NCBI GenBank assembly: GCA_040954595.2
Contig: CM082596.2
Coordinates: forward strand, 4,023,025-4,087,024
From: Balanoglossus misakiensis
Lineage: Eukaryota; Animalia; Hemichordata
Direction: 5' to 3'
Length of the DNA stretch: 64,000 nucleotides
Each line of letters starts with the position of its first letter. The stretch's first letter is position 1. The position numbers were made by a program, and so were the translations under genes. Below the pieces are notes generated by a model, which saw only the letters and a program-made list of their open reading frames with translations, had not been told where the DNA came from and searched no databases. Below are positions 1-64,000 of the stretch, one piece after another.

Positions 1-3000
1 CTGTGATCGGAACAACGTTGTAGCAACCAGACATATTGACAAAAATGTACGCATATTTCGCTGGCCTGAAATAGAACGTGATTGCTTTCCGCCATGTTGA
101 TTCATGTTGTGTACACTTTAAAAGTTGCTCTGGATATAGATGGAATGCAATATTTTAGATGAGCATGGGAGACCCTTAGTAACGGGTGTGAGAAACTTTA
201 GCCATTTGGGGATGAAAACAGATCTACAGTAATTAAAGGTTCTAACAAAACATTTTTAATGTTCTCAAAAGGTGAACATATTTCATGTCATGCTAAATTG
301 TGCCCCATTTAAAATGACCTTCTTAACAATGCCCAATCTAATCGGATCCAACTTCTGAAATTTGTTCCTTAAAATATCTCTCTAATCCTCTCCATAGAAA
401 AATTGGTATTTATATCTGTGTAAAACGGAACACCTTGCTTGATACAGTATAAACATAATTAAATACGTGTGTATATACCGAAGAATCACAAACTGATGTT
501 ACTTTCAACCACAACGCAGAAAGAATTCAAAAATTAAGAATATGCGTAAATATCCAAGGTAGTATATCAATCAATGATTTATTACAAAATGTAAAATGTT
601 TATTGTACTTATTATCATTTGCATGACTGCATGATACACATGTGCATGAAATCTTTTTATTAAACATCAAGGGCGATAATCATGGAGTAAATCCTGATAG
701 ATGATCTCTCATTGTGGGTTGGTTGACATGAAAATACAAGGTCCCTGCAATTGTTTTCATGTTTTTTAGAGTCAAATAAAATACTTTCAGGTGAAAATCA
801 ATTAGCTTTCAATCTTTTTCATTCTGCTGTTTTAGTGGTTATTTTGTAAAAGACAAAAAAATACAGCGGTCACTATCTTTTTATCAAGGAAACTCAGAAG
901 TTGATTCCCAGTGACCAAATAGTTTGGCTCTCACATCCTATTTTTTTTTATAGTGACCCAAAAGGTGCAAGTCTTGTTGAGCCTGGATGTTTTAGATTTC
1001 CATCTTCACATCGATTTGTTGGAAAAGACATCTACAGACACCTACCAGCAAAAATGCCAGGATGTCCGGTTTTGGATGCAGCATCCAAAAGGTCAATTCA
1101 CAAACTATAAATATCTCCAAACACTGAAAGTTATCACATTGTAACAGGGTGCTATACTCTGACAGTAGTATTAATTAAAACCCATACATGAATTGATCCA
1201 GTAAAATTTGTTGCAAATACTGCATATTACATTTGGATTAACTCGCACATCATAAATAATCTTAGTCATACGTTGTTTGATGCATCAAGATCTATAAATA
1301 AATGCCATTTAAACTTTTTTATCTACGATGTCCTGTCAACAGATGTTGAGATGAGAATGACGACTATTCTAATTTATTTTTATCTTCAATCCAATGAGTT
1401 GTCCTGAAACAATGCATGTGTCAGCACTACACGTATACAAATACTATTAATAAAGCAGGATGTGCTACCAATATCTAAATAAATCCTCTAATAAGATCCT
1501 TTTTATTGAAAAATATGGGCCTTTCTAATGAAATATTTTATTGAGACAATTATTAACAGATGGTCTTATAAGACACTGTAAACAATATTATGGCAGCATT
1601 TGAGTTGTCATGGTAGTACCAGCTTAACAAGAAAAATTCTTTAGTACAACAAATTACAACCAAAATTTATGGTTTACATTTCCAAGTATTCAGCCCCAAC
1701 AACTTTTCTGTGTCTACTACTACTAGTAGAGATCAATATTCCACATTTAATTGCAATGTATTTTGAAAAATGACACATAATGTTTAAAATGGGAAGTTAT
1801 TAGACCCCTATTCCTGTTTATTGAGACACTTACACATGGGTTCAGTGTGACAGTCAGCTGACCGAGGTGTAACAGATCACAAGTGACTCACGATCAGCTG
1901 ATTAAGAGGCTAACACTAGAGAACGTCATTTTCAAAAATAGACATGCACTGGTAAATATTTATCAAGATCCACAGGTGTCTTGTGTATTGATCTGGTCAG
2001 ACAATTCATTGTTTTGATGAAATTACAGGAGGACTTCGTTCTGAGACTGAGTGCAAAGGTCAAATAATGGCAGACGGAACTGTCATGGTTGAAGGTTTTT
2101 GGCCATATGACCATGCTGCACAAACTGGCTGATTCAATATCACGTGGAAATTAATAAGTTTTATATGTGTGTGGCAGTCAAAACCAAGGTGAATTTTGTA
2201 GGACGAACTATTTTTTATTACGTCAAATATCCAAATATGTGCAAGGATTTTGTTGACAGGAAATGCATTTTTTGGATCCAAAGTTCAGGGATGACAACTA
2301 AAATTTTGAATCTTGAAACATCAACAGGTTGTCAACATAACCTTATATACAGCTATGCTAGGAAATACCCACTTAGAGCCCCAATCAACACAATTTATAA
2401 ATAATAGACAAATGAAAATTACATTAATTAAATGGCCTTGGACGATACAGCTCATCTATACTTGTAGGCTAATATTTATTAAAAGAGTGGATGTCTATTA
2501 TCAAGAGAAACTGATCTCACGAGAAATAATTATTAAGATGTATATAAGCGTGGCAATTACATGGATGATGGGATTGCATGCATTTCAAAATTAAACTGGT
2601 CATTTGAAATTTTGACCTGTTCATGCGACAAAATGTCTATTTCGTCAAAAGCCACAAGCGGGGACTTGTTATTATGTTAGGATCTGATTGTATCAATTTA
2701 CAAATACATGTTTAAATTACAATTTACTTCCCCATCAGATAATGACATTCCACTGACCCCTTCATCATTATGGTTCAAGCTGCACCTCACTCTGACTGAA
2801 AACAATGGGATTAAACCACAATGTGTCGCTGATTGCCACAATACATTAGAATTGCCATTGTTTCACATTGTGTGAAATATCAATCTGAATAGGCTGTACC
2901 TTCCTATCTGTTGTTCCTCTGTATTTGGACTCAGTTAATTAAAGTCATCTTAAACTCTATTATCATTCATATTTATCAGATAACTACTTCCTGAATATTG

Positions 3001-4824
3001 TTATGTAACATTACGACAGCTGAGGCCATAGAATAATTTTCACATTACATCCTACTCATGTGAAAATTACAATCTGTGAAAGTTCACGAATCTGCATACA
3101 AACAAATGAAATACTAGTACACTGCACTGGCTCGTCACATGTTTTGACTTCAAATTTGCATCACTGATTGACTCCCTGGTTCAAACACTACGACATTCGC
3201 ATGACGAAGGGTCATTACACATGTTATAAACAACTTTGTCACTCACATAAACATGATATTGACGAGCACAATTCAAACTTCACAGCGATATACAATTGCC
3301 AGGAATATCTCAAATAATGTAAATATTACATGCGTCCACAGATACTCGGAGAAAAGCATCTATGATGCATCTGATGCTCTGTATTCACTATATATATATA
3401 GGTATTGAGGTCACAATCTACCCTACATCGCATCTATGTATCTTATGTATGCCATTGACTGTGTTGGAGGTCACATATGTACATGATTTGTATATACATT
3501 ATACATACGTAATCTGTACCAAAGAAGGCCAGCCTGTTCAGTGTACATCAAAACATCCAAGGCATAAGACAAGTTTTCAAAAACGGCCCCAATAAAAGAG
3601 TCAAAATTACTTATTTATGTCAGCTACCAGCAAAATTTGTGCTACATCAGATCTACATGTATCTACATACATTTTATGCAATAGACTGAATAAATAGGTT
3701 ACAACATAGTATTTTTCCTTGCCAGTAAACAGGTTAATGAATTTTTGTGAATTTGACCATTTTTGGTACCTTGATGAGTTGCTTAGCCTGTGCTAACTTC
3801 TAACACAAAACATAAATCTCCAAAATTAGCAAAATAGAAACTGGTCAACATCATTTGCATAGTTATTGGTAGAAACTGGTTAACATCATTTGCATAGGTA
3901 TTGGACATTTGGTGACCGGCCATATACCTTTCACTTTCACTTTACTAGTACTATTGACTGTCATGGGTCAAGATTTGCGGGAGGCAGGTGAGAACTGCCC
4001 AATAACAGACCACTTCATAGAACCAGAGATGACACAAGGTATAGGTAGAAATGTAACACTATAACACCATCATACAGTAGTAAATAAGGTTTGGTGGTGG
4101 GTGCGTCACAGAACAGTGCAATGTTCCTCCCACATACACAGTCAATGCAAAGGTGTGTAAAACTTTCACGGCTAGGTTTAGGTTACAATCGCGGCGGAAT
4201 GAGTGTGTTTTGAAATCGCTTTTGTTGACACAAGACTTTTCGCATGGTAATTTGATACGCCACGTAGCATTATAGGGCTTTCTGGGGCCGAGACATGTAA
4301 AGAGCGACAGTGAACTGGCATGTTGACTTTGCCGTTGTACGGTGTTGAATGAGCCGGTGATGCAGTCTGCACATCAGAGCTTAGCAGACTACGATCACTG
4401 GGAAATTCAACATTTATAATTCAATATCCGGTCCAATATCCTATGCTTTCTATGGTGGAGGAAGTTTGCTACTGTACTGTTGTATGTTAATAAGAAGATC
4501 ACTGTAGTTTTATTTTCTGCGCAGACGTAAGTTACATCGGTCAGTCCCTTTACACTTGCGAAATATGCAAGATCGCCAAACGATGATCATTTTCTGAAGA
4601 GTTCAAAATGAAGATTTGTTCAGACTAGCTCTTTAGGTAGACCTGGGCGTATAGTTGCAACCATGGTCATGTAGGCGTTGCGCACTCGAGTTCAGCTGAA
4701 AATCTAGCATCTTCTAGGCTTTCAGTGTAGTGCGGCCGCCACCCTATACGATATACGAGAACGACCGATGCAACTTGTACACTACGCATCTCCAACTCAA
4801 ACGGTCATAACCGTTGATACTCAC

Positions 4825-4887
4825 CCAAAATAAGAAGTTGAAAAAGAAGACAAGGTACTTCACCAGTTTCATGCCACCCTCAACCAT
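4825..4887 (-). CDS. Tetraspanin (CD63-like), first coding exon; the remaining exons were not identified and probably lie left of the window
   Basis: ATG at 4887 gives MVEGGMKLVKYLVFFFNFLFW, followed by a GTGAGT donor. This matches the tetraspanin N-terminus (CD63 MAVEGGMKCVK; KYLLFxFNFxFW TM1 signature) and the typical exon-1 boundary. Confidence 0.85.
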
Positions 4888-6679
4888 TTTGATCGTGTAT
4901 AAAGCCTCTCCTTCTTACAAAAAAACAAGATGGGTATCTGTCAACGACCTATCGCCCTGTGTAGTGATAAGCTGAATGGCGCTGGTCACAGGCACCTGAT
5001 AAATTTAGCACACATAGCCCAATACTCAGTATCCCTCCGCGCACTTTCAAACAGATCTGATCATGCTAATTATTAAACCAAAAGATGTATTATGAAACGC
5101 AAGACATAAGCACATTGCACAAGAGACTTTTTTAGTGGTGTAAGCGTTTGTGGTGCCTCTCCTAACTCAAATAACAAAACTTTCTCATATGTAAACAGGA
5201 CGCGTAGGGATATCTCCGTTCCACACCTTTTTGTAGAACCAGCATAATTAATTTGCAATGTAAATTATACTGCCTCCCACCTATGAAAGAAAGTTATTAT
5301 ACTTTTACATACTTTATTTACTATTGTCATTATCGGCTTAAAGCATTCTTTATATCAAATTTAAAGTCTACATCTACATGTTATCTGACTGAGAAATAAA
5401 TAGAGAACTATATAGTCTATTAGTATGAGGAAAAAACTTTAAGAACTTTTCATGCATGTCTGAAATGTACAAATGCCAAAAGCTAATGATTTTTTCTCTA
5501 TACACATGATAGATTCGGGTGCCTAAATCTGAACAGTAGATAGCCATTAAATTCCTCAGAGAAACCAATAGTAGATGAAATTTTAGCAGAACCAGCATAT
5601 TGGTTCCTATCCTTGTTTGATCACACCAGATATGACCTCACATGTTTATGAGTCACCTTACACATGCGTAGGCTATGTGTGGGGGGAGCATCAGATGCAT
5701 AATAGATATCAAAATATTGCAAAATAACTTTTTTGCTTGTGTGGGAGGACTCTCATTGTTGTATGTGGTGGTGGTGACCAGAGGCATCATTAATGCATGT
5801 GAATATTAAACTGAATTGCAACAAAACAAACTGATATCAACAAAACAAATCATGTCAATAAAACTGCACTTGCAAACATTGTGTGGTTTTGAACTGATAC
5901 TTTATTGACGTCAAATGACGTCAGAAGCTGCTGATGCTAGTATTTTACCTGGCTCACCCCAGTACATTTAGTTCAAGGTTCAATGAACTTTGATGATAAG
6001 GCGCAGTATACATCATCGACTGGGTTTGGTGTATATTCCAGAAACTACAAGTAGCGTTGTGTAGGTGAGGACATAAATATGTCTTATTATCAGACAGGTT
6101 AATTGTATGAATTGTTCACAAGTCTTTATTATTTTAATGATTTACACAGGGGGGAGGAGAAATAATGTCCCTGAAATTAACAAGGATATTGGCCTTCCTT
6201 GTGTTGGTTTGCAAAGCTGTCACAATAACAAGGTTAGGGTCAAAGATCAGTAGATCATATGTCGCAGTAATTATCCATCGCTTTGGCGAGCTTGTTCTAA
6301 AGCGTATCCCTGGCAAAATAAACCCTGAGGCCTGATTGGCTGTATGACAAAGCCCTGCTCAGTTACTCTTTCATGTAACCAATCAGATACTTCGACAGGG
6401 GGGATGTTCATTGGGACGAAGTAATTACAAAAGTATGAAAATAAAAAAAAATATTTACAATATTAATGTATGTACATGTACACTCTAAGGGATACAATGG
6501 AAGACTCTGAAACGTTTTCATAAGAAGTTCGTGCAATCAAACCAGAAGTATGCATATAACAAATCCATGTATCAAAAATAGGCAAGCTATCAAGCTGGAT
6601 GTTATAAATACAACTTTAAATACAGATAAAACACTAGTGATTATACACTACTCAGAAAACACCTTTCAAACAAACACAT

Positions 6680-9600
6680 CTATGTTTGGAACTGTTTTAA
6701 ATTGCTCTGCAGTCTGGCTATGTCTGCGTCTAAATTGGCCAATCCCTGACGAAACTGTCTCTCATCTTGCGATGTGACTGATGATAACGTCGTGCCTGAT
6801 GTAATAGATCCTATCTCATCCATAACACTTTGTTCCCAAGCAAAGTTTCTATTCCCAAATCTCTGTTTTGGGTCGGGCGGTGATGGGCGGGAGATGTGAA
6901 TCTCCTCGTACTGTGGCTTGGGAAACTCATCTTGGGGTTCTAGTCTTTCAGATATATTAGGTCCACTACTTCTCGAAGCTTGTGAATTATTTGGATTTTT
7001 AAACCTGTAGCTATGATCGTATTCATCTTGCACAAACTCTGCAGACGATTTCTCTGCCAGAGTCGACTTTGACGTGTTCTGGATCTTAGATTTGGGATCG
7101 TAGTAATATTCCTCGTGGGCATCCTCCGAGAAGGTGACCATCTTTGGTTCTCCTTTAGCCGGCGATGTCTCTCTGGAGTTCCTGGGTGTCAGCGTTCCGT
7201 CCTGACTTGGCGTCCTGGTACCGCCCTGACTCAGCACTGCTGGGCCACTGTGGTTCGGCGTGAGGGTCCCACTGCTGAGAGTGCTGCCGTATTTATCGTT
7301 GACTGGCGTGGACGTTTCTCCGTTTGAAAACTCCTCTTTCTCTCTTGTCAGCATCTTCAGCCTGTACTCTTCCCGGTTTTCATCCAGGAAAGTTTTGTTA
7401 TGCTCTTCCAGGTTCTCTTTCGTCAGATTACTTCTAAACTGACTCCGAGTTGACCTATGCTGATTTTTTGGGTAATCATGGTTGCCATGGTAATTATTCC
7501 TCTGATACGCATCATCGTAATCATAGCTGTCTGCATCGGTCAACGTCTTGGCAAGATCATCGTCTTCCGAAAGACTTCGCACTCCAAAATTTAACTTCAG
7601 TCTCCTTTCTTCTGGAGAAATACCAAAGTTCAACGATCTTTGTGCGGGACTTTTTTTCTCTTGGTCCAAAAAATCATTGTTTTGCGTGGGTGTACATGGG
7701 TAAGTCTTTATATCATCTCTTTTAGCGGAATCACCTCTTGGAATGTTCATGAACCCTGACCTTTCACCCTGTGCCCTGATTGGCAACTCGTTCCTGACCC
7801 CTGATCTTTCACTGCTTATTTTGGGATAGTCGTTCACTGGACTCCTCTGTCTCCTGCAGGAAAAGAAGACATAAAAGAAATAGACTGAGCTACATGTACA
7901 GCATAATTTTCAGGGAGATTGAAACATAATTACACGTCATGTGCTTTGGCAAATAAGATTATGCTTTGATAATTGAGCTTATGTATTCATAGAAATTTAA
8001 AGCAATCAATGTCCAGTCCTGTATTGTATTCCGGCCTACATTCCTTCACAAATGGAAGTCATAGTGAATGAAGATCATCAGGTGAGAGAATGCTTCAGAA
8101 CGATTCCTATTTTGGAAGGATGATATTTTTGTCAGCAGACTGAAATTTGACTGGTAGGGTTTTACTGCATCCTGGACGTTATCAGCAGGACATGACCCTA
8201 CCTGCACATATCTCTAGCTGTACCTGGCCTGCTGTGTTGCTTTTCATACAGCCATAAATGTTATTAATTTAGATGTCTGAAACTAAGGGGTTAAATTGGG
8301 CTTGGAATGAAAATGGTATGATAGCAAAAGGTCACGTTTTGATATGAAAAGATCACAAACGCATTATTGAAGTCCGAATCAAATGCCTGTTGTGCACACA
8401 ATACATATTTTACATTATATGTGTGATGTATGATGCAGCACACACACGTCCTTCACGATTCACAACCTGTGATTCTGAATGATGGTGGTTCAGTGACTCA
8501 AGGTCATGTTCAAGTGTAACATGATCATTCAAATGCAGGCCACATCGGCACTGAAATAACCTGATTGCAAAACCAAAGTCACCGTAAACTTGCGTGGTAT
8601 TTAGAACCCATAACTTACACGGGAGTGCCCACGTCATGGTTTGTTTTTATAGCACCTATATTTCACAGGCTTTCTGGATGTGTGTGTGAAATGCACCACT
8701 TACCCAGCCGACTGGCTTGGTCTCAGCAGACGTTCCAACCTCTGCAAAGACCCCTGTGGTACGTCGTACTGTCCACCCCTGTCGCCAAGTGATGGTTTGC
8801 TGCTCTCTAAGTCTCGTAACAGATTACTGACACTCATCTGCAAGTTTCTGTAATATGCACATAAACAGGAAAAAGAAGAAATTAGTATTACTTGTGTCTG
8901 CTAATCAAAGCAGAACAGCTTATCATGTATTCAACAGATTCACATAAAGTGCATATAGGTGTTCAAAAAGGATCAATACCATGTTTTAATGACTTAGAGT
9001 GGTAAGACTAGACTTGAGTGATGTGTACCAAAAGCCAGTGGATACCAACTGTGATTTATGGCAACCCCTAAGTGTAAAACGAGGTGCACTTTGTTTGTAA
9101 ATAAGGAGGGCAGTCAAGTCACTTCTGGAAATTCCATTTCCAAAATACCAATTATTGACCCCGACCTCAACGCATGACCAATCTATATCAGCATCAAGTC
9201 AAATGGCACATTTTTACAACCAGAGTGAACCACAATTTCCTGTAATGGGGGGAGGAGACCCTTGCCCTTCCTGATTGTCTAACTTTTGCGAGAATCGCTT
9301 TCTAATCCAAATACTAGTACTTAATGAATTTTTGTGGCATTTAAAGGTCTCCATAAACTGGAAAATTTACGGTCACAAAAAAGTGCAACATTCTTCTTTC
9401 ACCAAATTCTCTGCAGTAAAAGTCGTATCTAAATGTATGTCAAGTGTTTCAAACTAGGTCAAAGTCACTACTTAAGCTTTAATATCTTATCACAAAGAGA
9501 ACCATCAGTCACTATCTGCTGTGCTAGGGCATTGCTATGTTCAATTAAATGACCAACTAACCCATGGAGAAAAGGTACCCTTCCAGCAATGAAGGCCCAG

Positions 9601-12600
9601 GCACAAAGCGGTCCAAACATCTCAGAATTGGTAGGTCACACAAGACCAGTGGCTATAGCCGCTTGCCTCAACTAACTCTGACATTCAGCCAGCAATAAAA
9701 CAGGGCACATGTATTGACTTACAGGAAGCATCGACCAATGTGTCTTTTTACTGTCTGTAGGGTGACTCCACCCTTCTCAGATGTCAATTGATGTCTCTCT
9801 GTTTCCTTAGCAACTGCATCTCTTTACACATTCTTTATGATTTCAATTGCAAAGTAAAGTTACACCATGTTATTGCACTAAGACATTGTGTCTAACTTAC
9901 TCATTCAAATCTTTCAGCCTGGCAACTTCTGCATCCCGTTGTTTCAAGGTCAGCTGCAGGATGTCATTCTCTTTGGCATTTGCTTCTAACCTGATCTGCA
10001 AGCTGTCTGTCCTTGATGTGGCTTGTTCCGCATCTATTTTCAATTTGGACAATTCAAGAGACCACTCTTCTCGGCTCTTCAGATGATCATTGTCCTTCAA
10101 GACAGACAATTTTCAAAATATAAAATCCGGTACATCATGCTAAATTCAGTACCTACATTGTGATACACAGCAAACTTGGTGAAGGATGGCGCCCTCTAGA
10201 GTCATTGCATGAACTTCTAAGCATTTGTTTTTCCCATACAGCTCCACTGGTGCCCTCTAGAGTCATTGCATGAACACTTCTAAGCATTTGTTTTTCCCAT
10301 CTCCCATGACATACCTTTTCATCCATGAGGTATAACATTTTTTTCCTCTCATCCAGAGCAGTCTGCAACTTTTCTTTCAACTCTTCAATCCTTTTCAGTA
10401 ACTTGTCCCTTTGCTTTTTATCATCTTCCAGATGCCTTTGTAGAGTAGCATTCAGTGTCTGTGCTCCAAGCACTACAAAACAATTCAACAATAAACTCTT
10501 ATTTCATAAGAAAATATGCTGTGTTGATGAGATCATGAGAGCCTTGAAATTTTGTATGACCAAAAGAGGTAAAAACATTTGGCATCTTACACATGAGTAT
10601 CACTGATTGTGAATTGAAAATCAAAACTGTTCCCTTTGCAACAAAGATGACAGAATAAGGCATTGACTGTTTTAGTGAATGGTGGCGATGTGCACTTACA
10701 ATCAAACCGAATAGTTCCTTCTGTAGGTTCACACTCAACCCTCTCCCTCTCCCTCAGCTGCTGGTTGACAATGCGTAGCCGTCTCCGAAGCTGAGCATTT
10801 TCATTGCGTAGAGGCTGCAATGCAAGGCCTATCTCTGTCTCTATGTCAAATGTGACCTTCACATTGGGCAGTGTGTTCAATGTATAGTCTATCTCATCTA
10901 GCAATCGGTTGACTTCGATGTCACCTGTTAGGAAAAAAAGAATGCATACAGAAAAATTATACACCGGTACTCTCAATCCTTACTCTTATTTTGAAATGCT
11001 CTGTGGAATAAATTGTAAAGATAAAGGTTTGTATAATAAATTTGACCATAATTTTTGTATGAAAACTTTGCATTTCTACATCTTACCATGCATACTATTG
11101 ACAGCCCTCAGCTCTCTTAGCAAATACTTCACAGTATGTATCGGGTGGGATTTCCTCCTATGTGACTGGTTCTCACTGGGGATAGGTGGAGACTTCACTG
11201 GTGTTCTGTTAGTACCAGTCTTCTCATTGGTGGATTTCAAATCGTGTGACTTGCTCTCAATGTCTGATTGGCTGTTTTGCACCAGCGAGTTGCTCCTGCT
11301 CCTATCGTAGCTGGTGTTAGGTCTGAATGGGCTGATCGGTTTTGGATCGCTGGGGTCTGGTTGGCTGGTAGTGTCAACAGTCAGCGGGCCGCCACTCACA
11401 ATTGTACTGGTGGTACCTGAAGCACTACTACAATCAGTTATAAGCTTCTCTGCTTCGGGTCCAGAGCCTGCAGCGCTGACACTAACACTGCCATTCACCG
11501 AGTGACTACCTGGCACCTGTTCGTTTCTTAAACTGGAATAATAAACACCATCTGGCTCAACATGATTCTTCAGATTCACACCTGGTTTGCCTATGGAACC
11601 CTCAGCTCCTCCATAATGATACTGCAGAGGTTGTGCCACCATATGATATGGTTGCGAGGTCACAGGAAGATAGCTTTGAGGCCTTGGGTAGCCCTGATCT
11701 ATATTATCATTCACGACATATTCTTTTTCCGGAAGCATGCTACCATAGTTTGGATTCTGTTGGTAATACGGTTGGCTCGCAGATGGATATGGTACATGAA
11801 ACCTCTCCATAGTAGCAGGCTGGTACATGCCATTTGAGTATGCTACAGGATCTGAGTGATATCCCCTAGGGTCATCTTGAAGCCACCTATCGAGGTATAA
11901 ATTTCTCCCATCAGTGTGAAGACTGGCGTCATCTTTTGACCCGGCTTGGAATGGCGGTACAGGCACTTGATTTTGATAACCTTGCAGCAACTGGCTTTGC
12001 AGAGTTTGGTGTCTGTCTGTGTATTCCTGCGCAAATCCTTGATGTGGGTTGTTGTCATGACTAGGGGAGAGATTCTGTGGTCCGTGGTTCATGGGAAGAT
12101 AATGCTGCTGAAGGTTATCTCGAAGCTGTTGTTTTTCTTTCTCCGCTTGGATGAGAGTCGGTGGAGTACTGAGAGGTGTGGATGAGGGCAGTCTTTCATT
12201 GTATGGTGCTTCTTTGGTGTTACTGCGGATGTCAGAATCTGCTTTGAATGGCATCATGGGTCGACTGTCTGTGGACAGGTTGATAGGAGGCTTGGTGGGT
12301 CTTGAGGGAGATTCTGAAAGTGAAACTGTTCGAAAACATTTTATAGAAATTATTTATTAAATATGTACAAGAAATATTATCAGGTTCCCAAATCATGTTC
12401 CAATGTTCCCCAATCTTAGCAAAAACACTGATCAGAACTTACCATCCACATCTTGAGTGGCTGTAGGTACTGTCAATGTATGCACCACCTTTGGTTGAGA
12501 TTTCACTTTATTCTCAATATTTCCTGATAACAATTTTTTCTTTGCGTGGCCTGCTTTTCCAGTCGGTTTGGCACCTGCTTTAGTTTTCTTCTGCAGTCGC

Positions 12601-14516
12601 TGTGATTTTGTTGCAATCCTCTCTATGAAATATAAAATCGACAAAAGTCCAAGTTTTCTCCTGTATGCACACTAGCTTACCCAAAAGTGCAGTGGGTATC
12701 TAATCCTTCAAGTGGACTTTCCCCTACTGCATAATGGATTAAACAAGACTTTTGTGCTGTACACATTATGGTATATTTAGTCAATTTTTTAAATACTAGT
12801 GATACTGACCAATGATAAGTACTCACCACTGTCATCACTTTCAAGTATATTTGCCAGTAAGGCTGCACATCTGTCCAGTCCTCTGTTGGCATACACAACA
12901 GGGTCCTCTGAGTCCGTTGAATAAAGTGAATAACCTGAATCTATCGATGGTGGTGATGATGAGGATTTTCTATCAAATAATTGAATCATTCAACAAATTA
13001 TCAACAGTGCAAAAGTTAGCATTTTTGTCTGTTATGTTTGCTAGCAGTCAGAAGAGCAGATAAGAACTGAGACATATATGTATATGTACTTACTTTTTGA
13101 CAGTTTTTGTAGATTTTGTCGGATGTCCCCTTGCAACGAGTGATCCTGCACTTTTACCAGGCTACAAGAGAAATGGAATGTACCATACATTTATGCTTTA
13201 TGAGAAATCAAGGATTTGAAGATCTTTCTACATCCTGAACTTCCTAACAGTGATACAAACAGAACTCTAGTACTCGTTGCTAAGTGTAACCTTAAACCAC
13301 CAGCATAGCTGGGACCCCAGTGACATGTATGTGCATGGGCTTGGTGTTATATTTAAGCAATAAAACACCCCCAGCCATGGTATATCACGAGATTTTGACC
13401 AGTTCACGACATATACGCACGAGCGATAGCGAGTGCGTATATGGAGTTGAACTGGTCAAAATCGAGTGGTATACCATGGCTGGGGGTGTTTTATTGCTAT
13501 TATATTATGCCAGTATATTGAAACTTTGCATAAAACATTTTAAAAAGGCATTTTCTTTAACTATGATATATGACTGTGGTATATGGCTAATATATCACGG
13601 TCACGTGTCGTGTCTCGACCAATCAAATAGCGTGATTTACACCATCAATATACTGGTATAATATAATAAACCATAAACCCCCTATACTGTCTATGATTAA
13701 ACTGAACTGAGCTGTTATATTGTTGATTGGTGGGTAAATATTGGTGGGTCAATACATGTACATGAATGTGGATAGTCTTGACTGCAGGAAAACAGGAGGT
13801 AAACATTTCAATGCTAGTGCCAGCTACACACATGTAAGGTGATACAGCCAAAGAAGAGAAACAAGGGACGCTGTACCAAGATTGATGCACGCAACATTAC
13901 CTTGGTTTTAATCTTGGGTTTAGTCTTGGCTACTGGCATGTTGAACCACGACTACTACTGCACGATGCAAGTCAAAGTCAGACAGAATCCGCTGTACGAT
14001 CTTGGCGGTATTTGCAGCTGCAGAATCAAATGTTAAAGTACGATAAACAGCTCCAGTCAGTAACAGCTGAGATCAGACGTCAGAGTTGCAGACGACGTAA
14101 CTCCACTAATCTCCTTTGCAGTAGGAAGTTTGGACTCGTAGGTAACTAGTTTAACAGTATTATTAACCTGGTAACGACGACACCGAATTCAGCCAACCGC
14201 ATGCCTGCCGATTAGGTTTCCTTTGGGAATGACATTTCTTTGCAAGCTTCGACATGTCAGATTTACCCGCAAGTACAGATCCATCACAAACCAAGTTTTA
14301 CAAGTGTCGAACAACACCTTTATTACACGTAATGTTCATACACCATTGCGGAATATAGTTCGCAAACATACATAGTTTCTTACATTTAATAAAAACAACT
14401 TTCAAGATTAAAAACGTAAATTGTTCGCGAACAATGGGGAATCATAATAACATGGCCAAGACACGTACACAACAACATTTTGATGTATTTACCAAAGTAA
14501 AATCATTCCGCCGCAT
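6680..14516 (-). CDS. CCDC14: Coiled-coil domain-containing protein 14-like (centriolar satellite protein), about 1182 aa, 10 exons
   Basis: Exons 14516-14493 (tentative first), 13161-13094, 12969-12827, 12622-12443, 12325-11087, 10924-10700, 10472-10315, 10094-9901, 8847-8704, 7853-6680. All are GT-AG with consistent phases (3549 nt). CCDC14 motifs: SIDSGYSLYSTDSED, EIGLALQPLRNENAQLRRRLRIVNQQLRE, ENDILQLTLKQRDAEVARL, C-terminal DERQFRQGLANLDADIARLQ. Confidence 0.85.
13356..13668. mobile_element. Non-autonomous palindromic element (long hairpin plus second inverted repeat) in CCDC14 intron 1
   Basis: 13356-13498 is an imperfect palindrome of about 143 bp (AGCAATAAAACACCCCCAGCCATGGTAT...GAGCGATAGCGAG...ATACCATGGCTGGGGGTGTTTTATTGCT). 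It is followed by a 24-bp inverted repeat at 13498-13521 / 13645-13668. Confidence 0.65.
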
Positions 14517-16854
14517 CTTTCCCGTGATGCATCAGCCAAAATGTCAGCGGGAGAAACAAAATTATCAGTGGTCGTGTTTTCATGATGGTTTTAGTCCATT
14601 TTACCGTAATCTATAATATAGAAAAAGGTGTGCCGTGAAAATTTGATCGTAATATTCTTACGGCTCTAAATTTTGCGCTGCATAAACATCTGTGGCACGT
14701 GCTTGGGGCCCTGGAAGGAAATTGCATGTATCCCAGCATATCTGTTCGCTACATAAAAGCGCCCCCAACTACCTTCTGTATTTTTCCCTTTGTTTTTTTT
14801 TTTACGTGAGTCAGGAGCTTCTCGCGTACATAACATGCAAATGTTTCAATACAATGTACTGTTCTTGTACCCAGTCTGAATGAAATCGCATACGACGGGA
14901 TACAGAATAAGGCACTGCTTACACATTCTTTACTTTACAACATAAAACGCTAGCTTAGTTTTATTTTAATACAGCTGTGGCATCTGTACAATAATTTAAA
15001 AAATACAGTCATTGTTAATTGGTCACAGACGATAAAACAAACGTTCATAATCTATGAGACACATTTTACTAGACTGCACCATTACTACATTCTGCTACAA
15101 AACTACGTCTACTTAGCAATTTACTGCAGTTCTGTGAGTTTTGGTTTACAGCTCTCAACTGAAAAATTTTAAAAATACATCTCATACAGACATGAATTAA
15201 AATATTGCAGTACACACTACTCTCTCTCTCTCTCCCTATATACCCATAATACCTTTGCCATACATTGCACTGTGGTAATTTGTTCAGATATACATGTACC
15301 AGTTTATAACACCAGCATGGTGACACTATTTGAACCCTTGACTATTCTTCTCAAACTGCAGTTGTACAGATCTGTGGGCTTCCTTCATATGTTGAAAGTA
15401 AATAAATTCAGTATTAGCCATGATACACTGCTATATTCCCACAGCACTGGGGACCAAGAAAAGATCTTACCATCTCTACTTACACATGATTTGAAATATG
15501 TACTACATGTATACACTGTCAGCACCTTCACACATACACAATCACATTACTTCATTTGTTACATGCCCAGTACTTGAGTACAATCACTGCAGCATTGATC
15601 TGAACAGGAAATTTGTGTTTCAGCACCAGTAACTCTTCTGCCTGAACTGCACAATGTGCATCACAGTCGAATACATTAAACAGCCCGCGACCAATCACAT
15701 GAAGGGATCAAATCACACGGTGCACTAATAACCAATCAAAAACCAAAGTGGTCCCACATTGTCATGAATTGTTCACTCAAAAGAGTTTCAGCACATTGCC
15801 ACTCCATAAAAAGTAGAAACTCTCTGCCCCCACATAGTTCTATAAGTACATCAGCTTATCACAAACACACATGATAATTTGTTGTCATAGACATTTCCTG
15901 ATTGGTCATTTGTTGCCAAAAATACTCACAACATGGAGTACTGGAATCATTGCAAAGTGACAAGAATATAACATGAGAGTTCTTGTGCCAAAAACATTTT
16001 ACAAAACTCAGTTGAAGAACACTACAGATTACAAATTTCTGGTGTTATGTGCAATTTTCTGTGTGCAGCTTACTGACAAAAAAGAATCTGAACAGTTCTT
16101 ATATAACAGATTTGGAAATGATAAACTGTACCAGCATAAAGCTCAGACATTGAATTATCACAAGCTGCCAAATAAATGCTTCTCATATGTTCACACACCT
16201 TACAATAAAATGTCATGACTTACAAAATAAAGCGTGCTATAGTGTTCAGAAAAAAAACATCTCTGTGAAATAAATGCTTCAAAGCTACGTATTCAACTTA
16301 CATCAATTTTCTCTAAAATTTCTAAAATAAAATCTAACACTTAGGACTCCTACATTTATTGTGTAAAATAACCCTTTTCTCCCCAATATTCCTGTGGATG
16401 GGTCAAATCACACCATACTTAACAATGCGATTCAACCAAAGCACAAGCAGGGGTGGGGGGTCATTAAGACATGTAAATTATCATTTATAATACACCGTGT
16501 CTGTCAGAACCAAACACTAAAATTGCAAGTTTTGTTTTTGATATTTCAACACCCATCTTTATCTGTTCCTAATTGACCTTTACCCCATTTCTTTCACCCT
16601 CTCATTTCTGAGACCCCTATGCACCCCTTTGTGCATAACAAAAAGCTTATGTTGCTGACAAACTTATTCATGTATTATACTTTTGTTTATGAGTCCAACT
16701 TGCATCTATAAACAACAGGCCACGCTCATAAACCCTGTAAGACCTTATCTCTAGATATTTTTCCATGATGTTTTTTTTATAATCAAAATTCACATTTTCT
16801 TGTCTAAGTAGCTAGGGAATCCATACAGATGAAAGTTGAAATGGGCCAACTGTT

Positions 16855-16948
16855 TTAACCCTTTCACCCCAATCTCATTGTATGTAGGTCCACCGTTGCC
16901 ATTGAAAATAATGGTATTGGGAGAACCATAGGGGTGACAGGGTATTAA
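16855..16948. mobile_element. Short MITE-like element with TTAACCCTTT-type termini
   Basis: TTAACCCTTTCACCCC ... GGGGTGACAGGGTATTAA termini. Similar degenerate elements of about 80-90 bp occur at about 20554-20635 and about 58342-58433. Confidence 0.5.
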
Positions 16949-17242
16949 AGTCTAATGGTTCACTCTCCGACAGAAAGACACATCTATGAGGCACAAGACT
17001 GGATTTCTATATTGGTTCTGGGGGGGTCATGGGGTCTACTTCACTCTTTTGCCAGCAGGTCGGAGAGGCCAACTTACAAACAATGTCCCTCGACTCTTAA
17101 GGCGGAAACACCTCTACTTACAATGGAATGTTTTGACATGGACGCAGAGGAGAAACAACGAGCAAGCAAATTCGTGACGGGGACACGGAACATTCAAAGG
17201 TGGATGTGTAACGGTTGTCCAGGCAACTGTCCATAGCTGTTG

Positions 17243-20200
17243 TCATGACAATATTGCAGCACTACGCCTTGGAGCCACATTATCCAGGCTAGCTGATCGC
17301 TTGAGGCAAGACTTGACTATATCTTTGAACTTGTCTTCTGATATCCTTGACATTGCCTGTAACATAATAATATAAAAAACATATGATTTTTCAGAAAGTG
17401 CTGATGCATTATTTATTTTTGGATGAAACATTTGGCACCATAGTAATCTCTACACCATAACCCTTGCCCTACCGGTTCTAGTACCTGCTGCAGTACCAAG
17501 TCATCTTTGGCCACTGGATGTACCAGCAGAGACAGATTGAGTGTTGACTCACCTCTAATCTCTGTGCCCTATCTTTACAAAGCGGTTCACTGGGAAAATT
17601 CAAATCATTCGCATCAGCAAGAGACCTGAGATCAAAGTAGTACTTGGCATAAACGCTAGATGGCACATTAATGTTAAACTGAAGCAGCTCCAAAAATTGT
17701 CTTTCTAATTCATTCCTGAAATGAAACAGAAAAAAAATATGTGAATTAATCAGTGTTTAATACCAACTTACATTCCACCACTTGTGACTTGAGACAAAGT
17801 AGTCCATCTCGAGTCTAATGAAATATCAAACTTCACATCTTTTGAACATTTTCAGTCACATTTAAGTAACTATAACTTGTCTAATACAACTTTACTCTGA
17901 TAATGCATCCCACTTTCCCTATTTCCCTTCAGATAGATATGACCACACCACTGAAGACAATGGACCAAACCAAAGTCCACACAGCAAGAGGGGTTGCAAG
18001 AGTACTTACATATCTTCTACCGTTATATCCTTAAGTATCTGACAGTAATCCACATTCCAGACAGCTTGATCATCCCAGACTTTGGATGCCAACAGTATTG
18101 CTCCCAGAATTATCCTCTTCCAGTTGCTAGGACAAATATCTATTTCTGCATAGGTTAATAATCTTTCTAAATATACCTGCAAAAAAATATTCAGAAAAAT
18201 AATGACAACTTATTTCAGTTACTGGGACTTCTCTGTATTTGCTCATTACGTGTTTCTTGCACCAATTGAACCACAATAATACCAGGATGTAAGGTCAAAT
18301 AGGGGTCATGAAAATGGCCGACTCAAGTGTCGAGAACACTCACCAAAGTTACTATAGCACATTCTGCAGTCAGCTGTGCAGCATTAAATAAAGTCCGTAT
18401 AAATTTATAGATATGCTTGTGTTCTGGATTATGTTCGTGGTAATCCTCAGGTACTGGATCTTTCTGTGGAATGGAAATAGGATACTTACAATTAACATTC
18501 GTGTGAAGAGATGCTATCATTTTTCATGACTGCCAGGTTCTTATTTCAAAGGAAAAAGGGCTGATATGATAAGATCATACTTACTGTAAGGGGATGACAC
18601 TTTTCATCGAAGATTTCTAACCGCCGAAGATCTGGTTCTCGGTTTTTGATATGGTAAAAAATTGCTAATGCCACACTGAAAACAAAAAATAATTGATTTA
18701 GTACAATGCCATGATAAAACATCATGAAAGTAGGCAACTGTTTCACTGTTAGACAATTTACATATTCACTGGTAATGTATAGTTCCCTTTGAGGGATAAT
18801 ATGCTTCTGTCTGTAAACATCTGAAGCAAGTTATCGGCAACCCTGGATGGTGTGATAGTTTTGCCACACACTATATATTTGCCATCAGGACGACAGTTAT
18901 GGATGCTTACCATTTGATGGTGGACTTGAGATTTGGTTGACTAACTGTACTATCATCAATAAAAATTGTAGAACATGAGCTGTATTTCTGTAATGACCCA
19001 GTTGAACTGACGTGGTTCATGTGGTGATGTCGAGATGGCCTCTTGGCATCTGAATAAAACAGAAAGAAACATCAAAAATGACTATATTGTTGAAAACGAT
19101 GAAATGATAACAATGAAATGAAAGTGCACATGAGATATCAACAATCTGATAAATATTGGACTTACCAATTGTTAGAGACCTAGTAAGGAACATTGTACTT
19201 GTTGTTGGATGCAAAGACGGGTCCTCTTCATCATCTGTTAAGAAAGAAAGAAAAAGAGAGAGAAAAACAGATTAAAGTGAGAACGTATAGATTTGAGTAT
19301 CACCTAACAGAAATAACCAACTTCTTTTGGGGAAACCTTACTTGATTTAGAGTCAGTTGCCTTGATCGAGCCACAAAATAGCCATGACAATGGAGTTTGT
19401 GAGGGATTACCAGACAGGGCAGTGCTAATGTGTTGTTGACTTCACTGCTGTGGTTTACAGTGGATGGTACCCTTGGGTAGGGGAAGGTTAACTGGCCCAT
19501 TCATCACGTTGAATAGTCAATCAATCTTATGGAAGCTCATTTTCTGACGACGGACTGATTGGAAAGGATGCATTTCCTGCTGCTTGGGGTAGAGTATCGG
19601 AACACTGGTGGCTATGGCGACAATGGGATGAATTGTCCCTAATAAGTTGGTCTGTTATCGATGTTGCACAACACAGCCAACAGCAATATGGTTAGAGACA
19701 CGGTAGAAATATATGAATCATAAACTCGTGAATACATCAAATATAACCCGCAAAATATGCTTTCAGAAAATGCAACCTTCCGAATCTGATGTGAATTAAA
19801 GGGTCAGGCTACATGACTTTAGGGCTCATACTGTATGAGATCAAGATGAGTAATTGCGATTCTCCGCCATTTTCACACCTGTATTGTCATGTCCCGCAGT
19901 GTAAATTTTGATAGAATACATGTATCTCAGTTATGTCTCTTCAGACAAAAATCTATAAATATGGGCATAGAATCGTTGCAATTTATAAGATAGGCTACTT
20001 TTATATGCACATCCAAGCATGACACTGATTAATAGTAACATTATTGAAATTAATATATGTAAATGATCATTAACGGAAACCATGTTTGCGTTCTCTACTA
20101 AATCTAACCTTGCCAACGCTATACAATTCCATATTAACAAGATTTAATTATAGTGAAACTATTTGACAAAAATTGCTGCATTTTGATGGTGAAGATCTAT

Positions 20201-21587
20201 TTTGAAATGTATAATTGCCGATATGTAAATGCCTAATTGCAACTTCATGAAGTGGAAATTTATTATATCTTGAAAAAAAAATCATTTAATCTGACTATCT
20301 GAAGCCTGGTGGATGACTGATGAGGTTCAGTTAAATCTTGATTTCTGATGATAGGCTCTGACCTGCAGCTGCATATCGCTGACAAGAAATCCACCTTAGC
20401 ATACGACAAGCATTCATATTGTTTCCCCCAGGGTTTATACATAAAATCTCTGTAATGCCTCCACCAAATTACCTCGCTTCATATAACCTGGACAGTTTGC
20501 AGTCTTCATCAATTCTCCATCCTCCCTTTGCTGTGCATTTTGTGAATTGTCAATCAACCCTTTGCACCCCGACCTCCAGGTGACTTCTGACATGATTCAG
20601 AATTTTGTCGTCCAAACTGGGGTTCAAAGGGTGAAAGTGACACAACAGCTTTTTGTTTCATATCACTGCTTCTAGTAGTACCCTAGGGCCATATTGGTAT
20701 CTTCACCAAAACAGGAAATGACAACAAAGAACCACCATACTGTCTGACCATGACTGGACAGGAAACACCAAGTTTCTGTCCAATATGATTCTGGGTCAGG
20801 GAGTACCATACTCTGCATACAACTGAAATATCAACACTGCCTGTCTTTCCTCAAGTTTTAGAGGAATCATCTGTTCTGATAAAGGCTGTTGATAAATTTT
20901 CCTGATGATATCTGACATCTAGTACCACAGTTAGGTTACACTGCCCTGTATGGGGAGTGTCATTTTTTATGTGAAATTTGTGCTGTGTCATTCATAAGGT
21001 GGGAAACTTTTAAAGCAAATAATACTGGATTGGTTTAATTCTGTTAGAGTTTCTTTTTTTCAGTTACCTTCCAGTATCTAATAATAGTTCGCGATCGACC
21101 AGGTGAGGCTGTCTGTCACATAGTGCATGATTGCATAGTACAGGCCTCCATGATGATGATTGCAGTGTAATCTTTATTACGACGGTTTTATGGATTGGCC
21201 CAGTCATACAGACTCGACTGACAGCAACATACAATTCCTGTCAGGTGGAAAGATAGTGTTAAGGTGTCACACATCGATGGCACATCATCTGCTTTGTGGC
21301 GAGCAAAGGGAATGCAAATCAAAACATATACAGTGACCACCAGGTGAGATAACCTCGCCCTGACACATTACCTGCAACGAATAATTGGCACAACACACGA
21401 CCCAAAACATGTGATCGCAAAATTAAGAACATTTACCTTCCGGTCTCTCTCTGTCACTTATATGCTGCAGATTCGTATTGTTCTCCTCTTTGATTACCAC
21501 CTCCCCATCCGGAACTTTGTAGACGTCCTTTCGATTTTTCCTGTCTGGTTTAGCAGCGCATCTGCAGCATGATGTATGGTTGCCCAT
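17243..21587 (-). CDS. CCNY: Cyclin Y, about 337 aa, 8 exons
   Basis: Exons 21587-21437, 19234-19166, 19049-18911, 18675-18585, 18463-18344, 18176-18010, 17715-17553, 17356-17243 (1014 nt, in frame). N-terminus MGNHTSCC (myristoylation/palmitoylation). Motifs [100 protein letters not shown]. Confidence 0.95.
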
Positions 21588-23895
21588 CTTGACCAAGTGC
21601 GATGCCCTTGGAAGTTGACTTCACTGCTTGCTGTGTTTACGAAGAAGATTGCTAAAATGCCACAGATTACTTTACTCGATGGCTGTTTTTCTCAGTCCGA
21701 CACATCTTCGGGGTCACATCAATGTACCAAGTGCTCGGGAACTCCTGTCTTGTGCATTTTCAATCAATTTGAGAAGACATTTACACAGAGATAGATCTGT
21801 CTCACATTCTCAACAGGCAGCGGCCATAAGCCATTTTGTGATTGGGCACAGCTGATGATGACGTACATGCCTAGGTGCATTGTGGGTAAATCGGGGCTTC
21901 GTTGGGTGAGGGCACTTTTTGACTTGCCTGCGTTGGAGAAATTTAGTTTTTTTTCTTCAAAATAAACAGTAATCATAAACACATAGTCCTGGAAAATAAT
22001 ACAGAAGACATCTCCCATTTACTTGTGAGATGACTGTGTGCAAACCCAACTTTTTCGTTGATGAGCATGTTCAGAAAAAACAAACAAACAAGCTAAATTC
22101 ATTTTCTAAAATTTTATTGCAATTATTGATGACAATAAATTAACAAATACATACCAGGGTGCAAAATGAAATGAGTAATGACTATATCCGCTATAACTAC
22201 AGTTTTGTTTGGAATCACAGCAATAAATGGGAAACATTCAGTGGTAGCCTTGCCATCATTTAACCAGGAAATAAAAGTTGAACCTATCATGGTGGTCCAA
22301 TTCGTGTGGAACCAAACATTTGGTGTTTGTGCACATTTATTTAATGTTGTAAAAAGTTTCGTGTTATAAGACTCAAGTTGCAGACCAACTGCAAACACTA
22401 CACGATCAATCACTAAAATCAACTACTTCTTTAACGAACCATTTCGAATGTATTATACCATAACCGCCTGAATAGAGAACATTTACATGTGTTCTTCAAA
22501 CTCTGACATCGGACAAAAATATTCATTTTCCATCAAAATACATCCCCAGAGCAGAAATTACAAAATTTATCCAAAATATACCATCTTATTAGTGAAATAT
22601 ATCAAGCAGTTTTATGTAAGTACCTCTAGCACCCTGGATATTTGATTCAAGCAGTTTTATCGAGTTGTTATTCAAAGGACAGTCAGATGTAGGGTTTGAT
22701 AATTTAAATTTATCAAAAGTTACAAATACTGTCCCTTTAAAGCACCCTTGATTTTTAATACCCTAGCTTTCAAAATGTTTCATCGGAATGTGTGTGCGTG
22801 TTAGTTTTCATTCTTGTCTGAGCTCTAAGTATTTCACCCCCACTCTGTGGTAATGATGGACAGTCTCAATGTACTATAAAATAGAGTTGAACCAGACCAC
22901 ATTAACTAGTTATGGGGGGAGAAAAGGAGTTGGGATTACAGTGTAGCACAAGAGAGCATACTCGCATTTTCACAAAGGACGCTCGATTTATAGGGACATC
23001 TCGAATGTCAAGGACGTTTACGCAAGAAATCAAGCATTTAGGACCCAATAATTTCAAATCCTCACAGAACAATCACAAGGAAAGAATGCAGGAAAGGTTT
23101 GTAAATGGTTTATGCAGCGGTCATTTTGCCACTGTATGCCCCTTTAACTCACAGCAAATAACACTGTTTACTTTGATCAGTAAGAAAACCAGTCTTGTTT
23201 TCATTTACGAGACGAAGTACAGCACACAACCAGAGAGAGCAGGAATAAATGGCCGTGTGATTGTGAAGAAGTGCAAGCAAGGTGTCTCGTATAATGCTGC
23301 TGATAGCTAGTCCACACCTGAGGAATTTTGCTTTCCCTTGCATCCCAATTATGCACTGAATATATGTGCCTATTCTAATGTAGAAATGACATAGAACAAA
23401 TATCCAAATTCAATATTTTCATGCTGTCAAATCTGTTTTCAATGGCGGCAATATCAGATATAAAATCATATACTGAATGGAGGATGGACATGGTCTCTGA
23501 ACCTTCTCCATGGTAACACATGCAATACCCCACTGTGATAAGACAAATACTGATGATGACATTCATGACATTTCAGTCAAAATTTTTACACTGAATCAAA
23601 GTATCATGACACACAAATAATCATGTTCTTTTCTTTACATACTATGTCTATATGTACATGTATGTTCTCATAATATGTATGATCTGTATATCCAGTCTTG
23701 ATAAAATCAGAAATCCCTTTTTTTAATCATTGCCCTCTACCCATGTCCAACTGTGATTCTTCCGTTTATTAAATGGCACATGTTCTTCAATAGTGTACTT
23801 TGACCTTTCAACTCAGAATGTTGACCTATGACCTAGCCCCATTCAATTGACGAGATATGTAAATTAGAGTTCTGGTAGGATTTCGGCTTTAATTA

Positions 23896-26800
23896 TTAGT
23901 CATATTTCTCTCGGAAGTTGTAGTAGGCATCGAACCACATTTCACCAGACTTCTCAAGAGACCTGAAGTAGAAAAAAATAATATTAACATTAATAAAGCA
24001 ATTTGTTTCGTCTCATTCTTTCTAGCCCTAAAAGAGGCAAAGTGCTAAAACAGATTTGATTACACAAGCCGGTACTGGTATAAACATACCTGATGATATC
24101 CAAGAAGGCTTCTGACAGAGAAACTTCAACGTAAGAAAGGCCATGCTTCTTACACAGCTCCTTGACCAATGGTTTTATCTTGTACAGATTGTGGCGGGGC
24201 ATGGTTGGGAAGAGACTGTAAGAGAGAAAATGGCTCTTGTTACAAAACTTATGATTGGTTAAAAATGACCACATGTCCATGTTCATTATTGCTATTGGTT
24301 GAAATGTGGTCAGATTGACAGGTTGCCCGCACTTACTGGTGCTCGATCTGGAAGTTGAGATGTCCAGTGAACCAATCGTTGAAGAAAGACTTCTCGACGT
24401 TCCTGGTTGCGTACATCTGCAATGGCACCCATGGTCTCTCCTGATCGTCATCTATTTCCATGGGAATGTGATTGGATTGTGACACCCAGGTGAACCATGT
24501 GCTCTCAACAATCCTGCAAAAAAAGGGAGGAACCATGGCCCAGTCAAAAACCTTTGATTTCTATGATACGTTTGGACCTCTATAGAGGGAAAAAGGGTTA
24601 ACTCACTAACAACTATGGGATTTTCAACAAAATTCACCCAGAGATTTATACAGGAATATGTGGTTAAAATTCCATTTTCCAGGAGTGATACAAAAGAAGC
24701 TTTGCAAAAATCCTTAAAATGACAACACATTTTCAAAAACGACACAAGCTTACCTGAGTATTTCATAAAGGACGAAGGAACCAAAGACACCAACCAATGG
24801 AACATACATGTAGAAAAATCTGGCATAGTATGAGATGAACAGGAACAATTCCTAAAAGAGATATAAGTAGACATATTTCCTTGTAAAATTTACTAGAACA
24901 TAACAGTGATTGTTCTCACACTTTAGTTTGATGTTGTAGAAATTGACTGAATGGGAGAATTATCACTTCATATCTCCTTTAAGCAGTATATTAATTAAAT
25001 CTCACTTTATATACTATCGTATTCAGAAATGTTTTAAAGATTTTTCCGTCTTACCCAATGATGTGTTGCTCTTCTTTGCCAAAAGAAACGGAACAGCATG
25101 AACTGGAAATAGATTGGAAAGAGAAGTGGTGGTCCAACTGAAACAAGGACAAATGAAAATAATACACAAATCAGTAATCAAATTTGCCATTAGAGACTTG
25201 TCACTACGCAAGCCAAATGTTCATATTATAAGTTACAAAATCAGGGCGTGGGGGTGGGGGGGGGGGTGTTGGGAGGGTGGCGAGATCCAAACTTTCACTG
25301 GTTAGGTTTGTAAATGGCAGTTTCCAACATGAATACATACATCTGATCAGTCTCAGTGTGTAGTTCAGTTGTTTTTTTTTAAATTATTTAACATGATAAA
25401 AGAAGTTATGAAAGCGTTGTGCAACTGCTTTGTGTAACAGTCTGACTCCAACAAAAGCGTATCAGTTGACATGCCGAATCAAAGTTCTACACCTTTTTAA
25501 AAATTTCACTGTGCCCATTCTGTAACAGGTTAGTGACCCCTCTCAGCAGAGGAAGTGACCTTAGGACAGACGAATGTTCACTGACCCTGCTGAGTAATAA
25601 CTTCAGGCGGTTATCAGCGCTCTTTGATTCCTATGTAAGGTCCCACCAACAATACATTTATGCAAATGATATTCACTGATACAAAGGGATCACTGTGCAG
25701 GGAGGCCCTCTGTATGGGAGACGGTGTGCCCTCTAGGTCACTTATATGACGCTGTCATCATTGAGTCAACAAATGCAGAGTGGTGATGCAAGAAATAGCA
25801 TACAGGGCCAATGCACAGAAATCTCAAATTGACAGACCATCAGCTTCTCAGTCGACCCTGCTCTGATTCGACTGTAAAATTTGACTCACTGATTGGGAAG
25901 TACTTGTGCTGCCAGTTGTATGGTAACCAGTATGTTCTTTGGTCAGCTACCTTCTTTGGCATTTTGTTACCAACTACAAACAGTTTCTCAACTCGGACGT
26001 CTGGATCTTTATCCATCTAGTAAGGGAATAAGAAAAGATTTTTGAGAGACTTTAGTTTGTTTACCTGCACTGTGTTAGGCAGCAAGATGAGATGTGGACG
26101 GACAAAATAGAGAGTGTTGGTACATGTAAGATGATGAATAAATGCAACATACCACATTAGGTTTGGCGTGGTGTTGATAGTGCATGTGTTTCCACCAGGT
26201 TGAAGAAGCACCCTGAAATGCAAAAACACTCTCACATTAACTGACGTTCATCGTAATAACAACAAGTTTAGCAGCAATGTTTTCAAAGTCCTGTAAAACA
26301 TTTGCAAATTACGTAAAACCGACAAGAGGCGGCAACTATGTTGTCATGGTTTTCTGAACGCACAGTCACTCCACCTCAATGTTTACCTTGACAGACCCCA
26401 TCAAGAGTTGATGCATAAGTGTGTTGAGTTTATTGGATTTATAGACGGACAAATGACCAAAATCATGCTGCAGCCATCCACTCTGTGCCTGGTAGGGGAA
26501 AAAACACCACACACAACATATTCAGATCATTATGAAGTGAAGCACTTTTCAACCTGAAGTCTAACAAATACCAGTCCAAATGACCCATTCTATTAAAGTG
26601 AAACAGCAAGACTTGCTTTTTCATGTACAAGTAAATAATGGATTGTAATTATGTCTCACCATTCCAGCCCCAAGTATCACTCCAGTCAAGATGAATGTAA
26701 ACCAATTAACGCCAAAATAAAGTAAATTTAGGTAGCCAACTACATCAAAGAGGATGACCATGAGAATATGGAAATGGAAAAAGAAATAACTCGGAGTGAA

Positions 26801-28366
26801 CAGGTCCTGAAACAAAACACAAAAATAAGGGGTTAGTAGTCCTCCATGGATTCTCATGGAATACCGGGACAGCCTCTTAATTATTCTTGAGCAGGTCCAA
26901 ACATGAACATTTCAACCTTAACATCAAATACATCATATTTACCATTTTATGGGCCACATCTTTAAGGTCTCTGAAATCTTTCTCTATTTCTTTGATTTTG
27001 GTTTCATTTGGTGCCATTCTGCCGATTCGAATTGGTTTCATGTATTTCTTCACCATATCTCTTGTGTGTTCACGGTGGAAGGCTGTGAATGCATCCTGCA
27101 TGAAGAGAAATGAAGATGTGTTACTGTAGGGATGTACGATTGGTAAAGTTGAAAGTACTGTCACTTTTTTATTATTTAAGAACCGAATTTTATTACTTTT
27201 AACTGTGCTCAGCTATGTGCAAAATTTCATGAAAAAACTATTCTCGAAAAATAACCACTGTTCATTCTAAACTTTAAAAGAAAATTCTGTTAACTTCAAC
27301 AGGTAAAAGCTATAGATCTTATGTCTTGTTTTTTCATGAAATTTTACACTAGATCAATCAAAGGGGAACCAACACATCAAAAAGTTGCTTGTTAATGCAA
27401 CCATGGAATTCTTCAATCTTAGAAACAGACTTTGCTTCAAGTGCACACTATGAGGGCGTGTGATTTCTGAATGAGGTCAAAAGTCCCTATTCACCTATTG
27501 ATATCTCGCACGTACACACATGTCGCATGACAAAACTGTGGCGCATGTGATCGCAGCTTTGCCGACTCCTCTGATCCACGACCTTAGAGATATTTTAATA
27601 CATTCAATAAATATTGACTTATCAAAACCATCTTATGAAACTGGTTTACAATCAGAGCGTCAGCAAATTGTATATTTTTGATTAGCAATGTCTACATCAA
27701 TAAGTATTAACATTTCTATTATTATCAAGTCATATTTATACAATGCAGTATTCCTCATTTTCATGCCAGTTTGCCTCTTACGGTAGAAACTTGAAAAGTT
27801 TTGAGTAGAAAAAGTAGGTCATCCTGGCACTTATCGGGGGCCTACGTGCTCAGAAGTAGTTTGGGAACATAGTTACCTGTGGGCTCTATGTGTTTACATG
27901 CTATAATCGGTCCCTATACACCAGAAAGGCACTTTTGGTGTACAGTATGTACCTATATGTAGGGACTGGTAGCATGTAAATGCATAGTGACTTAGTCTAG
28001 TATCCAGACTTGTGTGTTTTTTCGCTAACACACAAGTCTCGACTAGTAATAGCAACTTGGAGCCAACAAGCAACTGTGTTTGGAAAATATGTATTTAATG
28101 GCCTGTCACCAAGAATTTATGCAGGGTTTGCCCATTCCCTCATCTAGTCTGTCAACCAGTAGGATCATTACATGTAACAAAGAGACTTTAATATGTATGT
28201 TCGTTTCAGGTACTGTGGGTTTCACAACAATTAAGTTACATCACCAAAAAAGGTCACAGGTATTTGGGTGTTTCCGACCATTGCCAATATTTCAGGATGT
28301 TCAAACTTGTGTAAGCAGCGATTTTAACACACATTTCGTCTCTTGTGACTATATTGAATTTGATGT

Positions 28367-28401
<35 letters not shown>

Positions 28402-28617
28402 ATGATTAAACAGGCCACTTACCGACGCGTCTTGGCCAGCATAGTGACTTATCACTTTGCTGCCGCCGGGATGTTTGCGGCTCCATCGCGTTATGTCGAA
28501 GACTTCATCGTTGATCACTACCCATTTGTCTTCTCGTTGCGTGTGTTTTTTCACCTCATCCCACGTGAAGATCTTGTCAGCACCGTTTGCTGCGACCTTG
28601 TCGCCACCTTTTCCCAT
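23896..28617 (-). CDS. FADS2: Front-end fatty acid desaturase (delta-6/delta-5, FADS2-like), 444 aa, 11 exons
   Basis: Exons 28617-28423, 27095-26943, 26806-26660, 26488-26387, 26212-26153, 26016-25890, 25137-25055, 24851-24754, 24513-24337, 24215-24090, 23962-23896 (1335 nt). Cytochrome b5 HPGG motif and histidine boxes HDFGH, HYQHH, QIEHH. Orthology to FADS1 versus FADS2 cannot be resolved by eye. Confidence 0.93.
28371..28400. repeat. (TG)n microsatellite in desaturase intron 1
   Basis: 15 TG units directly visible. Confidence 0.95.
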
Positions 28618-28813
28618 AGTGGAATATCTGAAACGAGTTTCTCGTGTTACAACTTACGTTCCAAGTACTTGGAAACTGGATCTGTTGTAATGGGACACGT
28701 GTTGAATCAGGGAAAAGTGTTCGATCAAGATTGACGTGGGGAAGGCGCGATGAGGCCAAGACGTTTGAACGGTACTGCCGGCCGGTTGGACGGGATATTC
28801 CGTACTGTACCGG

Positions 28814-28820
28814 CTTATAG
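28814..28820 (-). promoter_or_regulatory. Candidate TATA box of the desaturase gene
   Basis: CTATAAG on the minus strand about 200 bp upstream of the ATG, in a CpG-rich segment. An HNF4/DR1-like AGGTACAAAGTTCA lies at about 28887-28900. Confidence 0.35.
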
Positions 28821-30846
28821 CGTGCGCACACACCTCAAGACCTCTTTAGGTAAAGTTTAACAAAGACATACCTTTCTGGATGCAGATGAACTTTGTACCT
28901 GCGGTCTCAGCAACCGGCACGCAGGAACTGTCTGCCTAGTGATCCCTGGAACCTGAATAACACGTCTCGCTGGGGTTCACACAAGGTTAATTGCGAAAGA
29001 ACTGTATAGATATTCAGATTTCCTCTCCTTCATGTTTATTAAAATGTCGGTATCGTACCACTCTCTGCTCCAATAGATCTCGTCTGTATCCAGAAAGTAA
29101 TTTATTGAAAGGGTCTGTCACAGCCGCGTACCATCAGCGCTCTCGTCGGGTCAAAGTTTTTCTTTGTGCATTGAAAATTATGAAAAAGCATCTGAGGATA
29201 TTTTTTTTAACGTTGCAAAATGTCAGCACGATCGCTCTTTCCTAATCACTATGGATTACGTCATCGTCAGCAGACGACAAAATCAACAGTGCGTTACTAA
29301 GATTAACTAATTTGCATATAACTGTTGACTGTTAAAATGTTATGCAAGACTCTAATTACCAATTATCTGTACATTGACAGGAGTGCGGGGTTACATAAAC
29401 ATTGACTAACTCTTTGAACAAAGGCATTGAGAAAACCCGCCACTTGGTGACGCACCGCTGGCTAGTGGCTGCGCTACGCTAAGAAAATGTTGATGTATGA
29501 CTGAGAACTCTGTCTTTAAAAGTAGCTGGCGTGTGTGTGTGTGTATATATATTATAAAGTAAAGAAACACAGGCAGTAACACGTCTCTATTCCCTTGCAG
29601 TATGGTAAATTTATGCGCTGTACTAAACTGAAGAAGTGTGCAACAGCTTTGTAGATTTAATCTCAAATGATACAAAGCGTGAATACAAACACAGTTAAAG
29701 TTCTCAACAGGTCCACAACATTTTATTGCTAGCATTGTCATGGGAACTGAAAAACAAATGAAAATGTACAATGGTGAGGTCATCACAGAAATACATTATA
29801 CATGTAATTCAGCTAACCGTATGGCTCTCTCTGCTGTGTTGGCCACAATACACAAGTCTCTCTAGCTCTGTGCATATTTACAATATTTTCACAATATCTC
29901 TATATTTCTTTATAGTACAGAACATGGCATTCAGATCGTGATTGCAGACTGCACATTTTAGATGCTAAAAACTAAATTATCAGTTAAAAATAACAAATAC
30001 CAACTCACAACGCAGGATGTTTCCATAGCAACTAACAGAATGGTGTCAAAGTACTGGCAATTAATGACTCGCGCAGTCAAAGATGAAGATGTGGGCTCAC
30101 ACACACACATGGAGGTCGACATGGAAGAGTTTTGTCAGATTGATATAAGACCTACCCACAGAAAATGTTATTTGTCTTTCGTAAAATGACAAAATTGGGG
30201 AGGAAAATTTGCTTTAGTCCTTATACCACCACTGTTTGGTCTGAGTCAGTTTGGACCTCTGCAGAGGGAACTAGGATGAGAGAGTTAGAGACAGAAACCT
30301 GTACATCATTTCAATGTAGCATGTCAAGAGAATGATCCCACAACAGATATATATTATATATTTTCTGGAAAAATCTAAATGCTTGCACTTTATACGTTAA
30401 ATCTGGCAGAATTATTTTTCATTCAAATTTTTCAGAAAGAAGACCTAAGGTCTGATTATTTATTATTGCACACGTTGGCTCAACAGTTTTAGCTATCTAT
30501 TAACGAACGGAGATGAGTTGAACATTTCAGTCAATCAGAAAATGTATATTAATTATTATACAGTGGGTTGTGTGTTCATTAATGGCACTGCTCCCTCCAT
30601 GTTTACACAAAGAAAATTCAATCTAGATTTACATATGCACTGTAAAAAGGACATTACTGATAAAACAGAGTTGTTTGCTTTCCTGATAAAAACATAGTAG
30701 TTTCAATTTGATTTTTTCCTTCAAATGTTCTGAGATGTGCAAATAATTTTTTTTAAATAAATAAATAAATAAATAAAGGTTAGTTGTAAGAAAGAAAAAC
30801 TTTGAAGTTGCGGCTCCCTGATCGTCTTGCATAGCAAAAAATGTTC

Positions 30847-32562
30847 CTATGGCATACAACTGTGTGAATGAGAAGCAAATTCATACTTGTCGCCGCAGTC
30901 ATACCCGCACACATTGCACTGAAATGGCTTCTCGTATCCATGGAAACCTCGGTGAATGGTGAAGAGGACGTTGTCGGGGAAGATGATGTCACAGTGTTGA
31001 CACTGGAAGGACCTCTTCTTGTTAGCAACGGTGCTGATGTCGTGCAGCACCAGCAGCGTCTGGGTTCCTCTTGACGCGCCCGAAGTGGACGAAATCACGT
31101 CGCCCGTCCGGTGCTCCCCGCGATGATGCACGGGCAATCGCGAGTCACCCGACTGGAGCGAAACTGGAAACAACCCTTTATTGGCCGGGTTTCTCGGCGG
31201 GCAGGCCTGAACGTTACTTTGCTGTTCTCTGTTTTTAGGGTAGATGGCTGGCAGTGATGTTGGGTACGCGACCCCGTCTGCTGCGTGGTCCGTCCGACTG
31301 GCCTCTCCGCTGGGCAACCCCTCAGCGCCAAGGCTGTTAGGATCCGTGTCCTGTCTGGTCTGATTCAGCAAGCTGTTGAATTCCGCAAAGTAATCAGACA
31401 CTGACGTTGACGCACTGGCTGTCCTGTATGTGGTCTCAGTGTTTGGGGTGCTGGTCATCGGCATATTTTGGTGGCCAGCGTTCATGCCGGCCATACTGTA
31501 CGTAGCCGGCACGTTTGAAATCGCATAGGGGCTCCTCACAATGCTGCTCACGGGCACCGTCTCCGCCTGGCTGACGTTTGGATCGATGACCGCCGCCGTG
31601 TCGGAATGAAAATCTCTCAAGTGCTTCATGAAGACCTCCTCCAGGACACACTCAAACTGGCACATGTTGCAGTGGTACTTTTCGAATGCCTGGGAATGTT
31701 TCTGCCTCAGGTGCGACTTCAGAGTCGTCGACTGCGTTGCAGCATAGTCGCAGTATTTGCACATGTAGGGTTTCTTGCCGAGATGACGCCGCTCGTGAAT
31801 GAGACGGTTCGTCGCAAATCTGGTCGAATACTCGCAGTAGCGGCATTTATACAACTTGGGAGTCTTTAACCCGTTGGAAGGCCCGCTTCCGCTGTTAAAA
31901 GATATCACAGGTCTTGCTACGTCTTGCTGAGGGTTATTGCTGACTGTTGTAGGCTCCGTCTGTCGCTGAGCAATTTCACCGTTATTTTGCTGGTCCGTTT
32001 CACGCACAGTCACATCGCTGTCTTCAGTGTTCATCTTTTCAGTGGAGCTTTCGTTGCAATCAGCATTTTCTTGGCTTTCCACCTTTATTTCAGGAACATC
32101 CACAGACGCATCTGGCAAGGCCTGTGAGGGAACTTCTTGGGGCTCACTATTTTCTCTATAAGCGGGGTACTTGTGTTGCGTGTTCACCTCACGCAGATTC
32201 TGCGTGAAGACCTCGGTGTGGTGCTTGACAAGGTGCTTGCTGTAGCGCTTCTCGTCGTCGCACGAAAACTTGCACTGCGGGCATTTGTAGGTGCACATTT
32301 CACTGTGGTGGACCGCAACGTGTTTGTGCAGCGTGGAGGACTGCACGGTGGCGTACGAGCAGTACTTGCAAGTGTAGGGCTTCTTGTTGAGGTGCATCCG
32401 CCGCTCGTGGACGATGCGGTTTCCGCAGTACTTGGTGGTATAGTTGCAGAAACGGCATTGGAAAAGTTTCTCTCCCCGGTGACTCTCCAGGTGGCTTTCC
32501 AAAAAGGCCATGCTTGTAGCTGTGTATTGACAGTAAGTGCATTTCAATTCTCGGTCTGTCAT
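30847..32562 (-). CDS. Ikaros/Hunchback-family (Pegasus/IKZF5-like) C2H2 zinc-finger protein, 571 aa, single coding exon
   Basis: Two clusters of C2H2 fingers (4 and 3) plus a C-terminal dimerisation finger pair FQCQHCDIIFPDNVLFTIHRGFHGYEKPFQCNVCG, characteristic of Ikaros/Pegasus/Hunchback. Confidence 0.85.
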   Translation of the reverse strand: MTDRELKCTYCQYTATSMAFLESHLESHRGEKLFQCRFCNYTTKYCGNRIVHERRMHLNKKPYTCKYCSYATVQSSTLHKHVAVHHSEMCTYKCPQCKFSCDDEKRYSKHLVKHHTEVFTQNLREVNTQHKYPAYRENSEPQEVPSQALPDASVDVPEIKVESQENADCNESSTEKMNTEDSDVTVRETDQQNNGEIAQRQTEPTTVSNNPQQDVARPVISFNSGSGPSNGLKTPKLYKCRYCEYSTRFATNRLIHERRHLGKKPYMCKYCDYAATQSTTLKSHLRQKHSQAFEKYHCNMCQFECVLEEVFMKHLRDFHSDTAAVIDPNVSQAETVPVSSIVRSPYAISNVPATYSMAGMNAGHQNMPMTSTPNTETTYRTASASTSVSDYFAEFNSLLNQTRQDTDPNSLGAEGLPSGEASRTDHAADGVAYPTSLPAIYPKNREQQSNVQACPPRNPANKGLFPVSLQSGDSRLPVHHRGEHRTGDVISSTSGASRGTQTLLVLHDISTVANKKRSFQCQHCDIIFPDNVLFTIHRGFHGYEKPFQCNVCGYDCGDKYEFASHSHSCMP

Positions 32563-33720
32563 GGCAACTGACTGACTGCAGTCTAGTTCTTCAGTGAGTT
32601 GCTACCTTTCCGAACATGACATGTTCTGTGGGTTAAATAAACAAAACAAAATTATAAAATCGCTGTAGTATTCAAAATTCAATGAAAACGGGAATATTTT
32701 GAATGTCATTATGTTGGTTAATTAAACCAAGCCACATCTGCAATCTTCATTGCCTGGTTCTTGTAAGACAATGAATGTTTTCTATCAAGATGCTCATAAA
32801 GTTTATCTCTAATAAACATCCTGGGGAAAGTGATCACCTTCGATCGTTGCTGCGGTTTCGTTGGGCTTCCCTCCCCGTCCAAAAATCGTCAAGGGGAGCT
32901 ACGAAACTGCAGCAACTTCGATCGGCAGTGGTTACGTCCATGATAAATGCAATCGCACAGTGTTGGTCGTTTCATTCTATTTTTAGATGAAAAAGCCAGT
33001 TTTTTCTTTCCTTTGTTAGAGCAATGCAGTCGAACTATACGGTCATGTTATATTCCCATTTTGTCAAACTCTGCTGCTGTACAAGGGAAAAGATATATAT
33101 CGACAAACAGTATCAGGCAAGAGCTCTAAATGTTAAAGTGAATGGACGGACAAACATGATGTACAGACATACCTCGCGTGTGTACATTCGAGCAGGTTGG
33201 CCATCAAGTTCACCTAAAACGACGGGTGGCAATAAATGATGAAGCTGTCTTACCAGACTTGCCACTCAAACTTTATGATAATCTTGCGAAGTCGTATTTT
33301 GAGCGAGCGATAGGCTGATATTGATGCTACTACACCAGGGTACGATGAACTGCTGAAGAACAAAAGCCGTTGGTGCAGAGGAACGAATTTACAAACAAGC
33401 AAACAAGCAGCCAAACCTTTCAAACAGCGCCCGCTAGCGCTATGAAGGCAATGTTTCGGATGTCGACTGGGCGTGATTGTATTATGATACATTTAATTGT
33501 TTGATACAGATTTTGCCCACACCGATTTCCGACACCATTTGTCTATCTGCCATCAGTAGGCATAAGCCTACATGTAAATATGAAGTACCACTGAAAACTT
33601 TATTGAAAAGTTTAATCACGACGACTTCCATCATGTACCTATGTACAGTACTGGTAGGCCTACTTAATTGACTTTATTGGCCAAATTTCGATTTGTCTGT
33701 TGTATGAACAACGAGAGTTG

Positions 33721-33744
33721 ACACACACACACACACACACACAC
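33721..33744. repeat. (AC)n microsatellite
   Basis: 12 AC units visible. Confidence 0.9.
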
Positions 33745-34246
33745 ATACAATAGCTAAATAAGGGACTGACATCTTAACGTTTTAGGTATGTTGATATTTA
33801 CTTTCCATGTATGTAGTAAAAACAAATAAGAGCTCATCTCTGTGGTCTGCATGGTATTCGGTGACGTAGGAGGCTAGCCCAATCAAACTTTACCTAGAGT
33901 ACAGCTCAGATCGTAACGCCCAAAGGTTTCTATTTCAATAGTAACTGCAAAGGAAGAGCGTGCTGATAGTCAACCATGCAAACATGTTTCTACAGTCATC
34001 GTGGTTGCCAAGACAGATGGACACCACTTGGTGCTGACTGACCAATTTTCAAGTTTTTGAGCAGTCACCGCAGCAAAGCATGCACGTAACAAAAATCTTT
34101 AACGTGGTAATAAGATCTATTTTCAAATTACAAATTGTGCATTTATTAATAAACATCTGCTAAAACTTTTCATGGATGCAAGGGAAATCTTACAGTTGGA
34201 CGTGATACTACATGTATAAGCTTTCCGACCTGGTACACCAATCACC

Positions 34247-37200
34247 TTAGCCCCTTGCCCTTTTAGCTGCTCTCTCATTGACATTTGTACTGTCGACCGT
34301 AGTCATGATACCATCGCGTTTCGCCCCAGAAGTGTTGATGAGGTGCTTCAGCTTTGAAATACGACAACTTTCAGTCTTGGGAATCTTTTTCAAGTCAACT
34401 TGCTCTGTCGTATTGATGCAGTCATCTGGGAAAAGTTTTCCTGACGCCGAACCGTAAAGCCAACGTTGTATGTCCTTCATCGTCATGACTTCAATTCTGT
34501 TTGCACCATCTGGAATCGTTTCGGCATTGTTTCCCCGAAATGCCAGATACTTCCCGTTTGTTGGATCACACATTGCAGTCCAGAAATATTCCGGATTTTC
34601 GAGGCTGAAATGAAGAAGTTGAAATGAAATATTTTGCTTAATCCATTTATCTGCAGAATCATGTTCCCGTTTACATTTCGTTCCACGACAAAATGGGATA
34701 ACCTACTGAATAATTTGAGGGGTGCTCACTTTGTTCCCTTAACCTTGCGTGACGGTGAGTAGGGTGTGACACCGGTCAGGATGTAAACTGGTCCGTCGGT
34801 AGGCTGTCTCATGTACCAAACATAGTTAGCGAGGAGACATTCAATCTCTCTCCATGGCCCACTGTTGAAACTCCCCAGTTGTGGGGCGGCATTGACCAAT
34901 AGGAAAGTGGCTCTCATCTTGTCCAGATCATGCTTGTTGATGTAGGATGGGTTTAAATGCCCCTTGTGCCATTTTCCCGTACCCTTGTTGGCATTATCAT
35001 ATTCAACACTAGCAGTCTGTTGTTCTGAAAATAAATTCGATTTGAAACCTTCATACATTCTGAGGAGTCGGAACATTCAGAAAGAACGCGACTTTGCCAT
35101 AAAAGGACCGAAGCACCTCGTACATAAGGATGAGCATTTGACAATGATTATATGAATTTCCAATGAATTGCTTCTACGGCATCACATAATTGTTAAAAGG
35201 TAAAACCTACTCATGCAGTCCTCTTCTGTCAAGTTTACCCCACAGTCCTCTTCTTTGTTAGTAAGCGTCTTAACACGTTCACTGCCTTGGATTAGTTTCA
35301 CTGGACCAAGATCCCGGCACTCATTCGTTGTCTCATACAAAGGCTTGTCATTTGCCACGCAAAGACCTGGAAAACAGTGGAAAACCTGGTCTCTTGCAAA
35401 TGTGGATCCCTTTGCCAACTGCATGGCCTATGATACACTGATATAGGATAAGCCGTTTAAAAATTAGTGTGAAACAGCTGTTAAACCATTTAGCATCCCT
35501 GAAATAACAGTAAATGGAGCTGCCTCTAGAGTTGTGTGTTTGGTTACAAACTGTGTACATGTGCGTAACAAACCTGGGCCCAAAGTCAAAAATGTCTGGA
35601 CACAACATAAATGAAATATGATAAGGCTCTTAAAGTTGCGCTTTCATGTGCAACGTTACTGGAACATAATCGTTGCCATGTCAATTTACGTTATCCTACC
35701 TATTTCAAACCGTTTCCACAGCGTAGCTTCATTGCTCACGTCGCCGCCTTTACCGCGTTTATATCCCGTGCTTGTCGACGACGGAGTAGTCGCAGTATAT
35801 GCGGAATATTCTGCCATCCTGCAATGTGAAATTTCCGACAGCAAGAGTTCATTACACAAATATATTTGCTTTGGGTGTCGGCGGTTTCAGGGATGAACAC
35901 AACAACTGAAATGGCGGAATACTTCCAAGGCTCTGTTCCCCGGTACCTGTGCATAGGGCTTTGATTGGCTTACCTGAGCTCGGTGTTGTACAGAGTAGCA
36001 AAGCAATATTCAGGAGGGCTGCCCAGTCTACAGGGATGACAGATTTTGACCCTTTTGCCAACGTTTGTTGTCGATGGTGGCCATTTACCATCCGCAAAGA
36101 ATTGTTCGCAGCCAGTGGGATCTTTTGATTCCTCGAACACGGCCCTACGTCGACGCTTGTTTGTTTTCTCCTCTAAAACAGTGATGCACACAAACACACA
36201 CAACAAACAACAACAAAACAGGTAAGACCTGAGTCGCGAAGCACCAGATCACTCGTCGCTTATGTTCTACCAACACGAGCGCATTTTGCAATGGTGAAGC
36301 GACAAGGTCTGGGAATCGAGACTGGATCTATACATTTCTTTGAATCTGACTTTACTTCTTCGCATTTGTGAAGGGATGCTGTTTAAAAGAACTTGTGCAA
36401 CCATAGACCCTTTTTTTGTGAGAACTTTTAACGACATTATCATTGTAATTTTTATCATTTTCATAAATCCAATTCATTTCAATATCTACGCTGCGTTTTT
36501 TATCTGTCGGGTATAAGAAACATGCAGGAAAACTTGGTCATTTTTTTGTCGTGGTTCACTTGGGCAAGTCTGAATACGGAGTGCTCATCAGGAGAGAGAA
36601 AGATAAACTCGCTAAAACCGTGTCTTTCCGTCCGCATGACCAACCAAGGAGCGAAAAAGTCGTTATTTGGGCCGTAATAAAACGTTTTTGTCGTCGAGGA
36701 GTGAATAAAGAACGGTCAGATCGTTGCGGTGCAAACTCTTATTTGCACCGCAGCGGTGCGAACTCTTATTTGCACCGCTGCGGTGCAAATAAGAATTTGC
36801 ACCGCTGCGGTGCAAATAAGATCATGGTAGTTATGCTGCAATATAGTGCGGTAAATTTTCGACTTTTGCCTGTACAAATCCTGGTGGCGAAGGGTTCAGG
36901 AAGGCTAGGTTTTTACCTGAAGGAGTCAACTGATGTTGGTTCGAGACCATTTTTTTCCATTTCTTTTTTTTGTGAGAACTTTTAACGACATTATCATTGT
37001 AATTTTTATCATTTTCATAAATCCAATTCATTTCAATATCTACGCTGCGTTTTTTATCTGTCGGGTATAAGAAACATGCAGGAAAACTTGGTCATTTTTT
37101 TTGTCGCGGTTCACTTGGGCAAGTCTGAATACGGAGTGCTCATCAGGAGAGAGAAAGATAAACTCGCTAAAATCGTGTCTTTCCGTACTCATGACCAACC

Positions 37201-40200
37201 AAGGAGCGAAAAAGTCGTTATTTGGGCCGTAATAAAACGTTTTTGTCGTCGAGGAGTGAATAAAGAACGGTCAGATCGTTGCGGTGCAAACTCTTATTTG
37301 CACCGCAGCGGTGCGAACTCTTATTTGCACCGCTGCGGTGCAAATAAGAATTGGCACCGCTGCGGTGCAAATAAGATCATGGTAGTTATGCTGCAATATA
37401 GTGCGGTAAATTTTCGACTTTTGCCTGTACAAATCCTGGTGGCGAAGGGTTCAGGAAGGCTAGGTTTTTTACCTGAAGGAGTCAACTGATGTTGGTTCGA
37501 GACCATTTTTTTCCATTTCTTTTTTTTGTGAGAACTTTTAACGACATTATCATTGTAATTTTTATCATTTTCATAAATCCAATTCATTTCAATATCTACG
37601 CTGCGTTTTTTATCTGTCGGGTATAAGAAACATGCAGAAAAACTTGGTCATTTTTTTTGTCGTGGTTCACTTGGGCAAGTCTGAATACGGAGTGTTCATC
37701 AGGGGAGAGAAAGATAAACTCGCTAAAACCGTGTTTTTCCGTACTCATGACAAACCAAGGAGCGAAAAAGTCGTTATTTGGGCCGTAATAAAAAGTTTTT
37801 GTCGTCGAGGAGTGAATAAAGAACGGTCAGATCGTTGCGGTGCAAACTCTTATTTGCACCGCAGCGGTGCGAACTCTTATTTGCACCGCTGCGGTGCAAA
37901 TAAGAATTGGCACCGCTGCGGTGCAAATAAGATCATAGTAGTTATGCTGCAATATAGTGCGGTAAATTTCCGACTTTTGCCTGTACAAATCCTGGTGGCG
38001 AAGGGTTCAGGAAGGCTAGGTTTTTACCTGAAGGAGTCAACTGATGTTGGTTCGAGACCATTTTTTTCCATTTATTTTTTTTGTGAGAACTTTTAACGAC
38101 ATTATCATTGTAATTTTTATCATTTTCATAAATCCAATTCATTTCAATATCTACGCTGCGTTTTTTATCTGTCGGGTATAAGAAACATGCAGGAAAACTT
38201 GGTCATTTTTTTTGTCGCGGTTCACTTGGGCAAGTCTGAATACGGAGTGCTCATCAGGAGAGAGAAAGATAAACTCGCTAAAATCGTGTCTTTCCGTACT
38301 CATGACCAACCAAGGAGCGAAAAAGTCGTTATTTGGGCCGTAATAAAACGTTTTTGTCGTCGAGGAGTGAATAAAGAACGGTCAGGTCGTTGCGGTGCAA
38401 ACTCTTATTTGCACCGCAGCGGTGCGAACTCTTATTTGCACCGCTGCGGTGCAAATAAGAATTGGCACCGCTGCGGTGCAAATAAGATCATAGTAGTTAT
38501 GCTGCAATATAGTGCGGTAAATTTCCGACTTTTGCCTGTACAAATCCTGGTGGCGAAGGGTTCAGGAAGGCTAGGTTTTTACCTGAAGGAGTCAACTGAT
38601 GTTGGTTCGAGACCATTTTTTTCCATTTATTTTTTTTGTGAGAACTTTTAACGACATTATCATTGTAATTTTTATCATTTTCATGAATCCAATTCATTTC
38701 AATATCTACGCTGCGTTTTTTATCTGTCGGGTATAAGAAACATGCAGGAAAACTTGGTCATTTTTTTTGTCGCGGTTCACTTGGGCAAGTCTGAATACGG
38801 AGTGCTCATCAGGAGAGAGAAAGATAAACTCGCTAAAATCGTGTCTTTCCGTACTCATGACCAACCAAGGAGCGAAAAAGTCGTTATTTGGGCCGTAATA
38901 AAACGTTTTTGTCGTCGAGGAGTGAATAAAGAACGGTCAGGTCGTTGCGGTGCAAACTCTTATTTGCACCGCAGCGGTGCGAACTCTTATTTGCACCGCT
39001 GCGGTGCAAATAAGAATTGGCACCGCTGCGGTGCAAATAAGATCATGGTAGTTATGCTGCAATATAGTGCGGTAAATTTTCGACTTTTGCCTGTACAAAT
39101 CCTGGTGGCGAAGGGTTCAGGAAGGCTAGGTTTTTACCTGAAGGAGTCAACTGATGTTGGTTCGAGACCATTTTTTTTCCATTTCTTTTTTTTGTGAGAA
39201 CTTTTAACGACATTATCATTGTAATTTTTATCATTTTCATAAATCCAATTCATTTCAATATCTACGCTGCGTTTTTTATCTGTCGGGTATAAGAAACATG
39301 CAGGAAAACTTGGTCATTTTTTTTGTCGCGGTTCACTTGGGTAAGTCTGAATACGGAGTGCTCATCAGGAGAGAGAAAGATAAACTCGCTAAAACCGTGT
39401 CTTTCCGTCCGCATGACCAACCAAGGAGCGAAAAAGTCGTTATTTGGGCCGTAATAAAACGTTTTTGTCGTCGAGGAGTGAATAAAGAACGGTCAGATCG
39501 TTGCGGTGCAAACTCTTATTTGCACCGCAGCGGTGCGAACTCTTATTTGCACCGCTGCGGTGCAAATAAGAATTGGCACCGCTGCGGTGCAAATAAGATC
39601 ATGGTAGTTATGCTGCAATATAGTGCGGTAAATTTTCGACTTTTGCCTGTACAAATCCTGGTGGCGAAGGGTTCAGGAAGGCTAGGTTTTTACCTGAAGG
39701 AGTCAACTGATGTTGGTTCGAGACCATTTTTTTTTCCATTTATTTTTTTTGTGAGAACTTTTAACGACATTATCATTGTAATTTTTATCATTTTCATAAA
39801 TCCAATTCATTTCAATATCTACGCTGCGTTTTTTATCTGTCGGGTATAAGAAACATGCAGGAAAACTTGGTCATTTTTTTTGTCGCGGTTCACTTGGGCA
39901 AGTCTGAATACGGAGTGCTCATCAGGAGAGAGAAAGATAAACTCGCTAAAATCGTGTCTTTCCGTACTCATGACCAACCAAGGAGCGAAAAAGTCGTTAT
40001 TTGGGCCGTAATAAAACGTTTTTGTCGTCGAGGAGTGAATAAAGAACGGTCAGATCGTTGCGGTGCAAACTCTTATTTGCACCGCAGCGGTGCGAACTCT
40101 TATTTGCACCGCTGCGGTGCAAATAAGATCATGGTAGTTATGCTGCAATATAGTGCGGTAAATTTTCGACTTTTGCCTGTACAAATCCTGGTGGCGAAGG

Positions 40201-43200
40201 GTTCAGGAAGGCTAGGTTTTTACCTGAAGGAGTCAACTGATGTTGGTTCGAGACCATTTTTTTCCATTTCTTTTTTTTGTGAGAACTTTTAACGACATTA
40301 TCATTGTAATTTTTATCATTTTCATAAATCCAATTCATTTCAATATCTACGCTGCGTTTTTTATCTGTCGGGTATAAGAAACATGCAGAAAAACTTGGTC
40401 ATTTTTTTTGTCGTGGTTCACTTGGGCAAGTCTGAATACGGAGTGTTCATCAGGGGAGAGAAAGATAAACTCGCTAAAACCGTGTTTTTCCGTACTCATG
40501 ACAAACCAAGGAGCGAAAAAGTCGTTATTTGGGCCGTAATAAAAAGTTTTTGTCGTCGAGGAGTGAATAAAGAACGGTCAGATCGTTGCGGTGCAAACTC
40601 TTATTTGCACCGCAGCGGTGCGAACTCTTATTTGCACCGCTGCGGTGCAAATAAGAATTGGCACCGCTGCGGTGCAAATAAGATCATGGTAGTTATGCTG
40701 CAATATAGTGCGGTAAATTTTCGACTTTTGCCTGTACAAATCCTGGTGGCGAAGGGTTCAGGAAGGCTAGGTTTTTACCTGAAGGAGTCAACTGATGTTG
40801 GTTCGAGACCATTTTTTTCCATTTCTTTTTTTTGTGAGAACTTTTAACGACATTATCATTGTAATTTTTATCATTTTCATAAATCCAATTCATTTCAATA
40901 TCTACGCTGCGTTTTTTATCTGTCGGGTATAAGAAACATGCAGGAAAACTTGGTCATTTTTTTTGTCGCGGTTCACTTGGGCAAGTCTGAATACGGAGTG
41001 CTCATCAGGAGAGAGAAAGATAAACTCGCTAAAATCGTGTCTTTCCGTACTCATGACCAACCAAGGAGCGAAAAAGTCGTTATTTGGGCCGTAATAAAAC
41101 GTTTTTGTCGTCGAGGAGTGAATAAAGAACGGTCAGATCGTTGCGGTGCAAACTCTTATTTGCACCGCAGCGGTGCGAACTCTTATTTGCACCGCTGCGG
41201 TGCAAATAAGAATTGGCACCGCTGCGGTGCAAATAAGATCATGGTAGTTATGCTGCAATATAGTGCGGTAAATTTTCGACTTTTGCCTGTACAAATCCTG
41301 GTGGCGAATGGTTCAGGAAGGCTAGGTTTTTACCTGAAGGAGTCAACTGATGTTGGTTCGAGACCATTTTTTTTCCATTTCTTTTTTTTGTGAGAACTTT
41401 TAACGACATTATCATTGTAATTTTTATCATTTTCATAAATCCAATTCATTTCAATATCTACTCTGCGTTTTTTATCTGTCGGGTATAAGAAACATGCAGG
41501 AAAACTTGGTCATTTTTTTTGTCGCGGTTCACTTGGGCAAGTCTGAATACGGAGTGCTCATCAGGAGAGAGAAAGATAAACTCGCTAAAATCGTGTCTTT
41601 CCGTACTCATGACCAACCAAGGAGCGAAAAAGTCGTTATTTGGGCCGTAATAAAACGTTTTTGTCGTCGAGGAGTGAATAAAGAACGGTCAGATCGTTGC
41701 GGTGCAAACTCTTATTTGCACCGCAGCGGTGCGAACTCTTATTTGCACCGCTGCGGTGCAAATAAGAATTGGCACCGCTGCGGTGCAAATAAGATCATGG
41801 TAGTTATGCTGCAATATAGTGCGGTAAATTTTCGACTTTTGCCTGTACAAATCCTGGTGGCGAAGGGTTCAGGAAGGCTAGGTTTTTACCTGAAGGAGTC
41901 AACTGATGTTGGTTCGAGACCATTTTTTTCCATTTATTTTTTTTGTGAGAACTTTTAACGACATTATCATTGTAATTTTTATCATTTTCATAAATCCAAT
42001 TCATTTCAATATCTACGCTGCGTTTTTTATCTGTCGGGTATAAGAAACATGCAGGAAAACTTGGTCATTTTTTTTGTCGCGGTTCACTTGGGCAAGTCTG
42101 AATACGGAGTGCTCATCAGGAGAGAGAAAGATAAACTCGCTAAAATCGTGTCTTTCCGTACTCATGACCAACCAAGGAGCGAAAAAGTCGTTATTTGGGC
42201 CGTAATAAAACGTTTTTGTCGTCGAGGAGTGAATAAAGAACGGTCAGATCGTTGCGGTGCAAACTCTTATTTGCACCGCAGCGGTGCGAACTCTTATTTG
42301 CACCGCTGCGGTGCAAATAAGAATTGGCACCGCTGCGGTGCAAATAAGATCATGGTAGTTATGCTGCAATATAGTGCGGTAAATTTTCGACTTTTGCCTG
42401 TACAAATCCTGGTGGCGAATGGTTCAGGAAGGCTAGGTTTTTACCTGAAGGAGTCAACTGATGTTGGTTCGAGACCATTTTTTTTCCATTTCTTTTTTTT
42501 GTGAGAACTTTTAACGACATTATCATTGTAATTTTTATCATTTTCATAAATCCAATTCATTTCAATATCTACTCTGCGTTTTTTATCTGTCGGGTATAAG
42601 AAACATGCAGGAAAACTTGGTCATTTTTTTTGTCGCGGTTCACTTGGGCAAGTCTGAATACGGAGTGCTCATCAGGAGAGAGAAAGATAAACTCGCTAAA
42701 ATCGTGTCTTTCCGTACTCATGACCAACCAAGGAGCGAAAAAGTCGTTATTTGGGCCGTAATAAAACGTTTTTGTCGTCGAGGAGTGAATAAAGAACGGT
42801 CAGATCGTTGCGGTGCAAACTCTTATTTGCACCGCAGCGGTGCGAACTCTTATTTGCACCGCTGCGGTGCAAATAAGAATTGGCACCGCTGCGGTGCAAA
42901 TAAGATCATGGTAGTTATGCTGCAATATAGTGCGGTAAATTTTCGACTTTTGCCTGTACAAATCCTGGTGGCGAAGGGTTCAGGAAGGCTAGGTTTTTAC
43001 CTGAAGGAGTCAACTGATGTTGGTTCGAGACCATTTTTTTCCATTTATTTTTTTTGTGAGAACTTTTAACGACATTATCATTGTAATTTTTATCATTTTC
43101 ATAAATCCAATTCATTTCAATATCTACGCTGCGTTTTTTATCTGTCGGGTATAAGAAACATGCAGGAAAACTTGGTCATTTTTTTTGTCGCGGTTCACTT

Positions 43201-46200
43201 GGGCAAGTCTGAATACGGAGTGCTCATCAGGAGAGAGAAAGATAAACTCGCTAAAATCGTGTCTTTCCGTACTCATGACCAACCAAGGAGCGAAAAAGTC
43301 GTTATTTGGGCCGTAATAAAACGTTTTTGTCGTCGAGGAGTGAATAAAGAACGGTCAGATCGTTGCGGTGCAAACTCTTATTTGCACCGCAGCGGTGCGA
43401 ACTCTTATTTGCACCGCTGCGGTGCAAATAAGAATTGGCACCGCTGCGGTGCAAATAAGATCATGGTAGTTATGCTGCAATATAGTGCGGTAAATTTTCG
43501 ACTTTTGCCTGTACAAATCCTGGTGGCGAATGGTTCAGGAAGGCTAGGTTTTTACCTGAAGGAGTCAACTGATGTTGGTTCGAGACCATTTTTTTTCCAT
43601 TTCTTTTTTTTGTGAGAACTTTTAACGACATTATCATTGTAATTTTTATCATTTTCATAAATCCAATTCATTTCAATATCTACTCTGCGTTTTTTATCTG
43701 TCGGGTATAAGAAACATGCAGGAAAACTTGGTCATTTTTTTTGTCGCGGTTCACTTGGGCAAGTCTGAATACGGAGTGCTCATCAGGAGAGAGAAAGATA
43801 AACTCGCTAAAATCGTGTCTTTCCGTACTCATGACCAACCAAGGAGCGAAAAAGTCGTTATTTGGGCCGTAATAAAACGTTTTTGTCGTCGAGGAGTGAA
43901 TAAAGAACGGTCAGATCGTTGCGGTGCAAACTCTTATTTGCACCGCAGCGGTGCGAACTCTTATTTGCACCGCTGCGGTGCAAATAAGAATTGGCACCGC
44001 TGCGGTGCAAATAAGATCATGGTAGTTATGCTGCAATATAGTGCGGTAAATTTTCGACTTTTGCCTGTACAAATCCTGGTGGCGAATGGTTCAGGAAGGC
44101 TAGGTTTTTACCTGAAGGAGTCAACTGATGTTGGTTCGAGACCATTTTTTTTCCATTTCTTTTTTTTGTGAGAACTTTTAACGACATTATCATTGTAATT
44201 TTTATCATTTTCATAAATCCAATTCATTTCAATATCTACTCTGCGTTTTTTATCTGTCGGGTATAAGAAACATGCAGGAAAACTTGGTCATTTTTTTTGT
44301 CGCGGTTCACTTGGGCAAGTCTGAATACGGGAGTGCTCAGCAGAGAGAAAGATAAACTCGCTAAAACCGTGTCTTTCCGACCGCATGACCAACCAAGGAG
44401 CGAAAAAGTCGTTATTTAGGCCGTAATAAAACGTTTTTGTCGCCGAGGAGTGAATAAAGAACGGTCAGATCCGCTACCAGTACATGTATACACATTTGTC
44501 CTCTTGGCGAAAAGGTTGAAGGGCCCAATGTTGGAGAGGCCTCGTCAGCCCGTGCAATTTCTGCCGCCAAAATACCCAGGTCAGTAAAAATTAGTGCTCG
44601 TACTTTCTGATGAAGATTCCGTGTTCGGTTCTTGATATTCGTTCCAAAAAAGTGTATTGATGATGTTGCTCTGGCAGAAACGATAGCTTATATTATCTTT
44701 CTTTTCTTCATCAAGGTCATCAAAATCTGTGACAAAGATTGAAAAATTTCACAGAAAAGGGTCATTAATCGTTCAATGTCGCAATCATCGCTACATAATA
44801 CATGACTTGTTGATGTACAGAAAACTAAGTATAAGCTTATTTGGGGAAACAATATGGAGAAGGTCAAGAAATTGTACTCGGTACACAAAAACAAAAACTA
44901 CTGAAAAAAAGGCCAAAGATACAGATATTGGCCATTCAAACAAAATAAACTGAAACTAGAATGACAGATAGTGTTCATACTTACAAAACAATCGAGAAAT
45001 TGGTTCCAGCGCAATGTCATCTTCGTTCAAGGAGTCGGAACATTTGTTTGGTGGAGACACTTCAATAACCAAACATTTCAAATTCTGGAAATCGTCTGGC
45101 TGACATTTTACACCACGGGCCGTTTGTTTGAGAGTTTCAATGGTCCTGTGTTGGGAGTATCTAGTTCCTGTATGTTGATGACATTATATGAACCTAAGAC
45201 AAACTTACAGCTATAACTACCACACAGGGGATGGCAATTTCAAAGTGCAACGTATGAGGGACTCAAACCTTCTGACTGGCACATACGCAAATGCATGCAA
45301 CGACATCAACATTTCATCTGCTGTTTACTGCACTGGTCTGATTCTCTGTTGGGCCGAAAACAGTGCCACCATTGGATTGTTAATCGAAAACGGGCACCCT
45401 GCGAGACTTCAAAGTATGAAAATGTCAAATATGAATATTTCTACGTTCGTTTACGTGTAGTTTCGTTGTGCCACATTCTTTGAAAATTCCAGGATCAAAA
45501 TGGATCACGGGTATGGATATCGTACAGCAAATTATGTATCCTTATTACGTTAAACTCGATGACGTACCTGGCACTTCGCACGCCTGCAGCTTGTACGTGT
45601 TGTCCTCTTGTCGACTGTAGATGTTATATTTACACTCTGCCAGAGGACACCAATCGATGCACATGGAAATTTCAGCATCACCATAATGGCCCCTACCGTT
45701 AGACATGTAATCTTTTCTTTTCGTAACACTCTGGACAATGAATGATTCTGGACGACCAAAGCCGGGCCTGGCTCTCTTCCCGCCAGCTCTACCGGCGTCA
45801 TCTGTCTTCACGTTGAACCTATACTGTCTCTCTCCCCTGACGTTTCTGAAATGAAACGGGTGGCATAAACTGTAGTAGAAAGAGTGTGCATTGGGTTTCA
45901 CAGCTAACATTCCTTCCACGCGAAGAAACCACACGTTCTCTTCCTCAGTGAACGATTCTTAGTGGACAAGTCGACACACACGAACAAAAATTGGCTTATT
46001 GAAGTGAGCCGAACATACCCGTGAATCCATAACTTTCCGATCAATATAGCAATATAATTTCCGCCGCCATCCGCACCATCGTCAAGCTCCATGTTGTAAA
46101 AATTAAACGGAGTCTCGCCTATGTCTTCGAACACCCGGATGTCATGCTGTTTCATGACCTCGTATGGTCCTACTGACAGGCCGTTGGCGGTAAACGTGAA

Positions 46201-48785
46201 GTCCCTTCTAATCTCTTCTCCTTCTTTCAGTTCTTTGCGTTCCGGGTAGACAAACGCGGTCACCACTACGCCAGCATTTCCCCGCGGTACTCTCCAGAAC
46301 AGCCATGCGTAGTTGTCACGGAGCTCGTCGCAATGAAACGCATAACAGCTCAAGTCGGGCGTTGGGTTCCCTGAGACTGTCGATAAAAAAACATCTTACA
46401 ATATCTTGAAAGTGTATAGGATGTAGAAGTACAGCAATTTTATGGGTCATCTGCCGCGATTGGCGTGATAATAACGTTGAAGTAGTCTCTAAAACACACC
46501 TGTTGTTCTCCAGGCGCTCTCGCCAATACTTCCATCGGTTGAAACTTCATCACGATCCCGTCGCCATGGCAATACTTTACTAACCACATCATGTCGGTCA
46601 GGGACACCTACAATCAAATGACGGTCTTTTAGCAAGGTGGTCTGGTCACCATCATCTCATGGTACAGAAACAATGACCACAGAAAACGTCCACACGCGGA
46701 ATATAAGAAACCAAAACCACAACGCTCATCATGCAAATTCGGCATTCCGCCAATTATGTAGGTGAAAGGCCGCTAAATTGTATTTTGTCAGGAATGATCG
46801 AATATTCGTACTTCCACATGGAACATGTGGATTAGCTTGCTGACTGTGCGCGTCTTTGACCAAATAACATTGGAGTTCTCTCAAATTTCTAATTTACCCG
46901 ATAAACTAATCGACTCGAGTATGTTAACTTGTGCTTGGCATTCCAAACTGTGAGTAATCGTTTCTTATTAGAAAAAAGGTGATATTAAACAATACCTAAT
47001 CGCCGATTCTGAAGCATTTCCTTTGCCTTCTTGTCTTTATGTGTCTGTTTGAAACCTGCCTTCTTTGCCGTGCTCTTCCCAGCAGATCGTTTTGCCCTCT
47101 GGTGTACTTTCTGCATGATTTCTTCCTCGGTCGAGTCGAAACAGTTTGCCTCCATGAAAAGGTTTGCCGAGACGAGGGACTTCCACACGGCACCACTTCT
47201 GAAACACAACATCCCGCCACTTATCCCGCCGTACATTTCGGTCCCCGAGGTGTTCCCGTAGTCATACAGGAGTTTCTGCAAGATGTAATCTTCATTTTCT
47301 TCGAACGCGGGCAGACCTCCATCCGCGGTTGACCTCAGTATTCTGTCTCTTTCGTTTATGTAATTAGGTGGGAAGACTATTCCTTCAGTGGCGTCATCTG
47401 TGCGGTTTGTCATAGTGTTGCCAAGGTCACCAACGCAAACCATGTCTTCATCGGCCAAATTCCCAACAACAGCGAAAATGTTTAGAAAATTTCGCAATGG
47501 AGGCAGTAGGGACAGCTTCAAACGTGGGCCTGACTTGCCATCAATGCTCAGGCATATGTCCCCGACCGTCGCTTTGTTCCTGCTGAGGAGGGTAAAGTTG
47601 GTGGCGCCACCATTGGATACCTATAATGGAAATACAGTTTAGTGATAATGCATTTTAACCTGTGATGTCAATTATCAGCTATAATGTGCACGTCACCCAC
47701 TGAAAACCTTCATTTTACTCACCTCGTTAGTCTTGAGACAGTTGTCGTAAGTTTGGTCTCCTGGCAGTGACTGCAGACACCGTTTGTAGTTTTCAAAGAC
47801 ATTCGTCAAATAAATCTGGCCGTCTGTGTCGTTACTTCGCTGCAAGAAGTCTGAGGAATCCGCATGTGTCTTTCCGCCGAGGTTTTCCAGAAACGTAAAC
47901 GGGTTTAGCTGAGCCAAAAACTGAGATATTGTACCCCAGTCTGATTCCGAGCGGATGGTGACGCAGAGGTACGTCAGGGGCTGATCACCAGGGCTGTTGA
48001 ACCATCCCCACGTCTCGGGGTCATCCAGCTTTTGGCCATTTGCACTCGGTGGAAAGAAGGGGTCACTGTGGACGAGCCAGAACCCAGTTTCACTCTCTGG
48101 ATCAAATGCCACGAACCCGCTGGACACTGCACTGTGATCACGGATCGGGAAAGTGTCGATCAGTCGATTGAGCTCATTGGTGTAACCGAAATAGAAGAGA
48201 GAGTTGGCGGTCTGTAGCTTTGCCGCGAAGGCAGAAAATGTGGTTGTCAGTGGCGATTCTCCAATATCAGGTCTTCCAAAAATTTTCGGCTGCTCATTTT
48301 GCTGCTTCTGTTGGCCGGGTGCATCGTAGTAATCGAAGTCGGCGAAGTCTGCTGGCTTATACATCAGCCACCAATCAACCGTCGCTGAGCGCCCACCACG
48401 TGGTTTGCATCCAATCTCTTGTGATGCTGCGCGATTTAGAGGATTGTCTGAAAGGTACCATACGTATTTCACTCAAAATGGCATACATCACATTGTTTAA
48501 TGTTTTAATAGGTCTGATATGCGAACATATGTGCCGTTCTTGCAAGATGAATGTTTCAAATACGAACCCGAAATGTGAAAGCACTCCTTTTGACACTTCG
48601 ATGTAACTCTGTGTATGTTCCTAAAGAACAAGACAATTTATGTGGAAGGTCCGGGCTGCAACAAACTTACCTTCATAAGATGGTGTTTGTGAATCGCGGC
48701 CGCCATCTTCCGATATTTTCGCAGTTTCGCCCGACTTGAAAAGAAGCGGGTACACGAAACACATTGAAAGAATCAGCCTTATCAT
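34247..48785 (-). CDS. Secreted multidomain nuclease precursor, paralog B (about 1213 aa): signal peptide + DNase II-like domain + unknown domain + DNA/RNA non-specific endonuclease
   Basis: Exons 48785-48671 (MIRLILSMCFVYPLLFKSGETA), 48447-47723, 47620-46996, 46607-46500, 46376-46019, 45845-45568, 45167-44985, 44726-44604, 36172-35974, 35818-35700, 35366-35211, 35024-34730, 34604-34247 sum to 3642 nt in frame. Motifs VDWWLMYKP, FWLVHSDPFFPP, CVGDL (DNase II); RAKR and KRRRR; FATLY, HKGHLNP, NAAPQLGSFNSGPWREIE (His-Me nuclease). Confidence 0.8.
36411..44471. repeat. Tandem array of about 14.5 units of about 555 bp inside intron 8 of paralog B
   Basis: The unit landmark ATGCAG recurs at about 36522, 37076, 37632, 38187, 38742, 39298, 39855, 40383, 40938, 41494, 42049, 42605, 43160, 43716 and 44272. 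Units are near-identical and each full unit has 27-bp subrepeats containing GCACCGC(A/T)GCGGTGC. Confidence 0.97.
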
Positions 48786-51289
48786 GATGTCATCTGCAGA
48801 TTAACATAAAAAGATTCACCAAAGATAGTTGAGGGGCGGGAGGAACGGGGAAGGGGTGCTTGTATGATTTTAAGTGATGCAAGTCACAGTCACATCACTG
48901 TACCAAGAATTCAAAAGATCTGTTTTCATTTTACAAAACACAGTTACACAGGATACAACGTCCTCTTGTGGATATTTGACCTCGGTGAGATCCGAGATTC
49001 TAAAGCTGATCCCAAGGATGATGAAATTCCGTGTTTACTCAGTTTCAGTACATGTATTACTTCAGTTGGACAGCTCACAAACAGACAATGTTTATCATCC
49101 CAAAGACGTTGCTAGACCTTTGAAAGCTGAAAGTGCCGTTTGTTTACGCGGAGAAAATCGTGGTCAGAGGTTATACCTCCATGTAGTTTATCTTTGTCTT
49201 CCCGTTTTCTTCGTGGTGTCAGTAGATGTACTCCAGTGATTCACCGAATCAGAGTGTTTAGACATGGTGCCGTTGTTTACATGATACGACCACCAGCTCT
49301 ATTTGGTACAGCGTTTCGGGCTTTTGCTCTTCCTTGCTTTGTTTTCAACACTCTGTCGATCACCACGATCAAGTCTGTTTGGGAAACAATTCACGAACTC
49401 GGTGACGACAGACTTGGTAGCCTGAATAACTTGTCCCTCCCTCACGCGGACAATTATCATAAAATTAAATAGCTCACCTGTTAGATGGTGTGTCCAGGTG
49501 TTAGATGTTCGAATCAAAAGGATGAATCACACATCTGGCACTCGCATTGTCCAAATTTAGCCCAGTCTAACGGATGATGTGTGGTACTGGTGTATACCGG
49601 ACCCTCTCCTCTCCCGGAACTGGTCAGATATGGTAGGAATGGAGTCTTTCTTTCGTCAAGAGGTGGGTGTTTATGTATACTTAACATACTTGGAAATAGC
49701 TAGGTCTCGCCGATCATGGAAAACAGAGCTAAATCAGCTGAGAGAGTCAGTCAAGAGGGGTATATATCATGGCTGCGCGTAAACAAAATGTCAGGCAGCT
49801 GGACTGAGTCTGATCCTCAACAGACCTGTCCCAGTAATGCATCTACTCCCCGCGAGTCAATTGCTTCACAATTCCAATTTCTCTACTGACTGCATGCGCC
49901 ACGCACGGGATCTGGACAGGACGTGCTACTGTGTTCAACAAACTTTAATGAAAAGTGGAAGTTCAATAGCCCTTGGTTCATCGACAGCGCGGAAGAAGTG
50001 ATGAGAAACATCTAGGTTTCAATCATGTGAGACGATTGTCGTGTCATTCACGTAGTAAAACAACAGAATGTCAAGGCATAATGTACCGTTGATTTCTCCT
50101 TACTTTCCCATCCACGGTCACATGTGAGGTTTTTAAACTTACACTGGCCAGGATTTCTCTCCACAACTAGTCGTGAGGTCGTAGAAGTTAGTAACAAAAT
50201 GACGTTCAGCGCATTTTGCTGAAATCTCATATACACTATGTACACAGTTCTGGCAGTTATGGGGTCGTTGTATATACGCAGTGAACTGCACCAGGATTAT
50301 TTTGATCGGCCTGTCGCTGCTCAGATGGCCTTTTCAGATGATCAAATGTATAAAACAACACAATGTAAACACACAGACTGGGGACAGTGAACTCGGTAAA
50401 CTCGAGAAGCTTAAAACTGTGCCAAACGATGCCCCCGGACCAATGCCACACGTGTCCAAAGTCTTGATTGGTTAAAGATTGCGATGACGTCATCACAAGT
50501 CAACTTTTTACTGCTCTATATAGTTGATGGCTGAATTATGGTTAACGCAGACTGTCTGGGAGATAACCGTTGTTTGCTTTACATGGTGTCATAGTATAAA
50601 CACATGAAACCACACGCGGTGTCTGCAGCCGGCAAGTGAACCCAATAAAAAGAGAAACTGTAATGATTTGTCGTGTTTAAAGACCCATACTCGTTGATGT
50701 GAACAATTCTATAGATATAAACATTTCCCCCTTCTTTGCACTCAGTTTTGGGTATAAACCACAAACACATTGGAAAGTTATCGCATTTTCTTTCATTACA
50801 AAATCGGTTAACATTATTGGCTCTGCATTGGTTATAATTTCATGAATTACAAATTAATGAATGTGTAAAAATATGCTTTTTATAATTGACCGCGCACTAT
50901 TGCTATGTCTGTTCTTGGGCGGACTTCATGAAATTCTCAAATACCAGAAATGTTGCTCTTCTGTAAAATTGTGTCGTATATGCAGTTAATATTTAATAAT
51001 AACAATGACTAAGAATATAAACTGAAAGTCCTAAAAACCGTTAGATAAAAAGGCAAGGTTAAAAAGACGTGTTTTCAGCATAAAAGACGAATGTTGAGCA
51101 TTCGATAAAAATTGATCAGAAACACTTACAGTCTAGTCCCCATCGCCATCTTGTTTTAGTCCTACGGGCCTATACCTAGTAGATGTCAGTGTTCTGTTGT
51201 ACAATGTACATATTATCTTTTCGTTTGAAATTTGACCAACTAAGAAAGAAACTTCGTGATTCATGCATGATGGGGTAAGATCCGGTACT

Positions 51290-51550
51290 TTACTTGCTGC
51301 CTGTCTTTTTGGTGCCTCTTGTTGCTGTTGCCCTCGTTGTCGGTCTTGCTGTTGCCCGCGTTGTCGGTCTTGTTGTTGCCCCGCCGCGCGCTGCCGTTTT
51401 TGCTGCAGCCTTTGCTGCAGCCTTTGCCGCCGGTTTTGCTGCAGCCTTTGCCGCCGGCTTCTTGGGCGCTGCTTTCTTGGCCTTCTTCTTCGGCGCCGCC
51501 TTTTTCTTGGCCTTCGTCGTCTTACCGGTTGCTTTGGCTGGTGCTGCGCC
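51290..51550 (-). other. Histone-H1-like Lys/Ala/Pro-rich and Thr/Arg-repeat C-terminal tail of paralog A
   Basis: AAPAKATGKTTKAKKKAAPKKKAKKAAPKKPAAKAAAKPAAKAAAKAAAKTAARGGATTRPTTRATARPTTRATATRGTKKTGSK lies in frame after the nuclease domain. Confidence 0.8.
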
Positions 51551-54500
51551 GACGAAGTGTCTGACCTCCTTGAGTCTGCAACTGGAGGTGTTGGGAATCG
51601 TTGTCAAATCGACGGGCGTTGCGTTAGTCTTACAGTCATCCTCTTTATCAGGAAAGAGCGAGTCAGCCCCTTTGTAAAGCCACTGCTCCATTTCGACCAT
51701 CGTCTTGATCTCTATTCGCTCTTCTCCAGCCGCGAGGACTTCTTTGTTCGTCCCCCGAAATGCCAGATACTTTTTTTTGTCGGGATCACACATCACGGTC
51801 CAGAAGAATTCGGGATATTCGAGGCTGGAACGAATCAGAATACAGACAACGCTTTTTAATTCAACGAAAGCGAGAGATTTTTCTTCGGATCATCAGTAGG
51901 ATCAAAAGGTCATGTTTGAAAATAATGCCAGAAATGTTGGACCTGTGAACCATGACAAAATTATTACATGCAGTGTACATGCTTACGTTGAACCTGGGAC
52001 TTTCTTTGATGTCGAGTACGGGATAACGCCGGTCAGGATATACACGGGTCCGTCGGTGGGCTTCCTCAGGTACCAAACATAATGAGCAAGGAGACACTCC
52101 ATCTCTCTCCATGACTTTCTGTTGAAGACCCCGAGTTGCGCGGCGGCGTTAATCAGCAGAAAAGTGGCCCTCATTTTGTCGATATCGAAGCTGTTGATAT
52201 AGGCTGGATTTAAGTGCCCCCTGTCCCATTTTCGCGGATTACCTTCGTTGGCCTTATCGTAATCACCGTTGGCTGTCTGGCGCTCTGCAAAAGAACATTA
52301 AATATAAATTCGTGACGTCAACTTTCATAAAATTAAACCCTCATACTTTTTCTTCTCAATTTTACAAGCACGGTCTTCTCCATCGGCACGCCGGAGTGCC
52401 CGCACACGACTGAATCTTTCAGTCCAGGTCTTTTCTTAAGAAAATAAAACATTTATTCACTTTAGGACAACATTTACAACCCCCTCGGCTCTATCCTCAA
52501 TCTCCTGTCTGATTGCTCTGAAATTAGCTTCACATTTTGCTTTGGGGATGACGTTTACAAACTGTGACGTCATTGTGATTTGGCAAACGTTTTGTTTGGG
52601 CCTAAAGATCTATTTGTTTATCTGCCTTTAACGTGGTGAACAAGTTCAGAAATCATATATTTCTAGTGTTATGTACCTACCTTTACATTCCAGTTTGTCA
52701 GCACAATCAACCTTCTTGCCGTTGAGTGGCGTCACTTCCTTGCTTCCTTTAGAATGAGATACAGGACCAAGATCTTTGCACGCGTTAGTCGTATCGTACA
52801 GGGCCTCCTTTTTAGATGTCTGACACAAACCTGCAAAGCATTCATTACCAAGGATATTGGAAGGCGTTCAAAATCAACATTGCAGAAGGTAAACATGCAA
52901 TCGCAATGACAACAATTGTTCAGTCCCCTTGTCGGAATTCTTTACAAGATGGAAGATATAAATGTAAAGGTATGATCTACAAAGTTTTCTTTTCTTTTCG
53001 CACAACCTGGTTTTGCCACGTGACCTCGCTGATCAGAACTACCTTACCGGCTTCATAGCGACCCCACAGTTTCCTGTCATCGCCAACGGCTTTGCGGGCA
53101 AGGCGCTTAGCCCCAACCGGGGGAGTTACCGCCGTATACGCACAGTATTCTGCCACCCTGCAATGGAGATTCTAATATCAAATTGTTGTTTACTCAATTG
53201 CTTCTTGGATGCAAATGTTAGTTTGATTTCCAATGCCACAAACAACAAGGTATAAAGTCGTGACACAACAAAGCTATGCATGATGGTCATACATTCAAAA
53301 CTTCGGAAAAAAATTGGTCTGAGAAAATGAACGTGAAATGCGTAAGGCTAACCAGGAAAGGCGTCTCTATCTCGTACGTATTCGATAAGCGTTTCCGATT
53401 ATAAAATCGTTTGCACCAAAGTCCGTCAAGAAAGAGGCACTGCTGCAGAATCCTCAAGTTCCCTTCTCCCTCTCTTCTCCCCTCCCCTCCCCTTCCCTAT
53501 ACCCGCCCTCATGTCTTACTTTAGGTCTGTGTTGAACAAAGTGGCGAAGCAGTATTGATTTTTCGCGCAGTCGTGACAGATTTGCACCCTTTTGCCAGCT
53601 ATGGTAGATTCTGGCCATTTTCCCCCTGCAAAGTAGTCGTTGCAATGCGGGTCGGTTCCTTCGTCGCGAACTTCTCTGCGTTTCCTATTTGCCGCTTCTT
53701 CCTCTTAAATGATAAACACACAATGATTAGAAGGTCATCATTAATGCTCATCAAATGCGCCAAGCAGTAAATAATGTGAACAGGTGATTTATATAATGGA
53801 AGCGAAAAATAACAGTGCCCACAGAAGCTGTGATACATAGTATTCTGCTGCGCTCGAGAAAGTAGTGCCGCAGAACACGCCGCATCACCGGATGTACGGC
53901 ATAGATCGTGCGCAGAGTCAAAGAGTTCTCTCAGATTTACCTTCCGACGGGTAGATAACATCCGGCGCTATATAGTCACCGTAAAACAGAAGATTGATTA
54001 TATTGCTCTGGCAAAAACGATACTTAACAAAGGCCAAGTCTTCCTTTTCGAAATCCTCAAAATCTGTGGAAAAAATACAGGAACGTTGTAGTGGCAGTTA
54101 CATATAAGGCCTATGCAGTAACATAACATAAATTTGAAACTTCCACAATGGGTGACAGTGTCTGATAGTAGGAGTTATACAATTCAATACAGTTTGATTG
54201 TTTGGGATTTTGGCAGTTATGGAAATTGTGGTATTCTTCGAAGAGCCCTCTTAGATAACAGTAGTAATTGGCAGCTACTGTTGGCGCACACGCACTGTCC
54301 ACAGCTTGTAATAGTCAAGTATATGTGGTCAGAGCTCCAGTAATTCCATTTTTTGTCATAGTGGGACTGTAATACGTGTACATGTACACACATATTTGCA
54401 AAAGCAAGCTAACAGATCGACAGTTGTGATAGCTTACCGAAAATAAGAGAATATGGTTCGAGAGCGACGTCATCTTTGTCCCACGTGGTTTTGCAAGTCG

Positions 54501-57500
54501 AAGCATCATCAGAATCTTCTTCGTAAATCAAACAACTCCTCTCCTGGAATTCCTCGGGTGTGCATTTCATGGACTTGGCCTTATCTCTTAGTGTGTGGAT
54601 CGTACGACCCTGGGAGAAACCGATTCCTGTGAGTTGTCACGAAAGAGGGCCAATCAGGACAAAGAATCAGACGAGGAATATTAGTACATGTAATGGATAT
54701 GTGTAAAGGGGACAGGTTTGAATGGCTTCCTCTAATAGAGGTCCCAAATTTACGCTTTGCAAAACAAGAGAAAAGAACTTTACGAAAACAACCAAAAGAC
54801 TCAAAAACCAAACCAACATCTCGATGTGCGAATCACAGATTTGTACGTCATCAATTGCATATAAATAATGCTAATTAATATATCTGAAGTAAGAGCGATG
54901 TGGTATTATTTGGCCATACCTGGTATAGTACAAGGTGGGGCGCCTGCGAGATTGTATTTGACGTCACTTCCGCTGTCGTCTCTTTTGTAGATCCTGTACT
55001 TACACTCTGCCAGTGGACACCAGTCAACGCACATGGTGATTTCTTCGTAAATTTCTTCCCGCTGTTGCTTCTCCCATTCCTTCCTCTGCCTTCTTGTCAT
55101 GACGCTTGTCACTTGGAACACATTGTCAATGTCTGTATCCAGTCCGGCATCAGCCGGCCGCATGTTAAATCTGTACTGGATTTCTCCTCGTATGCTGTGG
55201 AATGAAAAATAGTTCTACCTTTGTAGTTGTCATATTAAAGTCAATCATTTTTTTCCACTTTTTTTATGTTCCAAACAATCAGAATGACCGAATATCACGT
55301 TAGCTTATGAACTCCTATTTCTTAAACATAGCAAAAATCAGCCATCTTGAAATAGTGTCGACCATGTGAGATTTTTATCACTCACCTAGGTAGCAAACCC
55401 TATTGAAGGTAGGGAGAAATCCCGGGACTTTCTAGGGCAGCACAAATCTCAAAGAGCTCATATCGTACCTCTAATTAATCACAGAAGCATTGAATGACTT
55501 ACCTGTACTTATTCAACTTGCCGATTCGAATAGCTCTGTAACTATTCTTGGTGTCAAACATTTCTTCATCCTCATCGTCACCACCGTTGTCCTTATTCTC
55601 CTCCTTCAAAAGTGCCGAAATCTCGGCGAAGGGGATCTTCTCGGTATCTGTGATCACCTGAATTGCGTGGTCATTTTGTACGGAATCCGGCTGCACCTTC
55701 ATATCGCTGACTGTAAACGAGTACATCAAAGAAAGCTCGTGACTGTTTTGTATTTCTTGCCTCCACGGAAAGCCGAAGACGCTCACTTCGATGTCGACAG
55801 AACCTATCAGTGGTTGCCACAGCAACCAGGCGTAGTTGTCTTTGTATTCGTCGCAATGGAATGCAAAACACTTCACGTCTGCAGTGGCGTCTGTTTCTAT
55901 ATCCATAGCTTCCTCATGTCTCGCAGCCAAAGCTTGCTCCAATCCGAAAAGTGGGGTCTCAAACCCAGAAGTACTTGCTTTGGCTGTGGACAAAACAGAA
56001 CACAATTACTAACGATTATTACAATGATGGGGATCTCAGTCAGTTTGTCTGTTATTCATCATCAGTCAGTTTGGTTACATACATGTGCATCCTTTTAGAA
56101 TAGATGGCCCTAAACTCTTTGCAAAATCAAAATCTGTCAGTCTACATTACGGCCGCACTTACGAGAAGGAGGTGATTCAATAACGACTATCTTTTGGATT
56201 TCATCACCAGGTTCAGTATCACTGTCTGCGTCACTGTCGTATCCACTGCTCATCTTCATTCTCGATCGTTTGCCTATTCCCCGTTTCACCCGACTGTTGT
56301 AGACCTTCTCCGTGACTTCGTCCTGCGTGGTGTCGAAGCAGTTGGCTTCCATGTAAAGGTCGGCCGAAATGAGGGTCTTCCACAAGGCGCCACTTCTGAA
56401 GCACACAATCCCACCGCTTATCCCGCCGTACATATCAAGTTCTGGGGCGTTCCCCGAGGAGAGAAATTTCTGCAACATGTAATCCGCGCTGCCTTCGGGT
56501 GTTATACGGTACAGCTTCGAGGCTGGTCCAGTAGCCAGAACGTCGTCTCTGGTGTCGATGTAACTGGACGGGTAGAGAACTCCTCGGTTGGCATCGTCGG
56601 TGCGATTTATCATCGTGTTTGACAGATCGCCGACACAAACCAAATCTTCATCAGTCACAGTTCCGACGACAGCAAAAATGTTGAGGAAATTTCTGACAGG
56701 GGGTAGCAGGGACTTCTGCAAACGGGGACCTGTGTCATGAATATCGAGGCATACATCCCCGACCATCGCTTTGTTCCTGCTGAGGAGGTTGAATGTGCTG
56801 GAACCGCCGATTGACAACTATTTGCAAATATAAGATAGAGAACAGGAGACATTAGCTTTGAAAAAAACTGCTGTTCTTTAGATACTTGGAGGAGAGACAA
56901 AACGTTGAAGCAACCAGTCTGTCTGTATGTCTGCATTATCAATTTGAGTTTTTGTTTCAAGTGAAATAATTGCATTACTGTCATTTGAAGCATAACAACT
57001 TATCTCATATTTTACTTACCTCACTAGACCTCAGACAATTTTCGTATGTTTGATCTCCCGGAAGTGACTGGAGACATCGTTTGTAATTATCAAAGACGGT
57101 TGTCAAGTAAATTTGCCCATGTGTGTCGTTACTTCGCTTCAAAAAATCCGAGAAACCCTCCAAAGTTTCACCGCCGATGTGTTGAAGGAAGGTAAACGGG
57201 TTGAGCTGGCCCAAAAACTGAGATATTGTACCCCAGTCTGATTCCGAGTGGAGGGTGACGCAGAGGTACGTCAGAGGCTGATCACCAGGGCTGTTGAACC
57301 ATCCCCACGTCTCGGGGTCATCCAGCTTTTGGCCATTTGCACTCGGTGGAAAGAAGGGGTCACTGTGGACGAGCCAGAAACCGTTGCCGCTCTCAGGATC
57401 AAATGCCACGAATCCGTTAGAGACTGGGATGTGACCACGAATCGGAAAAGTGTCGATTAACCGGTTGAGTTCGTTGCTGTAGCCAAAATACGATACTGAG

Positions 57501-58525
57501 TTGACTCCGTCGAGCTTTGACGTCAGGGCGGAAAAGGTAGTTGTCAGTGGGGATCTGTCCCTGTCAGGCCTTCCGAGCGAGTCGTCCTGGCGGGATTCCG
57601 AGTCGAAGTAACGGAATTCAGTGAAGTCGGCTGGCTTGTACATCAGCCACCAGTCGACGGACACCGATTGGTCACCAAGGGCTTTACATCCTATCGCTGG
57701 AAAGGACAAAATATAATTCATGTGAGACGGAATATTAAAGTCATAAACTTTTCCTCAGATTTTGTTCAAGGAATCTTTGGAATATTCTCTCTCAACATTG
57801 GGAATAAAAAAATGGGCTCACCTTGCAAAATTTTGAACGACAGAGCAAAATTGTCTTAAATTTGGAATTCAAAATTGCTGCCAATCCCAAACTTTAACTT
57901 GATGGGGTAAAGTAAAAGAAGTGTTTTTAACGCACCCCGGCATATGTAGTGAATTTCCAGGTACTTGACAGCTCCGTAGCAGGGATCACCGAAAAGACTG
58001 TTCGAGGCTTGAATACTGCACGTCTCTTGATCGTCACACAGAGCGGACACAATGATGAGACTGAGCGGCGCTTTGCAGTCATTGACGGAGGATTCCGGGC
58101 CGCAGATGCCGTTCTCTGTTCGGCCGTAGTTTGCCGACAGAACCTTGATCTTGCCACCGGGGCATGTCAGCGTCACAGTTTCGTGTTCGCATTCACGAGC
58201 AAGCAACCCTAAAATGAAAGGAATGAGTCATATATATACCATGGAATATTGAAATCTGACCAATCCCGTTTTCAGTGTGTGGCCACGCAAAAAGTGCGAC
58301 ACACCCTAATGACCACACATGGAGAGGTGATTTTATTACTGTAACACGTTCTCCCCTATTTCCCTATACTGGGGTCCGACTTCACCGTGGAAAACACTAC
58401 GTTTGGACCAAACCATGCTGGTGAAAGGGTTAAATGAATACTTTGACAAATTACTAACCTTCAGCAGATCCCGCTGACCAGAGAACAGAGAGCAAGAACA
58501 GGCACAGCGAAAGAGACAGCTTCAT
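51290..58525 (-). CDS. Secreted multidomain nuclease precursor, paralog A (about 1338 aa): signal peptide + SUEL lectin + DNase II-like domain + unknown domain + DNA/RNA non-specific endonuclease + Lys/Ala-rich tail
   Basis: Exons 58525-58459 (MKLSLSLCLFLLSVLWSAGSAE), 58208-57936, 57696-57020, 56817-56163, 55983-55503, 55194-54920, 54626-54438, 54063-53941, 53703-53520, 53157-53048, 52830-52681, 52284-51987, 51824-51290 sum to 4017 nt in frame. Most exons match paralog B exon by exon (e.g. 123-nt YRFCQSNIIN exon in both). Nuclease motif WDRGHLNP...NAAAQLGVFNRKSWREME. Confidence 0.82.
57936..58208 (-). other. SUEL / rhamnose-galactose-binding lectin domain exon of paralog A
   Basis: CEHETVTLTCPGGKIKVLSANYGR...C...C...CSIQASNSLFGDPCYGAVKYLEIHYIC carries the canonical ANYGR and FGDPC..KYL motifs with 8 Cys. 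Confidence 0.92.
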
Positions 58526-60912
58526 TGTGACGTCATCTGCAATATATGAGTACTGATCAATAAATATGAATACTGATTGACATTATGACGTGTCGAGCCA
58601 ATACTAGTAGCAACTAACTTATCCTTCAAGCGTATATTCTTTTGTAACAGTGAAAAATGTGAAGTCCAGTTTAGAGATTGTTACAATCCGTTCCCTGTGG
58701 CGGTAAGCAGTTTCTCTGCGAAACCAATCATTCACGTTTTGGGGTGGAGTAATTTTCTCTAGATTTTGAGTAGTAGCAGATACGAGATTTTTCACTATCC
58801 GTAAAATGAAAGATTTTTAAACGTATGAATTTGACATAACTTCCCTTATTTGTGGACACCTGACTGTGTTCACATCTAAGGTTGTCCGCTTTTCTACAAT
58901 TCCTATCGATATCAATACTGCTAACATCACAACACAGCAACAGAGTTTGGTACCAGTAGAAGAAGTTTAAAACTGACATTTAACTTGCTTATGGTGTTGT
59001 AGAACAACTCACCTACTGCAGTTTCACGGACCTCGCCATGCAGAAAGCAAACCACTCGGGCACGCGCACACAAGTCGTCTTCGCTCGATGGTTGCAAGTG
59101 ATCCAATGTGCGGGTTCTCCAGCGTCTATATCATATCTGACCCTTTTTAGGTAGTCTGGAAATCTGACGTGGTTTGTTTATGGACAAGGCACGATCTTGT
59201 TTACCGTTTATTCCGCCCTATATCAACAAACTCCGTCGACGTGAAATCCTACCCGTCAGGAAAGGTCGCCAGCGGTCGACAACCTCCATGCAGCCGACGA
59301 TGCCTGCATCAAGTACAAGTTTATCAAAGTCTTTTAAGATGGTCATATGAATTATACCATGGGGAGTGATTTTTGAGAGCAATACAATCATTGAAACTTC
59401 CAACCAATCACCACTCAGGGAAATCCGACCATATGGCCTTGATATGGTTTACATGATACACTTTTACTAGTAGTCAACCCCAATCATAAAAATATTTGTA
59501 TCTACCCCTACTCAAAAAACACCCACTGCTGTACTTTGGTTCACATTACATGTAAATGTATGAATATCTTGTAATTTTATATGCCTTACCGTACGTTTGA
59601 AACCCATCTGTCATTTGTGTAAATGTTAGTGTCACATTTAAAGCTTACTACTGGAAGTAGTGTCATCGGAGTTCATAGTTATTCGATCACAAAGAGGCAA
59701 AAGTCCCGATTCGAATTCGACCAGGATGAACGTTTTGGTCGGCCAGATGAAGTTTGTTTACTATAAACGGCACGCTCGTTATTCTTCTAGGTACAAACAT
59801 TAGACAGTTGAATTATTGCCTTCAGACTTGTTTACGGTACTAGTCACTCAGATGTCTTCGTCCGCGGCTCATCAGATAAACATATATGTAGGTCCCAAAG
59901 ACCTTTTGCAGTCGGCCACTTAACCCAGTATACAAAAATGTGCTTTATACGAAAGGAACGGAGTTGTTACCGATGGCGTCTCTTGACCCATGCACGCAAA
60001 TAACATACAAATCACTACTTTCTCCATAGACTTGATAACACAGAGATTGGCGGCTATTTTGAATTTCAAATTTGAGTTCACAATTTTTCACGATGACTCA
60101 AACTTTGCAGTTACAATTTAATCGTTAAAATACTTCAATTTTCTCCTTATCCTAAGTTGACAGATACTTTTTTTTACTTTGTTGAGCCCCAATTCTGCTA
60201 CAGAATGATTATTCGGGGAAACGTAGTGACCATGGCCTTTACTCTCAAGATATCAGCATCCCAGAACTTGACCTTTTTTCATTCTCATCCAAATTGATTT
60301 AATCATTCGCATCTTTTGTCTGGCACCTGGGTGAGGTAAATAGTATTAACATAACAAGTATCTGTGAAGCTTTAGTCTTTGCACTGCCATTATTCTGGTG
60401 AATGCAGAAACAGTTTTACGTAAGTACTTATAGTATACAAAGAGAGTGATTTACAATGAAGATTAACCACCACCCCATCAGGGCACAAAAGAAGTTGGTC
60501 AGTAGAACTCGACCGTGTCCAAACACATTCACCATTAAACTTTTTACACATTATTCGTGCCAGTTAATAGCGGTCTACAGTTGTATGCGCGCGGACTTCT
60601 ATGGAGGAATTGAGTACTTACATAGATTCCTCATATTCCGTGGAATATCTATGCATCGAAAAATACCTTATGCCAAAAATTAATAAAACAGGGAAATAAT
60701 AATATGCATTTTTATTTCCCGTATGCTTAACTTTTGTCTTCGAAATTGATTGTAGGAGATTGAATTGTTCTCGAAGACAAAGGGGACTGCCTGCCTTGTC
60801 CCCCGAAACCATGCACATGCTAATACCTTTGACTAGCACCGCAACCAGTGCATACATTACGCCGTTCAACCAATGATGTGTTTCTATCGAACCACAACGC
60901 GAATTGCTTACC

Positions 60913-60920
60913 TTTAAATA
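60913..60920 (+). promoter_or_regulatory. Candidate TATA-like box of SLC34 gene
   Basis: TTTAAATA about 80 bp upstream of the putative ATG at 61000. Confidence 0.3.
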
Positions 60921-60999
60921 CCTGCACCTTGTACACAGCGTGATATCGGGTCAACTGCCGGCGCGGTAATTTGCCGGAACCTGCAGCTCAAGAGCTGAG

Positions 61000-63900
61000 A
61001 TGGATGATCGTTCGTCAACGACATCAGCTGGAAGAAGCGATCTAAACAAGGTGGGTGAATTGCCCTTCGTTTTGACACGTCCATGGTTGGATTTAGTACG
61101 TGCGATGTGCGGAGCTACCTTCACCTCACGCTAATAAATATCTTCCATAAGATGCTGCAAGCTTCCTGTATTTTACTAAAATTGCTATTTCCCAAAGCTG
61201 TAATTGACTGAAATTCCGTTTTCAAAGCTGCAAATTGCATTTTCCCGATTTTATTTTAACGCATAAGGATTCAAGACTTTTTATTTTTATCATGACCCAT
61301 TTCAACGGGCACTCTCACTTTCACGTCTGTGGGGTTAGCGTGTACAGCATGCGATGATCATGTGCTCACCACAGCCCCGGCTATTCATTGAACTGTAAAG
61401 ACTTACGTCACCTATACAGTCACGCTCAGGCTGCCGTGATATCCCACCACATGTATATTCAATGCTTTGAGGCTGTATGCATTAAAAACAGTGGAACATT
61501 GTCAGTCACGCACAGGCTCAACACACAACATAAAACTATTTTAAGCATGTTGATTAACAATGCCAGGAATATCACACCACTTGTTGTGGATGACTGAAAT
61601 GGTTTATCGACCGATGTCGTCTGCTGTACGCTTTATAGCAGATGACACAGAGACAGTTTGCACACGTAGACAAAGCGTTGGGGTTGAACCAGTAAGCCAA
61701 TATATTTGCTTACCAAAATACGCAAGAACCACCAAGGTCTTCAATAATTTTACAATTTTAGTTGGACTTAAAGCTACATACTACTTTCAATTTCCCCCAG
61801 ACGTTTGACAATACCAGCGTACAAACGGATGCAAGCTTCAGCATTGACGTCGGCACGGATTTCGAGCAGGACACCGCACTGGACAATGCAGGGTACACGA
61901 ACGGTGTAAACGGAACGCCGGCGGGGACCAAACCAGGTCTCGATTCGTCGAATATCTACACCCCAACCCAGAATGGAAATGGACATGCCGGCCCAGTTAG
62001 GGATGCCAACGTGAATGTTGAGGAGACTGAGAAGAAGGAAGAAGAAGTAGATCCCTGGGCGCTCCCGGAGTTGAAGGAAACGGAGACTCCATGGTCAGGT
62101 AAAATGTATACTGATTCTTCGGGGGAGAGGTGACTGTTATTACCCAGTGTGTCAACTGATGAGGTCAAATATGGGATAATAGTTATGCAAGCGTCATCTG
62201 TATACACATGTGTACTTACGGTCACACATATGGTACATATAAATATATCACAGATGTAATATTTTAATCTTCTATTAACAAATAATATAGTGACATCATG
62301 AGTATGTACGGTGTGTATAATTAATTTTGGCTAATCTTCTCTTTTCTTTCCCTTCTGATTCATAGAACTTGACACGAATGGCAAATGTAAGCGAGTCCTC
62401 TTGAATGGAATCGTCAGACCCGTTTTGCTTCTGGGACTGCTGTACCTTTTCATCTGTTCCCTGGATTTCCTCAGTTCGGCTTTTCGTCTCCTCGGAGGCA
62501 AGACTGCGGGAGAAGTCATCGGAAGCAGTATCGTAGCAACGAATCCAGTCTGTGGGGTCATGGTCGGTATCCTAGCAACTGTGCTGGTTCAGAGCTCGAG
62601 TACAACGACCTCTATCGTGGTTTCCATGGTAGCATCCGAGAGTAAGTTTTTTTCGTTAAAGGGACAAAGTCTCTCTCTCGCTGCCCTTTTTCCATTAATT
62701 ATGTTTGATACAAGACACTGTTTATGTTATTTTACATGTGGATATATAGTGAATTCCTTGTTCTGTTATTTTATCGTAGTCTTGGAGGTTGGACCGGCCA
62801 TCCCTATGATAATGGGCGCCAACATCGGCACATCGGTGACCAACACCATCGTGGCAGTCTTCCATCTTCGGGACAGGGGCGAGTTCCGGCGGGCTTTCGC
62901 GGGCGCCACCGTGCACGACATGTTCAACTGGCTGGCCGTGCTCGTCCTCCTGCCGCTGGAGCTGGTCTCCGGGTGCCTCTACCGACTGACGGACGCCATC
63001 ATCAAGAGCATGCACTTGGAGACCAACGAAGAGGCCGACGTGGAACTTCTGAAGGTCATCACGAAGCCGTTCACTGAACTGGTCATACAGGTACTAAGAC
63101 AAAAGGAAGCAATTCCTCCGTTAGTTTTTGGAATGCAAGATTGCTGTTTGATCTTTTTTCCGGGTCATCCATACTGTAATTACTGTCCATGGTTCCTATT
63201 AGGATTAAGGGGGCATTAAATTAGTTCTTCGGAGTTTATACTGACAAGTGTTTAATTGTACTGTCTGCAGATAGACAAGGGTGTCATCAAAGACATCGCT
63301 CAAGGGGACGAAGGGGCAGAAAGACAGAGTTTGGTCAAAAAGTGGTGTGACGGCAAAGAGATCGATGTCCTGAGAAACGTCACGGACGTGGTCAACGTGA
63401 CAAAAATAGTTGATGGCGAATCTGTGATCGATCAAGAAGAGGTCACCAACCTGGTCATGGAGAAGGGGTACGAGGATGTCAGATGTGAGTGGCCGTTTTT
63501 GTATTCCATATCGTTTGGCAGTCTGCCGACAATAGCATTTAAAGCATCGTCCGCCTGTCCGGGTCGTTGGCTGACCACAGTCTCTTGATGGCGACGATGC
63601 ATATATAGGGAAAACTAATCTGTCTCTTTTTATACAATTTCAGGCAATTTTCTCTTCAGCAATACAGGTCTCAGTGACGCTGCATTAGGCGCCATCGTCC
63701 TCATATTAGCGCTAGTCATTCTCTGTGTCTGTTTGGTGTTGATTGTCAAGATCCTGCACTCGCTACTGAAGGGACAAATCGCGGTCTTGACCAAGAAGGT
63801 GATCAACTCCGACTTCCCGGGGCGGCTGTCGTGGTTGACCGGGTACTTCGCCATCTTGGTCGGCGCCGGCCTCACCATGCTGGTTCAGAGCAGCTCCATC

Positions 63901-64000
63901 TTCACGTCGGCTCTGACGCCCCTGGTCGGCATCGGCGTCATCAAGATCGAGCGGATGTATCCCTTCACCCTGGGGGCGAACGTCGGTACCACGTTCACGG
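61000..64000 (+). CDS. SLC34A2: Type II sodium-dependent phosphate cotransporter (SLC34/NaPi-II), 5' part
   Basis: Exons 61000-61050 (tentative), 61801-62098, 62366-62641, 62780-63090, 63271-63484, 63644 to beyond 64000. Motifs [65 protein letters not shown], and a second [10 protein letters not shown] repeat. Paralog assignment is approximate. Confidence 0.93.

Follow-up and report, generated by a model that had tools for sequence, protein, structure and literature searches.

A DNase II-type domain without its HxK motifs, joined to a His-Me nuclease in a hemichordate protein family

In a 64,000-nucleotide stretch of the Balanoglossus misakiensis genome (the window), two neighbouring genes on the minus strand, A and B, encode a DNase II-type domain that has lost both catalytic HxK motifs, followed in the same chain by a His-Me nuclease that keeps its catalytic residues. 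We favour the explanation that the HxK-less (dead) domain is a non-catalytic binding module of a likely secreted precursor, and that cutting is done by the released His-Me nuclease; we put the probability of this reading at about one half.

Gene structure of the paralogs

Both genes are spliced and their frames are open. A comprises 13 exons (1338 aa) and B 12 exons (1177 aa), with zero stops across them and GT-AG borders. Evidence for splicing comes from contigs of run X3, whose kind was guessed as DNA and which has sample S1 in common with the DNA runs: in these contigs 11 of the 12 A introns and two coding B introns are spliced, the intron between A exons 1 and 2 being the sole one of the 12 without a spliced contig. 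The span 56163-57696, in which a DNase II domain had been recognised from the letters, coincides exactly with A exons 3-4, and an X3 contig across 56542-56817 (A exon 4) shows 0 differences.

All coordinates refer to the minus strand. A exon 1 (58459..58525) carries the start and a hydrophobic N-terminus, likely a signal peptide as judged by hydropathy. Exon 2 (57936..58208) encodes a SUEL galactose/rhamnose-binding lectin domain (Pfam PF02140, E 4e-21), which the X3 contigs join to exon 3 and which is found in A only, being absent from B and from three other hemichordate homologues (P0001-P0003). The first half of the DNase II-like domain lies in exon 3 (57020..57696; Pfam PF03265, E 7.8e-15; both flanking introns spliced), and its second half in exon 4 (56163..56817), together with an insertion and a first basic site. 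Exons 5-8 (53941..55983) encode an acidic middle region with 10 Cys and no assigned family. Exons 9-13 (51581..53644) encode a His-Me (EndoG/NucA-type) DNA/RNA non-specific endonuclease (Pfam PF01223, E 2.9e-13; PDB matches to EndoG/NucA), which is followed by a Lys/Ala-rich basic tail of net charge +29 (51290..51580) and the stop.

In B, exon 1 (48671..48785) holds the start and a hydrophobic N-terminus that does not reach the hydropathy cut-off, exons 2-3 (46996..48447) the DNase II-like domain (PF03265, E 4.2e-14), exons 4-7 (44604..46376) the middle region and exons 8-12 (34247..36172) an RRRR site and the His-Me nuclease (PF01223, E 2.4e-13). One B intron contains a satellite. A 104-nt tract over FWLVHSDPFFPP (57276..57379 in A, 47979-48082 in B) is identical in both genes, likely through gene conversion, so that the agreement of A and B over this motif is not independent; the motif is also kept by P0001-P0003.

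Loss of the catalytic motifs

The sequence-only reading had claimed that both HxK motifs are lost in both paralogs, and indeed none of the five hemichordate-type domains (A, B, P0001-P0003) contains any H-x-K. The letters quoted for the two sites are present: RGHIPVSNG in A (57413..57439) and RDHSAVSSG in B (48142-48116) at the first, and RNFLNIFAV in both at the second (56668..56694 and 47494-47468, respectively). We aligned these domains with 29 canonical DNase II proteins, which carry H, K, H, K in 29/29 cases. At these four positions A has V205, N207, L384 and I386, with F387 at the Trp, B has V146, S148, L326 and I328, and the five hemichordate-type rows read V, N/S, L/N and I. In ungapped register the first HxK is V-S-N in A and V-S-S in B, and the second (DHSKW) is F-L-N-I-F. 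The equivalents of W282, R298, Q302 and R305, which belong to the DNase II pocket (residue roles from PMC5449587), are changed in the hemichordate-type proteins as well.

As to alternative residues at the first site, a His three residues upstream of the His position (H202 in A, H143 in B; 4/5 hemichordate-type proteins) is registered with the catalytic His by hhalign through a 3-residue insertion; neither register supplies the Lys.

The scaffold around the lost sites is kept (C..DW, G..FWL.HS..FP, C.GD, GG..C), and the flanking motifs occur as they had been quoted, in A as VDWW (57658-57647), GFWLVHSDPFFPP (57382-57344), CVGDL (56637-56623) and CFRSGALWK (56403-56377). PF03265 matches at 55.3 and 52.9 bits against a curated cut-off of 23, with the profile's first half only. 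CVGD and GG are 70 aa apart in A (56416..56625) and 69 aa in B, versus 11 aa in all 22 pattern-matched rows of the 29 canonical ones, and the insertion therefore measures about 59 aa, in line with the roughly 60 aa estimated earlier.

Predicted fold

Superposition of an AlphaFold-type model, which had been proposed as a check, gave a match to DNase II. The P0002 domain model (pLDDT 73.6, pTM 0.81) has Burkholderia thailandensis DNase II (5i3e) as its best structural match, with a Foldseek E of 7.6e-11 and a VIA Z of 22.7 (263 aligned at an rmsd of 4.3); the next family reaches Z 4.8. The model leans toward the DNase II fold, since its alignment contained canonical DNase II rows; AlphaFold2 with a shallow 7-row family alignment alone reached a pLDDT of 35.5. 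The dead domain is predicted to keep the two-lobed PLD-type fold of DNase II. Two parts of the model are poor, namely the segment matching the CVGD-GG insertion of A (pLDDT <50) and the H202 loop (residues 83-87, pLDDT <50). From its place in the alignment, H202 may reach the pocket.

Selection and relatives

The DNase II-like domain is under purifying selection: between A and B, dN/dS is 0.205/0.92 (~0.22) for the dead domain, 0.321/1.32 for the nuclease and 0.558/2.07 for the middle region. No other part of the protein is as well conserved: the domain has 123/351 invariant columns among the five proteins, versus 72/275 in the nuclease and 38/244 in the middle region. New invariant motifs stand directly ahead of each dead site (NExNRxxDxFPxR and SLLPP), and WGW is a further one. 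All five proteins lack the second His and both Lys, and with a fold that is predicted to be retained and this degree of constraint, the term conserved pseudo-enzyme, chosen from the letters, is apt.

The same HxK losses were found in two other genera. The nearest relatives are likewise without HxK. They comprise bivalve proteins and P0014, which is filed under the filasterean Pigoraptor and has the layout of the hemichordate proteins, a dead DNase II domain plus a His-Me nuclease. The HxK-less hemichordate, bivalve and Pigoraptor rows cluster in a 13-row group (99/97) that leaves out motif-less Trichinella DNase II, a grouping that may be caused by long-branch pull. At the first Lys position, 6/7 bivalve/Pigoraptor rows have His. 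The dead domain stands alone in P0016 and P0012 and ahead of a thioredoxin-like stretch in P0008 and P0010 (weak Pfam matches), and its job is therefore independent of the nuclease. An oyster protein, XP_078314814.1, is of the stand-alone form. Neither the middle-region nor the nuclease profile matched the C-terminal parts of the bivalve proteins, no relative turned up in metagenome scans with P0014 and A exon 3, and plasmid searches returned chance matches only. Dead DNase II proteins as such are already known from Trichinella; among the literature matches listed, neither this clade nor this layout is described.

Nuclease domain, middle region and cleavage sites

The His-Me nuclease, the basic sites and the middle region lie outside what the sequence-only reading had covered, as does the wider HxK-less group of bivalves and the Pigoraptor dataset. 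In A, the nuclease has DRGH at 52225-52214 and Asn and Glu at 52123-52121 and 52099-52097; B has HKGH (34968-34957) with Asn and Glu intact. The catalytic and metal residues are H1085/N1116/E1124 in A and H983/N1014/E1022 in B, with Gln in NAA(A/P)Q, and they match H155, Q181, N187 and E195 of dEndoG (PMC2790893). GH, Q, N and E are present in 5/5 hemichordate-type proteins. DRGH is complete in A, P0001 and P0014 and reads HKGH in B, DKGH in P0002 and HRGH in P0003; EXOG tolerates Ser in place of the Asp of DRGH.

Furin-type R-x-K/R-R sites flank the middle region. Site 1 is RVKR in A (56281..56292) and RAKR in B (47098-47087) and occurs in 4/5 hemichordate-type proteins; site 2 is RKRR in A (53675..53686) and RRRR in B (36155-36144) and lies 10-12 aa before the nuclease in 5/5. 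All ten such sites fall into the two linkers, which make up 8-13% of the length, and shuffling predicts 0.4-0.5 per protein. In the Pigoraptor fusion P0014 no R-x-K/R-R site was found. A hydropathy peak marks the N-terminus in 4/5 proteins (B is under the cut-off), with none beyond residue 60; the call of secretion rests on hydropathy.

The 280-300 aa of the middle region have no assigned family and gave no match in Pfam, NCBIfam or Atlas. Compared with P0014, the local HMM score was -1.0 and hhalign gave 19.7 versus 20.0 for the best of 60 shuffles, while global alignment scored 72 against 50 +/- 6, which 0/300 and 0/200 shuffles reach. Going by the alignment scores, the region is likely homologous to its P0014 counterpart. 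A complex prediction of dead and nuclease domain (P0002), in which alignments went unused, scored 0.00 and is evidence neither way.

Function of the HxK-less domain

According to the binding-module explanation, the precursor would be secreted and split by furin-type cuts into three pieces. The intact His-Me nuclease at its far end would be freed, likely by such a cut, and would cleave DNA/RNA in a Mg-dependent manner, by analogy with EndoG/NucA. The remodelled pocket, with the new invariant motifs at its rim, would recognise a partner, presumably a protein, glycan or lipid surface, and could keep the precursor at the place of nuclease action, be it gut, mucus or a microbial surface; in A, the SUEL lectin and the basic tail may assist in targeting. 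Of the three roles considered earlier, binding, chaperoning and delivery, binding probably fits best. Points that count against this explanation are the hydropathy-only call of secretion, the lean of the fold model toward DNase II, the incomplete DRGH of B, P0002 and P0003, the lack of R-x-K/R-R in P0014 and the possible involvement of H202.

The dead domain might instead, together with the acidic middle region, be a latency or folding pro-piece that masks the basic nuclease until a furin-type cut. We consider this unlikely, although the charges suit it: in 5/5 proteins the dead domain carries -13 to -20 and the middle -7 to -34, versus +1 to +17 for the nuclease. Site 2 stands directly ahead of the nuclease in 5/5, the layout recurs in P0014, and EndoGI, which like NuiA on NucA blocks its nuclease, closes the EndoG groove by acidic patches (PMC2790893). 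But acidity separates poorly, because canonical DNase II proteins span -17 to +47; bivalve members carry merely -1 to -10 and, like P0012 and P0016, have the dead domain without a His-Me domain, and a secreted, disulfide-dependent nuclease requires no inhibitor (the Serratia case). A dead domain that still grips DNA or RNA and feeds the His-Me nuclease appears improbable to us. Human DNase II mutated at H295 retains DNA binding (PMC5449587), the equivalents of K20 and H119 (K134 and H224 in A, numbering inferred) and of N297 are kept in 5/5, and a nuclease is at hand in the same polypeptide; yet both phosphate-binding Lys and two pocket Arg are replaced, mostly by hydrophobic residues, K134 is Gln in the bivalve and Pigoraptor members, and a furin-type site would part the domain from the nuclease. 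That the domain is acidic is a weak argument against DNA binding, because canonical enzymes overlap with it in net charge.

Similarly doubtful is residual catalysis on another phosphoester, via H202 or the His at the bivalve/Pigoraptor Lys-1 position. The retention of H202 in 4/5 proteins and its possible register with the catalytic His, the His in 6/7 bivalve/Pigoraptor rows and the strong conservation of the domain would agree with it. However, the candidate His differs in position between the groups and is replaced by Pro in P0003 and by Gln in P0010, the other half-site is hydrophobic, and the PLD mechanism requires two His and two Lys (PMC5449587). The satellite and the conversion tract could be taken as signs of an unstable locus, and hence of a decaying relic or an artefact (pseudogene, mis-assembly or wrong alignment). 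This is largely refuted by 13 plus 12 GT-AG exons without a stop, the spliced X3 contigs, a dN/dS of ~0.22 and losses repeated in two other genera, and we give it almost no credence.

A wider scenario, which we regard as speculative, is that these proteins form an undescribed, pre-animal family of secreted modular nuclease effectors, in which the dead DNase II domain and the middle region target microbes or prey and bring them a His-Me nuclease released by a convertase, and which in bivalves have other cargo or none. If so, DNase II catalysis would have been lost before animals split from their single-celled relatives, with the module serving recognition; acorn worms and Pigoraptor would be nuclease carriers, and bivalves would hold the module with a different cargo or without any. 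In a survey of DNase evolution (PMC9208542), invertebrates are described as having a minimal repertoire that includes a single DNase II gene. Our data suggest that a second DNase II lineage exists, which is catalytically dead, occurs in hemichordates, bivalves and a dataset from a non-animal eukaryote, and is better conserved than the live-looking nuclease fused to it. It offers a clear example of a nuclease fold that has become non-enzymatic alongside an unrelated nuclease fold whose catalytic residues are retained, both in one polypeptide, and the A/B family makes it feasible to ask what is bound by dead DNase II proteins, those of Trichinella included.

Comparison with known systems

The likeness to the DNase II family (PF03265; B. 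thailandensis, PDB 5i3e/5unb; PMC5449587) lies in the Pfam match, the predicted fold and the scaffold residues. In contrast to DNase II, the domain of this family lacks the two HxK motifs as well as the W/R/Q/R pocket residues, has 45-70 aa instead of 11 between CVGD and GG, carries an extra two-Cys helical segment, and is part of a protein of about 1200-1300 aa. Trichinella spiralis P43, T314 and DNase II-8 are likewise secreted-type DNase II homologues without HKD motifs (PMC4148230, PMC11287892), and none of the three showed nuclease activity when tested (PMC11287892); unlike A/B, they are single-domain proteins. In P0053, the sole Trichinella member compared here, the first Lys and the Trp are retained; the protein scores 17.0 and 0.4 bits with the bivalve and Pigoraptor profiles, like canonical DNase II, and the tree places it outside the 13-row group (99/97), although an AU test did not reject its joining the hemichordate rows (p 0.264).

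With EndoG, NucA and Serratia nuclease (PF01223; PDB 3ism, 2o3b, 1ql0) the C-terminal domain of A/B shares His, Gln, Asn and Glu, and its family profile matches dEndoG at E 7.4e-9. Unlike EndoG/NucA, it is preceded by a dead DNase II domain plus an unassigned region, is Cys-rich and has a basic tail. Its N-terminal part presumably resembles vertebrate ENDOD1-type proteins. PLD5 is a PLD-fold protein without HxK. ENPP ectonucleotidases combine one live and one dead phosphoesterase domain per chain, the dead one being of the His-Me family; compared with ENPP, the arrangement in A/B is reversed, the dead domain being the one of PLD/DNase II type.

Two neighbouring genes encode the domain

Exons 3 and 4 of paralog A account for the stretch 56163-57696. 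A (58525-51290, minus strand; 13 exons, 1338 aa) is followed by B (48785-34247, minus strand; 12 exons, 1177 aa), and the DNA of the window is animal. In both gene models all introns are GT-AG, with 0 internal stops. Splicing was assessed with contigs of sequencing run X3, whose type was guessed as 'DNA?' and which shares its sample with DNA runs; since these contigs are intron-free with 0-2 differences, RNA is indicated. They showed splicing of 11 of the 12 introns of A (among them SUEL-to-exon 3, exon 3-4 and exon 4-5) and of two coding introns plus a 5'-UTR intron (48794-49477) of B. The nearest proteins, all annotated 'uncharacterized', are P0001 (64% identity to exon 3) and P0003 from Ptychodera flava and P0002 from Glandiceps talaboti.

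The SUEL lectin exon (57936-58208) occurs in A only; its introns are phase 1-1 and it was probably gained by exon shuffling. Intron 3 of B holds a possible additional in-frame exon (46494-46607), proposed from sequence only and with no splicing seen. Intron 7 of B (36400-44500) is filled by a tandem array: a 555/556-bp unit that itself contains 27-bp repeats occurs about 14-15 times, and the plus-strand ORFs of 137-183 aa recurring there are by-products of the array. A 104-nt tract is identical between A (57276-57379) and B (47979-48082). At third codon positions the identity is 95-100% across roughly 57334-57215 versus 35-80% in the rest of the domain, and recent gene conversion is the likely origin of the tract. 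Neighbouring genes encode a Na/Pi cotransporter (61762-64000), a C2H2 zinc-finger protein (30847-32601) and a cytochrome b5-domain protein (exons within 23990-28653), the last presumably fatty-acid desaturase-like.

A conserved, predicted DNase II fold without its catalytic residues

We compared A, B and P0001-P0003 (the five hemichordate-type proteins) with 29 canonical DNase II proteins, that is, profile-search matches of 300-490 aa with both motifs; P0049 was excluded from this alignment for its permuted motif order. All motifs quoted in the sequence-only reading were found in A and B, and the loss of both HxK motifs that it claimed extends to all five proteins, whose domains lack H-x-K. 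The His, Lys, His and Lys columns, invariant in 29/29 canonical proteins, are occupied by V/N/L/I in A and by V/S/L/I in B. In the same alignment Phe takes the place of the Trp following the second motif, and the equivalents of R298, Q302 and R305, pocket residues whose functions are treated in passages of PMC5449587, are lost. The insertion of about 60 aa was likewise recovered: CVGD and GG are 70 aa (A) and 69 aa (B) apart versus 11 aa in canonical proteins (22 of the 29 rows, matched by pattern).

A second alignment shifted the hemichordate rows' short block at the second motif into a gap; the first register is supported by its Phe/Trp match and by the strand at residues 276-280 of the model. 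hhalign paired H202 with the catalytic His via a 3-residue insertion. This position is His in four of the five proteins and Pro in P0003, and the first-motif Lys is missing in both possible registers. DNase II chemistry, as set out in part of PMC5449587, depends on a pair of His and a pair of Lys; DNase II activity of the domain is therefore very unlikely.

A 7-row alignment yielded no usable model for the P0002 domain; 63 rows, canonical enzymes among them, gave pLDDT 73.6 and pTM 0.81. The sole match of this predicted structure was DNase II from B. thailandensis (E 7.6e-11; Z 22.7, 263 aligned residues, rmsd 4.3), with Tdp1 as runner-up (Z 4.8). In the ESM Atlas, the domain of P0001 fell among DNase II clusters (29/30 matches, score 0.95). 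Between A and B, Nei-Gojobori dN/dS values, which are near saturation, were 0.205/0.92 for the domain, 0.321/1.32 for the nuclease and 0.558/2.07 for the middle region; leaving out the putatively converted tract changed the domain value little. Across the five proteins the domain is the most conserved part (123/351 invariant columns, versus 72/275 in the nuclease and 38/244 in the middle region), and family-specific invariant motifs directly precede each dead site. With motifs lost, purifying constraint strongest here and a DNase II fold predicted, the domain is a real, conserved pseudo-enzyme, as had been proposed, and very likely not an active DNase II.

Linkers, middle region and nuclease

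From N- to C-terminus the proteins comprise a hydrophobic N-terminus, the SUEL lectin (A only), the dead domain, a linker, the middle region, a second linker, a His-Me nuclease domain (PF01223) and a basic tail. R-x-K/R-R sites occur in the first linker of four of the five proteins and, 10-12 aa upstream of the nuclease, in the second linker of all five; 10/10 sites fall within linkers covering 8-13% of the length (shuffled expectation 0.4-0.5 per protein). The middle region is acidic, carries 10 Cys and matched no known family in database comparison. The nuclease retains His, Gln, Asn and Glu in 5/5 proteins, equivalent to dEndoG H155, Q181, N187 and E195 (PMC2790893, in part); the first two letters of DRGH differ in three of the five. 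The tail of A (51290-51580) is Lys/Ala-rich with a net charge of +29; it recurs in P0001 and is short or missing in B, P0002 and P0003. In DNase1L3 a basic C-terminal peptide serves for microparticle DNA, according to a section of PMC9208542.

Relatives in bivalves and beyond

Searching 1.84 billion representatives with a profile returned 69 matches. Ranks 1-3 were hemichordate, ranks 4-10 all lacked the first motif, and H-x-K-G was present, starting at rank 11, in 52 of the 66 remaining matches. Among the 19 of 66 non-hemichordate matches whose names were checked, motif-less neighbours came from Mytilus, Ostrea, Crassostrea, Pinctada, Tegillarca and a Pigoraptor chileana dataset. P0014 from this dataset (1653 aa) has the hemichordate layout, a DNase II-like N-terminus combined with a PF01223 domain that contains DRGH; its middle region beat all shuffles in global alignment with the hemichordate one, and local profiles showed no match. 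Since Pigoraptor is grown on the bodonid Parabodo caudatus (PMC7147346, in part), P0014 may be prey-derived. Either source would be a non-animal eukaryote, and gene transfer may also have played a part.

P0008, P0010, P0011, P0013, P0016 and P0039 are uncharacterised, DNase II-like and HxK-less, and come from mussels, oysters, a pearl oyster and an ark clam; in the bivalve set, two show a weak thioredoxin-like match after the domain, and R-x-K/R-R sites are present in three. P0009, possibly a fused gene model, has a peptidase S51-like stretch joined to the domain. Further, separate first-motif losses within canonical DNase II were seen in P0032, P0033 and P0050, a set including a foraminiferan (Bolivina) protein; P0033 lacks both motifs.

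In a 41-row quick tree (LG+C20), hemichordate, bivalve and Pigoraptor rows lay on one side of a branch (SH-aLRT 99). With six catalytic columns removed, a 46-row tree supported this branch at 99/97, and four extra motif-less control proteins remained outside; the trees omit P0009, fragments and matches without both motifs. In favour of the grouping, the Pigoraptor profile scored 38-52 with hemichordate proteins, 16-31 with bivalve proteins, no more than 10 with canonical ones and 0.4 with Trichinella P0053; the bivalve profile scored 52-65 with hemichordate proteins, no more than 36 with canonical ones and 17 with P0053; and shared derived columns include a Trp (12/12), a Tyr (12/12) and a Cys pair (11/12). 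Against it, the stems are long, P0053 branches adjacent to the group and its joining with the hemichordate rows was not rejected (AU p 0.264), and the hemichordate profile scored 202 against a deep canonical profile versus 128 against the bivalve profile.

What the dead domain may do

The precursor would be secreted and then cut into three pieces, with catalysis residing in the His-Me domain; this part of the account is probable. The dead domain itself would act as a binding module, and we give the whole account a probability of about 0.5. Binding is favoured because the domain is more strongly conserved than the enzyme, because new invariant motifs lie where the pocket used to be, because in A the lectin lies on the same piece, and because bivalve proteins, P0012 and P0016 have the domain but no nuclease. 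An inhibitory or folding pro-piece, to be weighed against these nuclease-free occurrences, seems unlikely to us. We give still less credence to a DNA-binding helper, and just as little to residual chemistry. A relic is highly improbable. ENPP, PLD5 and ENDOD1 are candidate comparison systems.

Comparison with known DNase II proteins

The survey PMC9208542, in the portion available, credits invertebrates with one DNase II gene and places DNase2b next to Uox in Saccoglossus; the words Ptychodera and bivalv- are absent from that text. A literature search whose coverage left out most subscription papers and supplements found neither the clade nor the layout described, and the hemichordate/bivalve/Pigoraptor family is apparently undescribed. 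Loss of HxK as such is already known: like the dead domain of A and B, Trichinella DNase II proteins are HxK-less, the motif being absent from 124 of 125 predicted genes (PMC4148230, in part), and three such proteins showed no activity when assayed (PMC11287892, in part). What appears to be new relative to these is the clade and its domain layout.
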